Assembly (NCBI GenBank): GCA_964590105.1
Contig: CAZPYM010000004.1
Location: 52,198-116,197 of the forward strand
Source of the DNA: an uncultured Gammaproteobacteria bacterium
GTDB lineage: Bacteria; Patescibacteriota; Patescibacteriia; UBA11705; JABHMO01
DNA: 64,000 nucleotides
Direction of reading: 5' to 3'
Positions 1-64,000 of this stretch are shown here, in pieces (the first letter of the stretch is position 1; every line of letters begins with the position of its first letter). The position numbers and the translations under genes are program-made. The notes under the pieces were generated by a model. It worked only from the letters and a program-made list of their open reading frames with translations. It did not search any database and was not told the DNA's origin.

Positions 1-139
1 CCCGCTCGTTCCAAACCGGCCGCCATATAAGCCAGATCCAGTGGCATACGCAGGCTTGAAGTCAGCCCCCTGGCCGGGACTTGACAGCGGTCATCGCGAA
101 TATATGCCGCGCCCGGAGGATTTATCAACAAGGCTTTTT

Positions 140-685
140 TCATAATCGCGTTTTAACCAAAATAAAAATATGTTGCAGCGGATAGCCCCAAAAAGGTTTC
201 CGCACCGGCTTGATTTCAAAAACGCAATCTAATTGCCCAAGCAAATTTTCCCATTCTGAAATTTTTAAAAAATTTAATGGAACCGGCATCCCCTTGTCAT
301 GAAAAAAATTTAAAGCCACATCAGCGATTCCGGCCGCCAAACTAGGTTGCATTTCAAAAATTAAAAGCCTTTTTCCGACCCGCAATCCTTCGCGAAGCAA
401 TTCCAAAATATTTTCAGAATGATGCAAAACATCATTAAATAAAATCCAAGTAAACTCATTATCCGAAAAAGGCAACTTGTCCGGCCGCACCATTGTTTTA
501 AATTCAAATTTTTCCAGGCGATAATCCTTGATATCCGTCCCAATAATTTTTATTTTCAATCTTTCTTTCAATACCTTGTCAACAATTCCATTCCCGCAAC
601 CAACATCCAAAACACAATCTCCGGCGCCAAGGTAATTGCCGTATAAGTCAGAAATTAATTTTGCCCTAAATTTTGTGGTAAACAT
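140..685 (-). CDS. class I SAM-dependent methyltransferase
   Basis: Motif I VLDVGCGNG near the N-terminus. Size ~180 aa. Stop/start overlap (ATGA at 685) with the upstream glycosyltransferase ORF suggests co-translation. Confidence 0.6.
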   Translation of the reverse strand: MFTTKFRAKLISDLYGNYLGAGDCVLDVGCGNGIVDKVLKERLKIKIIGTDIKDYRLEKFEFKTMVRPDKLPFSDNEFTWILFNDVLHHSENILELLREGLRVGKRLLIFEMQPSLAAGIADVALNFFHDKGMPVPLNFLKISEWENLLGQLDCVFEIKPVRKPFWGYPLQHIFILVKTRL

Positions 686-2274
686 TATTTCTCAAAAAGA
701 ATTAACTGAGTCTGCTGAACACCGGTGATCTTGTCGGGAAAGTAATAGTATTTTACAGGTTTTAATTTTTGTTTCAAGTGGCCAACCAAATACCCTCCTG
801 GATCCTGAACTGACGTCTTTTGGGGCAAATAATTAAACAGCCAGATGCGTTCATAATTCTGAATCAGTTCTTCTGCTAATTTAACGTTTTCCTCCGTCAT
901 AACGTTGTAATCCCAATATAACCAGCGTTTATTTTCATTTTCAGAGACTAATTCATTGTTCAAAGGCAAAAAAAACTTTTTCTCCGCTCCGCCGTGATAG
1001 TAAAAAGGCAAAAGCAAATCATTGAAATGGTCAACTAGAATCAAATCGCCCGGCTGTTCATTGTTTTCAATAAATTGAAAAGCGTCCCTGGCATAATAAA
1101 GAAAACTGTCTGCTCGCGGCGGGAAATATGTCCTGGCCGTTGAGAGCCCGCTGGCTGCGATTATCAAGACCAGGAGACAAACTTTTGCAAATCTTTGGCG
1201 AATCTGAAAAAATACAGCCGCTATAAAAATTACCACGGGAACAGTGAATATCAAAAAATATTTTTCAGCATAAATAAACTTTAAGGCAGCCAGCCCCAAA
1301 AACCCTCCGACAATAAACCAGAACAATATCCGCATTTTTACTTCTGAACGGTATTTGACGGCCAAAACCATCAGCAAAACAAAAACAGCAAACCCGCCGG
1401 CAACAACCAACCAGCTCGATCCGCCAGTACGGCCGAACATTAAATTGTAAAAATATTTTCCGAAAATCAACGGACTGCCATGCGTAAATATTCTTGAAAA
1501 AAGCGGCGCAGGGCCACTACCGCCCGAAAATATATTTGACCAACGCCCAAAAATTAAAAGCTGTGGCAAAAATAAAATAAAGATTAATATATAATAACAA
1601 ACAATTCGCTTAATTTCTTCTCTGCGATAAATTACCATCAAAAAGCCTTGCAAGGCGACTAAAACAAAAGCCGTATAATGCGTGTACAAACAAAGAGTAG
1701 TAAACAAAACATATAACAGCCAATTTTTTTGGCTGGGTTTTTCCAAAATTCTCCACCAAAAGATCATTGACAAACAACTCAAAAAGACCAGCAAAGAGTA
1801 AGCCCTTATTTCAGTGGAATAATCAATATTCAACGCCGACAAACTAAAAAACAGACTACTGAGTAGGCCGATCTTGTAATTAAAAATTTGTTTTCCTAAA
1901 AAAAATATTGCCAAAACGCTTAAAATACTGAAAACAAAAGGCAAAACTGCCAACCCGATGATATTACTGCCAACAACCTTGTGCCAGCCCCACAAAGACA
2001 GATAAAATAAAGGCGGCGTGGAATCATAGGAGGACAATTGAATAACCCTGGAAAAATTCTGCTCAGCAAAATAAATTGAATAAGCCTCATCAAACCAGAT
2101 AATTTTTGACGAATTTATTCCTTGTTCCGGAATTATGGTTCTAAACTCCGGCAGCCGGGCAAAAATCGACAAGACCACGATAAATAACAGCCAACATCCG
2201 AGGTGAATTTTTTTATTCGCAGTCATAATTTTAATTGTTTGATCCGTAAATGTTTTACCCCAAACCGTAATCAA
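685..2274 (-). CDS. polytopic membrane glycosyltransferase, GT39/ArnT/PMT-like (family assignment tentative)
   Basis: Roughly 11-13 predicted TM helices followed by a ~150-aa soluble C-terminal domain. This architecture is typical of the ArnT/PMT_2 family. No catalytic motif was confirmed. Confidence 0.4.
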   Translation of the reverse strand: MITVWGKTFTDQTIKIMTANKKIHLGCWLLFIVVLSIFARLPEFRTIIPEQGINSSKIIWFDEAYSIYFAEQNFSRVIQLSSYDSTPPLFYLSLWGWHKVVGSNIIGLAVLPFVFSILSVLAIFFLGKQIFNYKIGLLSSLFFSLSALNIDYSTEIRAYSLLVFLSCLSMIFWWRILEKPSQKNWLLYVLFTTLCLYTHYTAFVLVALQGFLMVIYRREEIKRIVCYYILIFILFLPQLLIFGRWSNIFSGGSGPAPLFSRIFTHGSPLIFGKYFYNLMFGRTGGSSWLVVAGGFAVFVLLMVLAVKYRSEVKMRILFWFIVGGFLGLAALKFIYAEKYFLIFTVPVVIFIAAVFFQIRQRFAKVCLLVLIIAASGLSTARTYFPPRADSFLYYARDAFQFIENNEQPGDLILVDHFNDLLLPFYYHGGAEKKFFLPLNNELVSENENKRWLYWDYNVMTEENVKLAEELIQNYERIWLFNYLPQKTSVQDPGGYLVGHLKQKLKPVKYYYFPDKITGVQQTQLILFEK

Positions 2275-2300
2275 CGCGAGGCACTCCTTTTATCCACGTG

Positions 2301-3506
2301 TTAAAGCACATTAATTACCAACGCCGCCATCGCCGCCAAAAAAAACGAAGCAATCAGAGATCCGGTTAAAAAGAAAGTCAAAACAACCAGCCCGAGCATC
2401 ACCAGCCGCCCGAGAGTCAGGGCCAGCTCGCGCACCACTGTATATTCGTCGACATAATGCCCCGAATCAGCCGCTCGCTCATACATGAGCGCGTCAAAAG
2501 GAGTGCGCATGATAATATTGGCAAAACTGTGATAAGTACTGGCAATAAAAATCTGAAAGCCCGTGCCAACAAACATTTTTGCTATCCAACCAATAGAATT
2601 TAGAATCGTGCCAAAACGCATCACCCGGCGCTTGTCAAAACGGTCTGAAATATCGCCGAGCAATAACTGCAACACAATACTGCCAAGAATTATAAGTGAA
2701 GAAATTAAACCAACCGCCTGATAGTTTTGATTGAGCAAAAGCCAAATGAAAATCGGCCAAATAACGGTCCCCACTATCTCCTGCATACCGTCAGCGCCGT
2801 ATGACAAGAGCATGCGCCTGTGCTGGCGACTAAAAACTTCCCGATAGCTCTGCAAATAAGTAAAATCAAATTTTTCTCTGGTGTCCGGGATTAAAAAAAG
2901 CGGCACCACTGACATGATATAAATAATAAGCCCAATTAAAAACAAAACCCCGTATCCGTACACAAAAATAATTTCACCGGCGACAAAAGGCATGAAGATA
3001 CTGACCAGTGAAGCGATTGAAATCAAAAATGCCATCTGCTTTCCCCGAGTTTTCTTGTCGGTAAAGCTGGCAAAATCAGTGTGAAACGGCACCCAGTAAA
3101 AAAATCTGTCAATATTTACCGCCACGATCGCCAGCCCGAGGAAAATCAGCGCCCCATTTACTTCAAATGAACGCATGAAGTAAAACCACGCCCAGCCAAA
3201 ACAAACAGACAAAATCAAGGATTTTTTCATGCCGATCCTAGACATTGTTTTCGCGCCAAGCGGCACAATAAAAAACCAGATCAGCAGATTTATAAAATAA
3301 TAAACAGCCACTTTGTACAAAGAAAAATCCAGCATTTTATAAAGAAGGATCGGAACAAAAATCCCGATCAGCCCACCGGCCACCTGCTGGATAATGCGGT
3401 TAGAATAAAGCGCGGTCAGAGCGCCGGACAATTTCGTGTGCCTGAAGTTCTGAACAAATGATTCCACCGATTGATTGTGAGGAAAATGTTTTTCGTGCCG
3501 ATACAT
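2301..3506 (-). CDS. MFS-type transporter / polytopic membrane protein
   Basis: 401 aa with about 12 hydrophobic helices in two halves. It sits in a sugar-modification cluster. Confidence 0.4.
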   Translation of the reverse strand: MYRHEKHFPHNQSVESFVQNFRHTKLSGALTALYSNRIIQQVAGGLIGIFVPILLYKMLDFSLYKVAVYYFINLLIWFFIVPLGAKTMSRIGMKKSLILSVCFGWAWFYFMRSFEVNGALIFLGLAIVAVNIDRFFYWVPFHTDFASFTDKKTRGKQMAFLISIASLVSIFMPFVAGEIIFVYGYGVLFLIGLIIYIMSVVPLFLIPDTREKFDFTYLQSYREVFSRQHRRMLLSYGADGMQEIVGTVIWPIFIWLLLNQNYQAVGLISSLIILGSIVLQLLLGDISDRFDKRRVMRFGTILNSIGWIAKMFVGTGFQIFIASTYHSFANIIMRTPFDALMYERAADSGHYVDEYTVVRELALTLGRLVMLGLVVLTFFLTGSLIASFFLAAMAALVINVL

Positions 3507-3550
3507 AGGCTAAGAAAGAGATAGAGGTGTGAAGAGGCGAGAATTGAGAA

Positions 3551-3770
3551 AAAATTACAAAATACAAACCACAAATTACAAACAATGGGGCCAAAATTAC
3601 AAAGTCCAAACAAAAATGCGGAGAATAAAATACTAAAGCATAATCTATCACGGGACAACTAAGTTTATTATTTCAATTTATGATTTGTGATTCGTAATTT
3701 ATTCTTTGTAATTTGCTTGTAATTTGTTATTTTCGCCATAGGCGGACGAGTGCAATTTGTAATTTACTCC
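3551..3770. repeat. attacaaa-type heptamer-like repeat arrays in inverted arrangement (long imperfect palindrome)
   Basis: Left arm aaaattacaaaatacaaaccacaaattacaaacaat... versus right arm ...tttgtaatttgcttgtaatttgtt. Related attacaaa arrays at 9655-9715, 10290-10330, 20945-20990 and 38905-38965. Confidence 0.5.
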
Positions 3771-4702
3771 TCCTTCCTCTCTCGAACCCAATCTATTGTT
3801 TTTTTAATCCCCTGTTCAATAGAAGTTTGCGGTTCCCAATTTAATTCCCTTTTAATTTTTTCATAACTAAGACAACTGACTGCTTGGCCTGAAAAAACTT
3901 CCGCATGCTTAGGGGTCAGAGGAGAATGCAATTCATCTTTAATAAGCTTAAAAAGTTCATTAACAGTTGTTTGTTTAGCTGTGCCGACATTATATGTGCC
4001 CGATCTTTCGCTTTGAAAAGCCGCCATATTCGCCCGGACAATGTCGCCCACATACACATAGTCGCGCGTCTGGTGGCCGTCGCCGTGAATTATCGGGGTT
4101 AAGTTGTCCAACATTTTCTCAGCAAAAATGGAAATCACACCGGCTTCGCCCTTTGGATTTTGGCGCGGGCCGTAAACATTGGCATAGCGCATGATGGCAA
4201 ATTCCAAACCAAATTGCCGGCGGTAAAAACGAATATATTTTTCCAGCGCCAGCTTGGCCAGGCCGTATGGTGACAACGGTTCGCAGGGATATTTCTCGGG
4301 TGTTGGAACAACTTCCGCTTCGCCGTAAAGAGCGCCGCCGGTGGAGGAAAACAAAATTTTCTTAACTTTATTCTGAAGGCAAAGTTCAAGCACGTTGAGC
4401 CCGCCGAGGATATTTACATCCGCGTCAAACAACGGATCTTCAACTGAACGATTGACGCTGATCTGGGCGGCAAAATGAAACACATATTCCGGCCGCTCCT
4501 TTTCAAAAACTTCAGCTAGCGCTTCTTCACGAATGTCTGTTTTATATATTCTCGCGTTCGGATGCACATTTTTTTCCGAGCCACTGGAAAAATTATCAAC
4601 AACGGCGACGGAATAGCTTTCTTTGATCAGGGCGTCAACCATGTGCGAACCGATAAACCCCGCGCCGCCGGTAACAAGAACAGTTTGTTTGTTTAATACC
4701 AT
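3764..4702 (-). CDS. NAD-dependent epimerase/dehydratase (GalE-like UDP-sugar epimerase, SDR family)
   Basis: N-terminal Rossmann motif VLVTGGAGFIGSH. Catalytic SPYG...K spacing (PLSPYGLAKLALEKY). 312 aa. Confidence 0.75.
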   Translation of the reverse strand: MVLNKQTVLVTGGAGFIGSHMVDALIKESYSVAVVDNFSSGSEKNVHPNARIYKTDIREEALAEVFEKERPEYVFHFAAQISVNRSVEDPLFDADVNILGGLNVLELCLQNKVKKILFSSTGGALYGEAEVVPTPEKYPCEPLSPYGLAKLALEKYIRFYRRQFGLEFAIMRYANVYGPRQNPKGEAGVISIFAEKMLDNLTPIIHGDGHQTRDYVYVGDIVRANMAAFQSERSGTYNVGTAKQTTVNELFKLIKDELHSPLTPKHAEVFSGQAVSCLSYEKIKRELNWEPQTSIEQGIKKTIDWVRERKEE

Positions 4703-4803
4703 AAGATTAAAGTGTTAGCTGTTGAAAAATGAGAAAGTTAATTAAAGTTAATGGGAGTTAATTGATAGTTAATTTAAAGAAGGTTACCAGGGAGGGAAAA
4801 AGT

Positions 4804-5208
4804 CTACTCTTGTTTCCCCTTTTCTTTAAATTTCTCTTTTGTTTCTTGAATATATTTTATGTACTTATTGATCCCAAAAATTAATTTTTTGTAGCGCTCA
4901 ATTAAATTATTACAAACATTTAGCCTCCAGACACGCTTGATCTCAAGCTTTTTTATATGGCCGATAGTTTCATATGCTTCTTTTCTAGAAATCCGCAGGC
5001 AACTGATTTTTACGTTAAAGTAAAACACCCCATGCATTTCTGCAATATTATCTCCAATGGATTGCGATGATCTGTCAATTTGATTTTTATTTCCGCTTTG
5101 TCCTTTTATTTCTTTCAATAGTTCAGTTATCAGCCGATGCAATTCAATCGCTTCCGCCCAAATCCATAATTTTTCCAGCGGTTCGTATTTGCTTCTCTGC
5201 TTTTCCAT
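4804..5208 (-). CDS. four-helix bundle protein (23S rRNA intervening-sequence protein family)
   Basis: 134 aa. The helical pattern and the GQSGNKNQIDRSSQSIGDNIAEMHG core resemble the TIGR02436-type family. Flanked on both sides by ttaattaact repeat arrays. Confidence 0.55.
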   Translation of the reverse strand: MEKQRSKYEPLEKLWIWAEAIELHRLITELLKEIKGQSGNKNQIDRSSQSIGDNIAEMHGVFYFNVKISCLRISRKEAYETIGHIKKLEIKRVWRLNVCNNLIERYKKLIFGINKYIKYIQETKEKFKEKGKQE

Positions 5209-5476
5209 AACTTTTTCTATTATTAACTCTCAGTTTCCGCCATAGGCGGCCCGGCCTATGGCTGGAGCTTTCTCCATCTTCATTTCTCCCATGTTCTTTA
5301 GTTTCTCTAATTAACTTTCTCTTTATTAACTCCTAATTAACTTCTATTAACTTTAATTAACTTTCTCCGTCTTTTCGTCTTCTTACAAATTCAACCTCCC
5401 CCATAATCTTTTGTTTCTCAATCCCGGTAAATTCTATTAACTTTCTCTTGTCAACTTTAATTAACTCTTATTAACT

Positions 5477-6598
5477 TTAATTAACTTTCTCCATCTTTCC
5501 ATCTTTCAAGTCCATGCGCCCCACGATTCTTTCTTTTTCTTTTTCGTCCGCCGGTCGTGGCTGGCTGTAGTCTTCAATAATGACCGGCAAATATTCAATG
5601 TCTTTCACTTCATTTTTACTAAGAATAATTTTTACAGCTACGCCCTCGCGCGTTTCCTCGGACCACATTTGATCAAAAACAAAATTGCCCAGACTGTAAA
5701 AAATATATTTACCCTTGTATTTTTCAACTTCCTGCACCACGTGCGGATGATGGCCGACGACCAGATCGGCGCCACTGTCAATCGCCAGCCTGGCAAAATC
5801 CTGCTGGTGTTTTGAACTTTTATTCTGATATTCCGCGCCGTCGTGCATGGAAACAATTACAAAATCAGTCTGTTCTTGTGCCGCAGTTAAATCAGCTTTC
5901 AACTGCTCGCTATCCATGAGCGCCATGCCCGGATTTTCCGGCCCGACGGCATAATAGTCAGGCCCGTAAGCATAACACAAAAAAGCAATCTTTCTGCCTT
6001 TAATTTCTTTCACAACCATTTGCGCCAAGGGATCTTTTGAATCTTTCATCGCGCCGCAGTAATCAATCCCCTGCGCGCTCAGGTAACCGAAAGTTTTTGT
6101 CAGACCGTCGGTTCCTTTATTTAAAATATGATTGTTCGCCAAGCTCAAAACATCAAAGCCCGCCCAGTCCAGCCCCTCGACGCTCTCGGGATCAGCCCGA
6201 AAAACAAAAGAACCGGTCGGCACAGGAGTTCCCGGCGCGATAGGACTTTCCAAATTGCCAAAACTTATGTCCGCGCCGGAAATTAATTCTTGCACTTTTA
6301 AAAAGGGATAATGATAATCGCCGTATTTTTTCATTTTTGCGCCCACATTTCTTGACAACATTATATCACCGACCAGAACCAATGAAATCTCCTGTTCCAG
6401 CTCCTGGTTTTTTTTGTTTTCTAAATTTTCTGCAGCCTGCGAAACCAAATCAGATTCCCATTTATTAAATGGGACAAATTTGCTGACATCGATCTGCCGA
6501 TTTTCTTGCTCGACCTGATTAATTAATTGAAAATAAAAATAACCGGACGCACTGACTGCGACGAGAACAACAATTGCAATTATCAACCATTTTTTCAT
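5477..6598 (-). CDS. CapA-family (poly-gamma-glutamate/capsule-type metallophosphatase) protein, membrane anchored
   Basis: N-terminal TM helix. Calcineurin-like motifs: VGDIMLSRNV, GNLESPI, ...GHHPHVVQ. 373 aa. Confidence 0.55.
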   Translation of the reverse strand: MKKWLIIAIVVLVAVSASGYFYFQLINQVEQENRQIDVSKFVPFNKWESDLVSQAAENLENKKNQELEQEISLVLVGDIMLSRNVGAKMKKYGDYHYPFLKVQELISGADISFGNLESPIAPGTPVPTGSFVFRADPESVEGLDWAGFDVLSLANNHILNKGTDGLTKTFGYLSAQGIDYCGAMKDSKDPLAQMVVKEIKGRKIAFLCYAYGPDYYAVGPENPGMALMDSEQLKADLTAAQEQTDFVIVSMHDGAEYQNKSSKHQQDFARLAIDSGADLVVGHHPHVVQEVEKYKGKYIFYSLGNFVFDQMWSEETREGVAVKIILSKNEVKDIEYLPVIIEDYSQPRPADEKEKERIVGRMDLKDGKMEKVN

Positions 6599-6645
6599 GA
6601 TTTTTATTTTTTTTATTTTCTTAAAAAACTTTTAACTTTCAACTT

Positions 6646-7743
6646 TTACCTTTTTACATTATGTCGCAAATAAGCTTCAATAAATTCAATCAAATCCCCA
6701 TCCAAAACGGCGTCCACTGAACTTGTTTCAAATTCTGTCCGGTGATCCTTGACCATTTTATACGGATGAATCACATACGACCGCGCCTGATTGCCCCAGG
6801 CAGCCTCGGTATATTCGCCGCGCAATTTTTGCCGCTCCTCCTCTAGTTCGGTGGCATAATATTGCTCCAGTTTTGCGGCCAAAACTTTCATGGCCGTTTC
6901 CCTATTCTGTTGCTGTGAACGTTCATTCTGGCAGGAAACCACTATTTTTGTGGGCAAATGAGTAACGCGGACAGCAGAGTCAGTGGTATTAACGCACTGT
7001 CCGCCATGTCCGCCCGCTCGAAAAGTATCTATTCGTAAATCTTCAGGTTTAATTTCAATTTCCAGTTTTTCTTCCTGGAGCGGCAGGACTTCCACCAGTG
7101 CGAATGAAGTGTGGCGCATTTTTTCCGCGTCAAATGGCGAAATTCTGACCAGTCGATGCACACCAGCCTCAGCTTTTAGATAACCATAGCAATTTTTACC
7201 TTTAACTTCAAAAAGCACGCTCTTGATGCCAGCTTCAGCGCCGGCGGAAATATTGAGAATCTGCGTTTTCCATCCTTGTTTTTCTGCAAAACGCAAATAC
7301 ATACGCAGGAGCATCTCTGCCCAATCCTGCGCATCCGTGCCACCCGCACCAGCATGAATAGCCATGATGGAATCGCTATGGTCATATTTGCCGCTAAATA
7401 ACAAACTAAATTCCAATCGTTCAAATATTTGTTCCAACTTTTCCAGCTGCGCTTCAACTTCTTTTCTTAAACTGACGGCTTGGTCATCTTTGTCCAACTG
7501 GGTTATTTCCAATAAATCAGAAATTTCTTTTTTGATTTTTTCCCAATCAGCCACTTCTGTTTCCAAGTCACTCGCCTGCTGGCTAATCTGCTTGGCCATG
7601 TCCTGATTGTCCCAAAAGCCGGGCTTGCTCATTTCATGCTGCAATTCAATTATTTTTGTGCTTTTCTCATCAACCCGAACCAGCGCCCAGGCTTTTTGCA
7701 GACGCTCCTTCAATTCCATTATTTTATTTATCAAATCCTGCAT
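6646..7743 (-). CDS. prfB: peptide chain release factor 2 (uninterrupted, no +1 frameshift)
   Basis: GGQ motif (GGHGGQCVNTTDSAVRVTHLPT). SPF tripeptide characteristic of RF2 (RISPFDAE). The ORF track extends to 7824, but the extension runs through a conserved noncoding GC double-hairpin element, so the start is placed at MQDLINK (7743). Start confidence is moderate. Confidence 0.85.
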   Translation of the reverse strand: MQDLINKIMELKERLQKAWALVRVDEKSTKIIELQHEMSKPGFWDNQDMAKQISQQASDLETEVADWEKIKKEISDLLEITQLDKDDQAVSLRKEVEAQLEKLEQIFERLEFSLLFSGKYDHSDSIMAIHAGAGGTDAQDWAEMLLRMYLRFAEKQGWKTQILNISAGAEAGIKSVLFEVKGKNCYGYLKAEAGVHRLVRISPFDAEKMRHTSFALVEVLPLQEEKLEIEIKPEDLRIDTFRAGGHGGQCVNTTDSAVRVTHLPTKIVVSCQNERSQQQNRETAMKVLAAKLEQYYATELEEERQKLRGEYTEAAWGNQARSYVIHPYKMVKDHRTEFETSSVDAVLDGDLIEFIEAYLRHNVKR

Positions 7744-7848
7744 ATAATAAAGCCCAAAATCCTCCGCCATAGGCGGATGCGCCTCTGGCGCAAAAGGAAA
7801 TTTAAAGCTCAAAACAAATTCCAAATTAAAAACTCAAAGCGCCGCAGT

Positions 7849-8241
7849 TTATTTTATTAATCTATCAATATTTTCCGGATACAATAAAAGATCCTTCAAT
7901 GCGGAAAGGCGGTGCCATTCCAGGAAATAAATATTGTCTTTTGATTGCCTTGCCAATTCCGGACCACCAAGAGCTAATTTCCCTTTAAATTTTTTTGCGA
8001 GAAAATAATATCCAATTTTTGTCTTACCGTTGACCAATTCTTTTCTCCGGCACAAAAGTCTATCAAGCTCAATATCAAGATTTGTCTCCTCCTTAACTTC
8101 TCTAATAGCGGCGACCCGAGTGGTCTCGCCCTTTTTAATTGATCCGCCGGGAAGCACAAAATATTCTTTACCATTTTTTCGCCGATGAATCAGCAAAACT
8201 TTACCGGTATGCTTGATTATAACCCGGGCGCCGTTCAACAT
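7849..8241 (-). CDS. NUDIX hydrolase
   Basis: Nudix box GSIKKGETTRVAAIREVKEETNL (Gx5Ex7REVxEE). Confidence 0.7.
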   Translation of the reverse strand: MLNGARVIIKHTGKVLLIHRRKNGKEYFVLPGGSIKKGETTRVAAIREVKEETNLDIELDRLLCRRKELVNGKTKIGYYFLAKKFKGKLALGGPELARQSKDNIYFLEWHRLSALKDLLLYPENIDRLIK

Positions 8242-8407
8242 AATAAATAATTATTGTCCCTTCCGAAGAAATAACCATAGTTCTTTTTATGTGTTAACAA
8301 AAAGGGCGATGGTTCTCATCATGGGGAATTGTAAAGCGAACCTTTATCTACCCCTATTGGGTTCCACAGTGCTACGCAACTATAAAACTCTCTTTTGAAA
8401 ACATTGA

Positions 8408-9625
8408 CTATTCCTTGCGCTCTTCAAGAATCACTTTAACTTCTTTTTCTACATTATCATGAACTATCTTCAATGTCACCTCGTCGCCGGGCTTGTATTT
8501 GGCAACTTCATTAACCAAAGAATTTTCCTGACTTACTTTTGCTCCATTTACCTCCAAAATAATATCATTTTCTGTGAGGCCGGCTTTTTCCGCCGGGCTA
8601 TCGGCAACTACTGCCACGTCCGTGGCATTCTGCCCGGGCAAAACCAAAGCGCCATATTCGTATTTCAACTCATTAGCTTTGGCTATTTCCGGATTTAACT
8701 GAATATAACGCACGCCAAGCCATGGACGGATTATTTTGCCAAATTGTTTAACGCTATCAATAACGCTTTTTGCTTGGTTAACAGGAATAGCAAAGCCAAG
8801 CGACTGCCCCTGCCAGTTTACCGCTGTATTAATGCCAATAACCTGCCCGTCCAAATTTAGCAACGGACCGCCAGAATTCCCGGGATTAATTGCCGCGTCA
8901 GTTTGAATCGCGCCCTGAATCAATTCCGATTGTCCACTGCCGTCGCTCGCCGTAACACTCCGGTCCACTCCGCTAACAACGCCGCGGGTGATAGTGTTAC
9001 GATATTCGCTAAGTGCATTACCAATAGCAATCGCTGTCTGGCCAATTTCTATTTTGTCAGAATCACCAAGCTCAACCACCGGTAAATCATTGGCATCAAT
9101 TTTTAAAATCGCAATATCATTAACCGTATCACGGCCCAAAACCGTAGCGTCATAGCGAGTTCCATTATTTAGTATTACTGCATATTCTGCGCTTTCATCA
9201 GCCGCCACATGTTTATTGGTCAAAATCATACCATCGGCTGAAATAATAAATCCTGTGCCACCGCCAATTTCTTGCTTTTCCTTGGTTCCTTGTTCCGGTA
9301 ATTGCACTCCATAATTCCAAAAATCAAATATATCCGGACCGGTCAAATTATAAAAACTATCCAATTCTTTTGAGACCACGATACTTACCACGGACGGAGA
9401 GACTTTTTTTACCACTTCAATGGTGGCGGAATCCTCCGTCACTTCGAAAACTTTTTTCTGACCGGTAAGCTGCTCCGTAACATTGCTGTGAAGAAAACCC
9501 CGCCCCCAATCAGTATTTTCCATGTAAGGTTTGAGAAAAAAAGAACCGCAGGCGCCGGCAAATGCGCCGACCACCAGGCTGACAATGATCGTGAGGGCTA
9601 AATAGCCGCGAGTGCTTGTTGACAT
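8408..9625 (-). CDS. HtrA/DegP-family trypsin-like serine protease with C-terminal PDZ domain
   Basis: N-terminal TM helix. Catalytic Ser motif GNSGGPLLNLDGQVIGINTA, plus a His and an Asp placed as in the trypsin catalytic triad. PDZ-like C-terminal domain. Confidence 0.8.
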   Translation of the reverse strand: MSTSTRGYLALTIIVSLVVGAFAGACGSFFLKPYMENTDWGRGFLHSNVTEQLTGQKKVFEVTEDSATIEVVKKVSPSVVSIVVSKELDSFYNLTGPDIFDFWNYGVQLPEQGTKEKQEIGGGTGFIISADGMILTNKHVAADESAEYAVILNNGTRYDATVLGRDTVNDIAILKIDANDLPVVELGDSDKIEIGQTAIAIGNALSEYRNTITRGVVSGVDRSVTASDGSGQSELIQGAIQTDAAINPGNSGGPLLNLDGQVIGINTAVNWQGQSLGFAIPVNQAKSVIDSVKQFGKIIRPWLGVRYIQLNPEIAKANELKYEYGALVLPGQNATDVAVVADSPAEKAGLTENDIILEVNGAKVSQENSLVNEVAKYKPGDEVTLKIVHDNVEKEVKVILEERKE

Positions 9626-9921
9626 AGTGGATCAATTAATAATTAAAAATTAGTGGTGCGTGGTGAAAAATCACAAATTACAAACAATAAAGCGGAAATT
9701 ACAAATTAGGATCATCAATCTCTGTAATTCCCGCCATCCGGCGGGCAGGCGTATATTCATAAAATCCGCACTTTCGCATCCTCAATAATTCCCGCCATCT
9801 GGCATCCGCCGGACAAGTTCGCCGCACGATCCCCATTTATCTCATCTTTTTTTATTTTCTATTCGCTTCAATCTTCTTTATCCTCTTTCCCATAATAGCA
9901 AAATTTTAGGTTTTTCAAAAC

Positions 9922-9947
9922 AAAAGGCTGTCTTTCGACAGCATAAG
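9922..9947 (-). terminator. rho-independent terminator-like hairpin (gctgtc-tttc-gacagc) followed by a T-run on the minus strand
   Basis: Perfect 6-bp stem read directly. Downstream of the 9961..10281 ORF. Confidence 0.35.
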
Positions 9948-9960
9948 GTTAAAGCTAAAC

Positions 9961-10281
9961 TCATTTTAAAAACGCTTTGATCTGATCGTCGCTCAATCCA
10001 CCCGACATACCACCGATAGCGTTTGACAAACCCGAAGCTTGATTGTCGGTACCCTGGAGCTGACCGACGGAACCTATCACCTGCTTGTATGAATTCGCCG
10101 CCTGCTGAAAATAAGGCATGGCGTAAATGATCGCCAACACAATCGGCACGACAATTAAAACTAATTTAATAATTCCAAATACTTGCTGAAAAATAATATA
10201 GCGCCTGATTTTTTGGGTCATCTCATGAATCTCTCTGGTATATTCCAAGTTTTTGTACAAAAGTTTTTTTAGCTCTTCCAT
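9961..10281 (-). CDS. hypothetical small membrane protein with Gly/Ser-rich C-terminal tail
   Basis: 106 aa with one central TM helix. No recognisable family. No SD upstream. Confidence 0.3.
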   Translation of the reverse strand: MEELKKLLYKNLEYTREIHEMTQKIRRYIIFQQVFGIIKLVLIVVPIVLAIIYAMPYFQQAANSYKQVIGSVGQLQGTDNQASGLSNAIGGMSGGLSDDQIKAFLK

Positions 10282-10334
10282 ATATAAATATAAAAATCAC
10301 AAGTCACAAACAACAAATTACAAACAATAAAGCG

Positions 10335-10425
10335 GAAAAAGGTGAAAGTTAAAAGATAAAAGGTAAAAGTTAAAATCGAAATTCAGTTTACACAATTAAC
10401 CTAATTAACTTAATTAACTTTCCTA
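10335..10425. repeat. composite intergenic repeat: (g)gtaaaag units, then tcgaaattcagtttacacaattaacc, then a taattaact array
   Basis: Near-identical composite copies at 20163-20262 and 36428-36580. A reverse-orientation copy lies upstream of the plus-strand SPFH gene (59570-59700). The ttaattaact arrays alone occur at 4729-4790 and 5305-5493. Confidence 0.6.
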
Positions 10426-10470
10426 CATTAACCCGAGCGAGGAGGAACGACGAGTCGAGGGTCGCGTTTT

Positions 10471-11157
10471 TCACCGCACCCGACAATCGAGGAACCACTC
10501 TTTGAACGGCTGCAAAATCTCATTAAGTTCCCTCTTAGTATAGGTTTTTTCAGAAGTAAAATTCTGATTGACCAGCTTGGCGGACGGACGAAATTGCTGC
10601 AGATAATACTTGCGCGATCCCTTGAGCTGCTGCGCCATCGCTTCAATATCCTCATGGGAATGCAGCGCTGGCAGCACGGTAGAACGAAATTCATAATCAA
10701 TCTTGCCCTGCTTTAATATCATAACACTTTTTTTGATTTTTGATAAGTCTATCGGCCGGCAAACAACTTTGGCGTATTTACGCCAGGGCGCTTTTATATC
10801 CATGGCTGCGTAGTCAACTAATTTTTTATCAATCAACTTTTGCAAAACTTCAGGATTTTGTCCGTTAGTGTCAATTTTAATTAAATATCCAAGTTTTTTT
10901 ATTTTTGTTAAAAAAGAAATAAGCCCGGTCTGAATAGTCGGCTCGCCGCCGGTAATACAAACCGCATCAAGCAATGACTGGCGGCCTTTCAAAAACTTCA
11001 ACACTGTGTCAGTGGAAATAACCCGAGCAATTCCTTTTACAATATCCGGATTATGACAAAAAGAGCAGCGAAAATTACATCCTATGGTAAATATTGTCGC
11101 CGCTACTTTGTCTGGATAATCAAGTAAAGTTGTCTTTTGGAGTCCGCCAATAAGCAT
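10471..11157 (-). CDS. nrdG: anaerobic ribonucleoside-triphosphate reductase activating protein (radical SAM)
   Basis: CNFRCSFCHNPD radical-SAM CxxxCxxC cluster near the N-terminus. ~228 aa. Immediately downstream of the nrdD pieces. Confidence 0.8.
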   Translation of the reverse strand: MLIGGLQKTTLLDYPDKVAATIFTIGCNFRCSFCHNPDIVKGIARVISTDTVLKFLKGRQSLLDAVCITGGEPTIQTGLISFLTKIKKLGYLIKIDTNGQNPEVLQKLIDKKLVDYAAMDIKAPWRKYAKVVCRPIDLSKIKKSVMILKQGKIDYEFRSTVLPALHSHEDIEAMAQQLKGSRKYYLQQFRPSAKLVNQNFTSEKTYTKRELNEILQPFKEWFLDCRVR

Positions 11158-11249
11158 AAAAATCCATGGTGAGTAGTGAGTGAAAAACAGGGATCTACCC
11201 TAATTTCTAGTTCCCAATTTCCAGCTTCCACCTATCTTCTTTATCCTAT

Positions 11250-11396
11250 TCAAATTTTTGTTAAAACTTTGTTAAATGTTTTACGATCGTTGAATTCTGC
11301 TTTTTTACCGTCGTTCCAACGATGAATCGGACTCAGATAACCAACTACCCGAGAATAAACTTCACATTTTTGTCTTTGCAGTTTTTGTAATGACAT
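11250..11396 (-). CDS. mini-ORF (48 aa) encoding the class III RNR glycyl-radical motif, detached from the nrdD body
   Basis: Hand translation gives MSLQKLQRQKCEVYSRVVGYLSPIHRWNDGKKAEFNDRKTFNKVLTKI. The RVxGYL...WNxGKxxE..R pattern matches the C-terminal glycyl-radical region of NrdD (T4/E. coli type RVCGYLG...). Strong SD (AAGGAGGAG) 4 nt upstream of the ATG. Below the 60-aa cutoff of the ORF track. Confidence 0.5.
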   Translation of the reverse strand: MSLQKLQRQKCEVYSRVVGYLSPIHRWNDGKKAEFNDRKTFNKVLTKI

Positions 11397-11495
11397 ATCT
11401 CCTCCTTTTTTTTACGCCGACGCGCGAACCAGCCACGAACAACCGATAAGCTTTGCCTTGGCGCATGTTATGAATTATGTTCTTTTTTGATAATT

Positions 11496-11678
11496 AATTA
11501 TTCTAATTATTCTAATTCCTCTAATTGCCCTAATTATTCTAAATAAGCTCCGGGCGCCAAATCCCAAATTTCAATTTTCAGATTCAGAAATTAGAATAAT
11601 TGGAATATTGGGATTTATTTAGGTTAATTATCCCAAAGGGATCACTTTGGGATAATAATTAGGTTAATTAGAATAATT
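11496..11678. mobile_element. MITE-like long imperfect palindromic element with ~22-bp terminal inverted repeats, inside the nrdD split
   Basis: Left arm aattattctaattattctaatt versus right arm aattaggttaattagaataatt (reverse complements match about 20 of 22). Central perfect hairpin tatcccaaag-ggatca-ctttgggata at 11626-11652. The internal halves are also mutually inverted. Confidence 0.4.
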
Positions 11679-11707
11679 TACTCAGCAAAAGTCAAACGTT
11701 CCTCGCG

Positions 11708-13786
11708 CTACGAGTTATTAATCACTGATTTTTGTTCTGTTTTTATTACTTTGTCAATATAGCCCATCTCTTCATCGCAGTAAGGACAGAATTCATGCTC
11801 ACCTTCAATATATCCATGCGTCGGGCAAACACTGAAAGTCGGCGTAATAGTAAAATATGGCAAACGAAAATTTTCCGCTATTTTTCTAACCAAAGATTTG
11901 GTGCTCTCGGCCGACGGAAGTCTCTCGCCCACAAAACCATGCAAAACAGTCCCGCCGGTATAACGCGTCTGCAAATCGTCCTGCAAGCGCAAAGCCTCAA
12001 AAATATCATCAGTATGGCCGACCGGCAGCTGGGTGGAATTGGTATAGTATGGAGCCGCCTTGGTGCTTTTGTAAGATTCTTCATTGGCAACTATTATGTC
12101 TGGAAATTCTTCCTTGTCAATCCGGGCAAAACGATAAGCCGTGCCTTCGGCCGGGGTGGCTTCAAGATTAAAAAGTTCATTGGTTTCATTTTGATAATCC
12201 ATCAGGCGCTCCCGCATAAAATCCAATATCTGGCGGGCGAATTTGTGGCCTTCCGGAGTGGTAATATCATTGCCCCCCCCTAACAGATTCAAACAAGCTT
12301 CATTAACACCATTTAAACCAATTGTATTAAAATGATTTTTCCAGTACTCACCGAATCTTTCTTTAATCCCACTAAGGTAATGCCTGGAATAAGGATATAA
12401 ACCTCCTTCAGTGAATTTTTCAAGCGCATTTCTTTTTATTTTCAAACTCTTTTTCGCGAGGTCCATCAGGTCAGCCAGCCGGCTGAAAAATTCTTCCTTG
12501 TCTTTTGATAAATAACCGAGACGTGGCATATTGATCGTGACTACGCCAATACTGCCGGTAAGAGGATTGGCGCCAAATAGTCCCCCGCCTCTTTTTCTGA
12601 GTTCACGATTGTCCAGGCGCAACCGGCAACACATACTCCTCGCATCTTCCGGTTTCATATCTGAATTAATAAAATTGGAAAAATATGGAATGCCATACTT
12701 GGCTGTCATAGCCATGATCTTTTCAATAATCGGCGCGTCCCAATCCCAGTCAGAAGTCACATTATAAGTGGGGATCGGCCAACTAAGCACTCGCCCCTTG
12801 CGGTCGCCCTCTGTCATCACTTCGACAAATGCCTGATTAAACATGTCCATTTCTTTTTGAAATTCGCCATAGGTCTCTTTTTGCGGCTCGCCACCAATAA
12901 TTACCGGCTCTTTTGCCAAAGTTGAAGGGACAAACAAATCAAGTGTTACATTTGTAAATGGGGTTTGAAAACCAACTCGCGTCGGCACATTGATATTGAA
13001 TAAAAACATCTGCACTTGCTGTCTGACTTGTTCGTAATTAAGTCCGTCATAGCGAATGAATGGCGCGGCCAAAGTATCCAGATTGGAAACAGCCTGAGCG
13101 CCGGCAGCTTCCCCCTGCAAGGTGTAGAAGAAATTAACCAGTTGACTAAGGGCGGTGGTGAAATGCTTTGGCGGCTTGCTTTCTACCTTGCCGCGCACAC
13201 CGCCAAAACCCCTCATTAATAAATCCTTGAAATCCCAGCCACAGCAATACGGAGCCAAAAGCTGTAAATCATGAATGTGAAGATTGCCTTTGGTATGAGC
13301 ATCTTTGATATCCGGCGAATATACTTTGTTCAGCCAATAATTGGTGCTGATGGATGAGGCTACGAAATTATTCAACCCTTGCAAAGAATAGTCCATGTTG
13401 CTGTTTTCTTTGACTTTCCAGTCCAGCTGCTTCAAATAGCTCTCCATCAACTCGTCCGAATTAATAAGCGACTTGATATCCCTCATCTTGGCATGCTGGT
13501 CGCGATAAATAATATAAGCTTTAACTACCTTGATCAGCTTGTTTTCAATCAGAATTTCCTCAACAATATCCTGAATCTCTTCGACAGCAGGGATAGATCT
13601 TTCGTGAAATTTTTGATTTAAACGCTCAACAACCTGATCTGCTATTTGTTCAGCTTTTCCCTTATCTGGCTGGCTGGTTGCCCTCATGGCATTGAAAACA
13701 GCCAGAGCAATTTTGCTCTGATCAAAATCAACAATCCGATCATCGCGCTTTCTGATCTGAATAATTTTGTTTGCAGTGTATACCAT
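11708..13786 (-). CDS. nrdD: anaerobic ribonucleoside-triphosphate reductase (class III), body lacking the glycyl-radical motif
   Basis: N-terminal ATP-cone (VYTANKIIQIRKRDDRIVDFDQSKIALAV). Large catalytic barrel. C-terminal Zn ribbon CPTHGY...CPYCDEE. No RVxGY glycyl-radical motif before the stop. Confidence 0.85.
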   Translation of the reverse strand: MVYTANKIIQIRKRDDRIVDFDQSKIALAVFNAMRATSQPDKGKAEQIADQVVERLNQKFHERSIPAVEEIQDIVEEILIENKLIKVVKAYIIYRDQHAKMRDIKSLINSDELMESYLKQLDWKVKENSNMDYSLQGLNNFVASSISTNYWLNKVYSPDIKDAHTKGNLHIHDLQLLAPYCCGWDFKDLLMRGFGGVRGKVESKPPKHFTTALSQLVNFFYTLQGEAAGAQAVSNLDTLAAPFIRYDGLNYEQVRQQVQMFLFNINVPTRVGFQTPFTNVTLDLFVPSTLAKEPVIIGGEPQKETYGEFQKEMDMFNQAFVEVMTEGDRKGRVLSWPIPTYNVTSDWDWDAPIIEKIMAMTAKYGIPYFSNFINSDMKPEDARSMCCRLRLDNRELRKRGGGLFGANPLTGSIGVVTINMPRLGYLSKDKEEFFSRLADLMDLAKKSLKIKRNALEKFTEGGLYPYSRHYLSGIKERFGEYWKNHFNTIGLNGVNEACLNLLGGGNDITTPEGHKFARQILDFMRERLMDYQNETNELFNLEATPAEGTAYRFARIDKEEFPDIIVANEESYKSTKAAPYYTNSTQLPVGHTDDIFEALRLQDDLQTRYTGGTVLHGFVGERLPSAESTKSLVRKIAENFRLPYFTITPTFSVCPTHGYIEGEHEFCPYCDEEMGYIDKVIKTEQKSVINNS

Positions 13787-14115
13787 ATATTAGTTACGGA
13801 TTTACAAATTTAGATCGTACCAATTATACAGGTTGAGTCTATTAACTTTTCATCAATCAATCTGCAAAATCTGTATATCGGTACCCCTAATAACAATAAA
13901 AAAATAGCCCCCTTAATTTGCTGCTCCTGTTTTAGAGTTCTTGCTTACATTATATATCAATTTCAAGCTTCATTCAAAATTATTAAAATAACTGCTCTTT
14001 CGCCTAAAATTTGGGGAATTACAAGTGTCGCCAAATCATTCTGAATAAAATAAATTTCAACTGTGGATAAGTTCTCGAATTATAAAAAAAAACAGACGAC
14101 GCTCGCCTGTCCTAC

Positions 14116-14469
14116 TTACAATAAATCAATGGTTTGCAAGAGAGCCAGGTGAAATCCTTCTTGTTTCAGGATGCCTCTCGCACAAAATATTTCGCTTAGA
14201 ATTGTTAATCTGTCTTTTTTAACATCTAAAATTATGCAGATCACTTTTGGGTCCTGTTTTCTCGCCCATTCAATGAGATCTGTGCCATGACGATGGTCTT
14301 GTAACTCCCAGTCAACTACCAGTACCTCAGGGGAAAAACGCAAAAAAGCGTTTTTCCCAGACGGAACATTGTTCGCAATTTCCACCTCGAATCCTTCATT
14401 TTCCAAAAATCCTTTTAGCGTTCCGGTGACATTTGACTGATCATCAACAATCAGGACTTTATTTATCAC
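14116..14469 (-). CDS. single-domain response regulator (CheY-like receiver)
   Basis: Acidic pair VDDQ. Phospho-acceptor Asp in LVVDWEL. ~117 aa with no output domain. No histidine kinase in the window. Confidence 0.65.
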   Translation of the reverse strand: MINKVLIVDDQSNVTGTLKGFLENEGFEVEIANNVPSGKNAFLRFSPEVLVVDWELQDHRHGTDLIEWARKQDPKVICIILDVKKDRLTILSEIFCARGILKQEGFHLALLQTIDLL

Positions 14470-14500
14470 AGCTCCCTCCTATCGCTAAAGAACAATCTTA

Positions 14501-15187
14501 TTATAACTCGTATATTACATTTTTACGTTCCACCACGACTGACCAATTGCGGCGCTTGGCTTCCTGATACAAAGTCAAAGTCGGATTGAAACATATTGGC
14601 TTGCCAACTATTTCAAGTAAATTGATATCGCTCTCACTATCGCCGACACCCCAGATATTTTGTTTTTCAATTTCAGAAAATTCCGGACGATTTATTATTT
14701 TTCGCGCAATACTGGCTTTGTCGCGCGGCACGTGCCGCATGGCGGTGTACCTGCCATCAATTTGTTCAATTGTCGCGCCATGGGACTCATGAATGCCCCA
14801 GGCTTCGGCAAACGGCTTTACAGCCTCTTCCGGCGAACAACTGATCGCGACCACGTACCAATTATCCCTAATTTTTTCTTTAATTAAATCTCGAGTATAA
14901 CGATAAACCAAATCTTTGTGCTCTTCAACCATTTCCCGCGCCAGCAATTCAAAGTCAGCAGCATATACTCCGGAAATTCTGTCTTCAAAAATTGTAATCA
15001 CTTTACTCAAATAATCATCATAACTGCCTTTGCGCTCGCGCCAGATTCTTTCCTCTTTTATAAAATGTTTTTTAATTGTCTGATTAAAAACCCCGACCTC
15101 TATCAATTTATCAATTAGATATAAAAATAATGACCAACGAAATAGCGTGCCGTCAATGTCTAAAAATAATAGTCCGCGATACTGCAT
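14501..15187 (-). CDS. HAD-superfamily hydrolase (subfamily IB-like phosphatase)
   Basis: Motif I FLDIDGTLF (DxDGT). Later GDSESD motif. 228 aa. Confidence 0.6.
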   Translation of the reverse strand: MQYRGLLFLDIDGTLFRWSLFLYLIDKLIEVGVFNQTIKKHFIKEERIWRERKGSYDDYLSKVITIFEDRISGVYAADFELLAREMVEEHKDLVYRYTRDLIKEKIRDNWYVVAISCSPEEAVKPFAEAWGIHESHGATIEQIDGRYTAMRHVPRDKASIARKIINRPEFSEIEKQNIWGVGDSESDINLLEIVGKPICFNPTLTLYQEAKRRNWSVVVERKNVIYEL

Positions 15188-15230
15188 AGTTTTATCAAAA
15201 AAAAGACGTTAATAGCGCCTCCTTTGGTAT

Positions 15231-15369
15231 CAAACCCAAAGCCCAAAACTCAAAATTCAAAGGAAATTCTAAATTCAAAATATAAAATCAAAAGTAACAC
15301 CTTGGAATTTTAAATTTTATTTTTGGAATTTCCTTTGTGCTTTGGATTTTGAATTTTGGGCTTTAAAAG
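15231..15369. mobile_element. long imperfect palindromic element (family with ttttgaattttgggctttgg-type arms)
   Basis: Left arm caaacccaaagcccaaaactcaaaattcaaagg and right arm cctttgtgctttggattttgaattttgggcttt are mutual reverse complements (imperfect). The inner halves ggaaattctaaattcaaaatataaaa and ttttaaattttatttttggaatttcc are also inverted. Related copies at 45951-46088 and 51775-51900. Confidence 0.4.
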
Positions 15370-16584
15370 TTACATCATTTTTCTCCGAATAAACGCCGGG
15401 ATTTCCAGATCCTCGTCATCGCCAGTGCTTGGTTCTGGTTCGATCATTACATCTTCCGGTTTAATTTTATCCGGATCTTCTTGTTCAGGCTCCAATGTTT
15501 TATGTTCTAATTCTTTGGCGTTGAATCCGGATTTTTCTTCTTGAAATTCTGCTTTTTCAATCGGCCGAGAAGCGGAAAAATAGCTTGGCGCGCCCTTTGG
15601 CTGGACTCGCAGTAAATGATTTTTTGTCGCTTGATTGTCAAACCCTGTCGCAACTACCGTTATTCTAATTTGATCTTTTAAATTTTCATCAATCACCGCG
15701 CCAAAAATAATCCTGGCGTCATTGTCAACTGATTCGGTAATAGTTTTGGCCGCTTCACTCACTTCATACATAGTAATGTCAGGCCCGCCCGTTATAGTGA
15801 AAATGATTCCTTTTGCTCCCTCGATTGAAAGCTCAAGCAATGGGCTAGCAATAGCTGCTTTGGCCGCCTCGATTGCCCTATTGTCACCGGAAGCTTCACC
15901 CATACCCATGAGCGCAGAGCCGCTGTTTTCCATAATTGTTTTTACGTCAGCAAAGTCAACATTAATAAGTCCGGGCATGGTAATCAGCTCTGAAATTCCC
16001 TGCACGCCCTGCCGCAAAACCTCATCTACCACGGCAAAAGCTTCCAAAAGCGGTGTTTTTTTATCAATTATTTGCCAAATTCTATCATTGGGAATTGTAA
16101 TTAAAGTATCAACGCGACTGCTCAGTTCATTTAACCCTTCCTCCGCGACCCTTCTTCTCGGCCCGCCTTCAAAAGAAAACGGCTTGGTAACGACAGCCAC
16201 AGTCAGAGCGCCAAGTTCTTTGGCGATTTCCGCGATTTTTGGTCCGGCGCCCGAGCCTGTGCCGCCACCGCACCCATAGGTGATAAAAACCATATCAGCA
16301 CCCTTGAGCATCTCTTTTAGCTCGTTTTGAGCCTCCTCAGCCGCCTTGCGACCGATAGAAGGATTCATACCCGCGCCAAGTCCGCGCGTAGTACTCTTGC
16401 CTATATGCATTTTACTGTTTGATAAACTAGCATGCAAAGCCTGAAGATCAGTATTTACAGCAATAAAATCAACTCCCTTTACGCGAGCTTGAATCATGCG
16501 ATTAATGGCAGAACCACCCCCTCCTCCAACGCCAACGACCTTGATCTTGGCGAAGGTCTGAATTTCCGGTTTTACTTCTGGCAT
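15370..16584 (-). CDS. ftsZ: cell division protein FtsZ
   Basis: Tubulin signature GGGTGSGAGP. N-terminal KIKVVGVGGGGGSAINRM. 404 aa with an acidic C-terminal tail. Confidence 0.95.
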   Translation of the reverse strand: MPEVKPEIQTFAKIKVVGVGGGGGSAINRMIQARVKGVDFIAVNTDLQALHASLSNSKMHIGKSTTRGLGAGMNPSIGRKAAEEAQNELKEMLKGADMVFITYGCGGGTGSGAGPKIAEIAKELGALTVAVVTKPFSFEGGPRRRVAEEGLNELSSRVDTLITIPNDRIWQIIDKKTPLLEAFAVVDEVLRQGVQGISELITMPGLINVDFADVKTIMENSGSALMGMGEASGDNRAIEAAKAAIASPLLELSIEGAKGIIFTITGGPDITMYEVSEAAKTITESVDNDARIIFGAVIDENLKDQIRITVVATGFDNQATKNHLLRVQPKGAPSYFSASRPIEKAEFQEEKSGFNAKELEHKTLEPEQEDPDKIKPEDVMIEPEPSTGDDEDLEIPAFIRRKMM

Positions 16585-16709
16585 AAGTAATGAGTGATGA
16601 ATAATGAATAGTGAGTGGTGAGTGTAAGCCTATTCTAGGTTCCCTTCTTCCACCTCTAGCTTCTTCCATCTTCTTTATCCTCTTGAAACACCACCTTATC
16701 ACAATGAAA

Positions 16710-17960
16710 TTAAGATATCAAATTTTTAAACCAGCCCTTCATTTTTTCGGCTACTTCGCGGACTGAACGTAATTGACTGGTTAAACCAAAGGTCTTTGGT
16801 CCTTTTTCGTTCATAGTATTGTAGCCCCACATCACGAGGCCTAGCGCAGTACAAAAGCTGAGGTCATTAACCTTGTCAACGGCCGTATTGAATCGACGGC
16901 TGCTACCAAGGGAAACCGGCAACATGGTTTTCTTTTTGCCAACTTCCACCATTCCGGCGAGCTTAGCGCCACCGCCAATTAAAATGATTCCCGCCGGCAA
17001 AAGTCCGCTGCGATTAATTTTTTGTAGCTCCTGATCGATTTTTGCAAATATTTCATCAACTCTGGCTTCGATAATTTCAGCAATATATTTTTTGGAAAAA
17101 ACCTGATCATCGCCGCCAAAATCCCGCAGATTTATTTCATTACCTTTTTCAAAATTTTGCGGCAAAGCGCTACCGAGCTCAATCTTGATGCGTTCAGCCA
17201 CGTCGAGAGAAGTCTGCAGGCCTATAGCGAGATCAGCGGTAATATGATCGGCTCCGATCGGCAGAACAGCCACATGAATTGCGTCACCTTCTTCGAACAC
17301 GCTGACTTTGGTTGTGGCTGCGCCAATATCAACCAGCGCCACTCCGAGTTCTTTTTGTCTGGTGGACAAAACTGCTTCTGCAGCTGAGAGACTCGACAGG
17401 ACTAAATCATTTATATCAATTCCAGTGCGATAAATGCATTTTGTTAAATTTTTAACTTGCGAACTCAAACCGCGCACCACTTGCGTTGTTACTTCGAGCC
17501 GTATCCCGGACATGCCAATGGGATCCTTGACGCCTGTCTGATTATCAATGGAAAATGTTTTTGGGATCACATGCAAAACTTCATAATTCACCGGCGCGGC
17601 CACAGCTCTTGCCGCTTCAATCACTCGCTCAACATCGTTTTCCTGAATTTCACCGCTGGTTCTGGAAATCGCAATCACGCCATTGCTTTCCTGCGAACTG
17701 ATATGCGTTCCACCAATGCCAACCCAGGCTGTTTCAATAGGCAGGCCAATCATGCGTTCAGCTTTTTCAAGGCAAGCTGAAATACTCGAGACAACGTCTT
17801 CGATGCTGACGACTGAACCTTTGTTTATTCCGAGAGAAGGCACTTCCACCACGCCGATAACATTCAACTGTTCATTGTCGCCTGACTTTGCCGTCTGGCC
17901 AATAACAATCCTGATGTTCGCCGACCCGATGTCTAATCCTGTAATTATATTTTCCGCCAT
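16710..17960 (-). CDS. ftsA: cell division protein FtsA
   Basis: Actin-like ATPase. N-terminal GLDIGSANIRIVIGQ. Located immediately upstream of ftsZ. Confidence 0.9.
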   Translation of the reverse strand: MAENIITGLDIGSANIRIVIGQTAKSGDNEQLNVIGVVEVPSLGINKGSVVSIEDVVSSISACLEKAERMIGLPIETAWVGIGGTHISSQESNGVIAISRTSGEIQENDVERVIEAARAVAAPVNYEVLHVIPKTFSIDNQTGVKDPIGMSGIRLEVTTQVVRGLSSQVKNLTKCIYRTGIDINDLVLSSLSAAEAVLSTRQKELGVALVDIGAATTKVSVFEEGDAIHVAVLPIGADHITADLAIGLQTSLDVAERIKIELGSALPQNFEKGNEINLRDFGGDDQVFSKKYIAEIIEARVDEIFAKIDQELQKINRSGLLPAGIILIGGGAKLAGMVEVGKKKTMLPVSLGSSRRFNTAVDKVNDLSFCTALGLVMWGYNTMNEKGPKTFGLTSQLRSVREVAEKMKGWFKNLIS

Positions 17961-18142
17961 AAATATTTAGTTGATTGGTTGACTAGTTGATTGATCTACT
18001 GAACGAAACGTTGGTTTCGATCAACAAATAAACTAATAAACAAAGAAACTCTGACTACATTATAATATACTTTTAGCAAAACACCAACAAGCGGATAAAA
18101 AACCCCAAACTTAGAGGCTTTTTCAAAGTTTTGTACACAATT

Positions 18143-18505
18143 TTAGTTCAGCCAAATTATCGGCCCGAATATGAGCAAAGCAACCGCTACGCTAGCCAAG
18201 GCGGTAATCAAAACTACAGCAGACATTATATCCTTTATTTCTTTTACATATTGATGTACTCTCGGCTGCAACATATCAACCAGCCGTTCAACAATTGTAT
18301 TCAGCATTTCCAAAATAAACACAGCGGTAATCATTAAGATTATCAAACACCATTGCCATGTTTTTATTTGAAAATAAACTGACAAAAAGATAACCGCAAT
18401 GGCGGCGATTAAATGCAGGCGAAAATTCTGTTCTTTCTTGATTACGGAAAACAAACCGCTAAAAGCGTTTTTAAAACTACGAAAAAGTTGCTTAATATTA
18501 ACCAT
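18143..18505 (-). CDS. dgkA: diacylglycerol/undecaprenol kinase family protein
   Basis: ~120 aa with three TM helices. Conserved ...LNTIVERLVD... region typical of the DgkA family. Overlaps the ybeY stop by 8 nt. Confidence 0.6.
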   Translation of the reverse strand: MVNIKQLFRSFKNAFSGLFSVIKKEQNFRLHLIAAIAVIFLSVYFQIKTWQWCLIILMITAVFILEMLNTIVERLVDMLQPRVHQYVKEIKDIMSAVVLITALASVAVALLIFGPIIWLN

Positions 18506-18929
18506 AAAATTTTTCTAGTATTTGGTTTTCCATTGCCTTCATTTTGAGAGCTTCACTCGCCCGCCGATGGTCAAACCCATACAAATGCAAATAGCCGTGA
18601 ACAATGAGTCGGAGCAATTCGCCAATAAAACTTTCACCAAATTGCTTGGCTTGTTTTCTCGCTTGCAATGGGCAAATTATTATTTCTCCGGCAAAGTTTC
18701 CGGCCGGAGCGCCTTTTTCAACTTCAGCAAAAGCCAGTACGTCCGTTACTTTATCTTTTTTTCGATACAGTCGATTCAATTTTCTGATTTCGGCCGGCCC
18801 GACAAAAGCCATTGACAATGATTGCTTTTTTTTAATTTTTAATTGCTTTTGCGCCAGCAACAAAACCTGCGAGATTTTCTTTCGAGGCGTGGAAAATTCG
18901 GTTCGATTATTTATTTCAATTTCAGGCAT
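18498..18929 (-). CDS. ybeY: rRNA maturation endoribonuclease YbeY
   Basis: Zinc motif HGYLHLYGFDH (HxxxHxxGxDH). Start placed at MPEIEINN (18929) rather than the ORF-track start at 19076, which would overlap the upstream gene by ~120 nt and add a basic low-complexity extension. Confidence 0.75.
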   Translation of the reverse strand: MPEIEINNRTEFSTPRKKISQVLLLAQKQLKIKKKQSLSMAFVGPAEIRKLNRLYRKKDKVTDVLAFAEVEKGAPAGNFAGEIIICPLQARKQAKQFGESFIGELLRLIVHGYLHLYGFDHRRASEALKMKAMENQILEKFYG

Positions 18930-18954
18930 AGGAGGATTTATTCTTGCCGCGCAT

Positions 18955-20115
18955 TTATTGTTCAATGCTGACCGGCGGCGGAGTATACTCTTCTTCAGCA
19001 ACTGCCGGCGATACTTCCGGCTCAACACTGATTTCCGGGACATCGACTGTTGATAATTCGGCTGGCGTAAATTCAAAACTATTTACCACCATTTGAAAAA
19101 TATTTGGGAAACTGGCTTCTTCCTTCAGTCCGATATTATAATTAATGATAAAGACTCGTCCGTCCTTTTCCAGATATACTGTAAAAGCATCAGGACTTTC
19201 CAACGCTGAATATTCATTAAACGTTTTGTATGTCTTCAAATCTTTTTCCGCCACATTTGGAACTTGCGCCAGATACCATTCTTTCAAACTTTGCTCGGCC
19301 GGCTTTTCATCAATTAGAATATTAATAAATTCATTTTGATTGGAACTGATCATCAGATCACTCGGATCCTGACTATTCAGCGGTTGGATAAGCCAGCTGA
19401 CCGGGTACAAAATTCTATAGCCGTAATTGCTATTGGTATAATATTTAAAATTTTCCATTTCCCACAATCTGACTGAACCCGCGTCTATCGGACTATAAAA
19501 GTTTTCAATTTCTTCCTTGTCTTTGTAAACATCGCCGTCGCTGTCGATCATGTTTTCTTTGGTGCCAAATAAACCTTCTTCAACATCAGTCAGGCCGTCC
19601 TTGTCAGCATCCGGTCCGCTAAGCAGGGACAAGGTGAATTTGTTAATCTTTGACGGATCAAATTTTTCAACTGTCTCGACAACAGGTGTTATCGGCTCTT
19701 CTTCCGGCAAAACAACTTCCGCCGGCTTTTCCTCCTCCACTACCGGCGCTGGTTGCGCGGGCATTGGCTGAATTTCAGCGATCGGCTGCAATTGGGTTTC
19801 CGCCGGCTTTTCATAGCTCTTGTAGAGCAAATAAGCTGAAACACCCACCACGATCACAAGCACGGCGATTATGATAACATTCAAAATCTTTTTTTTCTTG
19901 CCTGGATCCATTGGCGGCCGCGAAACAGCGCCCAGCCTGGATTTTTTTATCGGCTTGCCGGCGTTCGTGGATTCTACAGTCTTGCTTCCCAAATAATATT
20001 CCATCGGCATGGTATAAACCTTGCCATCTGCGTCACTTTTTGCTTCAGGCGTTGCGCCGGCCGGCGTTGGAGCGGCGGGCTGATTATTTTTCTTGTTTTC
20101 TGCGTCTTCAAACAT
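18955..20115 (-). CDS. membrane-anchored protein with thrombospondin type-3-like Ca-binding repeats
   Basis: Pro/Ala-rich N-terminal region, then one TM helix (ILNVIIIAVLVIVVGVSAYLLY). Extracellular part contains DADKDGLTDVEE and DSDGDVYKDKEE (DxDxDGxxDxxE). 386 aa. Confidence 0.45.
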   Translation of the reverse strand: MFEDAENKKNNQPAAPTPAGATPEAKSDADGKVYTMPMEYYLGSKTVESTNAGKPIKKSRLGAVSRPPMDPGKKKKILNVIIIAVLVIVVGVSAYLLYKSYEKPAETQLQPIAEIQPMPAQPAPVVEEEKPAEVVLPEEEPITPVVETVEKFDPSKINKFTLSLLSGPDADKDGLTDVEEGLFGTKENMIDSDGDVYKDKEEIENFYSPIDAGSVRLWEMENFKYYTNSNYGYRILYPVSWLIQPLNSQDPSDLMISSNQNEFINILIDEKPAEQSLKEWYLAQVPNVAEKDLKTYKTFNEYSALESPDAFTVYLEKDGRVFIINYNIGLKEEASFPNIFQMVVNSFEFTPAELSTVDVPEISVEPEVSPAVAEEEYTPPPVSIEQ

Positions 20116-20257
20116 AGGATTATGTTAGAGTTAAAAGTTTCCGCCAAAGGCGGCTGCGCCTATGGCGCAAAAAGGTAAAAGGTAAAAGTTGAAAATCAAA
20201 ATTTAGTTTACACAATTAACCTAATTAACTTAATTAACTTGATTAACTTTATTAACT

Positions 20258-20917
20258 TTACAAACTTTCTTGCGCATTTTTCAGCGCATCTTCAAGGTTC
20301 AAAAGTTTGCCCTCGCCCTTTGGATTGTAACCTTGCAAAACTTCTTCACCGTCAAGATAACCGTCGCCGTCTGTGTCAGGATTCAAGGGATCAGTAAAAT
20401 ATACTTTTACTTCATTAAAATCAAATAAACCGTCGCCATCGCTGTCAATCTGCAAAAAGTTTGTACCAAGTTCTTTTTCTTCATTATCAGTCAGGCCATC
20501 GCTATCGCTGTCATATTCAGGCAAGACAATATCATCTTCAATAATTATCTTTTGTTCCGCTTCTTTCACTTCCACTTTTGGCGCAAATTCCGCTTCCGGC
20601 GCCGGCTGAACCTCCTCCGGCTGATCCACGACCGGCGTGGCCGGTTCCGGGGCTGACATAAATTTATAGCCAACAAAACCAATCAAACCCAACACTACAA
20701 TCGCCGCAACAGCAATTATAATAATCATTTTTTTATTATTACGGGAACTAGGACCGGGAAATCCGGCTGAACCTGCCGGCTGACTTACTGCCGGAGCTGG
20801 CTGAACCGAAGCGCCGGATACTGGCGCGGCGGCCGCTGCTTTATCAACTTCGGCAAACATATCATTCACTCCCGTACTTGGATTTTGAGAAGGTAAATTT
20901 TTTTCTTGTTCTGGCAT
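20258..20917 (-). CDS. membrane-anchored protein with three thrombospondin type-3-like Ca-binding repeats (paralog of 18955..20115)
   Basis: One TM helix (MIIIIAVAAIVVLGLIGFVGY). Repeats DSDSDGLTDNEE, DSDGDGLFDFNE, DTDGDGYLDGEE. Confidence 0.5.
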   Translation of the reverse strand: MPEQEKNLPSQNPSTGVNDMFAEVDKAAAAAPVSGASVQPAPAVSQPAGSAGFPGPSSRNNKKMIIIIAVAAIVVLGLIGFVGYKFMSAPEPATPVVDQPEEVQPAPEAEFAPKVEVKEAEQKIIIEDDIVLPEYDSDSDGLTDNEEKELGTNFLQIDSDGDGLFDFNEVKVYFTDPLNPDTDGDGYLDGEEVLQGYNPKGEGKLLNLEDALKNAQESL

Positions 20918-21064
20918 AAATTTTTTATTAAATAATATCGATTAAATTATAAGTCACAATATACAAATGACAAATTACAAGCAAATTACAATCAATATGT
21001 CTCAATAATTCGTACATTCGCAAGACTCGTAATTTCGTATTATAAATATCAATTAATTTTATCG

Positions 21065-24000
21065 TTAATATATTGCCGGCCCCTTGCAGGTGGCAACTGC
21101 GCCAACTAAATCACCAAGGTTTGCCGAAAGAGTTGTCTCGTCCCCGAGGAAAAATAATCCACCTGTATCATCGGCATATTTTTTGAAAAAAGCCTCTTGA
21201 TTCACTGTCGGAGGACTCCCGTCTTTGCGAATATAAATCAAATGGATGTTAGCATTCTGCTCTTGGGCCAAAGCAATGTCCGCATTTCGAAGCGGCTCAT
21301 CACCTGTGTCACTAGCATCAGTAATCAAAATATAAGTTACTCTATCATAATCACCCTTAATTAAATTTGCGGCCTGAAATTCAACATCTATCCATTTTGC
21401 CATATTACCTGCGCCAACATAGCTTGATGTATTTATTTGGTCCTTCACAAATTGAGGCTCATTGCTTACCGGATCAACTAGCTTAACCTGACTATTTGAC
21501 GTCCAGCCAGCACTCCCGGTAAAACCCGCTCCTGATTGCTGCACCAAATAATAATCGTCCCCATCAAGAACTGTATGCGCCGCATCAACAATTGTGTTCA
21601 AAATTGTTCGATGATACTTTGTTACATCGTTTCCAGGATTATTGTCCATACTTAAGCTTCCATCTATAAAGAATACAAATAATGTCTTGTCGCAACCAGC
21701 TTCTGATTCCGCATCATACTCGTCATTGTCATCGGAAGTTGCGCAACCGAGATCATTGGGATAATCAATAAGTCCGTCACTGTCATTATCAAGCCCGTCT
21801 TTGCACTGCGGCACCTCACCCACTTCTGCCTGCGACGGCAGAGGCTGCCAACCGGAGTCTCCACCGCCCCAGCCTGGCACGAATTTATAGGAATACATAG
21901 GCGATGCATCCTCTTCTAAACTCGGGACTTCAAGGCTGAATTGCAGATCATAAGCAGAGGTATTCCCGGTTTCAAGAGGGTCAACTAGATATGAATACAC
22001 TGAATGCAAGTTTGGGTTTGTATCGTAAAAATTGGAGAACTTCTGATTGGCGCTATTGTAGCAAGTTTGCATATCATAACCAACCGGACAATTAACGCAA
22101 AACTCCTGCGGAACCACGCACTGATAGTCACTGGCTGATCCGCCCACCGGACAAGAATACGTATTTTCACCCGACCCGCCGCATTCCACGCCAGGATTTT
22201 CCTTGGTCGCCTGTTCCCAGGCAAAATGATTAAGCGGATCTGTTGGCAAAGTTTGTCCGAGCGCTTTGCCCAATTCTTTTTGCCACGACGGCCAGATACT
22301 GAAACTGCGTCCGCGCACGTATGTGCCCGCGTCAAGCAAAGGCGCGGCTCCATTGTGCGGCGGCGTTTTTTTGTACAATTCAATGTAGGCGCGCGTCAGC
22401 ACCATATCGCTGATTCTCTGCGTGTCCCTGATAAGCTCTGGTTTAACAATAGAAAGATTATTGGTCACTATATCAGTATTAAACCACAACAAATTTACCA
22501 GCTGGCTATAAATATTTTGAGTGGCCGCGTTCGATCCCTGCGAATAGCCGAGAACATAGATATTATTATAAATATTTACCACATCATCAGCATTGACGGG
22601 CGCCATATTGCTGGCCGCCGCGTAAACCGTGGTGCCGTCCTTGGCGCCGGTATAACAATACTTGCCAAACCGATCCTGCTGACAGTCAATTTTTACCTCT
22701 GCGGTAGTAGGCGCGGGATTTGGCGCGTAGCGCTGATACCAAATATCAGGCGGTAGAGCTTCTGGGTTTTCATAAATTCGAAGTGAAATCACGTCTGATG
22801 AATAATCATTGGTCGGGCCGGCTGATTTGTCGCGGACAAAGAAATATTGTTCAAAAAGCTCCGGATCTTCCCAAGGATCAGTGTCACTTTTGCATTTATG
22901 ATCGCCAATATCAATCAGCCCGTCGCTGTCATTATCTATACCATCATTGCACTGGTTTTCCGTGTCCTGCGCCAGCTCTTCCCAGATATTTTCGGCTCCG
23001 CCAATTAATCCCTTTTCTTTGGCCAATTCAGTCAAATTAATAATATAAAAATTTTCGTTCGGATCGCATTTTGAATCAATATAATCAACTGTGCATTTTG
23101 AAATCGAAGCCAACCCTTTGACATCATTTATATTTTCATCAAATTTCCAATAGCCAACCAAATTCGGCTCGCCCAACGGATTGACGAGATCTTCTGTCTG
23201 CGGATCCTTGGCAATATTCCAAATACGAAAATCATCCACATAGCCAGCCAGAGAAACCAGAGGGACTTGCGTTTTACCAAGTCCGCCGATAAACAAGCTT
23301 TGATAATCATTATCAACGGTGACGTCTTTTTCCGCTTGATTTCTGGGCCAGACATGCAAAACAGTATTTTCATTATCAGCCGGTGTTACGTCCACGCCAT
23401 TAACATACAAGGTTGTATTACCGCCAGCACCATCATATTTTAACGCAATGTGATTAAATCCTTTGCTCAATAAGCCAACTCCATCAGTTGTTGCGCGAAC
23501 AATACCATGAGTTGGCGTCTTTATCGTATAGATGATTGATGCTTTTTCCTCAGCGCAAGTGCAATTATTTGAGTTCGGCCCGTTTTCATACGACCACTCG
23601 CAATCATCGTCGCAATCCAAGCCCCATTTTCGCAAAGCCATCTGCACATGATTATTTGTTTTTCCGTCCTCAAAAGTACTGCTATCGCTTAAATTTTTAT
23701 AAAATATTCTGGCATATCTGTCTTCCGGAATTTCTTCGCTGTACAACCAAGTTTCAATTGTCCATGGATTATTTTCATTATTCATGAAACTCAAATTGCC
23801 GCTTCCTGAATCAGGAACCTTCACATAATCAAATGACTTGTCAAAATATATGCCGTAGCGCGGTTTGGGCGCTTTGCCGGCAAACTCAACTTCGCCGATT
23901 TCCAGTTTTGGCAAATCGTCTTCAAAACCAGGTCCGCCAAAATCACGGCAATAGAACAAGCCGACGTTAAAATTATTTTCGTAAATATAAGTTGTGTGAT

Positions 24001-27000
24001 ACTCGCCCGGCTTTATTTCTGATTGCATTTTTGACCATTTATTATTGCCTTCCTTGTCCGGCGCATAGGCTGCCGGCTCCCACAAATGATCGCAAAGGGT
24101 CACGTTCAAAAGCGCGGTGCCATATTTTTGCGCGCCGAGCGTACCGAGCGCGCCGCCGGTCAGTGGACTCGCTTCGGAAATGTTATCCTTGGTCACCACA
24201 ACATTGGCCATAATAGTGGCCGAGCCATTTTTCGCCAGATTACGAACATTGACAAAGTCGCTATCTTTTTTCTGGTTTGAAAGAGGTTGAATCGGCTCAT
24301 CAACGCAATCAGAACCATCCATTTTACAAGTATGAACAGAATCAACAATAGACATGTCGCTAGCCGTCCAGTCCCACACCCATTCATACGTTCCTGGCAT
24401 TTCTGTTAATTTCTGCTCTCCGCTTCTGGCCGTGGCCCTGAATGTATTGGTTTGATTGGCTTTTGTTACGAAAACCTGTTGCGGCTCAACAATCACATTA
24501 TCAAGCAGACAAATACTGTCGCCGGCAACAAAATTTAATTCAAGATTTACCGGCTCATAGGTTTCATCGCAATTATTTTTCAAGTTTGAAAATTTTAACT
24601 TATACTGCTTGCCGACCTGTAGCACTTGCTTTGGCGTAATGCTAAAATTAGTGTTCCCGACTATATTAGTCGACTCATTCATAGTCATCCCGACCTCGCA
24701 CTCCACAGTGGCTGCAAATCCGACTTTGACTAATAAATTTCGCACAAATTCTTTTGCTTTTGAATACCACGATCCCGCGCCCTGCGACAAGCCTGTCGGA
24801 CAACTACCGTCAGACATTAGATATAATTTTATAATAGCTTCGTCAGAATAAACTTTTTTATTAAAAGAAGTATAAAGCATAGCATTCGGACAAACATCAA
24901 CCGAGCCATTGACCGGTGAGCTCGCGGCATCATCAAAACCAAGCCCCGCCGTAGCTTCGCAAATTATTGGATCAATTATCGAATCATCTTTTTTACTCCA
25001 ATCATCAATATGCGGCAAAATATCTTTATATTTATTAATCAAATCAGGATCATTGGTTCTGAATGCAAAGTCTCCCATTCCGACCTGCGCCTCATCAGCT
25101 GGGTTTTCTTTAGTTGAAGTTTGAATCTCAGTATCGCCGATAATATATCCGGTTGCTACATCATAGAAAAAATTATTTTGCGTTGCGCCGGACTTCAAAG
25201 TTCCGTCCTCATTAAAGTAAACAGAATCCAAATAAACTTCCAAACCGCTCGGAACTGAAGTCGCCATTTGATACGGACTGCCATTCTGTCCATTGCTAAG
25301 GCCTATCGTGCACAACCCGGCATTTATTTCTGCCTGACTGCATTCGCAAATCAGATCCTCTCCAGCCTCCGGCGTACCATTGTTGCAATATGAAGGATTA
25401 TCATACGCATATGAAGAACCCAGATTTAAACATTTGGCGCTACAATAATCAGGCAGGGCGCAGGCACAATCATCTTCACCAAATAAACAAGAGACATATT
25501 CACTGCCGTCCAATTTTTTGCAAGTTGCTTCGCACTCTTCGTCATTCTTGCCATCGCCGTTATAATCCTCGGGTATTCCGTTGCCGCAACAATTGGAACA
25601 CTCACAATCAGGCGAACCAGCTAAGCACGCTTCGGTCTTGCTACCGGTAGCGCAATCTTGGGCCGACACAGCGCAAGACAAGGACAATATTTGTTTTCCG
25701 ACCTCGCCTTGACATGCTGCACAAGAAATCTTTTTCGCGCCGTCTTTTTCACAAAAAGGATTTGTCCCTTTATCGCAACAATCCGCATCAGTTCCTTTGT
25801 TGCACAGTATTTCAATCTGGCCACCTGCGCATTGATTGCAGTCAAGAATTTTTTGGCCGTCACAATCAGGATCATCTTGAAAACACGTTTCTTCTTTATA
25901 TCCGTCAGCGCAGCCATTTGTAACACCCACAATACAGTTGATTGTTTTTGTCTCGCACTCCTCGTCTTCTTGACACGGAATATCCACCGTACCGATACAG
26001 TCCGCTCCCTCGTTGCAAGCGACCTGTTTTTTGCCCACGCATCCGGGATCGCCGGCTTCACTAGCAGAACAAGCAATTTCCTTAGTACAATTACTAGTGC
26101 AAGTCGGGAAGCCTTTCCAAACGCAAGTATTGGTGCAATTGGACTCGCCTTCGCATTCTTCGCCAACCTCTAGAACGCCATTGCCACAAACTGCCGCGGC
26201 TAATTGTTCGCCGAGCTTATAGGCAGATCCTTTATATAAACATTTTTCATTTAATCCTGCTTCGCTGTTTTGCCCACCGAAATCAGCGTCTTCGCCGGAT
26301 TCTTTTTTTCCATTGCCACAAACAAAACCAGCCGCTGTTCCGGTATTCAAACAACCGGCTGTGCAGGCTGATCCCTTGGCCACGCAAGAGCAACCTTGTA
26401 ATCCGGACACCGGCACACAGGCCTGGCCATTAACATCCAGATAATCACAACCTTGGTCGCATTCTTCACCGGGCTCGATCTCGCCATTACCGCAACAATT
26501 AGACTGGGTCTTCGGATCAGCGCAATTGGCCAATGGTTCGCGGAGGCAAATCTCACTGCAGCCATCTTCATTTTCTATATTGCTGTCATCGCATTCTTCA
26601 CCCGGCTCAATCTCGCCATTGCCGCAAACAGCGGCAAAGGGAGTACTGCCAATCGCCTGGCATTTGTCATTGCAATACGGTTTAGTTTCCACCCCGAGGA
26701 GAGTATTGGTAATGCTGGCCACTACCGGCTTGGTACTCAGCCAATCCCAATCATAAGCAAAGGCGTCCAAAAGCTGACCGCTGGCACTGCATTCATCAGG
26801 CGCGGAATATGGCGCGGCCCAGTATTCAACTTTTTCTTTTTCCTGCTCCGACATATATTCTACCGGTGCGGTTTCCACGCGGTCTATTTTGCATTCTTCA
26901 GGATCATCTTTTGTTTTAAATATCCAACTAAAAGCGTCATATTGTCCGCTCGCGCCAATTTCAAATGATGACACAAAAGCGCACTGCGGATCCGGGGCTA

Positions 27001-30000
27001 GATATTCGTTTTCTGTTTGAATTGTTTCCAGTTCTGCCTCGTCAGTAATCACAGCATTATTTTCTTTTAAATTAACACAGGCAAACTGGATATTTTCGTC
27101 ATCCTGACAATTCGGAGTTTTAGAAATTTCAGCAAAAGAAACAATTATACCGGCCGCCTGGTCATAACAGCCGCAGAGATAATCAAGGTTTTTGTCTTCC
27201 GCTCCCACAGCTGAATAACCGCCGCTCACATCCGCTTTGCCGTCGGCGTCATCGTCTTTTCTATTGCCGCAGTCTCCGCCGGGCGCGTTCCCGGTGCTAT
27301 AATTCAGACCGGTCAAATTAACTCCGCTGTAACTTTTTACTCCATTCGTCACAACCATGCGATAATAAGTATTTGGCTCCATTTTATTCGGATGAAGAGA
27401 AATTTTCAATTCATGAATTGACGTGCCGTAATATGGATTCTCCACTTCCTGATAATCAATCTTGCTTTGATCCAGACCAAAATCAGTCAAAACTACGCAA
27501 TCTGACGAATAGCACGAATAAAGCTTGACTGTTTCCGGCATGAAGCTGTCCTTGTCCATGAAAGTATTAAAATTCGCGCCAATACTGGCATTAATACAGG
27601 CAAAATTGCAATTAGGATAATAGGAAATTATTTTCGGGTCAGCAAATTTAACTTTCAAAAAACCTTTTTTATATAAACTGTCAAATGTATCTTTTAATGG
27701 ATCATCTTGTGTCAACTCAGCTTCAGCCGCTATTTCCATTGGTTTGCCCGGAGGAGTTTCAAATGTCTGCCCCTGTCCGAGCTCTGACAAAGACTTCAAC
27801 TGAAAATACCCCGAACTGCTGATAAATTCTTTAGGAGCTTGGCAAATCAGGCCATCCGCTGGCTCAAAACAAGCATAGCCGGCAAATTCTGCTTTCTGCT
27901 TGTCTATGTCTTTGACCATATCCCACTGCCAATCCTTGTCGCTAAGACCGATTTCCTGGCACTGGTATTGGCCGGAAACAGTATATTTTTGCTTGCCGTC
28001 AATAGTTTTAATCAATCCGACCAGCGGACTCATTAGCAATTTATCCGGCACGCAATTCTCGCTTTTGGTTTTAAATTTCCAAGTGTAATCATTGAGCATA
28101 TTGACATAGCCCTCGAAAAAATCGCTGTAAGCGCTCACGCCGCCAGTACCGCCTTTTATTGTCACTTGATACCAAGTGTTTTCGTGTAGATTATGATTGC
28201 CTTCCTGCACGATAGAAGGAACCAAGTCATTTCCTTCGTTTAATAGTGAAGAATCCAAGCTGAATGCTGTCACCTGGTCTCCAATACAAAAACAATTATC
28301 TTTATTTATTTCCGGATCGCAAGTTTCATTACCCGGCTGTCCGTCAATATAGCAAGACAAATTAAGGTTAGTTAAATTAAAATCATTGGAATGCGCGTTG
28401 GTTATTGTCCGCGAAACGCAGTCATTTGGATTGCAAATATCAAAATTACATTCCCCGCCTTGAGTATTTAAGCATCTTTTTATTATAATATTATTTTGAA
28501 AACTATTTGCCTCGGGATCAGTCTTCATTATCATGTTGAAAGTAGCTGAAATAAGGCCGTTCGGACAGGCGTTAGTAGTATTTTTAAATGGCGACGGCGA
28601 CTGCGTATACTGTCCCGGCCAACAGCTCCTCTCAATCACTCGCGGATAAGTCGGCAAGGGGCCAGTACTCATCATCCACATGTATTCGGATGGCTCATAG
28701 CCAACCTCCACCGTACAAGTACCAACCGTCTGACAAACGCCGGTAGAACAACATTCTTCGCCCTCTGCGCAAGAGTTGGCGCTACAACTGCCTACAGTAA
28801 ATGAAACTGAATTACTCTGTTTTTGATCACTTTTCACAAAAACACCGCCGGACAAAGCTTTCTCCGGCACTACCGCATTTTCAATCAATATGGCCGACCA
28901 ATCGCCAAAGCTGGTCGCGATCCCCGGATCCGGAACCTTTGCGCATTGGCAAGTTTCATCCTCGTCTATGTCGCACGGAGCCACGCCATCCGGACAATTG
29001 ATCTTTGGCCCGCCGGTTTTGGAAAAATACACCTCACCTTCATTACCAAAATATTCGCCTTTAAAATCCACGCCAATGCCTTCAGGGCCATTATTCGGAT
29101 CAAGGAGACAAAGCCCTGGACCAGGAGGCCCTTCCACAATTTCATAATCATACGGATCGGTGACCAAACCCTGAGAAGTATATAAAACTATTTTGTATTC
29201 ATCGCTGTAAGCGCTCTCATCGGACAAAGCAGGGCTCGCAAAAGTGTTTAATATTGTTTCCGGAATTTTTATGACAACCTCACTGTCAGACCAGCTTTCC
29301 GGTCCGCAGCCAATCGCCGTAATCCAATCGTAATTGTCGCCGCCAATTAATCGATGAATCTCCACGTGTCCTGTATCATTACCAAAATATTGTCCTGAAA
29401 TAGTAATCAATTGCCCGATTGGCGCGGGCGCCGGCTCCACCATGTCAATTTTTGGCAGATTTTCTGATGGCACTATTTCAAATCGCACTGGATTGCTATA
29501 CAGATTTTTGCAAAGGCAATCAGCTATATTTTCTGGTGTTTGCTCGCAAACTGCTTTAGTTGTTTTATCCAAGCATTGTGGGCCTTTATCAATTACTGTA
29601 TTTTTTTTGCCTTTTTCTAATAACGGAATCTGCAGACTCAAAATTGTTTCCGGACTCCAAGCAAATCCAGCCCCCTGCAAAAAGTTAATGCCCCCGAGAA
29701 ATGCGGCATCGTCATCATCTTTCTGGCCGAAATTATTGCCGCCAACTCTTACTAAATTATTTACCGCCCCTTTATCGCAATGAACTTCAGGTGTCGGTTG
29801 ACAGCCCTGTAGTGTGACAGAACACAAACCAGGATAATTAATATTTGAATCAACAATAAAATCGCCTACCCAGCCGTCGTCATCATCAGTCGTGTCTTCA
29901 TTATTTAAATAATTAACAACCTTAATTGGGCCGGTAATCGCCTGCGCCGGCACTTTGGCAATTATTTGATAATTATTCCAAGCTGAACTAGCCTGACAGC

Positions 30001-31939
30001 CAAGCTCAGCCGGAATATAAGCTCCGCCCGGTCCGGTAAAATAAACCTTGCTGCTATCCGGGTCATAATTCAGAAACCCAGCACCAACAATAGAAACCAT
30101 ATTCCCCGGTCCGCCGGTTTTTGGCGCGACATCGGCAATCACCGGTTCAGTGGCGCAAAAACCAAGGCAAGCCGCGCCATCGCAGTCACTGTCAGTTTCG
30201 CAGGCGTTGGCTTCTTCATTGTCACAATTTTTCACACAAATTCCCGCGCATTCATCGTCACTACTACAGACCTCTCCGTCGCACTTGCCGCAATCCGGAT
30301 GATCCTTGCTACAAACAGGCAGACCATCCTGATCAAAACAATATTCCGGCAAAACTGAAACCTGAATTGTTTTCTCTCCCTTGTGGTCGTTAATATCCTC
30401 CACCTCGGCTTTCAGGCTGTGTTTGCCAATCTCCACGCCATCGGTGTCCCAGATGAAAAAACTGGAATATTCTAGCGGCGATTGACCGTCTGGAGGCGTG
30501 TCAATATCATAATAGGCGCCGTCAACAAACAAGCTGACATTACTCACTCCACCATCGTCAGTCGCATTAGTGTTTACTTCAACATCAGCATTCTGGCTGA
30601 CCGAGGTTGTGGGCGCTGTAAAATATACCTCCGGCGACTTGGTGTCAATTAATTCGCCACTGGTAAAGCTAGTGGAACACAAACTGCCGAGCGAACATGA
30701 GAGCCCCAGATCGCCGGCCAATGTTTTCACACCACCAGATTTCAGAGTTACTTTATAGGCGGTATTTTTATCAAAACAGAATAAATCCTGATTTGGTTCG
30801 GGACAAGCCACGCTCGGAGTAAAAGTAACTTTTTGTTTATTGACCGCGTCAACTTCCAGGTTGCCTTCGACGGCGATTTCTTCACTTTCCACAAAACCTT
30901 CATATTCAACATTCAAATTAATATAATCAAATTTAAGACAATTACCGCCCGTCCTGTACCAGGAAATATAAAACTCGCCATTGTCAGCATTTTCATAGCA
31001 AGTCGCCGGCACATCTACCTCGTTAATGCCCGGTGGCGGCAACCAATCAGTTTTTATCGCTGTTGAAACATCTCCGTTTATTTCATCGCCGCATTTAATA
31101 GTCATCTTCGCGTTGCTACCAGAATTAGCACTCTCAAAAATCAATTTAGCGGCCAAGGGTTCGGCGCTACCTATTTCCGTAATGTCAAAAAACACTTTCA
31201 TCGGCGTGGCACCCAGATACTCATTACTACAAACCACCCATGTATTATTCCATATGTTATCGTCCTTTATTATATCGCTCAAAATTGTTTCGCCGTTGCC
31301 ATTGTCTTCCTGGACTTCATAAGGTTCCAAGTTTTCATTCAACACGCCCTTTTCGCCCTGCTTAGTAATTGTAATATTATCAGCAGTAACCGAGTCAGGA
31401 TTAACTGCTTTGGAAAAAATCATCTTTACTTTAACATTTCTGATTGGTACATTGCCCTGCGGCGATACTGTCTTGACAATGAATGAAATCCCCGGCGGAC
31501 TCGGAATATAGCCCCCAGGAGTATACTCGCCAGTTCCGCCGCCGTCGGTTGCCTCAGACAATTTGGTTAGAACAAATGAAGTGATGGCATAAGCGGAAAA
31601 AATAATCACCAGTCCTATGAGACCATTGATCAACCACTTTTTGGCAGTAGTGACTTTTTCGGCATCGCCACCAGCTGTCATGTACAAAAATCCGGCGTAT
31701 AAAACTATTACCAGTCCTATCACACCGATAAATCCCAAAAATATTTTTATAATTTTCCCGATCGTTACTTTTAAATCCTGATTGCCAAGGCCGGATGCAG
31801 TCCCCACTTGATCAAGGCCGGCAACTGCTCCGTTGTCAGCAAAACTAATTCCGATAGAAAACAAAAATACGCCGGTAATGAGGAGAATCATCATCAGACT
31901 AAAAATTTTCCAATATTTTTTGCTCGGTCTGACCAGCAT
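21065..31939 (-). CDS. giant (3624 aa) multidomain cell-surface protein: signal peptide plus pilin-like two-helix hairpin, IPT/TIG-like domains, Cys-rich CGNGxxExGEECD repeats, LamG-like domain, C-terminal VWA domain
   Basis: Single uninterrupted ORF. N-terminal signal/TM, then the hairpin IIKIFLGFIGVIGLVIVLYAGFLYMTAGGDAEKVTTAKKWLINGLIGLVIIFSAYAITSFVL (~nt 31564-31756). IPT/TIG-like PVIADVAPKTGGPGNMVSIVGAGF. Myxococcus-type Cys repeats VCGNGEIEPGEECDD and CCGNGEIEPGEECDQ (~nt 26400-26700). Cys-bracketed Asp loops CKDGLDNDSDGLID and CNDGIDNDSDGLID. MIDAS-like FFIDGSLSMD near the C-terminus (~nt 21070-21700). Confidence 0.7.
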   Translation of the reverse strand: MLVRPSKKYWKIFSLMMILLITGVFLFSIGISFADNGAVAGLDQVGTASGLGNQDLKVTIGKIIKIFLGFIGVIGLVIVLYAGFLYMTAGGDAEKVTTAKKWLINGLIGLVIIFSAYAITSFVLTKLSEATDGGGTGEYTPGGYIPSPPGISFIVKTVSPQGNVPIRNVKVKMIFSKAVNPDSVTADNITITKQGEKGVLNENLEPYEVQEDNGNGETILSDIIKDDNIWNNTWVVCSNEYLGATPMKVFFDITEIGSAEPLAAKLIFESANSGSNAKMTIKCGDEINGDVSTAIKTDWLPPPGINEVDVPATCYENADNGEFYISWYRTGGNCLKFDYINLNVEYEGFVESEEIAVEGNLEVDAVNKQKVTFTPSVACPEPNQDLFCFDKNTAYKVTLKSGGVKTLAGDLGLSCSLGSLCSTSFTSGELIDTKSPEVYFTAPTTSVSQNADVEVNTNATDDGGVSNVSLFVDGAYYDIDTPPDGQSPLEYSSFFIWDTDGVEIGKHSLKAEVEDINDHKGEKTIQVSVLPEYCFDQDGLPVCSKDHPDCGKCDGEVCSSDDECAGICVKNCDNEEANACETDSDCDGAACLGFCATEPVIADVAPKTGGPGNMVSIVGAGFLNYDPDSSKVYFTGPGGAYIPAELGCQASSAWNNYQIIAKVPAQAITGPIKVVNYLNNEDTTDDDDGWVGDFIVDSNINYPGLCSVTLQGCQPTPEVHCDKGAVNNLVRVGGNNFGQKDDDDAAFLGGINFLQGAGFAWSPETILSLQIPLLEKGKKNTVIDKGPQCLDKTTKAVCEQTPENIADCLCKNLYSNPVRFEIVPSENLPKIDMVEPAPAPIGQLITISGQYFGNDTGHVEIHRLIGGDNYDWITAIGCGPESWSDSEVVIKIPETILNTFASPALSDESAYSDEYKIVLYTSQGLVTDPYDYEIVEGPPGPGLCLLDPNNGPEGIGVDFKGEYFGNEGEVYFSKTGGPKINCPDGVAPCDIDEDETCQCAKVPDPGIATSFGDWSAILIENAVVPEKALSGGVFVKSDQKQSNSVSFTVGSCSANSCAEGEECCSTGVCQTVGTCTVEVGYEPSEYMWMMSTGPLPTYPRVIERSCWPGQYTQSPSPFKNTTNACPNGLISATFNMIMKTDPEANSFQNNIIIKRCLNTQGGECNFDICNPNDCVSRTITNAHSNDFNLTNLNLSCYIDGQPGNETCDPEINKDNCFCIGDQVTAFSLDSSLLNEGNDLVPSIVQEGNHNLHENTWYQVTIKGGTGGVSAYSDFFEGYVNMLNDYTWKFKTKSENCVPDKLLMSPLVGLIKTIDGKQKYTVSGQYQCQEIGLSDKDWQWDMVKDIDKQKAEFAGYACFEPADGLICQAPKEFISSSGYFQLKSLSELGQGQTFETPPGKPMEIAAEAELTQDDPLKDTFDSLYKKGFLKVKFADPKIISYYPNCNFACINASIGANFNTFMDKDSFMPETVKLYSCYSSDCVVLTDFGLDQSKIDYQEVENPYYGTSIHELKISLHPNKMEPNTYYRMVVTNGVKSYSGVNLTGLNYSTGNAPGGDCGNRKDDDADGKADVSGGYSAVGAEDKNLDYLCGCYDQAAGIIVSFAEISKTPNCQDDENIQFACVNLKENNAVITDEAELETIQTENEYLAPDPQCAFVSSFEIGASGQYDAFSWIFKTKDDPEECKIDRVETAPVEYMSEQEKEKVEYWAAPYSAPDECSASGQLLDAFAYDWDWLSTKPVVASITNTLLGVETKPYCNDKCQAIGSTPFAAVCGNGEIEPGEECDDSNIENEDGCSEICLREPLANCADPKTQSNCCGNGEIEPGEECDQGCDYLDVNGQACVPVSGLQGCSCVAKGSACTAGCLNTGTAAGFVCGNGKKESGEDADFGGQNSEAGLNEKCLYKGSAYKLGEQLAAAVCGNGVLEVGEECEGESNCTNTCVWKGFPTCTSNCTKEIACSASEAGDPGCVGKKQVACNEGADCIGTVDIPCQEDEECETKTINCIVGVTNGCADGYKEETCFQDDPDCDGQKILDCNQCAGGQIEILCNKGTDADCCDKGTNPFCEKDGAKKISCAACQGEVGKQILSLSCAVSAQDCATGSKTEACLAGSPDCECSNCCGNGIPEDYNGDGKNDEECEATCKKLDGSEYVSCLFGEDDCACALPDYCSAKCLNLGSSYAYDNPSYCNNGTPEAGEDLICECSQAEINAGLCTIGLSNGQNGSPYQMATSVPSGLEVYLDSVYFNEDGTLKSGATQNNFFYDVATGYIIGDTEIQTSTKENPADEAQVGMGDFAFRTNDPDLINKYKDILPHIDDWSKKDDSIIDPIICEATAGLGFDDAASSPVNGSVDVCPNAMLYTSFNKKVYSDEAIIKLYLMSDGSCPTGLSQGAGSWYSKAKEFVRNLLVKVGFAATVECEVGMTMNESTNIVGNTNFSITPKQVLQVGKQYKLKFSNLKNNCDETYEPVNLELNFVAGDSICLLDNVIVEPQQVFVTKANQTNTFRATARSGEQKLTEMPGTYEWVWDWTASDMSIVDSVHTCKMDGSDCVDEPIQPLSNQKKDSDFVNVRNLAKNGSATIMANVVVTKDNISEASPLTGGALGTLGAQKYGTALLNVTLCDHLWEPAAYAPDKEGNNKWSKMQSEIKPGEYHTTYIYENNFNVGLFYCRDFGGPGFEDDLPKLEIGEVEFAGKAPKPRYGIYFDKSFDYVKVPDSGSGNLSFMNNENNPWTIETWLYSEEIPEDRYARIFYKNLSDSSTFEDGKTNNHVQMALRKWGLDCDDDCEWSYENGPNSNNCTCAEEKASIIYTIKTPTHGIVRATTDGVGLLSKGFNHIALKYDGAGGNTTLYVNGVDVTPADNENTVLHVWPRNQAEKDVTVDNDYQSLFIGGLGKTQVPLVSLAGYVDDFRIWNIAKDPQTEDLVNPLGEPNLVGYWKFDENINDVKGLASISKCTVDYIDSKCDPNENFYIINLTELAKEKGLIGGAENIWEELAQDTENQCNDGIDNDSDGLIDIGDHKCKSDTDPWEDPELFEQYFFVRDKSAGPTNDYSSDVISLRIYENPEALPPDIWYQRYAPNPAPTTAEVKIDCQQDRFGKYCYTGAKDGTTVYAAASNMAPVNADDVVNIYNNIYVLGYSQGSNAATQNIYSQLVNLLWFNTDIVTNNLSIVKPELIRDTQRISDMVLTRAYIELYKKTPPHNGAAPLLDAGTYVRGRSFSIWPSWQKELGKALGQTLPTDPLNHFAWEQATKENPGVECGGSGENTYSCPVGGSASDYQCVVPQEFCVNCPVGYDMQTCYNSANQKFSNFYDTNPNLHSVYSYLVDPLETGNTSAYDLQFSLEVPSLEEDASPMYSYKFVPGWGGGDSGWQPLPSQAEVGEVPQCKDGLDNDSDGLIDYPNDLGCATSDDNDEYDAESEAGCDKTLFVFFIDGSLSMDNNPGNDVTKYHRTILNTIVDAAHTVLDGDDYYLVQQSGAGFTGSAGWTSNSQVKLVDPVSNEPQFVKDQINTSSYVGAGNMAKWIDVEFQAANLIKGDYDRVTYILITDASDTGDEPLRNADIALAQEQNANIHLIYIRKDGSPPTVNQEAFFKKYADDTGGLFFLGDETTLSANLGDLVGAVATCKGPAIY

Positions 31940-32098
31940 GGACAGTCAAGTTATATTTTAAATCAAGATAAATTTACAAATTTCTACAAATGTTACTAAT
32001 GAACCGGCACGGAAAGCTTCAATAATTCGTAAATTCGTATTTTCGAACTCTTATGTAAATTTGTCTTTCGGTTTATTTTCAATTAATCTTTTAAAACT

Positions 32099-34183
32099 CT
32101 AATGCTCTGGCACACTACACTCAGTTTTGTCTTCTCCGACCAAATTGAACTCCCCCTTTTGTGGACAACAGGAAGTACCAGGGCCACCAATACTTGAACA
32201 TATGCTCTCAGCAACTCCCCCAGTATCTTTTGTCGGGCTATAACAATTCATTCGTGTATCTTTTACTTCTGATTTAATAACCGGCGCGTAAATCGGAATC
32301 ATGGGACTGGCTTCATCATATTCAGCAAAAGGTCCATGGCTAATGGATATTTGGGTAGCCAGAGGCTGAATCATCCCCCCGGCATCAAGATATTCTCCCA
32401 TGTTGGGATCATACCAGCGACTAAAATCTGACTCATCAGAATTCTTGCCGAGAAGCTCAACCTCGGTATCAACCGAATAAGCGTCCAAATCTTCATTAAA
32501 ATTCGCTGTAATCAATATTTGTAAATCCTCAATATTTTCAGTCTTATTATCCGGCAAAACATTTTCGAGAAATGGCGGAGTCAGGTCGAGCGTCTTGCCG
32601 GTTAAAAAATCCCAAAAATAATTATCTATTTGAGCTACTTTGTCGTCGGCGTCGGCATTGATATTGCCTGGGCCCTCGGCTTTGTCATTGGCATTGCCGT
32701 CAAGAGAATTGCCACCCATGTCCATGATGCCCGTGCCGGGTAGAGCCACGCCCTCGCCGACTAATTTCGCCGCTAGAATTTTGGTAACCAAAGTGGCGTC
32801 AGTAGGCAAGCAAAAGGCCGGCTCGCCGCAGGAATTTTTCGCGCCGCCGGCGCACTCGGTGCCTGAAATAAACTGAATGGTTTTATATTTATTGATGCCG
32901 ACTTTCCACTTGCCCGGCAAATGGTTGGTCGAACAATCGCCAATATTTCCGTTCAAAGAAATAATTTGCGCTTCATTATCTTCATCCCCTCCTTTGCACC
33001 CTTGCGTCTGGGTCAAGGGCGGAATTACCGGTTCATTAAAATAAACATAAACACCTTGATTTAAATAGACTTTGTGATCGCAATCCACTTTGGAACAGCC
33101 GATTTCTTTTGGCGAACATTTACAGCCAGCCGGATTACTGACCGGATAGCTGACATCAGCCGGCAAAACCGCGCTGATTTTCGGCGGAGTCAAGTCAAGC
33201 ATGGTGCTGGTGGTAAACCGCCACTTGTAATCAGGATTTTCCGATGTAAATACTGTTTGCGCCGGATTATTTTCTTTTTTAATGCCATTTTTCAAATAAA
33301 CAATATAAGCCATATCTTCTTCAGGACTACCCAGATGATCTTTTTTGCTATCGCCATAAGGATTGAAAATAATGGTCTGATGATCTTCAGTCAAAATTGC
33401 GTAACCAGGAACCAATTTTAAATCATCGTTTATATCCTTAACGTCTGACGCAAGGCAAGTAATCTCAGCCGGATTATCATAATTTTCCGCAATCATATCC
33501 GAGCATTTGAAAACGCGGAAAGCATCTGCTTTCAAAGCGCCGCAATTTGCCAGCTTCGAACCGTCCGGCATATCAGGGCAAAGTCCATTAACATCCATGT
33601 CAATAACCGAACTCGGCAGAACCGGTGTTTTGAAAGTAACAAGAATCATAGTATTGCGCGGCACGCCGGTTTGTTCCGGCGCCGGATAATGGCTTTGGAT
33701 CACATCGCCAAAAGCGCCATTGGACAATCCATATCCGCCGCCAAGAAAACCCGCTTTTTGATATACGGTTCCCGCCGGACTCATTTCCTGGCCGGAAAAC
33801 ATTTTCAATAAAAATGCTGTAATGGAATAAGCGGAAAATATTATCGCAAGACCAATGACAGCATTTATCAGCCACTTTTTGGCTTTAGTGACTTTTTCAG
33901 GATCACCGCCGGCCGTCATGTACAAAAATCCGGCATATAAAACAATACAAATAGCGATAATACCAATCACGCTTAAAAATATTTTTATGATATTGCCGAT
34001 TATTACCCGTAAATCCTGTTTTACCATTCCCGCTTCCTGCGCCACAATATCAAGATTGGCCGCGGCATCATTGCTCTGCGCATGCGCAATAACCGGAACA
34101 AACAAAAAAACTGCCAATATAAATACAAAACAACCGGCAGTTATTTTTGTGGCTAACTGAAATGAGTTTTTGCGAAAAATCAT
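32099..34183 (-). CDS. large (about 695-709 aa) surface protein with N-terminal signal peptide and the same pilin-like hairpin as the giant protein
   Basis: Signal peptide ...FVPVIAHAQS. Hairpin IIKIFLSVIGIIAICIVLYAGFLYMTAGGDPEKVTKAKKWLINAVIGLAIIFSAYSITAFLL is about 80% identical to the giant-protein hairpin. The rest is extracellular and Cys-containing. Start at 34183 (SD-like GAGGGG upstream) is preferred over 34228. Confidence 0.6.
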   Translation of the reverse strand: MIFRKNSFQLATKITAGCFVFILAVFLFVPVIAHAQSNDAAANLDIVAQEAGMVKQDLRVIIGNIIKIFLSVIGIIAICIVLYAGFLYMTAGGDPEKVTKAKKWLINAVIGLAIIFSAYSITAFLLKMFSGQEMSPAGTVYQKAGFLGGGYGLSNGAFGDVIQSHYPAPEQTGVPRNTMILVTFKTPVLPSSVIDMDVNGLCPDMPDGSKLANCGALKADAFRVFKCSDMIAENYDNPAEITCLASDVKDINDDLKLVPGYAILTEDHQTIIFNPYGDSKKDHLGSPEEDMAYIVYLKNGIKKENNPAQTVFTSENPDYKWRFTTSTMLDLTPPKISAVLPADVSYPVSNPAGCKCSPKEIGCSKVDCDHKVYLNQGVYVYFNEPVIPPLTQTQGCKGGDEDNEAQIISLNGNIGDCSTNHLPGKWKVGINKYKTIQFISGTECAGGAKNSCGEPAFCLPTDATLVTKILAAKLVGEGVALPGTGIMDMGGNSLDGNANDKAEGPGNINADADDKVAQIDNYFWDFLTGKTLDLTPPFLENVLPDNKTENIEDLQILITANFNEDLDAYSVDTEVELLGKNSDESDFSRWYDPNMGEYLDAGGMIQPLATQISISHGPFAEYDEASPMIPIYAPVIKSEVKDTRMNCYSPTKDTGGVAESICSSIGGPGTSCCPQKGEFNLVGEDKTECSVPEH

Positions 34184-34253
34184 TGTCCCCTCTGCGTTTG
34201 ACAACCAGTCAGCTCTCTCAGGCGCCAAAACGCTATTATTCTTTTATTTTTGT

Positions 34254-34706
34254 TTAAGCTGACAAAACCTCTTTTACAATGGCGGAAACTGCCGCGCCAT
34301 CTGCCTGTCCTTTTAGTTCGGACATAACTGCGGACATTGCTTTGCCAAAGTTGGCTCTGTCTTCTTCAGTAAGTGCTGCTATTATCCTTTCAACTTTTGC
34401 TTTTAAATCTCCTGTGGATAATTCGGCAGGTAAATATTTTTGCAGAACTTTGATTTCTGAAAGTTCTTGGGTCTGTAAATCCGGCCTCGATCCCTGCGCG
34501 TACGCTTCTGCAGAATCTTTTCTTTTTTTGATTTCACTTCTAATTACGGCAATAATATCCGCTTCCTGCAATTCTTTTTTTAATTCAATGGACTTATTTT
34601 TGAGCGCAGCTCGAAGCATTCTGAGAACAGCAAGACCAGCCTCATTTTTTGTTTTCATGGCTTCGATAAAATCTTGGTCAATGCGTTTTGCCAATTCCAT
34701 ATTCAT
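34254..34706 (-). CDS. GatB/YqeY domain protein
   Basis: 150 aa helical protein. The ...AMKTKNEAGLAVLRMLRAALKNK... pattern is typical of the YqeY family. Adjacent to rpsU, as is common. Confidence 0.75.
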   Translation of the reverse strand: MNMELAKRIDQDFIEAMKTKNEAGLAVLRMLRAALKNKSIELKKELQEADIIAVIRSEIKKRKDSAEAYAQGSRPDLQTQELSEIKVLQKYLPAELSTGDLKAKVERIIAALTEEDRANFGKAMSAVMSELKGQADGAAVSAIVKEVLSA

Positions 34707-34737
34707 TATACTATAGTTTTAAAAAATAAAAAACTTT

Positions 34738-34986
34738 TTACCTGCGCCTGCCTTTTTTCGGTTCTTCTTCAGGCAATCGCCCAGTTTTTTTCAGGTATTC
34801 TCTTTTGCTTTTGTACACCTTGCGAGCCAATGTTTCCGTTTGCCGTCGATTGCGACTAACCGGCTTTTTTTTGTAGCTCTTTTTTTTGAAATCCAAAATA
34901 GTACCGCTTTGCATCATCTTGCGATTAAATCGTCGGACAAAAGATTCAAAAGTTTCTCCTTTTTTTCTTTTTGCTTCTACTACCAT
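34738..34986 (-). CDS. rpsU: 30S ribosomal protein bS21
   Basis: 82 aa, very basic. ...ETFESFVRRFNRKMMQSG... KKPVSRNRR... matches the bS21 pattern. Confidence 0.85.
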   Translation of the reverse strand: MVVEAKRKKGETFESFVRRFNRKMMQSGTILDFKKKSYKKKPVSRNRRQTETLARKVYKSKREYLKKTGRLPEEEPKKGRRR

Positions 34987-35101
34987 GTTGTAACCCCTTT
35001 CTTATTTTTTAAACTCGTGAAATGTGAGATTTGAAATTTAAATATCACTTCTCACTTCCGGCCCATACACTCCTTAATATTAAACGAATTTAAGCTAAAA
35101 G

Positions 35102-36427
35102 TCAAGCTTGTTTTTCTTTGAGTCTTTTTCGGAGTTCTTTTATAACTTTACTAATATTTACGACTTCCTGTATCCCGCTGTCAAGGTCGCGCAATAATAT
35201 TGTCCCCTCGACTACTTCTTTCTGACCGAGGATTACTACGAACTTTGCTCCCAGCTTGATGGCTGAATCCAATTGCGCTTTTAGACTACTTTTGGAAAAA
35301 TTAGCTTTGACGCTAAAGTCTTCTTTGCGCAGTTCCTCAAAAAAGGCAAATGCTCTCTGCCTAGCCTGCTCCCCAATCTGGGCGAGAAAAACATCAGGCG
35401 CCGGTGGCAATGGAATTTCAATTTTCCGCGTCTTTATCTGATTCACCACGCGCTCGAGCCCCATGCTAAAGCCGGCTGCAGGCATCTCGGGTCCGCCAAG
35501 CATTTCCGTCAAATAATCATAACGCCCGCCGCCGACCAAAGTAACTTTTTCCTGATCCTCGCCGCCCACCGGATCAATTTCAAAAACTGTTTTTGTGTAA
35601 TAATCATATGTCCGGACCAAATTTGAATCCAAGCGGTAGGAAATTTTTGATTCATCTAAATATTCCAACACTCGAAATAAATGATTTCTGCAATCGTCGC
35701 ACAGCCAATCCACAGTTTGCGGAGCCTCTTCCTTTAATCGCACACACTTACTATTGGTGCAGGTCAAAAATCGCGACGGATCCTTGGTTGCCCGTTTGCG
35801 GCAGTCGGGACAGAGAGCGCCGCGCTTTGCTTTCAAATAACCGCCTAGCGCTTTGTTGTATTCCAGACGACACACCAGACAGCCAACGCTATTCAATCGC
35901 ACCTCTGATTCTAATTTAAAATTTTTCAATAACGAACAAGCGATAATAATCAGCTCTGAGTCAATGGCCGCACTTTTGTCTCCGAGAATTTCAAAATTGA
36001 CTTGGGTAAATTCCCTCAGCTTATTTGTTTCAATTTTTCCTTGCCGAAAAACCGGCCCCCATGAATAAAATTTCAAAGGCATGGTTTGGCCGGACATATT
36101 GTGCTGGATAAAAGACCGGGCGACTGATGAAGTAAATTCTGGCCGCAAAATTAATTTTTGCCCGCGGTCGATAAAATAAAAAGCGTCTTTTTCCAATGTT
36201 CCGCTTTGTTTAAATAATGTGTGATTAAACAGCTCATACTTTTCAATAAGCGGCGTGGACATTCTTTTAAAACTATAATCATTAATCACCGCTCTGATTT
36301 TTTTCTCCATATACAGCCAGTATTTTTCATCAGCCGGCAAAACATCTCTCATACCGTCAACCGAAGCAGGCGTTTTTATTTTTTTAATTTCTTCTTGTGG
36401 TTGTTCTTCTTTTTTGCGTCGAGGCAT
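35102..36427 (-). CDS. hisS: histidine--tRNA ligase
   Basis: N-terminal GMRDVLP signature. Class II aaRS motifs. C-terminal anticodon-binding domain. 441 aa. Confidence 0.9.
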   Translation of the reverse strand: MPRRKKEEQPQEEIKKIKTPASVDGMRDVLPADEKYWLYMEKKIRAVINDYSFKRMSTPLIEKYELFNHTLFKQSGTLEKDAFYFIDRGQKLILRPEFTSSVARSFIQHNMSGQTMPLKFYSWGPVFRQGKIETNKLREFTQVNFEILGDKSAAIDSELIIIACSLLKNFKLESEVRLNSVGCLVCRLEYNKALGGYLKAKRGALCPDCRKRATKDPSRFLTCTNSKCVRLKEEAPQTVDWLCDDCRNHLFRVLEYLDESKISYRLDSNLVRTYDYYTKTVFEIDPVGGEDQEKVTLVGGGRYDYLTEMLGGPEMPAAGFSMGLERVVNQIKTRKIEIPLPPAPDVFLAQIGEQARQRAFAFFEELRKEDFSVKANFSKSSLKAQLDSAIKLGAKFVVILGQKEVVEGTILLRDLDSGIQEVVNISKVIKELRKRLKEKQA

Positions 36428-36626
36428 AAGTTAAAAGTTAAAAGGTAAAAGTTAAAAGTAATGAAGGGTGGGAAAAGGGAAAAGATGAAAGTGAAAGAGA
36501 AAAACAAAAAGGGAAAAATTAAAAGGGAAAATCGAAATTCAGTTTAGTCAATTAACTTAATTAACCTAATTAACTGAGCTTACTCAAATTATGCGTCCCG
36601 TGCTACACGCTACGCGCTATGCGACT

Positions 36627-37244
36627 CTACGCGCCATAATCAACTGCTGAAAAATGCGTAAACCGCCAGAACGGCCAACCACGAAGCCAGACTCTGCCGA
36701 CAATAAGATCGCGAAAAACCGGTCCAAAACTTCGCGAGTCCAGACTGAATTCGCGATTATCGCCAAGAACATAATATTCATCAGGCCCGAGCGTCCATGA
36801 TTTGTTGCCAACTGTTTTAACTCCGTCCGGAATATATTTTTCATCCAGCATAAACTTGGTCATGCCGACTTTGTTTGGATAAATATAGATTTGATTATCA
36901 ACCATTTCCACTTTTTCGCCCGGTAAACCAATCACACGTTTAATAAAATATTGCGACGGATCTTTTGGATATTTAAAAACAACTATGTCCCCGCGATCTG
37001 CTTCTGAAAAACGATAACTGATTTCATCAATAATCAAATATTCATGATCATAAAAGCTCGGCTCCATTGACGCACCCTTGACATAAAAAGGTTGAATCAA
37101 AAAATATCTGACCGGAATTATGATCGCGAGCGACACGCAGACAACTTTCAAAAGATCCCAAAAAAACTGGATCGTCTTTTGAACCGGCGTTAAAGTTTTT
37201 TCATATATTTCCTTGTCGACAAAACCCATTTTTTTTTGCGGCAA
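36627..37244 (-). CDS. lepB: signal peptidase I (S26 family)
   Basis: TM anchor. Catalytic Ser box KGASMEPSF. Lys box KRVIGLPGE. GDNREFSLDSR box. Confidence 0.85.
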   Translation of the reverse strand: MPQKKMGFVDKEIYEKTLTPVQKTIQFFWDLLKVVCVSLAIIIPVRYFLIQPFYVKGASMEPSFYDHEYLIIDEISYRFSEADRGDIVVFKYPKDPSQYFIKRVIGLPGEKVEMVDNQIYIYPNKVGMTKFMLDEKYIPDGVKTVGNKSWTLGPDEYYVLGDNREFSLDSRSFGPVFRDLIVGRVWLRGWPFWRFTHFSAVDYGA

Positions 37245-37485
37245 AACTATCTGTACTTACCGCCAATTATAAAATTACTTATCCACTTTTCATGAACTAT
37301 TAACAATAACTTCTAAAACAGCATATCATAAAATTGAGAACTAGTAAACTGGCCCAACCCGAGCCATCCGCCCGCCTTGCCATAAGCTGTTTTTTCTTGT
37401 ACAATCAACTTCAGAAAGTGCTTTGTTTTTATTTGTAAATTAATTTGACCAAAAAAACTCGTTTTCAATTGACAGCTAACTAGCT

Positions 37486-38898
37486 ATGGACAATTATCCC
37501 AAAAACAGCAACCCCATAATAGATCCCCGTATCAATCTGCTCAACCGACAAGACAACCAATATCCCCGGGGAAAAAAAATTTTTAAGGTCAGCAAATTTA
37601 TTCTTTATCTGCTGATCGTTTTGATAATCGCTTTTCTGGTCTTTTCATATCAAGTGCTGTTTACCAATAATAGCGTATCGGAAATATTCAGCGGAAAAAT
37701 AAATATATTCAAGCAACTAAACACTCTGGCGCGAGAAGGGAGTAGATTGCAAGGCGAAAATGAAGATCGCATCAATATCCTGCTACTCGGCATGGGCGGC
37801 GCCGGACATGAGGGACCATATTTAACAGATACGATAATTCTTGTCAGTATCAAGCCGTCAACAAAAAAAATAGCCATGATCTCTATTCCACGAGACCTGC
37901 TGGTGGAAATCCCCGGCTATGGCTGGTGGAAAGTTAACAATGCCAATGCTTTTGGCGAACAAAAAAGTCCGAGCCACGGAGCCGAACTGGCAAAAACAAC
38001 TTTGCAACAAACTTTTGACCAACCAATTGATTATTATGTCAGAGTTGACTTTTCCGGCTTTGAAAAAATCATTGACGATCTCGGCGGCCTGAAAATTTTT
38101 GTTGATAATGGCTTTACTGATTATCAATATCCAACTGAAGATTTTAAATATCAAGTTGTTTCTTTTGAACAAGGCTGGCAAACAATGGATGGCGACAGTG
38201 CGTTGAAATTTTCCCGGTCGAGGCATGGCAACAATGGCGAAGCGTCCGATTTTGCCAGGAGCCAGCGCCAGCAGAAAATTTTGCAAGCATTAAAAGACCG
38301 CGTTTTTTCCTACAGCTTTTTGCTAAGTCCAAGCAAAATCAACAAACTAACAAAAGAATTATCCAATCATTTAAAAACAGATATGGAGCCGTGGGAAGTG
38401 GTCATCCTAGCCAAACTCATGGAAAAAGTTGACACAGAAAACATCATCACTAAAGTCTTAGATGATAGCCCAGGAGGACTGCTGTATGCAAGTATTGTCA
38501 ACGACGCTTATGTTCTCCAGCCAAAAGGCGATGACTTTGCCCAAATAAAATATCTTATTGATAATGCATTTAAAACCCAAGAAACGCTGGAAGAAAAGAA
38601 AACTGTTTTTGCGGAAATATTAAACGGCACGGAAACACCGGGACTCGCGTCAACAAGCGCGCAGGAATTAAAGCTAATCGGCTATCGAATTAATAAGATC
38701 GGCAACGCGCCGGAACAAAATTATTTAAATACAAAAATATATAAATTATCCGCGAAAAACTTAGAACAAGAAATTACCTTGCTCGAAACAAAATACAAAA
38801 CATCGGTTGAAACCAGCCAAATCCCGGACTGGGCAAATGAGATTACCGCGCCGGAAACTGATTTCCTTATTATTCTCGGACAGGCCGCAAGAGAGTGA
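37486..38898 (+). CDS. LCP (LytR-CpsA-Psr) family cell-envelope polymer transferase
   Basis: N-terminal TM helix. LCP core INILLLGMGGAGHEGPYLTDTIILVSI...ISIPRDL. C-terminal LytR_C-like domain. Confidence 0.8.
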   Translation: MDNYPKNSNPIIDPRINLLNRQDNQYPRGKKIFKVSKFILYLLIVLIIAFLVFSYQVLFTNNSVSEIFSGKINIFKQLNTLAREGSRLQGENEDRINILLLGMGGAGHEGPYLTDTIILVSIKPSTKKIAMISIPRDLLVEIPGYGWWKVNNANAFGEQKSPSHGAELAKTTLQQTFDQPIDYYVRVDFSGFEKIIDDLGGLKIFVDNGFTDYQYPTEDFKYQVVSFEQGWQTMDGDSALKFSRSRHGNNGEASDFARSQRQQKILQALKDRVFSYSFLLSPSKINKLTKELSNHLKTDMEPWEVVILAKLMEKVDTENIITKVLDDSPGGLLYASIVNDAYVLQPKGDDFAQIKYLIDNAFKTQETLEEKKTVFAEILNGTETPGLASTSAQELKLIGYRINKIGNAPEQNYLNTKIYKLSAKNLEQEITLLETKYKTSVETSQIPDWANEITAPETDFLIILGQAARE

Positions 38899-39066
38899 GA
38901 GGTGAGAGATGAGTAAATTACAAATTACAAACGACAAATTACAAACAATAAAACGAAAATCACAAATCACAAACGCGAAAAAGTAGTGAGGCGTGAGAAG
39001 TGAAATGTGAAATAGAGAGAAAAGATAGTAACCCCAATTTCTAGTTTCTAATTTCAGGTTTGCTTT

Positions 39067-40446
39067 ATGAAAACAATAATTCAAAACTATCCGATTGCCG
39101 TGATCATCGGTCGAACCAATGTCGGTAAATCAACTCTTTTCAATAAACTGACTGACAATCAGCGGGCTTTGGTTTCCTCGATCGCCGGCACCACCAGAGA
39201 CAAGCGATACGGCCAATGCCTGTGGCAAGGAAAAACATTTTTACTCGCCGACACCGCCGGCCTTGACGTGGAATCAGAACAAGACATTGACGAGAGAGCG
39301 GTCAAGCAGGCAATAAGCGGCATGGAAGAAGCAGACCTGGTATTATTTATGGTAGACGCGCGCGACGGCGTCATGCCGCAGGACAAGGAATATAGCCGTT
39401 TGATAGAAAAATCCGGCAAACCAACTATTCTGGTAGTCAATAAAGTGGATTCGCAAAGGCTAATGAAAAATCTACCTGAATTTTATCAGCTTGGATTTAA
39501 AGATATGGAAGCCGTCTCTGCCAAAACCGGCGCCGGCACCGGCGATCTATTGGAAACGATTCATGAAAAATTTAAAAGTAAACTTGCCAAACAAAAAAAT
39601 CCTGCGCCAACGACGCCGACAACAAATATCAAAACAGCAATCATCGGCAAGCCGAATGTTGGCAAATCATCATTATTAAATAAATTGATCGGAGAAGACA
39701 AAGTCATTGTTTCCGCCATCCCCCACACTACCCGCGACAGCCAGGATATAACAATCGCTTATGCGAGAGATGATTCACCTCTCGCCACCAAGTACTCCCT
39801 TACTTTCATCGACACTGCCGGAATAATCAAACGAAGGAAAATCAGCGACAAATTGCAAGAAATGAGTATTGAGCAGAGCTTTTATAACTTGCGCAATAGC
39901 GACCTGGCGCTTCTGGTAATTGACGCTTCTGAACCAATAACTGTGCAGGACAAAGTTTTGGCCGGTGAAATTATTGAAGCCAGTAAATCCATGATTTTTG
40001 TTGTGAATAAATGGGATCTGGTCGAAAATAAAAGCACAAAAAGCGACAAAGAATATATTAATTTTCTACATGGCCATTTTCCATTTTTAATCTGGGCGCC
40101 GGTAATATTTGTTTCTGCCAAAACCGGGTTCAAAGTCCCGCGACTAATTGAAACGGCAATTGAAATATATGAGAATCAACACAAAGAAATATCATCTACG
40201 CAGCTACATGAATTTTTACAGCATTTATTAAAGAAAAAAGCACCGCCAATTAGTAAAGGAACAAAGCGCCCATTCATGCACAGCATCAAACAAACCAATA
40301 CTGATCCGCTCAGTTTTGAAATAATCGCCTCGCAAGCAGAAAACATCCCTACTTTTTACCGCCGATTCATTATCAGTAAACTGCGAGAATATTTTAACTT
40401 TGCGGGTTGTGGCATCAAACTAGTGATCACTAGTGATACAAAATAG
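39067..40446 (+). CDS. der: ribosome-biogenesis GTPase Der (EngA), two G domains plus KH-like domain
   Basis: Two P-loops GRTNVGKSTLFN and GKPNVGKSSLLN. NKVD and NKWD G4 motifs. Confidence 0.9.
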   Translation: MKTIIQNYPIAVIIGRTNVGKSTLFNKLTDNQRALVSSIAGTTRDKRYGQCLWQGKTFLLADTAGLDVESEQDIDERAVKQAISGMEEADLVLFMVDARDGVMPQDKEYSRLIEKSGKPTILVVNKVDSQRLMKNLPEFYQLGFKDMEAVSAKTGAGTGDLLETIHEKFKSKLAKQKNPAPTTPTTNIKTAIIGKPNVGKSSLLNKLIGEDKVIVSAIPHTTRDSQDITIAYARDDSPLATKYSLTFIDTAGIIKRRKISDKLQEMSIEQSFYNLRNSDLALLVIDASEPITVQDKVLAGEIIEASKSMIFVVNKWDLVENKSTKSDKEYINFLHGHFPFLIWAPVIFVSAKTGFKVPRLIETAIEIYENQHKEISSTQLHEFLQHLLKKKAPPISKGTKRPFMHSIKQTNTDPLSFEIIASQAENIPTFYRRFIISKLREYFNFAGCGIKLVITSDTK

Positions 40447-40465
40447 CGCTATTCATGACAAACAT

Positions 40466-41017
40466 ATGAAGCTCATCATCGGACTTGGAAATTTTGAAAA
40501 AAAATATTTCAATACCCGCCACAATATCGGCTTTGCCATGCTTGATTATATTTTTGATGAATATCTGAAGGCCGAGGGCTTTTCCGATTGGAGTGAAAAC
40601 AAAAAATTTCAGGCCATAATTTCCGAAGGAAATTTAAATGGCGAAAAAATCATTCTTGCCAAACCAACGACTTATATGAATAATTCTGGGAGCGCGGTCC
40701 AAGCATTAATTTCATTTTATAAAATTAATCCAAAAGATTTAATAGTTATTCATGATGAAATTGATTTAAGTTTTGGCAATTACAAAATTCAAACTGACAA
40801 ATCCAGCGCCGGCCACCGCGGCATTGATTCTATTATTGGAAGAATCGGCACGCAGGAATTTACCCGCGTCAGGATCGGCATTGGCAAAGAGGATCGGAAA
40901 AAACAAGGCGACACAGCCGATTTTGTTTTGAATAGGTTTAATTTATTTGAAAAACTTAAACTCAAAGAATTAAAAAAGAAAATTCTGCAAGACGTCAAGA
41001 ATGAATTGAAAATTTAA
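40466..41017 (+). CDS. pth: peptidyl-tRNA hydrolase
   Basis: MKLIIGLGN...YFNTRHNIGF signature with catalytic His. Start placed at ATG 40466 rather than the track start at 40433. Confidence 0.85.
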   Translation: MKLIIGLGNFEKKYFNTRHNIGFAMLDYIFDEYLKAEGFSDWSENKKFQAIISEGNLNGEKIILAKPTTYMNNSGSAVQALISFYKINPKDLIVIHDEIDLSFGNYKIQTDKSSAGHRGIDSIIGRIGTQEFTRVRIGIGKEDRKKQGDTADFVLNRFNLFEKLKLKELKKKILQDVKNELKI

Positions 41018-41041
41018 TTAGCAAAAAATTTATAAAAAAAA

Positions 41042-41072
41042 GACCCCGTCGATTGCTCGACGGGGGTTTTGT
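41042..41072 (+). terminator. rho-independent terminator after pth (stem ccccgtcg/cgacgggg, loop attgct, then GTTTTGTT)
   Basis: Read directly. Marks the left edge of the high-GC island. Confidence 0.6.
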
Positions 41073-41088
41073 TCGATTTACGTACCGG

Positions 41089-41994
41089 CTAGCGCCGGCG
41101 ACCTCCTCGCGAACCGCGAGACGATCTGCCTGCTCCGACCGCCGGCGCAGAACGCCCTCGACCGGATCCACGCACACTAGCGCCCTTTGCCTTGCCGGAC
41201 GAGCGCTTCTTGCTCGACTTCGCAGCCGGCCGCGAATGCGACCTTGCCCGCGAATGCGCACTGTAGTTCGTGCCACGGCTACGGTGCTGACTGCTCCGAA
41301 ACTTCGGCTTGCCCTGCACCCGTATCCGCGTAGCGGCTGAATGGTGCTGGGTTTTTCCCTGATACGTGGCTTTACCCTTGGACTTGGCTTTGCCCTTGGG
41401 CTTGGCTTTGCCTTGATACGTGGCTTTGCCCTTGGGCTTGGCTTTGCCAGAATTTACCTTGTGCTTCTGGTGGCTCGAGTGAGCCGCCGTCTGCTTGTGG
41501 TGAGCGCCGTGATTGCCGTGCCCCTTCCACTGAACTCCCCAGTGATGGGGGTGGGCGTAGGACTGATGCGGCCGATGACGCCAGTACCACGGATGCACCC
41601 AATAGCTGTGTCCGCCGTACGAGTAGGAATGGTACCGGTGATAGCCGTTGTGATACCAGAAGAACGGCCAGCCGGAATAGTAGATGTACGACCCGACATA
41701 GAATCTGGGCCAGGCATCCACATACACCACGGTAGTCGGCTCTTCAAAGTAGTAGCCGTTCCACCCCTCGCACTGCTCCCAGCAGTCACACTCTTCCTCT
41801 TCCCGGTTGGAACACTGTTCCCAGCAAGGACATTCTTGCTCGCTCTCGCCAGCCTCGACAGCCGAGTCAGAGTCTCCAGCGGAGCCCTCTTCCTGATCCC
41901 ATGACGACTCATAGTCGCCGTAGGACTGCCCGCTGGCGAACGAACTGAACGCGAACATCATCGCGAACACAAAATAACAAAGAACTGTTCTCAT
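41089..41994 (-). CDS. secreted low-complexity protein: CxC/CW motifs, Trp/Tyr/His-rich core, Lys/Gly-rich KAKPKGKATYQGK repeats, Arg/Ser-rich tail
   Basis: Strong SD GGAGGTGA 5 nt upstream of ATG 41994 (MRTVLCYFVF...). Signal peptide ends ...FASGQSYG. The gene carries tandem DNA repeats at 41340-41460. GC is far above the window average. Confidence 0.45.
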   Translation of the reverse strand: MRTVLCYFVFAMMFAFSSFASGQSYGDYESSWDQEEGSAGDSDSAVEAGESEQECPCWEQCSNREEEECDCWEQCEGWNGYYFEEPTTVVYVDAWPRFYVGSYIYYSGWPFFWYHNGYHRYHSYSYGGHSYWVHPWYWRHRPHQSYAHPHHWGVQWKGHGNHGAHHKQTAAHSSHQKHKVNSGKAKPKGKATYQGKAKPKGKAKSKGKATYQGKTQHHSAATRIRVQGKPKFRSSQHRSRGTNYSAHSRARSHSRPAAKSSKKRSSGKAKGASVRGSGRGRSAPAVGAGRSSRGSRGGRRR

Positions 41995-42149
41995 TTTCTC
42001 ACCTCCGTGTTGTTGTTTCAAACTCTATACTTCATTCTAAGTTTAGCACAAAAGAAAAAATTTGTCAAGGGTGGCAAATGTCCAGATTACTCGCATATCA
42101 ACTTCGAATCTGTATATAGATTTGTAGATCTGTACCCTTTAAAAAAAAT

Positions 42150-42180
42150 GGAGCCCCGTCGGTATGAACGACAGGGCTCC
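42150..42180 (-). terminator. terminator-like hairpin (gagccccgtcg...cgacagggctc, one mismatch) with an A-run on the plus strand (T-run on the minus strand)
   Basis: Read directly. Downstream of the 42189..42470 gene. Confidence 0.4.
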
Positions 42181-42188
42181 GTTGAGAA

Positions 42189-42470
42189 CTAGTAGCGATA
42201 CGCCCAGCGGGCGCGATGGGCGCGATGGGTACGGTGGGGACGATGAGTGCAATGGGCGCGGTGGGCGCGATACTTGCAGTTCAAGGATCGGTAACTACGG
42301 TGCGACCGGTAAGAAGAACGGCAGTAATCGCCGTCGTAGTAGTAACCGTAGGAACACGCCGGTCGCCGGTAGGAGGCGTCATCGTACGTGTAACCGTACG
42401 TGCCGCAGCAGCCACCGAGGCCCAGAATTACCAGAGCGAAAAGAACAACGATCAAAAGGACTTTCTTCAT
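42189..42470 (-). CDS. small lipoprotein-like secreted protein, Tyr/Arg/His-rich
   Basis: SD AAAGGAGA upstream of ATG 42470. Signal peptide MKKVLLIVVLFALVILGLGGC with a lipobox-like LGGC. Mature part is Tyr/Cys/Arg/His-rich (YGYYYDGDYC, HRAHRTHRAHRAR). Confidence 0.4.
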   Translation of the reverse strand: MKKVLLIVVLFALVILGLGGCCGTYGYTYDDASYRRPACSYGYYYDGDYCRSSYRSHRSYRSLNCKYRAHRAHCTHRPHRTHRAHRARWAYRY

Positions 42471-42534
42471 GACGATCTCCTTTTTCCCCGCCCATGGCGG
42501 GGATCTTTGTGGATTTTCCTTCTTCAAGTTTGCT

Positions 42535-43056
42535 TCAGAGTCCGACAGTGCTCATGTCGCAGAGCAGATCCAGTCCCGGTGTTTGTCCCAGGAAACCACC
42601 GCCGGCAACTATGCACGCCTGCAGTTTTTCCGTGTAGAAGGCATTCCCCTCCATTCCGGGAATCACGCAGATGACGGAATTTCCGCTGCCTTTCAACAGT
42701 TGCCCCTGTCCGGGAAACTCCTTGCAGAGCTTTTCCAGGCTGTCGAGGCGGACGTTGTTGTAGTGGAATGTTGCGCCTTGCTCCGACGCCTCGCTGGCCT
42801 TGCTCATCTGATCTCCGGCATCCACCGCGCCGAATCCTTCCGTTGCGGTGACCACGACACCAGTGCCGAAATCGCCGACGACCGACTTCTCCGCCAATGC
42901 CGTCGCCGTCTCGATCTGCTCGACCGTCGCGCTACCACACCGACCCGTCACTTCCCGCTTGATCTCGTCCAGCCTACGTAACGTGATTGCACCGAAACAC
43001 ACCACGAGCGCATACACCACTATGCCACAAAGCATCACCACTGATTTCGTCGACAT
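42535..43056 (-). CDS. membrane-anchored hypothetical protein (paralog of 43114..43512)
   Basis: SD GGAGGAAGGAGA upstream of ATG 43056. N-terminal TM (VVMLCGIVVYALVVCFGAI). C-terminal ICVIPGMEGNAFYTEKLQACIVAGGGF...LLCDM is conserved with the next gene. Confidence 0.4.
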   Translation of the reverse strand: MSTKSVVMLCGIVVYALVVCFGAITLRRLDEIKREVTGRCGSATVEQIETATALAEKSVVGDFGTGVVVTATEGFGAVDAGDQMSKASEASEQGATFHYNNVRLDSLEKLCKEFPGQGQLLKGSGNSVICVIPGMEGNAFYTEKLQACIVAGGGFLGQTPGLDLLCDMSTVGL

Positions 43057-43113
43057 GTTCCTTTCTCCTTCCTCCGCCGCAGGCGAAGAGTTTTGGTTAC
43101 TTCTTCATTTCAC

Positions 43114-43512
43114 TCACAAACCGCACAAGATATGCAATCCTCCATACCGCACCGGCATTCCTCCTTCCCGTTCACAGGCAGCCCACTTTTCATCGAAGCC
43201 GTTCCCAGCCGCCTTGGGAATGACGCAAATCTCCACATGGCCATTGGTAGACACTGTCGACCAAATCTCGCCCTGAACTCTTTCGCAGTCTTTCGCCTGC
43301 GCCGGTGTCAGCCTCTCTATCGGAACCGCGGCCATCAGACGCGCGCCATGCGCCATCGGGACCTCCTTGACGTCGCCCAGCGACGGCTCCTTCACCTTCT
43401 CGAACACCGCTGGCCGCCCAGTGGTTTCTTCGTCCGGTCCGAGCAGGCAAAAGAAAAACATCGCAACAATCGCCACAAAAATTCCGCCAACTACGATACC
43501 AAGTGGTCTCAT
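43114..43512 (-). CDS. membrane-anchored hypothetical protein (paralog of 42535..43056)
   Basis: SD AAGGAGGA upstream of ATG 43512. N-terminal TM (IVVGGIFVAIVAMFFFCLLG). C-terminal ICVIPKAAGNGFDEKWAACEREGG...LHILCGL shares the Cys pattern with its neighbour. Confidence 0.4.
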   Translation of the reverse strand: MRPLGIVVGGIFVAIVAMFFFCLLGPDEETTGRPAVFEKVKEPSLGDVKEVPMAHGARLMAAVPIERLTPAQAKDCERVQGEIWSTVSTNGHVEICVIPKAAGNGFDEKWAACEREGGMPVRYGGLHILCGL

Positions 43513-44020
43513 CGCTTCCTCCTTAAAATGTTAACTTCAAAGCTCAAAGCTAAAAACCAACATTCAAATTGATTTGCAACTTTCAACTATTAAAATACTT
43601 GATTTACGTGATTTATTACGTGATATTACATGATAATCACGAACAATATCTTGGCGCGAAGCTATCACCTCTCATTACGTAGCCATCACGTAAACCACGT
43701 CTTTTATAAAAAAACAGCTGACCCGCACAATCAAGCTTACCAGCTCAAGTTCCTTCAGTAAACTGACTGAACTTGACTTGCGGTTACTCCACAGCATAGG
43801 AGGGGACACTGCTTTTCTCCACTGGCAAGCATGATTTCACGGACCAGCTTGTATAATATGATACAGAATTGCTGATCAAACTTGTTTCATCCAGATTTTA
43901 TATTATCCCCGATTAAGTTGTCAAGGATTTCTCATGTAATTAACCATTTCATTATATCATATTTTTGACAAAAAGTCAATAGGCGATTAATAATTCAAAA
44001 TGCTTTGGCTTAAATTAAAC

Positions 44021-44044
44021 AAAAACGCCCCGCTTTGGCGGGGC
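44021..44044 (-). terminator. rho-independent terminator for the 44051..44725 gene (stem cgccccgc/gcggggc, loop tttg, A-run on the plus strand)
   Basis: Read directly. Confidence 0.55.
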
Positions 44045-44050
44045 AGTTTA

Positions 44051-44725
44051 TTAAATGCTTTGGGCTAGAGCCCACATGGAAAGAACAGAACAAAGCGGCA
44101 CGAAAAAATTGTCCCAATTCACGCACCAGAACTCAACCAGTGTTGCCACCAGACAGCCGGAGGCAATTACGTTCCAAGGAACAATATAACCAGCTAAATT
44201 ACAAAAAACCACAGCTGAGAGCAGACCGAAAAAGAAAAAAGAAATTGAGCCAATCATGGTTTTCCTGCCAAATGTCAGCATCTCGCGCGTGGCCGAATCA
44301 ACCAGCCCGTTAAAGCCGGTTTCTTTCCACTCTTTGCCGATCAGCCGCGCCATTGGATCGCCCACCGCCAGGAACATGGCCGCGGCAATCATAATGAACT
44401 TCGGCAAGCCGCAAAACAGATACAGGCTGACAATGATCAACCCGGCATAAATAAAATGGCTGGAAGTGCTAAGATGATTTCTTTCTTTTTCACGGAGCGC
44501 ATTAAAAAACAATTGGCCGGTGAAAGCCCGAATGACTGCCTTCATCCAACGGACATTTCTGGCTCTGCCGTAGTCAAAAGCCAGAAAAACCAGACCGAAA
44601 ACAATAAGTCCAAGCAGAGCAGAACTGTCTGCCAGATGAAAAATTATCGCTGCGCCGGAAATGCTAAGCACGTGCCATATCCCTCGAACTAGCTCTTTAC
44701 GCTTCAATATCTGTTCAAAGAACAT
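44051..44725 (-). CDS. polytopic integral membrane protein, function uncertain (possibly lipid/polyprenol-phosphate-metabolism family)
   Basis: 224 aa with about 6 TM helices. No confident motif. Confidence 0.35.
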   Translation of the reverse strand: MFFEQILKRKELVRGIWHVLSISGAAIIFHLADSSALLGLIVFGLVFLAFDYGRARNVRWMKAVIRAFTGQLFFNALREKERNHLSTSSHFIYAGLIIVSLYLFCGLPKFIMIAAAMFLAVGDPMARLIGKEWKETGFNGLVDSATREMLTFGRKTMIGSISFFFFGLLSAVVFCNLAGYIVPWNVIASGCLVATLVEFWCVNWDNFFVPLCSVLSMWALAQSI

Positions 44726-44860
44726 GATTACCTCCTTGGTGAATTATTCTAATTGTTCTATTTGAACTTTCCGAAAACCAGTGTTATCATAACATAATGC
44801 AAAAGAAGGGCAAGACACCGTAAATACAGACGCAAAATTTTACGTCTCTACTCATCACCT

Positions 44861-45949
44861 ATGTCACTGAAATTCCACGTCGCGTTTTCGCAAATAAATC
44901 GGATCGGCGCGAAAAAATTCACTTTACTTAAAAATTATTTTTCCACTCTGGAACAAGCCTGGAATGCTTCTTGTTTCGAATTAATTGAAGCCGGCATTGA
45001 ACACGGTCTGGCCGAAGAAATTGTTCTGCGCAGAAAAAATATTAATCCTGATGAAGAACTTGAAAAACTTCAAAAAGAAAATATCAGCGCCGTGGCTCTT
45101 GACGATGAGCATTATCCTAAATTATTAAAACAAACTTACTCGCCCCCTTTCCTTTTATATTACAAAGGCGATTTAAATAATATTCACGAACAATCACTCG
45201 CAGTGGTCGGCTCGCGCAACATTACCAATTACGGCAAACAAATAACTCCACAGATCGTAGAACAATTACTCGGCCAGAACATCTTAATTGTTAGCGGGCT
45301 GGCGCTCGGCGTTGATTCACTCGCCCACTTAACTTGCGTTCGTAACAAAAAACCAACTGTCGCCGTGCTTGGTTCCGGTCTCGACAAACAAAATATTTAT
45401 CCGTCAATCAATCGCTCGCTCGCCGGGGAAATTCTTGCTAACGGCGGGCTTCTGGTTTCTGAATTTCCGGTCGGCATGATGCCGCTCCGCCACAATTTTC
45501 CCGCGCGCAACCGAGTTATTTCGGGCTTATGCCTTGGAACCTTAGTCATTGAAGCCGGCGAATCATCGGGCGCGCTCATTACCGCGCATTTTGCTCTGGA
45601 ACAAAACCGCGAAGTGTTCGCCATCCCAGGATCCATCAATCTGCCAATGTCAATCGGCACAAATAATTTGATCAAACGCGGCGCCAAGCTGGTAATGTCG
45701 GCTGAAGATATTTTTGAAGAACTTAATTTAAAACAGCTAAAACAATTTCAAACCGCGGAACAAACAATTCCTGATTCGCCGGAAGAGGGCGCAATTATTA
45801 AACATTTAAAAACAGAACCGCTTCACATAAACGAAATTGTTAAATTAAGCGACTTAACAATGCAGGAAGTTAATTCAACGCTGATGATGTTAGAAATGAA
45901 GGGGAAGGTTAGAAATTTGGGAAATAATTCCTATATCGCGGCAGGGTGA
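44861..45949 (+). CDS. dprA: DNA-processing protein DprA (Smf)
   Basis: Rossmann-like core LAVVGSRNITNYG...IVSGLALGVDSLAH...AVLGSGLD...VIEAGESSGALITA. C-terminal winged-helix-like extension. 362 aa. Confidence 0.85.
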   Translation: MSLKFHVAFSQINRIGAKKFTLLKNYFSTLEQAWNASCFELIEAGIEHGLAEEIVLRRKNINPDEELEKLQKENISAVALDDEHYPKLLKQTYSPPFLLYYKGDLNNIHEQSLAVVGSRNITNYGKQITPQIVEQLLGQNILIVSGLALGVDSLAHLTCVRNKKPTVAVLGSGLDKQNIYPSINRSLAGEILANGGLLVSEFPVGMMPLRHNFPARNRVISGLCLGTLVIEAGESSGALITAHFALEQNREVFAIPGSINLPMSIGTNNLIKRGAKLVMSAEDIFEELNLKQLKQFQTAEQTIPDSPEEGAIIKHLKTEPLHINEIVKLSDLTMQEVNSTLMMLEMKGKVRNLGNNSYIAAG

Positions 45950-45950
45950 A

Positions 45951-46088
45951 GTTCAAAATCCAAAGCACAAAACCCAAAGTAAATTCTAAATTTAAAATTC
46001 TAAATTCCAAGGTCTTCCTTGATATTTTAAATTTTTGGCTTTAAATTTCCCTTGCATTTTGAATTTTGGGCTTTGGGTTTTAAAACAA
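45951..46088. mobile_element. long imperfect palindromic element, same family as 15231-15369
   Basis: Arms gttcaaaatccaaagcacaaaacccaaag and ttttgaattttgggctttgggttttaaaac are inverted. AT-rich interior with an inverted aaattctaaattt / aaatttttggcttt pair. Confidence 0.35.
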
Positions 46089-46127
46089 AAAAGGCTTCTG
46101 AATTCGATCAGTTGCCTTTTGTTGTAG

Positions 46128-46319
46128 TTATTCCACCCGCAATGCATCCCCGATTTCAACCGCCGCAACGAGAGTTGCGCAGCGATAATCAATGGACATG
46201 ATGCAACCGACTGCGGTTCCGAAATTGGAAACAGTTTGCGAAACACCGAACCGATATACATCCGAACCAAGGCCGGCAAGAACGGCCAATACAAACAAAA
46301 CGATTGCTGTTTTTTTCAT
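46128..46319 (-). CDS. small secreted peptide (63 aa) with Sec signal peptide and two Cys
   Basis: SD GGAGGA 6 nt upstream. MKKTAIVLFVLAVLAGLG signal. Mature part about 40 aa with 2 Cys. ATGA start/stop overlap with the upstream 72-aa ORF. Confidence 0.35.
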   Translation of the reverse strand: MKKTAIVLFVLAVLAGLGSDVYRFGVSQTVSNFGTAVGCIMSIDYRCATLVAAVEIGDALRVE

Positions 46320-46534
46320 GGCTTTTCCTCCACGGTCAGATTTTTGACTTTTCTTCCCGAATCGTCAAATTCAACAACCACAACATTCCCCTTTTTCAAC
46401 TTCTTGCACCGCGCCATCATTTCTCCGTCTTCGAGCAAAAGCATGAACGGAGCACCGGTTTCATCCTCGTTTTCATCAGGATGAAGATGCAAAACACCGA
46501 ACATTTCATTGTTCACACAATATCTAACTTTCAT
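46316..46534 (-). CDS. small acidic hypothetical protein (72 aa)
   Basis: SD GGGAGGG 5 nt upstream of the ATG. No family recognised. Translationally coupled to the downstream secreted peptide. Confidence 0.3.
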   Translation of the reverse strand: MKVRYCVNNEMFGVLHLHPDENEDETGAPFMLLLEDGEMMARCKKLKKGNVVVVEFDDSGRKVKNLTVEEKP

Positions 46535-46609
46535 GACGCCCTCCCATTATTTCAATTGTTAAACAACAGACATAAAACAATATCACTCTAAATATATTTT
46601 GTCAATATC

Positions 46610-46638
46610 TTGCATTTCGCAAGTAAATTTAGTATATT
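46610..46638 (+). promoter_or_regulatory. sigma70-like promoter candidate (TTGCAT, 17 nt, TATATT) upstream of the folC-like gene
   Basis: Hexamers and spacing read directly, about 100 nt upstream of ATG 46742. Confidence 0.3.
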
Positions 46639-46741
46639 AGTAAAATAAAACTGATAATAGTTAATACCTGATTTACAAATTTATACTGATATACTGACTG
46701 AATCTAGTTATTCAGTATCTCATGTAAAAGTCACGTATGTC

Positions 46742-48085
46742 ATGTATTACTCTAATCTTCCTATGAACTTCCAATTATATAAACAATATTTAGAGGCTGA
46801 ACAATATCTCGAATCCATCGGCAACATGAGCAATGTTAATTTTTTCGAAGGAACGTCCAATCCGGAGCACCATTTCGCGCGCGCCAAATATCTTTTGAAA
46901 TTGGCCGGAAATCCTGACAAAGGCCTGAAAATAATTCATGTGGCCGGCACCAGCGGCAAGGGCTCGGTCGTGAATTATATTTATAACATTTTGCAAAAAG
47001 CGGGTTATAAAGTCGGGGCCCACTTCTCCCCTTTTATTTCCGTGTCCACGGAAAAAGCGCAAATCAACGGCCGCTTCATTTCCGCAAAAAATTTCATTGA
47101 GCTGGTGGAACAAATAAAACCGATCATGCAAAAATGCCATGAAACTTTTGATACGCCGAGTTATTTTGAATGCTGGCTATTAATTGCCCTGCTCTATTTC
47201 AAAAAACAAAAATGCGATTACGTCGTGCTTGAAACCGGCTGTGGCGGGCGCTATGACGCCACGAACGCTGTTCAAAAAACACTTGTTTCAGTTATCACCA
47301 ATATCGGCCTTGATCACATGCATATACTCGGGAACACGATAAAACAAATCGCTTATGAAAAAGCCGGCATCATCCGCCGGCGCGGAAAAGTTTTTACGGC
47401 CGCGCAAAAACCGGCGGCGCTGAAAGTTATTCAAGATACGTGCGACAAATTATTTGCTGACCTTACAATCGTGATTAACAGTCAAAAAACAAAAAATCAA
47501 AAAAACGAAAAACCAAGCCGGCTCGATCAACCAATCAACCAATCAACCAATCAACTTTTAGCCGCTGAAGTCGCCGAACACTTGGAAATTTCTCATAAAG
47601 ACATTGAACGCGGCATTGAACAAGTTAATCCCCTGCCGGCGCGCCTCGAAATCATCCGGCATAATCCTTTAGTTATTCTCGACGGCGCGCATAATCCTGA
47701 CAAACTTGACTATTTGGCAGAAAAAATTAAAAATCTGAAATTCAAAAAGCTCCACTTAATCTGCGCTTTGGGTCAGCACAAAAAACCAAAAAATTGTTTT
47801 AAAGAATTAATTAAACAAACCGATTCTCTGTATACAACTCGTTCGCTTTTGGCTTTCAGGAAGTTCATTGATCCCATTGTGGTTGCCAAAGAGTTGAAAA
47901 AAATAAAACAAATTCCAACACAAATTTTTCTCGATCCGCAAGATGCGCTGGCGACCGCTCTAAAAAAAGCCAAAAAAAATGATTTAATTTTAATCACCGG
48001 TTCATTTTTTCTTTGTAGCGATTTAAGAAAAAACTGGGTCAGCGAGGAAAAACAGCTTGAGCAGAGAACAAGTTTTCCAAAATAA
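46742..48085 (+). CDS. folC: Mur-ligase-family folylpolyglutamate synthase / dihydrofolate synthase-like protein
   Basis: P-loop IIHVAGTSGKGSV. Mur ligase middle and C-terminal domains (LILITGSFFL). Contains an NQPINQSTNQ low-complexity insert. Confidence 0.7.
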   Translation: MYYSNLPMNFQLYKQYLEAEQYLESIGNMSNVNFFEGTSNPEHHFARAKYLLKLAGNPDKGLKIIHVAGTSGKGSVVNYIYNILQKAGYKVGAHFSPFISVSTEKAQINGRFISAKNFIELVEQIKPIMQKCHETFDTPSYFECWLLIALLYFKKQKCDYVVLETGCGGRYDATNAVQKTLVSVITNIGLDHMHILGNTIKQIAYEKAGIIRRRGKVFTAAQKPAALKVIQDTCDKLFADLTIVINSQKTKNQKNEKPSRLDQPINQSTNQLLAAEVAEHLEISHKDIERGIEQVNPLPARLEIIRHNPLVILDGAHNPDKLDYLAEKIKNLKFKKLHLICALGQHKKPKNCFKELIKQTDSLYTTRSLLAFRKFIDPIVVAKELKKIKQIPTQIFLDPQDALATALKKAKKNDLILITGSFFLCSDLRKNWVSEEKQLEQRTSFPK

Positions 48086-48096
48086 ATTTTTTAAAT

Positions 48097-48140
48097 AAAA
48101 AAACCCGTCTCGAATATTATCAAGAGACGGGGTTTTGCAT
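48097..48140. terminator. bidirectional rho-independent terminator (stem cccgtctc/gagacggg flanked by an A-run and a T-run)
   Basis: Read directly between convergent genes at 46742..48085 (+) and 48141..48605 (-). Confidence 0.6.
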
Positions 48141-48605
48141 TTAAACGATCTTTTTCCAGCCTTTGTCAGTTTTCGCAAAATAGTTATAACCGAATCGAAT
48201 AAGCGCGAACTCACTCGAAAAAACTCGCCACGACACCAAATACTTGAACAGCTTTTCCGACAAAGTTCTTGCCCTTTTCAATTTTCTGCCGACCTCGCTA
48301 TTCACGTCAAAACCGACCAAAAGCATTTCTAAAGACAGCCCATTGACTGAACGAGTCCTTTTCTTAATTTGCATCTCCACTCTTGATAATCCAAAGTGCG
48401 AACGCGCATCCTCGTCAACCCAAATCATCACGCCGCCGCTTTTCCAGAATTCATCATTAGCCTCTCCGGCCACTGCGGCATATCCTTCTTTTTTATTGCG
48501 CAGATTTTCTTGCGCCGCCGCTATTGCCTTTTCCGCTTCTCTTACCGCGGCTTTCTTTACCCGACATTCCTGCAATTTTGCCCTTAAGGCTGTTAAATCT
48601 TTCAT
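48141..48605 (-). CDS. hypothetical soluble protein (154 aa)
   Basis: SD GGAGGT 4-5 nt upstream of ATG 48605 (MKDLTAL...). The track start at 48677 would overlap the upstream gene by 70 nt. GC is above background. Confidence 0.35.
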   Translation of the reverse strand: MKDLTALRAKLQECRVKKAAVREAEKAIAAAQENLRNKKEGYAAVAGEANDEFWKSGGVMIWVDEDARSHFGLSRVEMQIKKRTRSVNGLSLEMLLVGFDVNSEVGRKLKRARTLSEKLFKYLVSWRVFSSEFALIRFGYNYFAKTDKGWKKIV

Positions 48606-48607
48606 CT

Positions 48608-49069
48608 TCAACCTCCATCGTTCACATTCAAAATATCTTCCAACGCGCCGGCATAATGCCTCCAAAACTCTATCCAATTTAACAGCAATTTTGTATAGGC
48701 ATTATTAAACCACACAAGCGGAAAAAATGCCCCGGAAAAAAGGAAAAAAAGTCCCAAAGACCCGAAAGCATCGTGAAGACCGCACAAACTCAAAACAACT
48801 GCTACGAAGAAAAACACAATTGCCACCACGACCATCCAATGGATCATTCGAATACGACCCAACAAAATTCGATCCCAATGCGCCACCTCTTCCATGTCAG
48901 CCGTAAGCCGCTCTTTCACCTTTGAAGAAAGTCCGGTTCTTACCAGCGTTTCTTTCCACTCGGACAGATCAAACACTTCTAATTGCCCGAACATCAATCT
49001 AGCGCCAACCTTTTTGCCGGTCTGTTCGGTTTTTCTGCGGAATTCAAGTATGTTGTTCTTGTCATTCAT
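48608..49069 (-). CDS. hypothetical membrane protein (153 aa, 2-3 TM helices)
   Basis: SD GGAGGT 6 nt upstream of the ATG. Hydrophobic core IHWMVVVAIVFFFVAVVLSLCGL and LGLFFLFSGAFFPLVWF. Coupled to the downstream gene with a 2-nt gap. Confidence 0.35.
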   Translation of the reverse strand: MNDKNNILEFRRKTEQTGKKVGARLMFGQLEVFDLSEWKETLVRTGLSSKVKERLTADMEEVAHWDRILLGRIRMIHWMVVVAIVFFFVAVVLSLCGLHDAFGSLGLFFLFSGAFFPLVWFNNAYTKLLLNWIEFWRHYAGALEDILNVNDGG

Positions 49070-49324
49070 CTTTTACCTCCGCGTAGATTTCAAGCCAAGT
49101 TAAGAGATCATTGTCAACAAACAATATTCATCCGAGATTACCACGCAAAAATCGTTTTGTCAATAAGGCAAAAACTAAAAATTGGAAATTGGAAATTAGG
49201 ATTGAAGCCGATAAATTTTTCAGCCAACCGCAACCCCGGTTTCGAATTTCCAGTTTCCAATTTCTTTCCCCGCATTTGACAAACTTTTTCATGTCTGTCA
49301 TATTAACACGTGAAAAACGCAAAC

Positions 49325-49462
49325 GAATTAAGAGATTAAGTTAATTACGTTAATCAAGTTAATTGAGTTAATCGAGCCCCCTTAAATTCTCTAATTCGCT
49401 AATTCTCTAATTAGCCAATTCACTAATTCGCTAATTCACTAATTCGCTTAATCTCTTAATTC
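49325..49462. mobile_element. 138-bp palindromic element with perfect 16-bp terminal inverted repeats and internal 9-10-bp tandem units, ending 9 nt before the topA ATG
   Basis: Left gaattaagagattaag (49325-49340) is the exact reverse complement of right cttaatctcttaattc (49447-49462). The interior has gttaatNNN repeats in the left half and ctaattNNN repeats in the right half. Confidence 0.45.
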
Positions 49463-49470
49463 GCTTTTTT

Positions 49471-51690
49471 ATGAAGCTAGTCATCGTCGAATCACCGACC
49501 AAAGCCAAAACAATTTCCAAATTTTTGCCGAGCGGTTACAAAGTCGAATCTTCATTCGGCCATGTGCGCGATCTGCCGGCCAAGCAGATGGGCATTGATA
49601 TTGAAAATAATTTTGAACCGACCTATGAAGTCAGCGAAAAATCTGAAAAACATGTCGCCAAACTAAAACAACTGGCCAAACAAAGCGAGCAGATTTTGTT
49701 TGCTTCTGACGAAGACCGCGAAGGAGAGGCGATTTCATGGCATTTGAAAGAAATTTTAAAACCAAAAAATTACGAACGCATTACTTTTCACGAAATCACG
49801 AAAAAAGCAATTGAACAGGCGCTGGAAAGTCCGCGCGATATTGACATGAATTTGGTTGACGCCCAGCAGGCGCGCAGAATTCTCGATCGGCTGGTGGGGT
49901 TTGAATTATCCCCATTTCTTTGGAAAAAAGTGGCGCGCGGATTGTCGGCCGGACGAGTTCAATCAGTGGCTGTGCGGCTGGTCGTGGAAAAAGAACGGGA
50001 AATTGAAGCATTTAAAACTGATGAATATTGGACGCTGGACGCGATTTTTAGTCCTGATGAAAAAAATAAATTCGAAGCCAAACTCCATGCCAGAGACGGC
50101 CAGACATTAAAAAAGTTTGATATTAATAATGAAAAACAAGCAAAAGAACTGACGGATGAACTGGAAAAGAAAAAATATCAAGTCGCCAACATCGAAGCAA
50201 AAGAATCCAAGAAAAAAGTGCCTGAACCATTCCGCACCTCCACCCTTCAACAGGCCGCCGGCAACCGACTTTATATGTCAGCCAAGGACACCATGCGCGT
50301 GGCGCAACAATTATATGAAGGAATTAAGCTCGGCGAAAAAGGCGCTGTCGGACTTATCACCTACATGCGCACTGATTCATTAAATCTTTCCAATGAATTT
50401 TTAAATCCCTGCCACGACTACATAAAAGAAAAATTCGGCAAAGAATACGTCCCGGCCAAGCCGCGCATTTTCAAAACCAAAAGCAAAGGTGCGCAGGAAG
50501 CACACGAAGCGATCAGGCCCACACACGTACATTTTGCGCCGGACGAGATCAGACAATATTTGGACGACAAGCAATTCAAAGTTTATAATTTGATCTGGCA
50601 GAGGGCAGTGGCCAGCCAGATGAAGGAAGCGCTGGTCAGCTCAACTACGATCGACATCAATTCAGATGATAATAATTTTACTTTTCGCGCTACAGGGCAG
50701 ACAATTAAATTCGACGGCTATCTAAAAGTTTACCCGACAGACACAAAAGAAACTCTTTTGCCTGAACTAAAACAGGCGCAGGTAGTTGATCTTGACGAAC
50801 TCAAACCAAACCAGCACTTTACCCAGCCGCCGGCGCGCTATACTGAAGCCGCGCTGATCAAAGCGCTGGAAGATTACGGCATCGGCCGGCCGTCGACCTA
50901 TGCGCCGACCATTTCCACTATTCAGGAACGCAACTATGTTATTAAGGAAGAAAAAAAACTAAAACCGACCGACATGGGAAAAATAGTCAATGACATTTTG
51001 GTGGAACATTTTCCCGACATTGTTGATTATCAATTCACCGCGGAAATGGAAAACAACCTGGATAAAATCGCCGACGGCAAGAAAAAATGGCAACCGGTCA
51101 TTAAAGCTTTTTATACTCCATTCCATTCCAACCTCGAAAAAAAGAGCAAAACATTGACTAAAAAAGAATTGACCGAAGAAGCGACTGAAGAAAAATGCGA
51201 AAAATGCGGCGCTCCCATGGTTATCAAAACCGGCCGATTCGGCCGCTTCATGGCTTGCTCCGCTTATCCCGAATGCAAAACAACAAAACCTGTTCCCGGG
51301 TCAGAAGAAGAAAATCATGAGCCAGAATTGGTTGATGAAAAATGTCCTGATTGCGGCGCTGCGCTGGCCAAACGGCGCGGCCGATACGGCGCGTTCCTCG
51401 GCTGTTCAAATTATCCTGATTGCAAATTCATAAAAAAATTCAGCCAATCAACAGGAATCAAATGCCCTGAATGCGGCGAGGGTGAAATTGTTTCGCGACG
51501 AGGCCGCAGCAAACGAATCTTCTTTGGTTGCGACAAATATCCAAAATGCAAATTTACTCTCTGGGGCAAACCAACAGGCGAAAAATGCCCGGCCTGCGAA
51601 TCGCTCATGATTCAAAAGGGCAAAAACGAAGTTTGTTCAAACAAAGATTGCAAGACTAATAAAAAAGAAACTCCTGAAGAAAAAAGTTAA
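49471..51690 (+). CDS. topA: DNA topoisomerase I with four C-terminal C4 zinc ribbons
   Basis: Toprim N-terminus MKLVIVESPTKAKTI. Type IA catalytic region. C-terminal CEKCGAPM..C, CPDCGAAL..C, CPECGEG..C, CPACESLM..C ribbons. 739 aa. Confidence 0.9.
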   Translation: MKLVIVESPTKAKTISKFLPSGYKVESSFGHVRDLPAKQMGIDIENNFEPTYEVSEKSEKHVAKLKQLAKQSEQILFASDEDREGEAISWHLKEILKPKNYERITFHEITKKAIEQALESPRDIDMNLVDAQQARRILDRLVGFELSPFLWKKVARGLSAGRVQSVAVRLVVEKEREIEAFKTDEYWTLDAIFSPDEKNKFEAKLHARDGQTLKKFDINNEKQAKELTDELEKKKYQVANIEAKESKKKVPEPFRTSTLQQAAGNRLYMSAKDTMRVAQQLYEGIKLGEKGAVGLITYMRTDSLNLSNEFLNPCHDYIKEKFGKEYVPAKPRIFKTKSKGAQEAHEAIRPTHVHFAPDEIRQYLDDKQFKVYNLIWQRAVASQMKEALVSSTTIDINSDDNNFTFRATGQTIKFDGYLKVYPTDTKETLLPELKQAQVVDLDELKPNQHFTQPPARYTEAALIKALEDYGIGRPSTYAPTISTIQERNYVIKEEKKLKPTDMGKIVNDILVEHFPDIVDYQFTAEMENNLDKIADGKKKWQPVIKAFYTPFHSNLEKKSKTLTKKELTEEATEEKCEKCGAPMVIKTGRFGRFMACSAYPECKTTKPVPGSEEENHEPELVDEKCPDCGAALAKRRGRYGAFLGCSNYPDCKFIKKFSQSTGIKCPECGEGEIVSRRGRSKRIFFGCDKYPKCKFTLWGKPTGEKCPACESLMIQKGKNEVCSNKDCKTNKKETPEEKS

Positions 51691-51734
51691 TTGGGGTAGT
51701 TCAGTTTGAGAAGATCTAGTTAATCAAGAAGATA

Positions 51735-51768
51735 TCAAAAAAGATCCGGCTCCGCGCCGGTCTTTTTT
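51735..51768 (+). terminator. rho-independent terminator after topA (ccggc-tccgc-gccgg then TCTTTTTT)
   Basis: Read directly. A second stem-loop (cccgc-taat-gcggg with flanking A-run and T-run) at 51894-51921. Confidence 0.5.
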
Positions 51769-52259
51769 GATTTGTAAGTTGAGTTGATTTTGAATTTTGA
51801 ACTTTGGGTTTCTCAAAAAGCTGCCGCCTGCATTTTCCCCTTTGGATTTGAAGCAACTTCCTTTGAATTTTGAACTTAGACTTTTGGATTTCTCAAAAAA
51901 CCCGCTAATGCGGGCTTTTTGAGTGTAGGGTTCTGGATTGAAACCCCAATTAAAGTTGATGATAGGGTATCACAGAGACCCTACGTGACTATAATAACAA
52001 ATGATTGACAGACTGACAAGGGCATTAATGTAATTCAGAATCTTTTCCCTTTACATTACAAAAAATAACTAAATTAACTATTTAAAACGAAAACTCCTAG
52101 ATCAGAGACCCAGGAGCTTTCAAATTGAGATTCTAACCTACCATCAACAAAGGCATTATAGCAAACTTTAGCCAACTTGTCAAGTGCCCCAACAAAAACG
52201 AACCCCGTAAAACTAATCCTCTATTGATTTTTTCCTAAAATATGCTTAAATAATAGTAT

Positions 52260-53903
52260 ATGCCGGTCAATGAAATAATCCAATCAATCAGGAAAAAACA
52301 ACCCGAATCCTCAATTAAAAAATTTGAGAACAGTTATAATCTACTCAAAAAAAATACCTCGGACCTGACTTTTATTGATAAAAAAAATGTTATTCGCAAA
52401 GCGCTTGAAAGAGCGCTTTTTGCTGCCAAAGAAAATGCTTGCATTGAATACACTTGCGCGGTGATGTTTTTCGATCTCGGAAAAAGAGACAAAAATATTT
52501 ATAAGGAAATAAAATCAACTCTTGGCGAAGACATTGAGCGCGTTGTCAAAAGTTACAACTATGCAGAACAGCATCTGGGACCGGAAAAAAAATATTTGCT
52601 GGATCATTCCGAGCGCATCGCCCTCGACCTCGCCTACGCCAAGCTTGACTCCGCCGCCATCTGCACCGCGCTTTTGCATGAAGTACCCAACAACACGCAA
52701 ATAACAATAGAGGATATTGAAAAATTATTTGGCAGTGAAATCGGAACCCTGTCGCGCAATTTCCAAAAAATTCGAGCCATCAAAACCACCAACAATCAGC
52801 AATACATTTCTCATTTACGGGAAATGACCGTGGCCATGGCCGCTGACTTGCGGGTAATTATTATAAAAATGTGTTCCAATATTGACCGCATGCTAAACCC
52901 CACAGTGGAATCAGAAGAAAAACTGATGAACATTGCCCTTGAATCGCGGGAAATATTCGCCCCCCTGGCCGACCTTCTGGGAATCTGGCAGCTGCGCTGG
53001 CGACTTGAGGATTATTCTTTCAAAATTCTTGAACCGCAAGAATATGAAAAAATTTCCCGCAGATTTCACGTTGACGAGAAAAAAAACAGGAACAAATACA
53101 TTCAAAAAACAATCAGCCTCCTGCAAAATGCGGCCAAAGAAAATAAGATCGTCTGTTCAATTGACGGCCGCTTCAAACATTTTTATAGCATTCACGCAAA
53201 GATGAAAGCCAAGAAAAAAAGTTTCGATGACATCTGCGATGTTTTTGCTTTGCGAGTAATTGTTGAAAAGGTTGATGACTGCTATAGAATGCTTGGTCTT
53301 ATTCATAATCTCTGGCGCCCCAAAAACCGGCGCATCAAAGATTATATTGCCGCTCCAAAAAGCAATAAATATCGCAGTCTGCACACAACTGTTTTCGGCT
53401 TGAACGGACGAGCGACTGAATTCCAAATCCGCACAAGAGAAATGCATGAAGAAGCCAACTATGGCATCACGGCGCATTGGCATTATAAAAATCCAAGAAA
53501 AAAAATCCCGCCATGGATCCAGGAATTACTGCTCAAACAACAAGAATACACGAGCGATGAAGAATTTATAAACAAATTTAAATCAGATGTACTGGGCGAC
53601 AGAATTTATGTTTACAGCCCAAAGGGAGATGTCATTTCCCTGCCGGCCAATTCCACCCCTATTGATTTTGCTTATCACATTCACTCTGAAATCGGACACA
53701 AATGCAGTGAAGCTCTGGTCAATGATATTCCCGTGCCGCTAAACTACAACCTGGCAACTAATGATATTGTTCAAATAATACTGGATCGCAATCAGCGGGG
53801 GCCAAAAGCAAACTGGCTCGATTTCGTCAAAACAAACGCCGCCAGAAATCATATTGAAGACTATTTAAAACGCAAGCCAGTGGAAAGAAGCTTTAGACTT
53901 TGA
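52260..53903 (+). CDS. RelA/SpoT homologue with degenerate hydrolase domain (HD changed to HE, ED changed to NN), intact synthetase and TGS domain; no ACT/C-terminal regulatory domains
   Basis: Hydrolase-region ALLHEVPNNTQIT versus the canonical LHDVxED. Synthetase motifs RVIVEKVDDCYRMLGLIHNLWRP, YRSLHTTV, EFQIRTREMH. TGS IYVYSPKGDVISLPANSTPIDFAYHIHSEIG. 547 aa. Confidence 0.8.
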   Translation: MPVNEIIQSIRKKQPESSIKKFENSYNLLKKNTSDLTFIDKKNVIRKALERALFAAKENACIEYTCAVMFFDLGKRDKNIYKEIKSTLGEDIERVVKSYNYAEQHLGPEKKYLLDHSERIALDLAYAKLDSAAICTALLHEVPNNTQITIEDIEKLFGSEIGTLSRNFQKIRAIKTTNNQQYISHLREMTVAMAADLRVIIIKMCSNIDRMLNPTVESEEKLMNIALESREIFAPLADLLGIWQLRWRLEDYSFKILEPQEYEKISRRFHVDEKKNRNKYIQKTISLLQNAAKENKIVCSIDGRFKHFYSIHAKMKAKKKSFDDICDVFALRVIVEKVDDCYRMLGLIHNLWRPKNRRIKDYIAAPKSNKYRSLHTTVFGLNGRATEFQIRTREMHEEANYGITAHWHYKNPRKKIPPWIQELLLKQQEYTSDEEFINKFKSDVLGDRIYVYSPKGDVISLPANSTPIDFAYHIHSEIGHKCSEALVNDIPVPLNYNLATNDIVQIILDRNQRGPKANWLDFVKTNAARNHIEDYLKRKPVERSFRL

Positions 53904-53945
53904 TATAATGGTAAAGCGATAAAGAAAACTGGGACAGTGATAAAT

Positions 53946-53973
53946 GAGAAGTGAAATTTAAATGTCACTTCTC
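53946..53973 (+). promoter_or_regulatory. perfect 9-bp inverted repeat gagaagtga-N10-tcacttctc in the leader of the second RSH gene
   Basis: Read directly. Related sequence tgaaatttaaatRtcacttctcac upstream of rpsU (35024-35056), and gagaagtgaaat upstream of der (38990-39010). Confidence 0.4.
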
Positions 53974-53995
53974 ACATCCCACCTCCCCCCGCTAT

Positions 53996-55447
53996 ATGAC
54001 AATCCGCCAATTGATTGAAACAATGAAAGAAAATTATTCTGCCGACGAGATTAGATTAGTCGAGCAGGCTTATGATTTTGCCGCTGAAGCTCACAAAGGG
54101 CAAAAAAGATCAACCGGCGACGATTACATTGAACACTCTTTGCAGACCAGCAAAACCCTAGCCGAGCTAAAACTTCCGGCGCCAATGATCGCGGCCGGCA
54201 TGCTCCACGACGTACCGGAAGACACCAAAAGAACGCTTGACGAAATTACAAAATTATTCGGCACAGACATCGCCAAAATGGTTGAAGGCATTACAAAAGT
54301 TGGCCGCGTTAAATATAGAGGGATTGATCGATACGTTGAAAACCTGCGCAAAATGTTTGTAGCCATGGCCGAAGATATCCGGGTGATAATCATTAAATTT
54401 GCTGACCGCTTGCACAATCTGCAAACTCTCTATGCCCGACCCGCCGATAAACAAAGAAGAATAGCGCTCGAAACTCTGGAAATATATGCGCCAATTGCCA
54501 ATCGACTAGGAATTGGAGAACTCCAAGCCAGACTTGAAGATGCTGCATTTAAATACGCTTATCCGGAAGAATACATCAAAACAGAACAAATGATAAAAAA
54601 GAATTTTCCGATCAAAAAGAAAACGCTAAATAACATGATCCGAAAAATAAAAAATAAATTAGACAAAGACTCTATTAAATATTATGATATATATGGACGA
54701 ACAAAACATTATTACAGTTTTTACAGAAAATTTCTTAAATACAACAGGGACATAAAACAAATATACGATTTGGTGGCCATGCGTATCATCGTGAACTCTG
54801 TTGCTGATTGTTACGCTACGCTCGGCGTGATCCACAATCTCTGGCGGCCAATCCGTGGTAAAATCAAGGATTACATTGCTCAGCCAAAACCAAACGGCTA
54901 TCAATCACTGCACACTGCAGTATTTGGCGATGATCAGGAAATTGTTGAAATACAAATTCGAACGCAAAAAATGCACGAGCAGGCAGAACTCGGTATTGCC
55001 AGCCACTGGCGCTACAAAGAAATGCCGAAAGCCGGCAAAAAAGAAATTGAATGGGTCAGCGAGCTAGCCAGCTGGCTAAAAAATGTCAAAAACAACGACC
55101 AACTTTTGGAAGGCGCAAAAATTGATGTTTTCCAAAACAGAATTTTTGTATTCACGCCACAGGGCGATGTTATTGATCTGCCTGACGGCGCCACACCGGT
55201 TGATTTTGCTTATCACATCCACACGGAAATCGGCAATAAATGCTCCAGGGCCATGGTTAATACTGAAATCGTGTCGCTCGACCGAAAACTAAAAAACGGC
55301 GACGTGGTGCAAATTATTACTGACAAAAATCGAAAAGGGCCAAATCCTGAATGGCTTAAATTCATAAAAACCAGAACCGCCCGCGCCCACGTCGAATCTC
55401 AAAAAAATAAAAACTGGAAAAAATTCATTCCAAAATTTTCCAAATAA
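53996..55447 (+). CDS. bifunctional RelA/SpoT homologue ((p)ppGpp synthetase/hydrolase) with intact HD domain, synthetase and TGS; no ACT domain
   Basis: HD motif EHSLQ...AGMLHDVPEDT. Synthetase RIIVNSVADCYATLGVIHNLWRP, YQSLHTAV, EIQIRTQKMH. TGS IFVFTPQGDVIDLPDGATPVDFAYHIHTEIG. ATG at 53996 preferred over the GTG at 53951, which lies inside the leader hairpin. Confidence 0.85.
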   Translation: MTIRQLIETMKENYSADEIRLVEQAYDFAAEAHKGQKRSTGDDYIEHSLQTSKTLAELKLPAPMIAAGMLHDVPEDTKRTLDEITKLFGTDIAKMVEGITKVGRVKYRGIDRYVENLRKMFVAMAEDIRVIIIKFADRLHNLQTLYARPADKQRRIALETLEIYAPIANRLGIGELQARLEDAAFKYAYPEEYIKTEQMIKKNFPIKKKTLNNMIRKIKNKLDKDSIKYYDIYGRTKHYYSFYRKFLKYNRDIKQIYDLVAMRIIVNSVADCYATLGVIHNLWRPIRGKIKDYIAQPKPNGYQSLHTAVFGDDQEIVEIQIRTQKMHEQAELGIASHWRYKEMPKAGKKEIEWVSELASWLKNVKNNDQLLEGAKIDVFQNRIFVFTPQGDVIDLPDGATPVDFAYHIHTEIGNKCSRAMVNTEIVSLDRKLKNGDVVQIITDKNRKGPNPEWLKFIKTRTARAHVESQKNKNWKKFIPKFSK

Positions 55448-55472
55448 AAAATAAAAATAACTTAAAAAAAAT

Positions 55473-58400
55473 ATGAAGCGATTGCCGGCTTTCCTGTTTA
55501 TTTTTACGATTAGCATTGTTTTATTTATCTTCTTACCGATCGCTCCGGCCGAGGCGGCTATTTGGGACATCCAGTACAATGGCGCGAATTATTGCTGCAA
55601 CAGTTCTTACAACACTTGCTACAATGCTTTCGACTGGGCCTACTTGATTTACAATGATAATAAAAGCAAAAGCGACGCCAACCCAAATAACGACACAAAT
55701 ATTGCAACAGACACTGCCAGCATGTGTCGTGAAATCGGCGACTGCATAGCAACAACCTGCGAAAACAAACCTGATCCGCTGACAGCCAAATGCAGTATTA
55801 ATAAACCATCCGCCTGCAAAAATGAATTCCAATGCGACCAACAAAATCCTGACGACGCCCTACCGACAGATCCTAAATTAGTCTGGGACGGCGCTAAATG
55901 TCTCTCAAACGGCATTAACTGCAGCAGTAAATCAGATTGCCCTGCTCAACAATATTGCTGTCTCAGCAAACATGACGACTGCACACCCTACACTTGCACT
56001 ATCGTTAAGCCAACTTATGATATTACTTGCGACGAAAACATTAGTAATTGCTTGAAAACCGCGCCACAGCAGTGCGAAGAGGACTGTATACAAGCAAAAC
56101 AAGACAAATGTGACGAATGTAGACAAGAAAAAATAGAAAAATGTAATACTGCCTGCGACGACCTAACGGAAAACCAAGATGACTGTAAAACCGGCTGCCC
56201 AGACGGAGTAGACGACGCAATAGATAACCTAGAAATATGTCAAAATGACTGCCAAAACATACAAGGCGCAGCAACCTATGTGTGCACCAAGCCCTGTCTA
56301 GATCAGGCGCTCAAAGATTGTCGAAACGAACAACCTGGAGGGGCCTGCAAAGAATGTGAGCAAGATTATGAATGTATTACAGAAAACTGCGCTTCCATAG
56401 ACACCACTATAGGAGAACAAGCGATAAGCCCACTTGAGATGGTAAAATTTGTCTGTCGAGCAAAACCATGTGTAAAAAATAAAGATTGTACAGACGCCGG
56501 ACTCTACGGAACATACTGCCACATTGACAATTTAGACCCGAACCATAATGAATGTCTTCCGCTAAAACAACTCGGGGATTCATGCCTAAGCAGTGACGAC
56601 TGCGCACCAGGATTGCATTGTCCGAATTTTGTTTGTGTAGCCGAATGCATAGATGACGCTGAATGTCCGAAATCTCAATATTGTAATTGGTACGGACTTA
56701 ATGGTAGCCCGACTATAAAGGGTGATCCAAATTCAGATCATATATGCTATGACCTAGTACCAGTAGGAGGCTCTTGTAAGTATTCAAATCAATGCTTGTC
56801 CGGCCTCACCTGCAGTGGCGGAAAATGCTCCAAAGCCGGCCCGCCACCACCGCCGTCTACCGATGAAAAATATTTCACCGGATCCAAATGCTACAATGCT
56901 ATCACCTCGCTAAAAGATCTATGCCCAACGGAAAAATTTCACATGTGGGATGGCATCAAGTGCAATAATACTATTTTTCTTATAAAAACATATTGCAACA
57001 CCTCGTTTTCTTACGACAGTTATACTCAAATGGACGCTGCGGTTCTGGCCGGCGAGGACGTGTCCCAAATGTTAGCTGCAGAAGCAAACATGTTTGATGA
57101 TCCGGCGGACGCAGATCTATATATCAATCCCTTGACCACAATTTCGTTCCCCTGCGGAATTATAGATGATCAATTAATCAACTGCGACACGAAAGGAAAA
57201 TGCGATATTTTATTCCCCTTCCCTCTGGATAACTGGTACGACGATCAATGCCACAAAGACGCGCAAGCTTGCGACACGCACGCCGACTGTACTGTAGAAA
57301 AATATTGCGACCCCACGACAAAAAAATGCTTTGCTAAAAAATACGCAGGAGAATCAGCGCCGGATGTTTTTGCCTGTTTTGGCGGTTATTTTTCCAATAA
57401 ATGCACCTGCACAGGAGGGACAACTGTCGGCTGTCCTGCCGGCCTGGAATGCGAAAGCATGTTCAACTGCGCCGCGCCCAAAGCCTGCGGTCCGAGCAAT
57501 CCCGACTGTCCCGCCGGAAAATTCTGCAATATTGATAATCAAAAACTACCGATAAATCAGTGTTTGGCAAAACAAGAAAAAGGAAAAGGCTGCGTTTCCC
57601 CTAATGAGTGCATCACTGATATGTGCTTTGATGGAAAATGCGACGATGCATATGCACCGGGAACAAAAAAAGAGGGTGAGTCTTGCACAGCTAATCCCAA
57701 AACGCCCGACTGCGTCAAAGGATTTTACTGCGATCCCGCCGGCAATACATGCTCTGCTCAAAAAAAGACAGGAGATGAATGTGCGTTTGCAGTTGAATGT
57801 CTCTCCATAAAATGCACAGCCAATAAATGCGAGCCCATGCCGGGAGAACAAAAATATGGCACCAAAGCAGAAGGCGTCGCCTGCACTGACTATGCAACAA
57901 TCAAACAAAATGATTGTAGCAGTGGTCTATTCTGCTCCGAAGGAACTCAAAAAGTTTGCGTTAAACAAGCTCCGGTCGGTGAAAGTTGCTCCGCCAATTA
58001 TTATTGCATATCAAATTCCTGCGATCTAGCGTCGGGCGGAACAAAAAAGTGTCTCTCTGTAGCCGGCGCGCCAGGAGAAGTCTGCTCCCCCGCCTGCAAT
58101 GCCTGGGAAACTTGTTCCAATAGCGCCTGTAAACTAAATGCCGGCGCCTGCAAGGTCGAAGCTGACTGCGCAGCTGAAGCCACAAATAAATATTGCAATA
58201 CCACAACAAATAAATGCGAAGCGCCAAAGCTATGCACTGATGCAAAGGACTGCACTGATGCACAATATTGCGCCACTACCTGCAAAGATAAACTGACGAG
58301 TGGCTTGGCCTGCACTGCCCCTGAACAATGTTTTTCTTCGGAAGGTTGCCTTGAGAGCAAATGCGCCTGTACTGACACCAAAGAATGCCCGAAAGACAAT

Positions 58401-59519
58401 TATTGCGCTGCAAAAAAATGCACCGCTAAATTGGGCGAGGGCGGAGTCTGCACCGACGCCACCAAAGATATCTGTCTGTCCGGCGAATGTAAAGATGAAA
58501 AGTGCGTGGCTCCGGCAACCGGACCACCCCCGCCGGCCCCGGTCTGCACTCCTACTTGTACTAATGCCTGGGAAGAATGCCAGGCCGGCACGCCCAATGC
58601 CTGCAAACTAAAAGCCGGCATGTGCAACCTAGAAGCTGACTGCGCGGCGGCTACCGACAAAAAAACCTACTGCAATACGACAAAACATGAATGTGAAACA
58701 CCAAAAGCCTGCAAAAAAACAAGCGACTGCACAGCGACACAATATTGCGACACCAAAGCAAAAGCTTGCAAAGACAAACTGGCTTCAGGATTAGCCTGCG
58801 AAGATGCTACTCAATGTCTTTCAATCAACGGCTGCACGAACAAAAAATGCGCCTGCGAAAAATCAGCTGATTGTCCAAAATCTCAATACTGCGGTGGGAC
58901 AACTTTTGAATGCATCGAAAAAACAAAAGTCGGAGACTCTTGTCCGTTCAGCACTACATTTTGCAAAGATATTTGCATCAGTGGTATCGCCAAAGCCGAT
59001 CCCGCAGATGCAACAAAAAGTATCTGCATTTGTGATAATACCTCTCAATGCGAAGACGGCAAATACTGTTCAAATAACGGCGCCGAAAAAGACAAATGTG
59101 TTGACAAGCTGGCGGAAGGGGCAAAGTGCGCAATGGACGGCGTGTGCAAATCAGGGAAATGCCTTATAGATAGTGGAAGTGGAAAAACAGAAGGCGTGTG
59201 TTCAAAACCGGCGGCAGTGGCGCCAGGCGGAGCAGGCGGCGGAACGCCGGTTGTCTCAATCCTCCTGCCAAATTTTCTCGGCACTGATGACCCGTCCGAT
59301 GTTATCGGCCGTGTTATCAATTATATTGTCGGACTAGCCGGCACCGCGGCCATGGTCATGTTTATTTACGGCGGAGCGATGTGGCTGATTTCAGCCGGCC
59401 GGCCGGAATATGTTAGTAAAGGGAGAGACACCATGATGTGGGCGGCGATCGGACTGTTTCTGATTTTTACGAGTTATGTGCTGATTAAATTTATTGTTAA
59501 ATTGCTCGGTTCAGGATAA
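55473..59519 (+). CDS. 1348-aa Cys-rich secreted protein with N-terminal signal peptide and a C-terminal pilin-like two-helix hairpin
   Basis: Signal peptide MKRLPAFLFIFTISIVLFIFLPIAPAEA. Hundreds of Cys in repeated CxxDCxxxQYC-type modules, with an internal tandem duplication of about 560 nt (~57980-58540 versus ~58540-59100). C-terminal VINYIVGLAGTAAMVMFIYGGAMWLISAGRPEYVSKGRDTMMWAAIGLFLIFTSYVLIKF is homologous in architecture to the N-terminal hairpins of the 3624-aa and 709-aa proteins. Confidence 0.65.
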   Translation: MKRLPAFLFIFTISIVLFIFLPIAPAEAAIWDIQYNGANYCCNSSYNTCYNAFDWAYLIYNDNKSKSDANPNNDTNIATDTASMCREIGDCIATTCENKPDPLTAKCSINKPSACKNEFQCDQQNPDDALPTDPKLVWDGAKCLSNGINCSSKSDCPAQQYCCLSKHDDCTPYTCTIVKPTYDITCDENISNCLKTAPQQCEEDCIQAKQDKCDECRQEKIEKCNTACDDLTENQDDCKTGCPDGVDDAIDNLEICQNDCQNIQGAATYVCTKPCLDQALKDCRNEQPGGACKECEQDYECITENCASIDTTIGEQAISPLEMVKFVCRAKPCVKNKDCTDAGLYGTYCHIDNLDPNHNECLPLKQLGDSCLSSDDCAPGLHCPNFVCVAECIDDAECPKSQYCNWYGLNGSPTIKGDPNSDHICYDLVPVGGSCKYSNQCLSGLTCSGGKCSKAGPPPPPSTDEKYFTGSKCYNAITSLKDLCPTEKFHMWDGIKCNNTIFLIKTYCNTSFSYDSYTQMDAAVLAGEDVSQMLAAEANMFDDPADADLYINPLTTISFPCGIIDDQLINCDTKGKCDILFPFPLDNWYDDQCHKDAQACDTHADCTVEKYCDPTTKKCFAKKYAGESAPDVFACFGGYFSNKCTCTGGTTVGCPAGLECESMFNCAAPKACGPSNPDCPAGKFCNIDNQKLPINQCLAKQEKGKGCVSPNECITDMCFDGKCDDAYAPGTKKEGESCTANPKTPDCVKGFYCDPAGNTCSAQKKTGDECAFAVECLSIKCTANKCEPMPGEQKYGTKAEGVACTDYATIKQNDCSSGLFCSEGTQKVCVKQAPVGESCSANYYCISNSCDLASGGTKKCLSVAGAPGEVCSPACNAWETCSNSACKLNAGACKVEADCAAEATNKYCNTTTNKCEAPKLCTDAKDCTDAQYCATTCKDKLTSGLACTAPEQCFSSEGCLESKCACTDTKECPKDNYCAAKKCTAKLGEGGVCTDATKDICLSGECKDEKCVAPATGPPPPAPVCTPTCTNAWEECQAGTPNACKLKAGMCNLEADCAAATDKKTYCNTTKHECETPKACKKTSDCTATQYCDTKAKACKDKLASGLACEDATQCLSINGCTNKKCACEKSADCPKSQYCGGTTFECIEKTKVGDSCPFSTTFCKDICISGIAKADPADATKSICICDNTSQCEDGKYCSNNGAEKDKCVDKLAEGAKCAMDGVCKSGKCLIDSGSGKTEGVCSKPAAVAPGGAGGGTPVVSILLPNFLGTDDPSDVIGRVINYIVGLAGTAAMVMFIYGGAMWLISAGRPEYVSKGRDTMMWAAIGLFLIFTSYVLIKFIVKLLGSG

Positions 59520-59771
59520 TAAACAATTCATTTCAAATAAAAAATTTCCCGGCAATATCTTTGTCCGGGGAATTTTTGTTTTTCTTTATTTTCCCTTTTC
59601 CCTTCTCGCGTCCAACTTTTACCTTTTACCTGATTCTTTCCCTTCGGCAATTGAGCTAATACTTTTACCTTTTACTTTCCTCCTTTTCCCCCTATTGACA
59701 AAACACTATCATTAAGTTAAGCTATCATATTAAAGTAATGTTCATTGACAACAAAACCCGAGGAGGGAAGA

Positions 59772-60794
59772 ATGAGTCCAATAACAATCAGTGCGATAGT
59801 TTTGGCCATTGCCCTCGCGGCAATGTATATTTCAAAATGTCTGCTCAAAACATCGAAAATCACAATCACGGTACTCGATGAATTCGGCGCCGAGCCAGTG
59901 GACATCCGTATGCCAGGCTGGTCCTGGATCTGGTGGCCAAAAAATACTGTTCACGATGTAATCCCGACTGACGAGCGGGCCTACAACGTAACGGAATTTG
60001 AAATGGTTTGCCTGGTGGAAAATGGCGATATTCAGGTTGGCTCTGCTCACAGACAGCACGGACTCGGCCGAGTGGCGTCCGATGAAATCAGCTTTGGCTA
60101 CAGAGTCAAATTTCATACAGAATATGAGCAAAGAAACTATTTAAGGACTCTGGGAAAAAATAACCAAAGGGTTTTCACTATCAAAGAACAGCTGGACAAA
60201 TACTATTCGCTGGTAAAAGTCGCGCCTGATGGCACGAGAGATATCAGCCGTCTGGAAAATGAAAGAATCCGAGACTTGATTCAATCTCTCTTTAGAAAAG
60301 AAGTTTCTGCCATGTTTTTGTTTCATGCTATTAAAATCACCTCTGCCGACGTAAAACATCTACGCGGCATTATTGAAGAGCGTTTCCAAGAGGAAGCTCT
60401 TCCTCTCGTCTGCACTGACCTGTCTATCAATAATCCATTTGAACCGGCGACTAAAAAACTTCAGGATGCGATAAGCAAGCGCTCTGAAGCGGCGCTGGAA
60501 ATGGAAGCTGCCGTTGTAAACGCGGAAAAAGACAGAAAGCTGGCGGAGATCGGCATCAAGACTGCCGAAGCCAATGCCAAGGCAATGCTGGTTTCCGCGG
60601 AAATGCTGGCCAAAGCCTGGGGCATTGACAAATTGCCGCCGGAACAGCAGGTTACCACTTTCCTGAAGAAAGAAGCGATTCAAGCATTCCGCGACATCGG
60701 CTCAAGTCAGAGCACAAAGATCTTGATTGGCACCAATCTGATGGGTGAAATCAATTCAGCCCTGGGAAAAGTGCTGGACTCGGGAGCTAAGTGA
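59772..60794 (+). CDS. SPFH/band-7 domain membrane protein (stomatin/prohibitin/HflKC-like)
   Basis: SD GAGGAGGG 5 nt upstream of ATG 59772. N-terminal TM ITISAIVLAIALAAMYI. SPFH-like core. C-terminal Ala/Glu-rich coiled coil (AEANAKAMLVSAEMLAKA). Confidence 0.65.
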   Translation: MSPITISAIVLAIALAAMYISKCLLKTSKITITVLDEFGAEPVDIRMPGWSWIWWPKNTVHDVIPTDERAYNVTEFEMVCLVENGDIQVGSAHRQHGLGRVASDEISFGYRVKFHTEYEQRNYLRTLGKNNQRVFTIKEQLDKYYSLVKVAPDGTRDISRLENERIRDLIQSLFRKEVSAMFLFHAIKITSADVKHLRGIIEERFQEEALPLVCTDLSINNPFEPATKKLQDAISKRSEAALEMEAAVVNAEKDRKLAEIGIKTAEANAKAMLVSAEMLAKAWGIDKLPPEQQVTTFLKKEAIQAFRDIGSSQSTKILIGTNLMGEINSALGKVLDSGAK

Positions 60795-61498
60795 TGAACA
60801 ATAAACCCGCTCGAATCTTTTTCGCATTCATTGCCGCGGCCGCTGTCAGCATGATAATCATCGAGCTGACAGTGGCCACCTGGCCGTTTGAACACAAGAT
60901 CATCCTGCCGCTGGCGATCGTCATCACCGGCCTAATCAAATTGCTGACTGACATTTTCAAAACCAAAAAAAAGCCGGCACCGGCTTCTGCCGCTCCGCCC
61001 GCAACTCCCGCCGAACCGGCTCCGCCAAGAAACGAAACCGGAAGTAAAGCAATCAACTTTTTCGTCGGCCTGGTGTTCCTGTGTTTTTGGATTATAGTTC
61101 TGGCTACCATGGTGTGGGCCGGCATCTGGCTGTACAACTCAATGCGAAAAGATATCCGGGAAATCATTAACTCCAGTCATGAAATCAAAGCGATTGAACC
61201 ACTACCCATAGGACACTCTAATAATCAGCAAGTTGACTTTGAAAAGGATCTCTGGCTGGTGCCGGGCACTGTTTACGACGCTTTTACGCTTGAGCAAGGA
61301 CAGCAGTGGAAATGGAGTGTGCTGTCGAAAGATATCTACTACCGCGTGAAGCAAACTGGCCAAGAAGAATTTTCGCTGATTGATCGCGAACAGAACCAAG
61401 GCCATAACCATTCCGCTAATTACGACGGTATATTGCAATTGAAAACAGAACACCGCCACACGCATGTGACGGTGATCAGAATGTTCCGAACAAAATAA
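60794..61498 (+). CDS. hypothetical membrane protein (3 TM helices, Pro/Ala-rich linker)
   Basis: TGATG overlap with the SPFH gene stop, which suggests a coupled operon. No family recognised. Confidence 0.35.
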   Translation: MNNKPARIFFAFIAAAAVSMIIIELTVATWPFEHKIILPLAIVITGLIKLLTDIFKTKKKPAPASAAPPATPAEPAPPRNETGSKAINFFVGLVFLCFWIIVLATMVWAGIWLYNSMRKDIREIINSSHEIKAIEPLPIGHSNNQQVDFEKDLWLVPGTVYDAFTLEQGQQWKWSVLSKDIYYRVKQTGQEEFSLIDREQNQGHNHSANYDGILQLKTEHRHTHVTVIRMFRTK

Positions 61499-61548
61499 AA
61501 GCGCTCCGATGCAAGATCGGAGCCTTTTTTATTTTTCTTTATAAATAA

Positions 61549-62118
61549 CTATTTATCAATCGTAATTGAATTATTATCATAAAACTTCAAACTATTAACA
61601 ATAATTTTTGAAGTTTCCCAATTGCCACTGATTTCGACTTCAACTATTCTGTCGCCAAGATCGAAGACAATCAGGTCAACCAGTTTTTCCGGATAAGCAG
61701 CCACCCGGCCTTTGACATTTTTTAACCACAAGCCAGCCTGGCCGTTAATCTCCACATCTTCTCTCGGAGCATCTGCCTTCAATATATCCACCGACTGATT
61801 TTCATAAAACTCCTGCAAACTAAATTGTTGCTTCCAATTGGTATAGCCCAGGATTTTGACCGAATCATCAGCCGCATTGGCTGAAAAAAATCTAGCGATC
61901 AGACCATCTTCACCGCTATCTGTGACTCGCCAGCCTTGCGGGAATCGCAGTTCATATCGAAAAGCCGGATTAGTATACAATTGCCAGCCTTTGACACTCT
62001 GCTTGACGGCTGATTCCTTCATTATTAATTCATTGGTAACTTGCTTTTGCTGTTTTTCACAGCCTATAATGAAAAATGCCATTGCGCAAATAACCATCAC
62101 GGACAAAAATTTTTTCAT
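61549..62118 (-). CDS. hypothetical lipoprotein
   Basis: Signal peptide MKKFLSVMVICAMAFFIIGC with a lipobox-like IIGC. 189 aa, soluble beta-rich body. Confidence 0.4.
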   Translation of the reverse strand: MKKFLSVMVICAMAFFIIGCEKQQKQVTNELIMKESAVKQSVKGWQLYTNPAFRYELRFPQGWRVTDSGEDGLIARFFSANAADDSVKILGYTNWKQQFSLQEFYENQSVDILKADAPREDVEINGQAGLWLKNVKGRVAAYPEKLVDLIVFDLGDRIVEVEISGNWETSKIIVNSLKFYDNNSITIDK

Positions 62119-62141
62119 AATTATTTTGCCCCTCCGTTATA

Positions 62142-63020
62142 TTATTTTATAATTTGTTCAATAATATTACCCAGCTCTTCTTCAGAATAAAATTCTATCA
62201 CAATCTGCCCCTGCTCTCCTCGTTTTATTATTTTTACTTTGGTGTTTAATTGACTGCGCAACATATCTTCTTTTTCAGCCAGCAAAGGATCTTGACTTGG
62301 AATTCTTTGTTTTCTTTTTAGCCCGCTTTTACCAATTCTTTGCTCAGTGTCGCGAACAGTGTAGCCGTGCAGTAATATTTTTTGTAAAAAATTATTTTGT
62401 TCTTTTTCGTTTTCCAAACTAACCAAAATTTTTGCGTGCCCCTCGGATATTCGTTCTTCGGCAATTGCTTTTTGTGCTTCTTCTGTCAAACCGAGCAATC
62501 TGACAGTATTGGCCACAGCAGAGCGACTGACCCCGAGCTTTTGGGCTACTTGCTCCTGCGTTAAATTAAATTCATCCATCAAACGCTGGTACGCCACGGC
62601 CTTTTCAATTGGATTCAAGCTTTTTCTTTGAACATTTTCAATAATGGCCAACTCTAATTTTTCCTGTTCCTCGGCTTGGCGCACAATCGCCGGTACAGTT
62701 TCAAGGCCAATTATCCTAGCCGCTCTGAGACGTCTTTCTCCAGCGATTAGCTGATATCCACCCTCAACTTTGGTAACAATGATCGGTTGAATAATTCCAT
62801 AAACCTTGATTGATTCAATTAATTCTTCCAAATCTTCGTGACCAAAAGTTTTTCTTGGTTGCATTGGATTAACCTCGATCGCATCAACAGGAATCTGAAA
62901 TATTTTACTACTGTCCTCCGCTAATAAAAATTCCTTATTTTTTTCAGAAATAATATTTTCAGGAATCCTTTTGGGAATCAAGGAGCTAAGCCCTCTGCCT
63001 AAACCTGTAAGTTTTGCCAT
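62142..63020 (-). CDS. parB: chromosome partitioning protein ParB (Spo0J)
   Basis: ParB box GERRLRAAR. HTH region. Length 292 aa. Located downstream of parA. Confidence 0.85.
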   Translation of the reverse strand: MAKLTGLGRGLSSLIPKRIPENIISEKNKEFLLAEDSSKIFQIPVDAIEVNPMQPRKTFGHEDLEELIESIKVYGIIQPIIVTKVEGGYQLIAGERRLRAARIIGLETVPAIVRQAEEQEKLELAIIENVQRKSLNPIEKAVAYQRLMDEFNLTQEQVAQKLGVSRSAVANTVRLLGLTEEAQKAIAEERISEGHAKILVSLENEKEQNNFLQKILLHGYTVRDTEQRIGKSGLKRKQRIPSQDPLLAEKEDMLRSQLNTKVKIIKRGEQGQIVIEFYSEEELGNIIEQIIK

Positions 63021-63043
63021 GTTGTTTGCGTTTAATTTTTATT

Positions 63044-63805
63044 TTAAATATTTTCAATCAATTCGCGCGCTAATTTTTGGTAAGCCTTGCCGCCTTTTGA
63101 AAAAGGATCGTATTGCAATATTGATTGTCCGTGGCTTGGGGCCTCGGTCAGTCGGACATTTCTCGGAATCACAGTGCGAAAAATTTTGTCCGGAAAATAT
63201 TTGTATAATTCCTGCATTACTTGCTCAGTCAGCTTCAACCTTTTGTCAAACATAGTGATAACTGCGCCAAGAATGGACAATTCCGGCTTGATGTTTTCCT
63301 GAACAAGATTAATAGTATTAATTAATTGTCCCAATCCCTCGAGCGCATAATATTCCGCCTGCACCGGAATCAAAATATAATCAGAAGCAACCAAACCATT
63401 GATCGTTAGCAAGCCAAGTGAAGGCGGACAGTCAATCAAAATAATGTCATAATCGCCTCGCACTTCAAGCAATGCTTCGGAAAGACGGAATTCTCGGTTC
63501 TCTAGATTGACTAATTCAACATTTGCTCCGGCCAGCGCCTGAGTAGCAGGCGCTATGCGATAGCCCAGATGATTAGTTGATTTGATTATTTCACGAAGCA
63601 AAAACTCGCCGGAAATAGCTTCATATATACCCTTTTCCAAATTTTGATAATCGATGCCAAGTCCAGAAGTAGCATTCGCCTGCGGGTCAAGATCAACCAA
63701 CAAAACATACTTGCCGTGGTCAGCCAGATACGCGCCCAAATTAACTGCGGTCGTCGTCTTGCCGACTCCCCCTTTTTGGTTAACCACCGCGATAACTTTT
63801 GCCAT
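63044..63805 (-). CDS. parA: chromosome partitioning ATPase ParA (Soj)
   Basis: Deviant Walker A KGGVGKTTTAVNLGAYLA. Start placed at MAKVIAVVNQ (63805); the track start at 63868 adds a hydrophobic 21-aa extension. Confidence 0.9.
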   Translation of the reverse strand: MAKVIAVVNQKGGVGKTTTAVNLGAYLADHGKYVLLVDLDPQANATSGLGIDYQNLEKGIYEAISGEFLLREIIKSTNHLGYRIAPATQALAGANVELVNLENREFRLSEALLEVRGDYDIILIDCPPSLGLLTINGLVASDYILIPVQAEYYALEGLGQLINTINLVQENIKPELSILGAVITMFDKRLKLTEQVMQELYKYFPDKIFRTVIPRNVRLTEAPSHGQSILQYDPFSKGGKAYQKLARELIENI

Positions 63806-63907
63806 AATTATAAAAATTATGAAGATAACTTCTTTTGATATTATATTACATAAACATGGCTTTGACAAGCTGGTTTTTATATTCTATAATCATATCACCT
63901 TTGTTCT

Positions 63908-63993
63908 GCCGCCGTGGCGAAACTGGTAGACGCGCACGACTCAAAATCGTGTGGAGTTCCTCCATGTCGGTTCGACTCCGACCGGCGGCACCA
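63908..63993 (+). tRNA. tRNA-Leu (anticodon CAA), class II with long variable arm, CCA encoded
   Basis: gccgccgtggcgaaactggtagacgcgcacgactcaaaatcgtgtggagttcctccatgtcggttcgactccgaccggcggcacca. The 7-bp acceptor stem gccgccg/cggcggc pairs. The anticodon loop CUCAAAA gives CAA. Near-identical in layout to E. coli tRNA-Leu(CAA). Confidence 0.85.
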
Positions 63994-64000
63994 TAAATCA

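Follow-up and report, generated by a model that had tools for sequence, protein, structure and literature searches.

Within the window, the whole 64,000-nucleotide stretch of DNA analyzed here, a GC-rich block of 2424 nt (41089 to 43512) carries four minus-strand genes: g1 (41994 to 41089; 301 aa, SD core GGAGGTGA), g2 (42470 to 42189; 93 aa, SD core AAGGAG), g3 (43056 to 42535; 173 aa, SD core AAGGAG), and g4 (43512 to 43114; 132 aa, SD core AAGGAGG). While all four have an SD core of at least 5 nt, just 4 of the 40 other open reading frames (ORFs) in the window do, in agreement with the preliminary description, which had set the strong SD sites of these genes apart from the many housekeeping genes lacking one. 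The seven credible SD-bearing ORFs of the window all encode membrane or exported proteins, and the contrast between SD-led cluster genes and a mostly SD-less remainder was present in every lineage examined. Substitutions between the window and the sister genome L008 piled up at third codon positions of the minus-strand frames (positions 1/2/3: 48/44/91 in g1, 20/16/38 in g2, 33/31/58 in g3, and 38/30/49 in g4); these frames are therefore the coding ones, and the overlapping antisense ORFs are the artefacts they had been taken for. The four genes are real and SD-led, with products predicted from their sequences to be exported: g1 by a signal peptide, g2 by way of a lipobox, and g3 and g4 with an N-terminal anchor.

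Predicted control elements frame these genes. A bidirectional intrinsic terminator (41044 to 41065, both strands; inverted repeat I3), with a GC-rich 9-bp stem and T-runs on either strand, is common to pth on the plus strand and g1 on the minus strand. A sigma-70-like promoter for g1 (42040 to 42068, minus strand; TTGACA-17-TAAACT with TG) was found by promoter scan in the g1-g2 spacer with 10 of 12 matches, and an intrinsic terminator (42150 to 42180, minus strand; 12-bp stem with 9 GC pairs, then a T8 run) would close a g4-g3-g2 unit. Upstream of g4, on the same strand, lies a conserved and structured small RNA or leader of about 145 nt (43708 to 43851) that ends in a T-run and is preceded by two sigma-70-like promoters, TTGACT-17-TATAAT (43979 to 43951) and TTGACA-18-TAAAAT (43924 to 43895), each with 11 of 12 matches and each with its hexamer pair kept in relatives L090 and L091. 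The scan gave no match between the small RNA and g4. That interval instead holds repeated boxes (43591 to 43706; ACGTGAT / ATCACGTAA), a tandem repeat TACGTGAT (43596 to 43635), and a 22-nt inverted repeat (I1; 43591 to 43612 and 43685 to 43706), possibly forming an operator; the region was not alignable in L090 or L091 and is known from the window lineage only. Beyond the small RNA, mem224 (44051 to 44725, minus strand; strong SD AAGGAGGT, GC3 0.516) encodes a clade-specific polytopic membrane protein.

The block had a GC content of 0.565 (56.5%) against 42.4% for the remainder of the window (z 6.6 relative to 567 other stretches of equal length, with mean 0.424, sd 0.021, and maximum 0.488), and its tetranucleotide distance gave a z of 8.5. 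In 300-nt sliding windows, GC ran at 0.52 to 0.64 from about 41090 to about 43510, between flanks of roughly 0.32 to 0.44 on both sides, which bears out the abrupt rise after the pth terminator and the fall near 43545 noted earlier; the single dip, to 0.43, fell on the g1-g2 spacer. Comparison of codon usage with the flanks likewise upheld a composition outside the norm of the genome: GC3 of g1 to g4 was 0.63 to 0.70, rich in G-ending codons, versus 0.436 +/- 0.045 (maximum 0.568) in 32 other genes. Spacers, promoter, and terminators in the block had an AT content like that of the host, with GC of 0.39 to 0.41 in the two main spacers (0.387 in that between g1 and g2). For g1, the GC content of 0.594 compares with 0.517 expected from its own amino acids under host codon usage and with a host background of 0.437, and its GC3 of 0.69 with an expected 0.47. 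About half of the GC excess of the block comes from amino-acid composition and about half from synonymous codon choice.

The g1 product is predicted to be secreted and mostly disordered; an acidic head rich in Cys leads into a conserved beta core of aromatic character and then into a polycationic tail of Lys and Arg residues. Its N terminus reads MRTVLCYFVFAMMFAFSSFASG up to the putative cleavage site and Q after it, with the positive residues, hydrophobic core, and small-residue cleavage motif of Sec export. The signal peptide (residues 1 to 22) is followed by the head (23 to 79; net charge -18, 6 Cys), the aromatic and His-containing core (80 to 155; 26 Y/W/F, 10 His), Lys-rich repeats (156 to 215), and an Arg/Ser tail (216 to 301; net +25), with 22 His and 7 Cys in total. 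Every motif quoted for the four proteins in the preliminary description was found in the translations, including, for g1, ECPCWEQC/CDCWEQC, HSYWVHPWYWRHRPHQSYAHPHHW, the KAKPKGKATYQGK repeats (an 18/54-nt tandem repeat at 41346 to 41448), and the Arg/Ser tail. An AlphaFold2 (AF2) model placed a helix at residues 2 to 19 and had a mean pLDDT of 48.7, the only part near 75 being a beta-meander at 103 to 133. Homologues of g1 were restricted to sister genomes (P0004, P0007, P0008, L008, and L090); across six homologues the type of N terminus was conserved and E54, C55, and C71 were invariant. The g2 product reads MKKVLLIVVLFALVILGLGG and then C, a signal peptide and lipobox (LGLGGC, matching [LVI][ASTVIG][GAS]C) that mark it as a putative lipoprotein, and it is rich in Tyr, Arg, and His as described (14, 14, and 7 of 93 residues; 6 Cys, pI 9.8). 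Its signal peptide and lipobox were retained in L008, L090, and L091, with the Gly-preceded lipobox Cys kept in four lineages, and the gene contains a 9/27-nt tandem repeat (42209 to 42271).

The proposal that g3 and g4 encode paralogous, membrane-anchored proteins with a conserved C terminus held up: they matched each other by BLASTP (E 1e-5), were 42% identical over the C-terminal 45 residues, and shared the invariant pattern C..CVI..GN.F..K..C..GG..LC. The g3 product is modeled as bitopic, with an N-terminal helix (3 to 39), an acidic disordered linker (40 to 101), and a C-terminal four-Cys alpha/beta domain of about 65 aa (104 to 167; pLDDT 75 to 84 in AF2) of predicted alpha-beta-beta-alpha-beta-beta topology; g4 combines an N-terminal anchor with the same domain. 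Homologues of g3 were P0002, P0003, and L090 4289-4840. This architecture of membrane helix, linker, and C-terminal alpha/beta domain of about 65 to 70 aa resembles that of GspL/PulL, GspM/PulM, and PilO, bitopic proteins of pilus and secretion assembly with ferredoxin-like domains in the periplasm, and a Foldseek comparison with PulL gave a target-normalised TM-score of 0.51, a value that unspecific ferredoxin-like matches also reach. Unlike those proteins, g3 and g4 share a set of four conserved Cys, and their linker is acidic and disordered instead of a coiled coil. They matched no sequence family, and pilus or secretion genes were absent nearby.

Approximately five independent lineages, several represented by short contigs, were compared with the window. 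Pth was 67 to 92% identical to that of the window in sister genomes and 60% in the outgroup L010, and identity across housekeeping proteins ranked L008 > L007 > L090 > L010. All four genes adjoined pth in the same order in L008, and a g1 homologue adjoined pth in L007. In L090 and L091 the order was pth, g1 homologue, g2 homologue, small RNA, mem22x, dprA, with a g3-like gene on the far side of dprA in L090. Every sister lineage in which the pth locus was recovered (L007, L008, L090, and L091; the L009 contig is too short for pth) carried a g1 homologue there, whereas the outgroup had an empty site, with only pth, small RNA, and dprA. The sister homologues also bore SD sites, and in L090 and L091 the GC3 excess recurred in the homologues of both g1 and g2. 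No family was found for g1 to g4 among Pfam, NCBIfam, PHROGs, PADLOC, and PDB sequences, where the sole matches were far under cut-offs; two protein collections, with 5.8 billion and 1.84 billion entries, returned nothing beyond a handful of clade members, and viral contigs yielded none. mem224 likewise had no match in Pfam, NCBIfam, or PDB; it accompanied the g1/g2 homologues wherever these occurred and was absent from the outgroup. By these searches, the block defines three orphan exported protein families, to which mem224 adds an associated fourth, a membrane protein. In poorly known small-genome bacteria the largest gaps concern the cell surface and contact with hosts, and these families are new candidates for their cell-surface biology.

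The small RNA was conserved in L090, L091, L010, and L009, including the outgroup that lacks the cluster genes. In all four lineages in which both could be placed (window, L009, L090, and L091), it lay immediately upstream of the first cluster gene on the same strand. Its predicted fold, closed by a single long helix (about 28 bp), comprised 34 pairs, 5 of them with compensatory changes, and folding z-scores were -5.7 for the window sequence and -11.1 for that of L010. The motif UCCCCUCCUA, complementary to the SD sequence, was invariant, its CCCCUCC unchanged across four sequences, and could also pair with an internal GGAG. Rfam 15 covariance models assigned it to no family (chance-level matches at E up to 5-10), and at the gathering threshold the window contained a distant tRNA alone. 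RsaE and RoxS of Firmicutes are regulatory sRNAs whose C-rich loops pair with SD regions, and the present RNA is similar in its invariant C-rich motif, its own promoters, and its T-run; it differs in its single long closing helix, and no Rfam family, RsaE included, matched its strand at E <= 5-10. It adds a new structured RNA to those of poorly known small-genome bacteria.

With moderate confidence, we favor the reading that the block has been assembled correctly and is an accessory locus that a small clade of uncultured bacteria with low GC has maintained by vertical descent. Judged by these comparisons, the locus appears to be old, fast-evolving, and clade-specific and not a recent foreign insert, and its GC and GC3 richness, SD-led translation, and rapid mosaic evolution appear to be clade-wide family traits rather than a trace left by recent transfer. 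Compared with the nearest outgroup, the cluster genes occupy the interval from the conserved small RNA to the terminator of pth. The empty outgroup site is compatible with one ancient horizontal gain in the ancestor of the clade and equally with loss in the outgroup.

The preliminary description had instead postulated that the genes were acquired horizontally. Spelled out, such an account would have the four genes arrive as a block, either lately or in one event in the ancestor of the clade, from a donor that was rich in GC and used SD sites, and retain the donor's composition. Like compositional genomic islands, the block deviates sharply in GC, GC3, and tetranucleotides, carries accessory surface-protein genes, and is missing from the nearest outgroup, and its SD sites stand in a genome mostly without them. 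Unlike such islands, its GC richness is limited to coding sequence, with an AT-rich internal promoter, terminators, and main spacers, and it is syntenic, with a deviation that lasts across species-to-family-level divergence. The g1 and g2 homologues keep their pth-adjacent place in L007, L090, and L091 at 67 to 76% Pth identity, a distance at which synonymous sites are expected to have drifted to host composition. The same locus, SD sites, and GC3 excess in sisters therefore do not support a recent horizontal island. Presence was not patchy, the genes being missing from L010 alone, and the exhaustive protein searches yielded no donor family. Nor were signatures of mobility found: the borders, where att-like sites or direct repeats had been suggested, showed only short chance repeats and no integrase or tRNA (the only tRNA of the window is at 63908), and the pth-dprA interval contained no mobility gene. 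We consider this account unlikely, in its recent form and its ancient form taken together. A sharp island of GC and codon usage need not mean recent transfer; here the deviation is a property that a gene family has conserved over deep divergence, and it needs another cause, for which selection and biased gene conversion are candidates.

One such cause, to which we give no greater weight, is an exchange hotspot between strains and paralogues, in which GC-biased gene conversion would hold GC3 high and push amino acids toward Arg, Gly, Ala, and Pro. A 65-nt module of g3 in the window recurs at 92% identity within the g4 homologue of L008, a non-orthologous paralogue, and at 88% in an L009 gene otherwise only 33% identical at the protein level. 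The cluster genes also change much faster than the flanking pth (60 to 74% amino-acid identity to L008 for g1 to g4, versus 91% for Pth), tandem repeats occur inside genes, two assemblies end at 42720 within g3, and the g1 tail is rich in Lys in L090, whose GC is low, and rich in Arg in the window. The g3-like gene of L090, however, showed no GC3 excess (0.353 versus 0.352 expected), which runs against a hotspot of this kind.

Under the favored reading of a vertically maintained locus, the two strong promoters would drive a structured RNA of about 145 to 180 nt; g4-g3-g2 would follow, lacking a convincing promoter of their own and ending at a terminator, and g1 would come last with its own promoter and terminator. 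We infer from the absence of a promoter match that g4-g3-g2 are co-transcribed with the small RNA. The four proteins most likely form a cell-surface or host-interface module. There, g1 and g2, whose chains are cationic, aromatic, and disordered, would bind anionic polymers, whether the cell's own wall, a partner-cell surface, or DNA, their Cys/His clusters might bind metal too, and g3 and g4 would be membrane-anchored partners. The metal-binding, adhesive, and antimicrobial activities raised earlier are all compatible with the composition of the proteins.

SD-led initiation limited in the window to envelope proteins may reflect a translation rule, or a regulatory split. A specific form of this idea, which we hold to be rather improbable, is that CCCCUCC of the small RNA masks the SD of a few SD-dependent envelope genes, as a cis leader or in trans, placing them under separate control in an otherwise SD-less genome. 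The position and orientation of the RNA, its unchanged motif, the lack of a promoter match between it and g4, and the envelope bias of SD-bearing ORFs are consistent with it, and when 44 start regions were ranked by predicted duplex, g2, g3, g4, g1, and mem224 were all in the top 9. That ranking is circular, however, as CCUCC will pair with every SD, and the complementarity seen did not extend past the SD; moreover, the outgroup has the RNA but not the genes, and the motif may be engaged by GGAG inside the RNA itself.

A role in metal handling, with g1 and g2 as extracytoplasmic metal binders or buffers, seems doubtful. Known Cys/His-rich metal-binding proteins include those with metallothionein-like CxC clusters and His-rich metal stores, and g1 and g2 similarly show stretches rich in His and, within an acidic segment, CxC/CxxxC clusters, with Cys positions conserved in g1. 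In contrast to metallothionein-like proteins, they are predicted to be extracytoplasmic, where Cys may merely form disulfides; they matched no metal-binding family, and the neighborhood contained no metal transporter or sensor and no detected known metal riboswitch. By analogy only, g1 also recalls mussel foot proteins, which are Tyr/Lys-rich adhesives: it is predicted to be secreted, disordered, and strongly cationic, with short Lys/Tyr/Gly/Pro tandem repeats (KAKPKGKATYQGK in the window, KGKKYA in L090), but it is bacterial, has no homology to them, and no DOPA-forming enzyme is known here. No more probable than metal handling, in our estimate, is the composite speculation that this clade of reduced bacteria keeps a fast-evolving surface set under its own regime, SD-dependent, with locally kept GC3-rich codons and an sRNA loop (CCCCUCC) mimicking the anti-SD, in which g1 would be a new cationic aromatic adhesive or polymer binder at the partner-cell interface.

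That the block is an assembly chimera or a contaminant, or that its ORFs are mere artefacts of GC-rich DNA without coding function, as the sudden composition shift and the long ORFs in several frames might suggest, can be set aside with near certainty: six independently assembled contigs (Logan, ENA, and JGI assemblies) were 100% identical to the window and two of these (L001 and L002) spanned both junctions, which settles the earlier concern about a chimera, gene order is maintained in relatives, substitutions at third positions are frame-specific, and signal peptides are conserved. Public gene annotations are in error at one point of the block, where they call an antisense ORF of 102 aa and miss the g2 lipoprotein.

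The block at 41089-43512 of the window, on the minus strand, is a cluster of rapidly evolving, clade-specific genes for envelope proteins whose unusual composition and translation signals are conserved. Read along the minus strand, the locus opens with mem224, encoding a 224-aa polytopic membrane protein (44725-44051), and a terminator (44045-44026). These are followed by two promoters, TTGACT-17-TATAAT (43979-43951) and TTGACA-18-TAAAAT (43924-43895), a conserved structured RNA (43851-43708), and an AT-rich 195-nt stretch with ACGTGAT boxes (43707-43513). Then come the genes for the membrane-anchored g4 (43512-43114) and g3 (43056-42535) and the lipoprotein g2 (42470-42189), closed by a strong terminator (42180-42150). 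The gene for the secreted g1 (41994-41089) follows its own promoter, TTGACA-17-TAAACT (42068-42040), and shares a bidirectional terminator (41065-41044) with the convergent pth. No promoter match was found between the small RNA and g4. Tandem ATCACGTAA / ACGTGAT boxes at ~10-nt spacing, together with a 22-nt inverted repeat, lie there at 43591-43706 and may form a candidate operator; this segment could not be aligned with the sister lineages L090 or L091. A GC-rich hairpin, TCCCCGCC(ATG)GGCGGGGA, in the g3-g2 spacer (42485-42503), directly upstream of the g2 Shine-Dalgarno (SD) site, may have a role in mRNA processing or translational control.

Measured in 300-nt windows, GC rises from ~0.38-0.41 to 0.52-0.64 near 41090 and stays high until ~43510, with a single internal dip to 0.43 at 42000-42190, before returning to 0.38-0.44; nowhere else in the window does a 1-kb bin exceed 0.50. 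The block as a whole (2,424 nt) has a GC of 0.565, which is a z of 6.6 against 567 other windows of equal length (mean, 0.424; sd, 0.021; max, 0.488), and its tetranucleotide distance has a z of 8.5. The anomaly extends to synonymous sites: GC at third codon positions (GC3) is 0.63-0.70 in g1-g4 versus 0.436 ± 0.045 (max, 0.568) in 32 other genes. The sharp rise and fall that the preliminary description had judged by eye was borne out against the rest of the window in GC, tetranucleotides, and GC3 alike, as was its claim that all four genes carry strong SD sites (see the core lengths below). When the proteins were each back-translated at the synonymous codon frequencies of the host, the expected GC of g1 was 0.517 (observed, 0.594; host background, 0.437) and its expected GC3 0.47 (observed, 0.69), so that roughly half of the GC excess reflects amino acid composition and roughly half codon choice. 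Only coding sequence is GC rich: the value is 0.41 in the spacer between pth and g1, 0.39 in that between g1 and g2, and 0.31-0.34 upstream of g4.

The SD cores of g1-g4 are 6-8 nt each, whereas 19 of the 40 other ORFs in the window lack any SD match and only 4 of the 40 have a core of at least 5 nt. Across the ORF starts of the window and of L007-L010, L090, and L091, most genes have no SD; the contrast recurred in every lineage, with AAGGAGG-type sites before the cluster homologues and housekeeping genes without SD. Credible SD-bearing ORFs in the window number seven, all encoding membrane or exported proteins: g1-g4, mem224 (44051-44725), an ORF at 48608-49069, and a lipoprotein at 61549-62118. 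Leaderless expression of the housekeeping genes was considered but not adopted: a −10-like hexamer 3-14 nt upstream of the start codon occurred in only 8 of 36 ORFs versus 4 at each control offset, a weak signature, and we therefore term these genes non-SD rather than leaderless. Nothing relevant on translation without SD sites in Patescibacteria emerged from a literature search.

Sequence comparison indicates that g1-g4 are genuine, fast-evolving genes. Relative to L008, the closest relative carrying this locus, substitutions at codon positions 1/2/3 in the minus-strand frames were 48/44/91 for g1, 20/16/38 for g2, 33/31/58 for g3, and 38/30/49 for g4; protein identity was only 60-74%, compared with 91% for Pth. 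In public gene calls for identical contigs, g2 is replaced by an antisense ORF of 102 aa (42164-42472, plus strand). The substitution pattern, together with a signal peptide and lipobox kept in four lineages, favors g2 over that ORF. Nor is the block an assembly artifact: Logan, ENA, and JGI contigs from different samples encode a protein identical to g1, all six fetched public contigs were 100% identical to the window, and two of them, matching 31089-47554 and 38911-51994, each cross both block junctions. The contig occurs in samples SRR8437217, ERZ27248895, and JGI 3300028191; a search on the sample accessions turned up nothing relevant to their environment. A break at 42720, within g3, is common to two independent assemblies (ENA ERZ27248920 and JGI 3300028191), and two contigs end at 31089, within a giant ORF; strain variation or repeats may account for these breaks.

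By housekeeping identity, the relatives rank as L008 (Pth, 92%), L007 (76%), L090 (Pth, 67%; DprA, 72%), and the outgroup L010 (Pth, 60%; DprA, 47%), the last being the nearest species representative in the genome collection; other Pth matches in that collection were at most 48-49% identical and scattered over several phyla. In L008, g4-g3-g2-g1 adjoin pth, as does a g1 homologue in L007. On a 302-kb contig of L090, the order is pth, g1 homologue, g2-like lipoprotein, RNA, mem223, and dprA, with a g3-like gene on the far side of dprA; in L091, it is pth, g1 homologue, a repeat-rich g2-like lipoprotein, RNA, mem230, and dprA. The outgroup keeps the gene order LytR-Der-Pth-DprA-TopA-RelA, but its pth-dprA gap is only ~220 nt, containing the RNA, and the gene cluster is missing. 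It follows that either the cluster was gained before the window lineage parted from L090 and L091, or the outgroup lost it; since then its genes have stayed in place. The outgroup differs at a second site, between dprA and topA, where the window has a FolC-like gene along with two genes for small membrane proteins (window, 46742-49069; L010, 4875-4975; L090, 1864-4840); the g3-like gene of L090 adjoins the small genes of this region.

The GC3 excess is repeated in the g1 and g2 homologues of the low-GC relatives L090 (g1, 0.47 observed and 0.34 expected; g2, 0.51 and 0.33; background, 0.31) and L091 (g1, 0.42 and 0.35; g2, 0.48 and 0.33; background, 0.295). Donor composition inherited by transfer should decay at such divergence, so the excess is most simply explained as maintained. 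A candidate cause is recombination with GC-biased repair, hinted at by mosaic evolution: a 65-nt module encoding VVGDFGTGVVV.ATEGFGAVD in window g3 (42819-42883) is 92% identical to positions 148-212 of the L008 g4 homologue, a nonorthologous paralogue, and 88% identical to positions 435-477 of L009, in a gene whose product is otherwise just 33% identical. Such a pattern suggests that the module has been exchanged or is constrained at the nucleotide level. The horizontally acquired island of the preliminary description is supported only in part: the compositional anomaly (z of 6.6) speaks for it, but homologues in sister lineages keep the pth locus, the SD sites, and the GC3 excess, and a search for att-like direct repeats at the block borders found none.

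The 301-aa g1 protein (pI 9.8) begins with a signal peptide (residues 1-22), followed by a head that is acidic (23-79; net charge, −18; 6 Cys as CxC/CxxxC) and a core that is aromatic (80-155; 26 Tyr/Trp/Phe and 10 His); the fourth of its five parts is a His/Lys segment holding KAKPKGKATYQGK repeats (156-215), and the last an Arg/Ser/Gly tail (216-301; net charge, +25). Six homologues have in common the core pattern YF.EP..VV...WP...G...Y...P..W...Y.RYH..Y....W, and four of the six end in an Arg run. Its AF2 model is poor (mean pLDDT, 48.7), with only a beta-meander at 103-133 reaching ~75, so that the protein is probably largely disordered. In the 93-aa lipoprotein g2, Tyr and Arg each account for 14 residues and His for 7. 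The g2-like lipoprotein of L091 (9467-9871) has four DTRPSAYDMRRAPRH repeats and shares a C-terminal tail, ..PAKRGGK...RRRR/RRHR, with the g1 homologue (10001-10630), which itself has a lipobox-like ISSGC. The g3 and g4 proteins are paralogues (E value, 1e-5). In the AF2 model of g3, an N-terminal helix (3-39) leads through an acidic disordered linker (40-101) to an alpha-beta-beta-alpha-beta-beta domain at the C terminus (104-167; pLDDT, 75-84), which contains four invariant Cys. Fold searches with this model gave only generic ferredoxin-like matches, and we therefore make no family claim.

Homology searches likewise assigned the proteins to no family. Scans of g1-g4, mem224, and homologues against Pfam, NCBIfam, PHROGs, and PADLOC gave nothing useful, and no match came from searching PDB sequences with mem224 or with a profile of either protein family. 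A word-indexed search of 5.8 billion proteins returned three matches for g3 and one for g1; the g3/g4 family profile found clade members only, and when 1.84 billion representative proteins were searched exhaustively with HMMER, a profile of the g1 core matched just three (P0004, P0007, and P0008, all from sister genomes). Both families were absent from the viral contigs scanned, where an RNA motif scan was also empty.

Our best guess, from export and composition, is that the four proteins form a module at the cell surface. In this view g1 and g2, whose chains are cationic, aromatic, and disordered, would bind anionic polymers, with g3 and g4 as putative partners anchored in the membrane. A weaker alternative is that the Cys/His clusters bind metal.

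The small RNA beside the cluster is new, with no counterpart in Rfam. In the window, L090, and L091, the spacer after mem22x contains a block whose conservation far exceeds that of the proteins on either side, and a shorter version occurs in the pth-dprA spacer of L010, though that genome is without the gene cluster. A covariance model gave one match each in the window (43708-43851, minus strand), L090 (7297-7439), L091 (9247-9388), L010 (3588-3695, minus strand), and L009 (1-83), and none in 80 other pth loci. The RNA is ~145 nt, with a T-run and two conserved consensus promoters (43895-43979), and it folds more stably than shuffled controls (z of −5.7 in the window and −11.1 in L010). A four-sequence alignment supports a long closing helix of 34 pairs, 5 with compensatory changes, and an invariant UCCCCUCCUA motif. 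Rfam searches of the window and of the RNA region in two genomes, at gathering and permissive thresholds, matched no family, and SRP RNA, 6S RNA, and Y RNA were rejected as identities on that basis and because, by eye, the motifs expected of them are absent. In every cluster-bearing lineage with upstream sequence available, the RNA lies on the same strand as the first gene of the cluster and directly upstream of it (in L009, the g3 homologue), and it may be a leader or regulator of the cluster. Pairing is predicted between its C-rich motif and the SD regions of g1-g4, which is circular as evidence because any SD would pair.

Elsewhere in the window, a 3,624-aa ORF (21065-31939, minus strand) neighbors a 694-aa gene (32099-34228) with precomputed T4SS_pilin, TrbC, and Big_5 domain matches in identical public contigs, and a related contig of the L091 lineage encodes a 3,938-aa T4SS_pilin protein at the equivalent position.

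Follow-up and report, generated by a model that had tools for sequence, protein, structure and literature searches.

In Beta- and Gammaproteobacteria, two long RelA/SpoT homologues (RSHs) per genome share the handling of (p)ppGpp: RelA[hS], a synthetase-only copy with a degenerate, relaxed hydrolase and an intact, constrained synthetase, and SpoT[HS], which keeps its hydrolase. RelA carries an acidic ExDD motif where bifunctional Rel has RxKD. Other second copies include the lineage-specific Rel duplicates RshA of Actinobacteria and RshB[HS] of Bacteroidetes, the latter with a marked hydrolase-domain divergence “similar to that for RelA” (PMC3153485), and RshC[HS], a divergent copy found beside the canonical enzyme in a few Bacillus strains (Atkinson et al., 2011, PMC3153485). 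In B. subtilis Rel, loss of the RRM and ZFD raises hydrolysis and compromises (ribosome-dependent) synthesis, tRNA inhibits hydrolysis in a way that needs H420, and a TGS-helical fragment specifically reads the CCA end (PMC7797070). A search of one literature library for ppGpp/RelA-type enzymes of Patescibacteria found no relevant paper.

The window considered here (the whole 64-kb stretch of DNA analyzed) contains two truncated long RSH genes, head-to-tail on the + strand and both intact: gene A (52260-53903, 547 aa), of [hS] type, and gene B (53996-55447, 483 aa), of [HS] type. The gap between them is 47 nt to a GTG start of B and 92 nt to its ATG, close to the 48-90 nt of the original prediction. 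The pair is probably a conserved two-gene alarmone module of one clade of Patescibacteria (candidate phyla radiation), drawn from two anciently diverged lineages of minimal RSHs, in which A would make the alarmone and B would break or make it. Each protein has a minimal long RSH layout: hydrolase domain, synthetase domain, TGS, and a short helix.

Pfam finds HD_4, RelA_SpoT and TGS in both proteins, with E-values of 1e-28 to 1e-48 for HD_4 and RelA_SpoT; the catalytic HD model PF01966 is matched by B only. In A, the HD_4 match is a pseudo-hydrolase with its catalytic residues replaced (residues 93-245; 52536-52994), followed by the synthetase (residues 303-412; 53166-53495), placed by Pfam and alignments, and by the TGS domain (residues 449-507; 53604-53780), in which the counterpart of B. 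subtilis Rel H420 is an invariant histidine. In B, where Pfam likewise places HD_4 (54068-54514), synthetase (54695-55021) and TGS (55142-55321), all three domains are intact. The synthetase residues R241, K243, K251, D264, R269, K297, D298, Y308, H312, E324, Q326, and R328 are retained in both (B. subtilis Rel numbering here and below), as is the histidine by which TGS reads the CCA end of tRNA. Both genes have full-length homologues spanning 100% of the protein, and neither is frameshifted.

The two differ in the hydrolase domain. The motif that reads MLHDVPEDT in B reads LLHEVPNNT in A, with D78 replaced by E, E81 by N and D82 by N; further on, D144 is replaced by S, R145 by N, H147 by D and N148 by R, and H53 and H77 are retained. 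For H39 and R44 in the window's A the alignments conflict, phmmer giving H and K and MAFFT giving L and G. Across the A family (57 sequence clusters), H39, R44, D78, E81, D82, D144, R145, H147, and N148 are all replaced, and the substituted consensus S144/N145/D147 is itself conserved. B keeps H39, R44, H53, H77, D78, E81, D82, D144, R145, H147, and N148, the residues of a bifunctional Rel[HS], with K rather than R at position 295. The six partner B proteins keep their hydrolase and synthetase residues, with the single-sequence exceptions D82E, H147D/N, and R295K. Going by residue content, the hydrolase of A is catalytically dead, contrary to the database label of A-type proteins, “bifunctional (p)ppGpp synthetase/hydrolase.” The alignments thus bear out what had been proposed of the catalytic domains: degenerate hydrolase motifs with synthetase and TGS kept in the upstream copy, and the HD..HD..ED signature, synthetase and TGS kept in the downstream one.

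Domain conservation follows the same division. Over six genomes, identity among A proteins is 36% in the hydrolase, 67% in the synthetase, and 59% in the TGS domain; among the B proteins of the same genomes it is 74, 64, and 77%. The synthetase and TGS domains of A thus appear to be under strong constraint. The catalytic and substrate-binding residues of the A-family synthetase are 98-100% conserved (57 sequences; 32 in another alignment), and the RxKD motif of A reads R-R-I-K-D, with R295, K297, and D298 invariant in the family: in this A retains the motif of bifunctional Rel and differs from RelA.

A further feature of A lies ahead of its pseudo-hydrolase. In residues 14-92 (52299-52535) the first helices of the hydrolase domain are present a second time, as a degenerate internal copy that is specific to the A family; in hhalign this segment matches A's own hydrolase domain with 97.6% probability (E 4.7e-12) and the B/U hydrolase domain (U being a separate lineage described below) with 96.7% probability. 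In the AlphaFold2 model of A (pLDDT 86.5, pTM 0.83) this segment consists of ordered helices (pLDDT 80-95); it has only 4 matches in 1.84 billion representative proteins. A could have weak activity or act solely as a regulator, and one version of this is that it serves as a non-catalytic pseudoenzyme controlling B, as heterodimer partner or tRNA sensor. The enlarged, remodeled pseudo-hydrolase with conserved residues of its own (S144, D147) would suit such a role, as would the conserved adjacency of the genes, which overlap by 4 nt in one relative (L002). The idea is nevertheless very unlikely, given that the 98-100% conservation falls on the synthetase residues of A and that the synthetase is its most conserved domain.

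Both proteins stop about 35 residues past the TGS domain. They align with B. subtilis Rel to about residue 487 and then end; the TIGR00691 profile (687 positions) is covered from 23 to 455 by A and from 1 to 454 by B, which leaves both without the helical, zinc-finger/CC and ACT/RRM regions, as had been noted for ACT/RRM. Pfam gave no ACT or helical-domain match in either protein, and a search of the 64-kb window with an HMM built from the last 270 aa of full-length Rel proteins turned up no C-terminal part encoded on its own. The truncation is not peculiar to the pair: it is common to all sampled Patescibacteria homologues, which are about 480-550 aa long, and it must therefore be older than the pair; no full-length RSH enzyme was found at any sampled Patescibacteria locus. 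Against the TIGR00691 (spoT_relA) cut-off of 499.2 bits, B scores above (580.7) and A below (470.7), the latter reflecting truncation together with a decayed hydrolase domain.

Measured against the described systems, the pair resembles RelA and SpoT at the level of residues, in that one copy pairs a degenerate hydrolase with a synthetase that is intact, and in the other the hydrolase is preserved. It differs in having arisen independently inside a Patescibacteria clade, in the absence of the helical, zinc-finger/CC and ACT/RRM domains, in the adjacency of the genes and the retention of all synthetase residues by B, and in the extra partial hydrolase-domain duplication of A. Both proteins also score far below the equivalog cut-offs (A, 347.4 against 728 bits for RelA, NF008124; B, 439 against 947 for SpoT, NF008303). 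Fold searches give Rel, RelA and SpoT as the best structural matches of A, and among solved structures the one nearest to it is B. subtilis Rel rather than E. coli RelA. By its published description, RshC shares the architecture, being truncated within the helical domain with TGS kept (PMC3153485), but it carries the two catalytic domains and occurs alongside a full-length Rel, whereas A is a pseudo-hydrolase. RshB and RshA keep the full C-terminal region (Salinispora RshA excepted), unlike the truncated A and B, and they nest as clear duplicates within the Rel of their own phylum, whereas A is sister to U and not to its neighbor. Truncated laboratory Rel constructs end at about the same position as A and B, and the top hit in both sequence and fold comparison is the 6yxa chain (562 residues); such constructs are made from full-length enzymes, however, and the Patescibacteria form is natural, conserved and lineage-wide.

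Where did the two genes come from? Two further groups of Patescibacteria homologues bear on this: a resident lineage linked to topA (Y), which includes B and is a single gene in many Patescibacteria genomes, and a separate lineage (U) with an intact hydrolase and another genomic position. In neighbor-joining trees (Kimura distances, 200 bootstraps), in which the long A branch could be misplaced, A forms a clade with 100% support and is sister to U with 91-98% support for the whole protein, 99% for the synthetase alone, 64% for the hydrolase alone and 1% for TGS. None of 200 bootstrap replicates joins A to its own partner B, whether computed on the whole protein, the HD domain or the synthetase, and with TGS alone the figure is 4%; partner B clusters with the single-copy Y genes linked to topA (73-98%). 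Patescibacteria homologues as a whole are monophyletic (94-100%), apart from 23 outgroup Rel proteins. Synthetase-domain identities are 55% for A-U, 43% for A-Y, and 46% for A-outgroup, and in TGS the partner-type B is slightly the nearer to A (57%, against 52% for U). The U sequences were picked as best matches to A, which biases the choice of closest relative but leaves the comparison with partner B unaffected. Among the matches listed in a genome-contig scan with the A-family alignment, none was an A orthologue; most were ordinary Rel genes, and their use was confined to outgroups and to examples of single-copy Patescibacteria.

To judge from these sequences, A and B are old, distinct lineages and not a fresh local duplicate, so that only part of the original prediction stands: the RelA/SpoT-like division of labor is in keeping with residues and domain constraint, and the local tandem duplication is contradicted by the trees. 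Had B been copied in place recently, with the upstream copy then losing its hydrolase, one would understand why the two genes are adjacent, co-oriented and of the same truncated architecture. Such an event is extremely improbable with A and B only 44% identical, with each of four A proteins tested scoring some 130-200 BLOSUM units higher against the U type than against any partner B, with bootstraps of 0 of 200 for A and its partner against 91-98% for A and U, and with the pair kept in relatives whose A is only 42-45% identical to that of the window. Gene conversion between A and B was also considered and rejected: the identity of A to its own partner equals its identity to the partners in other genomes.

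Another possibility is an old in-place duplication of the resident topA-linked gene, with a fast-evolving upstream copy; U would then be that copy, its hydrolase kept, moved elsewhere and left as the sole copy after loss of B, and the basal grouping of A with U would be a long-branch artefact. A does sit exactly between topA and B; a topA-centered scan found no homologue within 10 kb downstream of topA in U-clade genomes, which fits loss of a B-type gene; support for a monophyletic Y excluding A and U falls to 73% with wider sampling; and the TGS domain retains its slight affinity for partner B. This history is unlikely all the same. A, U and partner B group together in 0 of 200 bootstraps, Y monophyly reaches 98% on the synthetase domain alone, and in the topA tree the clade of genomes with the A-B tandem and that of genomes with only the U type are sisters in 0 of 200; single-copy Y lineages branch between the two, so several independent losses would be needed.

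The surroundings of the pair are stable. Upstream is topA (49471-51690, +), which marks the slot of the B-type gene across Patescibacteria; downstream, 26 nt past B, begins a conserved gene (55473-59519, +) for a secreted, Cys-rich protein whose C-terminal domain is T4SS_pilin. The order topA, A, B, T4SS-pilin gene is found in all six other loci with topA in range. Two further loci, L090 and L089, also have A, B and a downstream gene, with a T4SS_pilin match in L090 and no Pfam match in L089; in all, a T4SS_pilin gene follows B in L001, L002, L084, L085, L086, L090, and one further locus. The gap between A and B ranges from -4 (L002) to +93 nt. One might see in this a toxin-antitoxin-like pair on a mobile module, a toxic synthetase neutralized by hydrolysis: a synthetase-only protein does adjoin a hydrolase-competent one, and there is general precedent (PMC7229694). 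That is scarcely credible here. The wider context lytR-der-pth-dprA-topA ... parB-parA is core genome and is kept over deep divergence, B is a resident orthologue that stands alone in many genomes, both proteins are long multi-domain enzymes with TGS, and each gene has a separate promoter-like motif; neither the single-domain toxin nor the patchy, mobile distribution expected of a toxic small alarmone synthetase and its antitoxin is seen.

If the pair is instead a conserved two-gene alarmone module, A would act as a dedicated (p)ppGpp synthetase, its dead hydrolase enlarged by the degenerate partial duplication, and B, the resident enzyme that follows topA, would most likely carry out all (p)ppGpp hydrolysis and some synthesis. 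We infer that net (p)ppGpp levels would depend on the balance between A (make) and B (break or make), in the manner of RelA and SpoT. Neither protein has the helical, zinc-finger and RRM/ACT domains by which Rel and RelA are anchored to the ribosome, and locking of either one there would be weak or absent; because those domains are missing and the TGS histidine is kept, sensing is probably by TGS autoinhibition and tRNA binding. A broader reading, which we regard as tentative and rather doubtful, is that TGS-only RSHs run the Patescibacteria stringent response with off-ribosome sensing, and that one clade recruited a second lineage and turned its dead hydrolase into a new module. If the first part is true, starvation would be sensed mainly through uncharged tRNA bound to TGS, without ribosome locking of the Rel/RelA style; if the second is, the enlarged dead hydrolase would serve in regulation or in interactions, such as A:B heterodimer formation or the binding of an allosteric ligand.

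The pair would be a further independent split into synthetase-only and hydrolase-competent enzymes, beside proteobacterial RelA/SpoT and others such as the plant enzymes, and a useful test of why such splits evolve, since tiny, host-dependent Patescibacteria genomes are a very different setting. The domains regarded as essential to ribosome-dependent control (helical, zinc-finger and RRM/ACT) are missing from the sampled Patescibacteria, and such a natural minimal RSH lets one ask: does TGS alone couple tRNA charging to alarmone levels?

Each gene has its own conserved promoter-like -10 box near the ATG, and both motifs are putative promoters. That of A (52224-52251, +; TTGATT, 16 nt, TGcTTAAAT) ends 8 nt 5' of the ATG, a spacing that would imply a leaderless or nearly leaderless mRNA. 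It lies directly 5' of A in the window and in L090, L086, and L085, a few nt further upstream in L089, and about 100 nt upstream in L002, where a repeat-rich insertion separates it from the ATG. That of B (53881-53909, +; TGGAAA, 17 nt, TG-n-TATAAT) has a putative -10 box overlapping the stop codon of A (TGAtataat); TGATATAAT or TATAAT is retained in the A-B spacer of L086, L084, L089, L090, L085, and L001, and in L090 the ATG of B is 6 nt past the box. B could start at ATG 53996 (MTIRQL...), where its orthologues begin, or at GTG 53951.

The GTG sits in the left arm of a perfect 9-bp inverted repeat in the 92-nt leader of B (53946-53973, +), with arms GAGAAGTGA (53946-53954) and TCACTTCTC (53965-53973), a 10-nt loop, and 10 bp if a U-A closing pair is counted. 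The repeat, also pointed out in the original prediction, is real, but it is not conserved in close relatives: L090 has no leader (6 nt), and L089 and L086 carry different hairpins. A role as terminator or conserved regulatory element was rejected on these grounds and on the lack of a following T-run, which makes the repeat unlike a terminator. Rfam and tRNA scans gave nothing near the pair, the sole match being a tRNA-Leu at 63908. The 85-nt leader of B folds at -20.7 kcal/mol (z = -3.9), and the window as a whole has 13 perfect 9-bp inverted repeats of this kind, against 2.9 in shuffles.

Gene A (52260-53903, 547 aa) and gene B (483 aa), adjacent homologues of RelA/SpoT, are intact, co-oriented ORFs between topA (49471-51690) and a gene (55473-59519) whose 1348-aa product is Cys-rich and secreted, contains Dickkopf_N-like repeats, and has a T4SS_pilin domain at its C-terminus. 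The start of gene B, listed as GTG 53951, is ATG 53996 (MTIRQL...) in its orthologues, giving an A-B spacer of 92 nt. Both proteins match the Pfam models HD_4, RelA_SpoT, and TGS; the catalytic HD model PF01966 is matched by B only. Because their alignments to TIGR00691 end at profile positions 455 (A, from 23) and 454 (B, from 1) of 687, both lack the helical, zinc-finger/CC, and ACT/RRM regions, bearing out the expectation of truncation after TGS without an ACT domain. Neither a third RelA/SpoT homologue nor a separately encoded Rel C-terminal part (sought with an HMM of the last 270 residues of full-length Rel proteins) was found in the window. Truncation is not, however, a peculiarity of the local pair: the source organism belongs to the Patescibacteria (candidate phyla radiation), and all sampled homologues from this group (names on record include Patescibacteria group, Parcubacteria group, and Candidatus Falkowbacteria) are ~480-550 aa long, vs. 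~700-790 aa for outgroup Rel proteins, so that loss of the helical, zinc-finger, and ACT regions must be older than the A-B pair.

A and B were aligned to Bacillus subtilis Rel, whose numbering is the classic Rel numbering, and residue states in the A family were taken from 57 A-type sequences. B keeps the hydrolase residues H39, R44, H53, H77, D78, E81, D82, D144, R145, H147, and N148. A keeps H53 (invariant in its family) and H77 (mostly kept there); H39 is aligned with L by MAFFT or H by phmmer (L or F in the family), and R44 with G or K, respectively (variable in the family). D78 is replaced by E in A and its family, E81 and D82 are both N in A and variable in the family, and D144, R145, H147, and N148 are S, N, D, and R in both. 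The losses in A are common to all 57 sequences, and the replacements S144, N145, and D147 are conserved in their own right; A-type proteins are nevertheless annotated “bifunctional” in databases. The synthetase residues R241, K243, K251, D264, R269, K297, D298, Y308, H312, E324, Q326, and R328 show essentially no variation in A, its B partners, or two further Patescibacteria lineages introduced below (U and Y). R295 is invariant in A and U and varies in Y (two partner B proteins have K, and two single-copy ones S and L). A retains RxKD, with no acidic motif at that position, and the TGS histidine that corresponds to B. subtilis H420, which stacks on the tRNA CCA end (PMC7797070), is invariant in all groups. 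The degenerate hydrolase of A beside its retained synthetase and TGS motifs, and the complete set in B, are thus as originally predicted. Across the same six genomes the constraint patterns of A and B are opposite: identity is 36% (A) vs. 74% (B) in the hydrolase domain, 67% vs. 64% in the synthetase domain, and 59% vs. 77% in TGS, which at the level of sequence constraint supports a RelA/SpoT-like division of labor.

If so, A would make but not degrade (p)ppGpp, while B would degrade it and also be able to make it. In B. subtilis Rel, removal of the RRM and ZFD increases hydrolysis and weakens ribosome-dependent synthesis, hydrolysis is inhibited by tRNA via H420, and the TGS-helical fragment specifically reads the CCA end (PMC7797070). 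By analogy, the naturally truncated B would be hydrolase-dominant and switched by uncharged tRNA, and hydrolase-dead A would supply net synthesis. The likeness of the pair to RelA/SpoT would be functional; by membership it is neither, because equivalog scores of both proteins are far below cut-offs, A has RxKD, and the pair is of separate origin with a truncated C-terminal region. In architecture the pair resembles RshC[HS], described from a few Bacillus strains (PMC3153485); our literature search found no paper on Patescibacteria alarmone enzymes.

A is also ~65 residues longer than B at its N-terminus. Profile-profile comparison identifies its residues 14-92 as a degenerate duplicate of the opening helices of the hydrolase domain, including the HD-motif helix, where the motif reads FFDL (hhalign probability with the hydrolase domain of A itself 97.6%, E 4.7e-12; with that of B/U 96.7%). 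An AlphaFold2 model of A (57-sequence alignment; pLDDT 86.5, pTM 0.83) matches structures of Rel, RelA, and SpoT, with 14-92 modeled as ordered helices. Residues 1-105 had only four matches among 1.84 billion representative proteins, marking the extension as specific to the A family.

The order in the window is lytR-der-pth ... dprA-murligase-topA-A-B-pilin ... parB-parA. In six further A-type loci (those with topA in range), topA, A, B, and T4SS_pilin gene(s) follow in the same order, with A 58% down to 44% identical to that of the window and, in most, parB and parA a few genes further on. Two closer relatives have A, B, and then a downstream gene, with a T4SS_pilin match in one (L090) and no Pfam match in the other (L089). 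The distance between A and B varies from an overlap of 4 nt to a gap of 93 nt. T4SS_pilin genes lie 3′ of B in all relatives with an identified downstream gene, and in one locus (L001:5150-7264) the gene call for B gives a 704-aa fusion with a T4SS_pilin domain. U-type homologues also adjoin giant T4SS_pilin proteins; this linkage of alarmone enzyme and pilin genes is persistent.

The sampled Patescibacteria homologues form three groups: the A family; Y, with all partner B genes and the single-copy genes that immediately follow topA and precede parB (L007, L009, L015, L043, L071, and 14 more from a topA-centered scan); and U (P0060-P0120, L004-L006), ~487 aa with intact hydrolase, located elsewhere and divergent from giant T4SS_pilin proteins. 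In neighbor-joining trees (200 bootstraps), support is 94-100% for monophyly of the Patescibacteria homologues, 100% for the A clade, and 73-98% for partner B with the Y singles. A groups with U at 91-98% for the whole protein, 99% for the synthetase domain, and 64% for the hydrolase domain. Neither A with its own partner nor A, U, and partner B together receive any support (0%), and the neighbors show no trace of gene conversion; the recent local tandem duplication originally proposed as the origin of A is excluded. Synthetase-domain identity is 55% for A-U vs. 43% for A-Y and 46% for A-outgroup, an excess which is not simply retained ancestral similarity. An old in-place duplication, with the true position of A masked by rate acceleration, would be compatible with the absence of an A + U signal in the TGS domain and with trees that are distance-based only; we consider it unlikely. 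Most simply, B would be the resident gene, and A would belong to an old, second lineage of Patescibacteria homologues. In genomes that carry the U-type gene alone, no homologue lies within 10 kb downstream of topA, the U gene being ~8 kb upstream of the lytR-topA block; in the topA tree these genomes and the tandem-bearing ones are not sisters (0/200). The A lineage could have reached its place next to B through lateral acquisition, or through ancient paralogy and differential loss, and would have lost its hydrolase after arriving there.

A sequence conserved in relatives (TTGATT, 16 nt, TGcTTAAAT, 8 nt, ATG) precedes A, and a promoter-like one (TGGAAA, 17 nt, TG-n-TATAAT) precedes B, its -10 box overlapping the stop codon of A; six other loci retain the TATAAT. 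The ATG of B in L090 is 6 nt after this box, a spacing which suggests that the B transcript was ancestrally leaderless. The 92-nt leader of B folds with z = -3.9 and contains the predicted perfect 9-bp inverted repeat (53946-53954 and 53965-53973), without a T-run. Such repeats exceed chance (13 in the window vs. 2.9 in shuffles), but this one is not conserved: L090 lacks the leader, and L089 and L086 have unrelated hairpins instead. Rather than a conserved control element, it is most probably one of a number of separate hairpin-carrying insertions. Stretches of 80-100 nt, unrelated to one another and each containing an inverted repeat or short repeats of its own, are inserted between a conserved -10 box and the start of B (L089:4648-4730, L086:7645-7737, window 53910-53995) or A (L002:5880-6000); small palindromic elements appear to land in the leaders of genes that otherwise have none.

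The 570-nt topA-A spacer has features of its own. On the minus strand, a perfect promoter (TTGACA, 17 nt, TG-n-TATAAT, 12/12 matches) followed by a 16-bp-stem hairpin and T-run (52122..52088; fold z = -4.6) could, from sequence, specify a small RNA of ~70 nt (region 52183..52078), with no Rfam match. The spacer also holds a dispersed intergenic element (15246-15363, 45949-46073, 51787-51899) with core TTGAATTTTGAACTT (11 matches vs. 1.2 expected), which forms long imperfect palindromes at two sites; here it is present as a direct repeat of 33 nt, with 80 nt between the copies and a terminator-like hairpin (51901-51914) right after the second. Between pth and dprA, which are adjacent in the relative L085, is a 2.5-kb island (41100-43600) of 55-64% GC vs. 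~42% for the genome, with four small minus-strand ORFs having signal or transmembrane N-termini, Cys/His/Tyr/Lys-rich low-complexity sequence, and no Pfam matches. Outside the window, a Firmicute Rel homologue (Thermoanaerobacter thermocopriae, L010:5968-7707) is 579 aa long vs. ~720 aa in its relatives, although no contig end cuts it off; it may have lost its C-terminal part independently, or the gene may be disrupted.

What the first reader, a model, noticed from the sequence alone, without database searches (positions are those of the whole stretch)
55473..59519. Same pilin-like hairpin reused at the C-terminus of a 1348-aa Cys-rich secreted protein (module shuffling with consistent topology)
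- The 1348-aa protein has a cleavable N-terminal signal peptide and a huge Cys-rich ectodomain with an internal ~560-nt tandem duplication.
- Its last ~70 residues form the two-helix hairpin VINYIVGLAGTAAMVMFIYGGAMWLISAGRPEYVSKGRDTMMWAAIGLFLIFTSYVLIKF.
- A two-helix hairpin has both ends on the same side of the membrane, so an ectodomain can be attached to either end.
- The N-terminal attachment here and the C-terminal attachment in the 3624-aa and 709-aa proteins are topologically equivalent.
- That is the signature of a portable anchoring or polymerisation module.
Basis: seen in the sequence. Interest (0 to 1): 0.65.

Follow-up and report, generated by a model that had tools for sequence, protein, structure and literature searches.

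The report
Conjugative-type pilin fused to cysteine-rich stalk
A 1348-residue secreted, cysteine-rich protein of an uncultured ultrasmall bacterium ends in a genuine conjugative-type (VirB2-like) pilin hairpin, one of a widespread but apparently undescribed set of "modular pilins" that could be the missing surface adhesins of these bacteria.

Summary
The ORF (55473-59519, +) is real. It has a signal peptide, about 1230 residues with 150 Cys and at least 11 Dickkopf-like knots, and a C-terminal two-helix hairpin. The hairpin is not generic hydrophobicity. It matches Pfam PF18895 (T4SS_pilin) above threshold, as do the N-terminal hairpins of the 3624-aa and 709-aa proteins. It scores 67 bits against a profile built only from N-terminal-type modules; shuffles reach at most 15 bits.

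Two corrections:
- The three hairpins are old paralogues (25-28% identity), not one reused copy.
- The internal duplication has a period of about 475 nt, not 560.

The family is very large (68,459 cluster representatives). The module occurs at the N-terminus, at the C-terminus, in tandem (up to 17 matched stretches in one ORF) and interspersed with ectodomains. The 1348-aa gene is a fast-evolving positional orthologue (276-1348 aa) in a conserved RelA–ParB neighbourhood. It sits at the long end of a continuum that starts with 131-aa free pilins.

Best reading: a modular VirB2-like pilin that anchors a disulphide-rich stalk on the cell surface and possibly displays it on the pilus. Pilus incorporation is untested, and no T4SS genes lie nearby. 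I found no paper describing this architecture.

The parts
55473..59519 (+). Gene for the 1348-aa modular pilin (stop codon included)
   Evidence: ORF list. The identical protein P0003 occurs on independent assemblies.
55473..55556 (+). Sec-type signal peptide, residues 1-28 (MKRLPAFLFIFTISIVLFIFLPIAPAEA|A)
   Evidence: Hydrophobic segment 1-33. The A-x-A site is read from the sequence. The cleavage site is inferred, not predicted by a dedicated tool.
55557..56855 (+). Ectodomain part I, residues 29-461: N-terminal 'CC' head plus Cys-rich region, ending in GPPPPP
   Evidence: Residues 1-145 align to the head of the second unit of the L009 orthologue (29% identity, E 1e-10). Dickkopf_N 39 bits and EB module 21.5 bits.
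56862..59222 (+). Ectodomain part II, residues 464-1250: equivalent to the whole mature ectodomain of shorter family members (P0069, P0126)
   Evidence: Residues 464-1018 and 967-1347 align to P0069 residues 23-480 and 179-579; the latter is 41.6% identical, E 3e-73. Nine of the 11 Dickkopf-like units detected in the protein lie here.
58071..58484 (+). Internal duplication, copy 1 (residues 867-1004)
   Evidence: BLASTP against copy 2: 50% identity over 151 columns, E 6e-36. DNA direct repeats spaced 474 and 477 nt.
58533..58985 (+). Internal duplication, copy 2 (residues 1021-1171)
59208..59300 (+). Gly/Pro/Ala-rich linker (residues 1246-1264) and conserved junction motif LPNFLGTDDPSD (residues 1265-1276)
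   Evidence: P, N and L of the motif are invariant in alignment A2. The same motif (ELPNPLGTDNP) begins the mature part of the free 131-aa pilin P0164.
59286..59495 (+). PF18895 T4SS_pilin match (residues 1272-1341). Helix 1 is 59292-59390, the basic loop follows, helix 2 is 59403-59510
   Evidence: Pfam 41.4 bits for the full protein and 48.5 bits for the tail alone. AlphaFold2 helices. Coordinates checked.
59540..59577 (+). Intrinsic terminator hairpin followed by a U-tract, 21 nt after the stop codon
   Evidence: RNA fold -19.4 kcal/mol, z = -5.9, 0 of 200 shuffles fold as well. Sequence.
31571..31777 (-). Paralogous pilin module at the N-terminus (residues 55-123) of the 3624-aa protein (gene 21065-31939, minus strand)
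   Evidence: PF18895 35.1 bits. Sequence. Ig-like, TIG and LamG-like domains follow the module.
33812..34009 (-). Paralogous pilin module at the N-terminus (residues 74-139) of the 709-aa ORF (gene 32099-34228, minus strand; likely start at 34183, giving 694 aa)
   Evidence: PF18895 46.0 bits and TrbC/VirB2 PF04956 28.7 bits, above its cutoff of 27.9. The 694-aa form is the one on record.

Best explanation
The 1348-aa ORF is a modular member of the VirB2-like pilin family of Patescibacteria (Pfam PF18895).

Shown:
- The C-terminal 70-75 residues are a bona fide pilin module.
- The module is preceded by the same LPNxLGTDxP motif that begins the mature part of small free pilins of this subfamily.
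- Between the signal peptide and that motif lies a disulphide-rich stalk of Dickkopf-like knots.
- In positional orthologues and relatives the stalk ranges from none, through one knot, to at least 11 knots here.

Inferred:
- The protein is exported by Sec and the signal peptide is cut.
- The hairpin inserts with its basic loop in the cytoplasm and both ends outside, so the stalk stands on the cell surface.
- The pilin module is conserved about as well as neighbouring housekeeping proteins, while the stalk diverges fast. I therefore propose it is more than an anchor.
- The proposal is that the type IV secretion pilus machinery takes it up as a minor or tip subunit. Both pilin termini point away from the lumen, so the stalk would be displayed on the outside of the pilus for contact with a host cell.
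- The 3624-aa and 709-aa proteins would do the same from the other terminus.
For: Identity of the module:
- PF18895 is above its gathering score in all three proteins. TrbC/VirB2 PF04956 is above threshold in the 709-aa protein and scores E 1.4e-4 for the 1348 tail alone.
- All three give sub-threshold hits to the Mycoplasma ICE pilin-like family NF045849.
- The tail scores 67 bits against an N-type-only profile, whereas shuffles reach at most 15 bits.
- The closest relatives of the tail are small proteins of 77-179 aa, 41-64% identical. NCBI names several of them 'pilin'.

Continuum of architectures (with for the longer forms):
- P0164, 131 aa: signal peptide, linker, ELPNPLGTDNP, hairpin.
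- P0155-P0157, 174-178 aa: one Cys knot added.
- Longer forms of 276-279, 583-766 and 1348 aa.

Orthology and rates:
- Seven loci share the order DprA-Mur-TopA-RelA-RelA-[this gene]-u349-u235-u189-ParB-ParA.
- In these loci, most of the named housekeeping neighbours (TopA, the two RelA/SpoT, ParB, ParA) are 58-85% identical to the window, with DprA and Mur at 50-69%. BLASTP matches centred on the hairpin are 60-63% identical in the two short orthologues. Alignments spanning the ectodomain are only 26-33% identical.

Topology:
- Three hydrophobic segments only, a basic loop and an acidic pre-helix flank.
- In solved conjugative pili the positively charged inter-helix loop faces the lumen. The N- and C-termini lie next to each other, close enough to be cyclised (PMC11722321).

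Machinery:
- The genome that carries the syntenic orthologue KKR54711.1 (GCA_000996245.1, class ABY1) is reported to encode VirB4, TrsD and coupling proteins (PMC12102498 Tables S1 and S3).
- Pilin arrays are essential in the cultivated patescibacterium Southlakia (PMC10633639).
Against: - No T4SS gene (VirB4, VirB6, TrsD, coupling protein) lies in the 64-kb window or in the flanks that could be fetched (up to 10 kb each side) for any of the syntenic loci. Linkage to a pilus machine is therefore only genome-level, and shown for one relative.
- I could not inspect the rest of this organism's genome.
- An ectodomain of 1250-3500 residues could not sit on every subunit of a tightly packed pilus. 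Incorporation would have to be rare or terminal, and nothing tests this.
- Fold and sequence comparison with solved pilins gave nothing significant. The link to VirB2 rests on profile HMMs alone.
- For the 1348 tail and the 3624-aa protein, the classical TrbC/VirB2 model is below its curated cutoff.
Confidence: 0.55

Rival explanations
1. Anchor only. The pilin hairpin has been co-opted as a two-helix membrane anchor that holds large surface proteins on the cell. It never enters a pilus and has no functional tie to a T4SS.
For: - The gene sits among housekeeping genes, with its own terminator, in all syntenic loci. No T4SS genes are nearby.
- Giant membrane-bound surface proteins are known in CPR bacteria and are thought to mediate host attachment (PMC8080830).
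- Very large ectodomains are hard to fit into a pilus lattice (inference).
Against: - A plain anchor should drift towards generic hydrophobicity. Here family-specific Gly, Tyr-x-Gly, loop and IGL positions are kept.
- The hairpin is conserved about as well as housekeeping neighbours while the ectodomain diverges fast.
- Minimal members add a single 50-aa knot to an otherwise ordinary pilin. That looks like a decorated pilin rather than an anchored adhesin.
Confidence: 0.35
2. Precursor. The protein is cleaved at or near the conserved LPNFLG junction. This would release a soluble Cys-rich protein and leave an ordinary small pilin, so the ectodomain would be a giant pro-region.
For: - The junction motif is highly conserved and preceded by a flexible Gly/Pro linker.
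- In free pilins the signal-peptidase site lies a few to about 25 residues upstream of the same motif.
- Classical pilins undergo extensive terminal processing (PMC11722321).
Against: - No hydrophobic segment precedes the junction, so signal peptidase I has no h-region to act on.
- The motif lacks the Thr of sortase LPXTG signals, and it is part of the mature free pilins rather than a removed segment.
- No protease gene is linked to the locus.
Confidence: 0.08
3. The resemblance between the three hairpins is only that of any pair of transmembrane helices, or the ORF is an assembly or gene-call fusion of a secreted protein with a neighbouring pilin gene.
For: - Fold search returns only generic helical hairpins such as ATP synthase subunit c.
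- In L009 two complete units lie in one reading frame, which shows that neighbouring units can become fused.
Against: - Curated profile hits are above threshold, and the shuffle controls fail by more than 50 bits.
- The identical 1348-aa ORF occurs in three independent assemblies.
- The same architecture occurs in orthologues from other genomes and in database proteins.
Confidence: 0.02

Closest known systems
Small VirB2-like pilins of Patescibacteria (Pfam PF18895 T4SS_pilin), including the essential pilin array of Southlakia epibionticum and the arrays of 2-11 genes surveyed by Quiñonero-Coronel et al. 2025
   Same: - Same Pfam family above threshold.
- 41-64% identity between the 1348 tail and free pilins.
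- Same signal peptide, LPNxLG motif and two-helix hairpin with a basic loop (PMC12102498, PMC10633639).
   Different: - Those pilins are about 110-180 aa and often lie in arrays next to virB4.
- This protein carries about 1230 extra residues between the signal peptide and the mature pilin N-terminus.
- It lies in a housekeeping neighbourhood.
- The published survey did not list its orthologue KKR54711.1.
Classical conjugative pilins VirB2 / TrbC / TraA / TrhA (Pfam PF04956 and solved F-, T- and H-pilus structures)
   Same: - Signal-peptide-dependent two-helix hairpin with a positively charged loop.
- The termini lie on the side opposite the loop.
- PF04956 passes its cutoff for the 709-aa paralogue.
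   Different: - The 1348 tail (22.5 bits) and the 3624-aa protein (18.1 bits) are below the PF04956 cutoff of 27.9.
- No significant match to any solved pilin by sequence or fold.
- Classical pilins carry no large passenger domain, to my knowledge.
Modular type IV pilins (for example Streptococcus sanguinis PilB/PilC, where a pilin module is fused to an adhesive module). Recalled from my own knowledge, not tested here
   Same: The concept is the same: a polymerisation module fused to a functional ectodomain, so that the fibre displays an adhesin.
   Different: - It is an unrelated pilin fold and machinery, with a class III signal peptide and prepilin peptidase. The 1348-aa N-terminus has no G|F-x-x-x-E type prepilin motif (read).
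- Type IV pilin modules can only be N-terminal. This hairpin module is found at either end.
Giant surface proteins of CPR bacteria (for example Vampirococcus lugosii, 1392-4163 aa; PMC8080830) and Gram-positive T4SS adhesins such as PrgB
   Same: Large, membrane-associated, adhesion-domain-rich proteins proposed to bind host cells. The 3624-aa paralogue has Ig-like, TIG and LamG-like domains.
   Different: - The passages I read from those papers do not mention a pilin-module anchor.
- PrgB is sortase-anchored.
- The Patescibacteria survey reports that no PrgB-like adhesins were found.

Membership tests
Pfam PF18895 T4SS_pilin (VirB2-like pilins, mostly Patescibacteria) | Profile HMM score above the curated gathering score (26.6 bits), covering most of the 71-position model | tested here: met
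   - 1348-aa protein: 41.4 bits, model positions 3-71; tail alone 48.5 bits.
- 709-aa protein: 46.0 bits.
- 3624-aa protein: 35.1 bits.

Pfam PF18895 T4SS_pilin | Two long helices joined by a short basic loop, preceded by a Sec signal peptide | tested here: met
   - AlphaFold2 gives helices 1274-1306 and 1311-1346.
- Three hydrophobic segments only.
- The loop carries 3 K/R.
Pfam PF18895 T4SS_pilin | Small free-standing protein (about 110-180 aa), as in the members described in the literature | tested here: not met
   The protein is 1348 aa with a 1250-residue passenger. It is therefore filed as a variant architecture, not a typical member.
Classical TrbC/VirB2 pilin (Pfam PF04956) | Profile HMM score above the gathering score (27.9 bits) | tested here: not met
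   - 1348 tail: 22.5 bits, E 1.4e-4.
- 3624-aa protein: 18.1 bits.
- Met only by the 709-aa paralogue at 28.7 bits.
- Some close free relatives carry both families.
Classical TrbC/VirB2 pilin / T4SS pilus subunit | Encoded with, or at least alongside, a T4SS (VirB4, VirB6 or TrsD and so on) | tested here: inconclusive
   - None lies in the 64-kb window or in the available flanks (up to 10 kb each side) of the syntenic loci.
- The genome of the orthologue KKR54711.1 is reported to have VirB4 and TrsD elsewhere.
- The rest of this organism's genome could not be reached.
Classical TrbC/VirB2 pilin / T4SS pilus subunit | Polymerises with phospholipid into an extracellular filament | not testable with these tools
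   Needs multimer modelling or experiment. Monomer fold search is uninformative for a helical hairpin.
Dickkopf N-terminal Cys-rich domain (Pfam PF04706) | Profile HMM score above the gathering score (25 bits) | tested here: met
   - 36 bits with 3 stretches in the full protein, and 39 bits in part I.
- Orthologues reach 55-65 bits.
- This shows a shared cysteine-knot pattern. It implies nothing about Wnt-related function.
Sortase-anchored LPXTG surface proteins | LPXTG motif, then a single C-terminal hydrophobic segment and a basic tail | tested here: not met
   The motif is LPNFLG, with no Thr at position 4. It is followed by two helices, and it is also present in mature free pilins.
Type IV (class III signal peptide) pilins | Short basic leader ending in Gly, followed by a hydrophobic N-terminal helix with Glu5 | tested here: not met
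   The N-terminus MKRLPAFLFIFTISIVLFIFLPIAPAEA|AIWD is a classical Sec signal peptide with an A-x-A site (read).

The most novel reading that the evidence does not exclude
Patescibacteria build VirB2-type pili that are decorated or tipped with giant adhesins, by co-polymerising 'modular conjugative pilins'. The pilin hairpin can carry a passenger at either terminus, or be chained into multi-pilin polyproteins. This would supply the host-recognition adhesins that surveys of their essential T4SS have reported as missing.
Probability: 0.3. Interest if true: 0.75.

Novelty: new variant of a known kind. Interest (0 to 1): 0.55.

Why it matters
- The T4SS and its VirB2-like pilins are essential for the epibiotic life of the one genetically tractable patescibacterium (PMC10633639). 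What the pilus binds or delivers is unknown.
- The published survey states that no adhesins were found (PMC12102498).
- If large, fast-evolving, disulphide-rich or Ig/LamG-rich ectodomains are covalently attached to pilin modules, they are obvious candidates for host-specificity determinants. They would also be handles for pull-downs, labelling and host prediction in uncultured lineages.
- For pilus biology in general, this would be the first case, to my knowledge, of a conjugative-type pilin carrying big passenger domains, and at either terminus.
- If the hairpin proves to be only an anchor, the result is still useful. PF18895 hits cannot then be counted as pilus subunits without checking protein length and architecture.

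Tried and rejected
- Tandem Repeats Finder found no tandem array in the gene. The duplication appears only at protein level.
- Word-index searches were of limited use. The 93-aa tail alone gave 2 hits and the full protein returned only itself. The exhaustive profile search and the alignment query were needed.
- A PDB sequence search with the hairpin profile gave only noise, with Smoothened helices at E about 0.5.
- Foldseek of the AlphaFold2 tail against the PDB gave no hit with E ≤ 0.001. The best was ATP synthase subunit c. A helical hairpin is too simple for fold search.
- Walking along the source genome failed. The source is a 594-kb contig. I used the look-up of encoding contigs to look for VirB4, but only short contigs ending inside the window's range were returned.
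- Structure prediction of the conserved downstream gene u349 did not work. Pfam gave nothing for u349, u235 or u189.
- A sortase-signal reading of LPNFLG was rejected, because there is no Thr, two helices follow, and the motif is present in mature free pilins.
- A type IV pilin reading was rejected, because there is no class III signal peptide.
- Nine literature searches (one further query was rejected for syntax) found no description of pilin modules fused to large ectodomains. This is absence within the searchable library only.


Full report
**What is at the coordinates.**
ORF 55473-59519 (+) encodes 1348 aa. The identical protein (P0003) is found on independently assembled contigs from ENA, Logan and JGI samples, always in the same gene neighbourhood. 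It is therefore not an assembly or gene-call accident.

The protein has exactly three hydrophobic segments. One is N-terminal, ending in AEA|A, and two lie in the last 70 residues. All 150 cysteines lie between them.

AlphaFold2, given seven related tails, folds the last 97 residues as two long helices joined by a 4-residue turn. These are residues 1274-1306 and 1311-1346, with pLDDT 80-86 in the helices. A strong terminator hairpin with a U-tract follows the stop codon (-19.4 kcal/mol, z = -5.9).

**Is the hairpin similarity more than hydrophobicity?** Yes.
- Pfam PF18895 (T4SS_pilin) is matched above its gathering score by the C-terminus of this protein (41.4 bits). It is also matched by the N-terminal hairpins of the 709-aa (46.0 bits) and 3624-aa (35.1 bits) proteins.
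- The 709-aa protein also passes the classical TrbC/VirB2 model PF04956.
- The tail alone gives 48.5 bits for PF18895 and a sub-threshold 22.5 bits (E 1.4e-4) for PF04956.
- All three give sub-threshold hits to NCBIfam NF045849, a pilin-like conjugal transfer protein of Mycoplasma ICEs.
- As an independent control I built an HMM from 20 N-terminal-type modules only. The 1348 tail scores 67.1 bits. In each case 1000 shuffles were run: composition shuffles give 0.0±1.6 bits (maximum 8.6), and shuffles kept within each helix and loop give 0.3±2.4 bits (maximum 14.9).
- Family-wide conserved columns across 429 modules are Gly and Ala in helix 1, Tyr-x-Gly at its end, t-s-x-Gly in the loop, a-k after it, and a-x-i-G-l in helix 2.

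A six-frame scan finds only these three copies in the window.

**Corrections to the observation.**
- The three hairpins are paralogues, not copies. The 1348 hairpin is 28% and 25% identical to the other two, which are 66% identical to each other.
- The internal duplication is real: residues 867-1004 against 1021-1171, 50% identity, E 6e-36. Its period is 474-477 nt by DNA repeat spacing, not about 560 nt. TRF does not see it.

**The family and its architectures.**
A profile of the three hairpins, searched exhaustively against 1.84 billion cluster representatives, finds 68,459 proteins at E ≤ 1e-3 and 19,117 at E ≤ 1e-10. I re-scanned the best 150 plus the window and locus proteins, 160 in all. 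The module placements were as follows:

| Architecture | Proteins |
|---|---|
| Tandem modules only (a single ORF can hold many; up to 17 matched stretches) | 98 |
| Single N-terminal module followed by an ectodomain of 479-3909 aa | 20 |
| N-terminal tandem followed by an ectodomain | 12 |
| Single C-terminal module after an ectodomain | 9 |
| Modules with ectodomains between them | 7 |
| Ectodomain followed by tandem modules | 5 |
| Small proteins | 9 |

This sample is ranked by total score, so it over-represents multi-copy proteins. The proportions are not population frequencies. P0010 (555 aa) is a clear case: one signal peptide followed by six consecutive hairpins.

Modules cluster by architecture. 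C-terminal-type modules are 59-100% identical to their nearest C-type neighbour and 35-51% identical to N-type modules. N-type modules are 66-73% identical to each other. The module is portable on an evolutionary scale, but the fusions are old and lineage-specific.

**The C-terminal-type subfamily.**
Database proteins P0069 (583 aa), P0126 (683), P0151 (739) and P0150 (199) share this protein's plan. P0151 is KKQ80449.1, a 'hypothetical protein' of Parcubacteria GW2011_GWC2_38_7. The plan is a signal peptide, Cys-rich Dickkopf-like repeats, a Gly/Pro/Thr linker, the motif [LI]PN[FM]L[GF][TV][DE][DE]P, and then the hairpin.

A profile of these tails retrieves 811 proteins at E ≤ 1e-10. The best 120 are all 77-179 aa, 41-64% identical to the 1348 tail, and several are named 'pilin' by NCBI. 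Among them:
- P0164 (131 aa) is signal peptide, Ser/Thr linker, ELPNPLGTDNP and hairpin.
- P0155-P0157 (174-178 aa) insert exactly one 50-residue Cys knot between the signal peptide and that motif.

There is therefore a continuum from an ordinary pilin to this 1348-aa protein. A unit HMM finds at least 11 knots here, against 2-9 in relatives.

The 1348-aa protein is itself composite:
- Residues 1-145 match the head of one orthologue's second unit (29% identity, E 1e-10).
- Residues 464-1347 match essentially the whole mature P0069 (41.6% over 423 columns, E 3e-73).
- A GPPPPP linker lies between the two parts.
- In locus L009 two complete units (signal peptide, stalk, hairpin, twice) lie in one reading frame. 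This points to tandem duplication and fusion as the growth mechanism.

**Genomic context.**
The window is chromosomal and housekeeping. It holds FtsZ/FtsA, ribonucleotide reductase, HisS, Der, Pth, LepB, DprA, TopA, two RelA/SpoT paralogues and ParAB. No T4SS gene is present.

Scans of genome and metagenome collections with the junction motif returned seven loci (six distinct). All are syntenic: DprA-Mur-TopA-RelA1-RelA2-[Cys-rich pilin]-u349-u235-u189-ParB-ParA. Identity to the window in these loci:

| Element | Identity to the window |
|---|---|
| TopA, RelA1, RelA2, ParB, ParA | 58-85% |
| DprA, Mur | 50-69% |
| BLASTP match centred on the hairpin (the two short orthologues) | 60-63% |
| Alignments spanning the ectodomain | 26-33% |

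The length of the Cys-rich pilin gene ranges from 276 to 1348 aa. It is thus a fast-evolving positional orthologue with a well-conserved hairpin.

Flanks beyond ParA encode a phosphoesterase, a glycosyltransferase, a D-Ala-D-Ala carboxypeptidase and ScpB, again with no T4SS genes.

One orthologue (L004) is KKR54711.1, a 'hypothetical protein' of Parcubacteria GW2011_GWA2_40_23. The T4SS survey of Patescibacteria lists that genome (GCA_000996245.1, GTDB class ABY1) as VirB4-positive. Its rows include TrsD, VirB4, two coupling proteins, a VirB3-like protein and one VirB2 hit (KKR55270.1). KKR54711.1 itself is not listed (PMC12102498 Tables S1 and S3).

A T4SS therefore exists in at least one genome carrying the orthologue, encoded elsewhere, and the published census did not register the modular form. 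By similarity of the neighbours, the window's organism is probably a relative in the same class. This is an inference.

**Topology.**
With a cleaved signal peptide and two further membrane helices, the ectodomain is outside whether it precedes or follows the hairpin. The loop carries about 3 K/R in every architecture class, and the segment before helix 1 is acidic, as the positive-inside rule expects for a cytoplasmic loop.

In solved conjugative pili the positively charged helix-loop-helix faces the lumen. The N- and C-termini lie together at the other end, close enough to be cyclised in TrhA and TrbC (PMC11722321). A passenger on either terminus would therefore point away from the lumen.

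**Mechanism and its status.**
Shown:
- Family membership.
- The architecture.
- Orthology and rapid stalk evolution.
- The continuum from free pilins.
- Consistent topology signals.

Inferred:
- Sec export, signal-peptide cleavage, and surface display of a disulphide-bonded stalk anchored by the hairpin.

Proposed, at roughly one chance in three:
- The intact pilin module allows uptake into the VirB2-type pilus as a rare or terminal subunit that displays the stalk. The same would hold for the Ig/TIG/LamG-rich 3624-aa and 709-aa proteins.

The main rival is that the hairpin serves only as an anchor. The absence of linked T4SS genes and the bulk of the passengers favour that rival. Against it stand three points: the family-specific residues are retained, the hairpin's conservation is comparable to that of housekeeping neighbours, and minimal one-knot members exist.

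Cleavage at the junction to release a soluble protein is possible but has no supporting feature.

**Comparison with what is known.**
VirB2-like pilins of Patescibacteria are known. They have been surveyed with this very Pfam model, occur in arrays of 2-11 genes, and are essential in Southlakia (PMC12102498, PMC10633639, PMC12857230). VirB2-like pili were recently proposed for Gram-positive conjugation as well (bioRxiv 10.64898/2025.12.18.695078).

Giant membrane proteins of CPR bacteria are known as putative adhesins (PMC8080830). I found no paper that connects the two, meaning one that describes pilin modules fused to large ectodomains at either end or chained in one ORF. The survey states that no adhesins were detected. 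The domain co-occurrence is, however, already visible in precomputed Pfam annotations.

I therefore rate this a new variant of a known kind and of moderate interest. The functional claim remains unproven.

Noticed in passing
Database proteins, e.g. P0010 (555 aa, 6 modules), P0009 (1775 aa, 17 matched stretches), P0013, P0054: Many single ORFs consist of 2 to many PF18895 hairpins in tandem behind a single signal peptide ('polypilins'; 98 of the 160 proteins examined). Published work describes arrays of separate pilin genes, not chained modules. Whether these ORFs are cut into single pilins is unknown. In P0016 an A-H-A site follows helix 2 of the first module, but the linkers of P0010 show no clear site.
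   Followed up: partly
window 59745-60794 (+) and 60791-61498 (+); orthologues in L004, L008, L009, L011, L012: Two membrane-protein genes (349 aa and 235 aa, overlapping by 4 nt) lie directly downstream of the modular pilin gene in five of the seven syntenic loci (L003 ends before them; only the start of u349 is held in L010). u349 was matched in all five of those (and its start in L010); u235 reached the BLAST cut-off only in L008. They evolve as fast as the stalk, at 24-31% identity against 58-85% for most housekeeping neighbours. There is no Pfam hit, and the single-sequence AlphaFold2 model was unusable (pLDDT 36). They may be functionally linked to the pilin gene.
   Followed up: partly
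L009 8561-10861 (+), also database protein P0007: Two complete units (signal peptide, Cys-rich stalk, pilin hairpin) occur one after the other in a single 766-aa reading frame with no stop codon between them. The second signal peptide begins at residue 254. This is a snapshot of tandem duplication and fusion at this locus.
   Followed up: partly
window 21065-31939 (-) and 32099-34228 (-): The two N-terminal-type modular pilins are adjacent tandem genes with 66% identical pilin modules. The 3624-aa protein carries Ig-like (Big_5, Big_7), TIG, LamG-like and myxo-type acidic disulphide repeats. Its C-terminal region has a DGSLS motif and only a weak VWA hit (14 bits). Database relatives reach 4039 aa.
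   Followed up: partly
Supplementary Table S3 of PMC12102498, rows for GCA_000996245.1: The published T4SS census lists one VirB2 hit (KKR55270.1) for this ABY1 genome but not the 720-aa modular orthologue KKR54711.1. Counts of VirB2 homologues in such surveys may therefore miss modular forms, or elsewhere silently include them.
   Followed up: partly
window 41089-43572, both strands (GC about 0.50 against about 0.42 elsewhere): This is a GC-rich stretch with no Pfam or Rfam match. It encodes odd low-complexity secreted proteins on the minus strand. One is a 310-aa His/Tyr/Trp/Lys-rich protein with KGKAKPKGKATYQGK repeats. Another is a 112-aa Tyr/Arg-rich protein. There are also two paralogous small membrane proteins (173 and 132 aa).
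   Followed up: no
window 52260-53903 (+) and 53951-55447 (+): Two tandem RelA/SpoT-family genes (HD, RelA_SpoT and TGS domains) lie immediately upstream of the modular pilin gene and are conserved in all syntenic loci. The second ends 25 nt before the pilin gene's start codon, so co-transcription is possible.
   Followed up: no
window 18955-20115 (-) and 20258-20917 (-): Two further predicted membrane or secreted proteins lie just downstream of the 3624-aa gene. They have Pro/Ala/Glu-rich linkers and bacterial thrombospondin type 3 (Ca-binding, DSDGDG) repeats, so they may belong to the same surface apparatus.
   Followed up: no
window 63908-63993 (+): A tRNA-Leu (CAA) gene lies next to parA at the right edge of the window. 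Independent assemblies of this region all break here: the contigs returned end within about 500 nt beyond parA.
   Followed up: no
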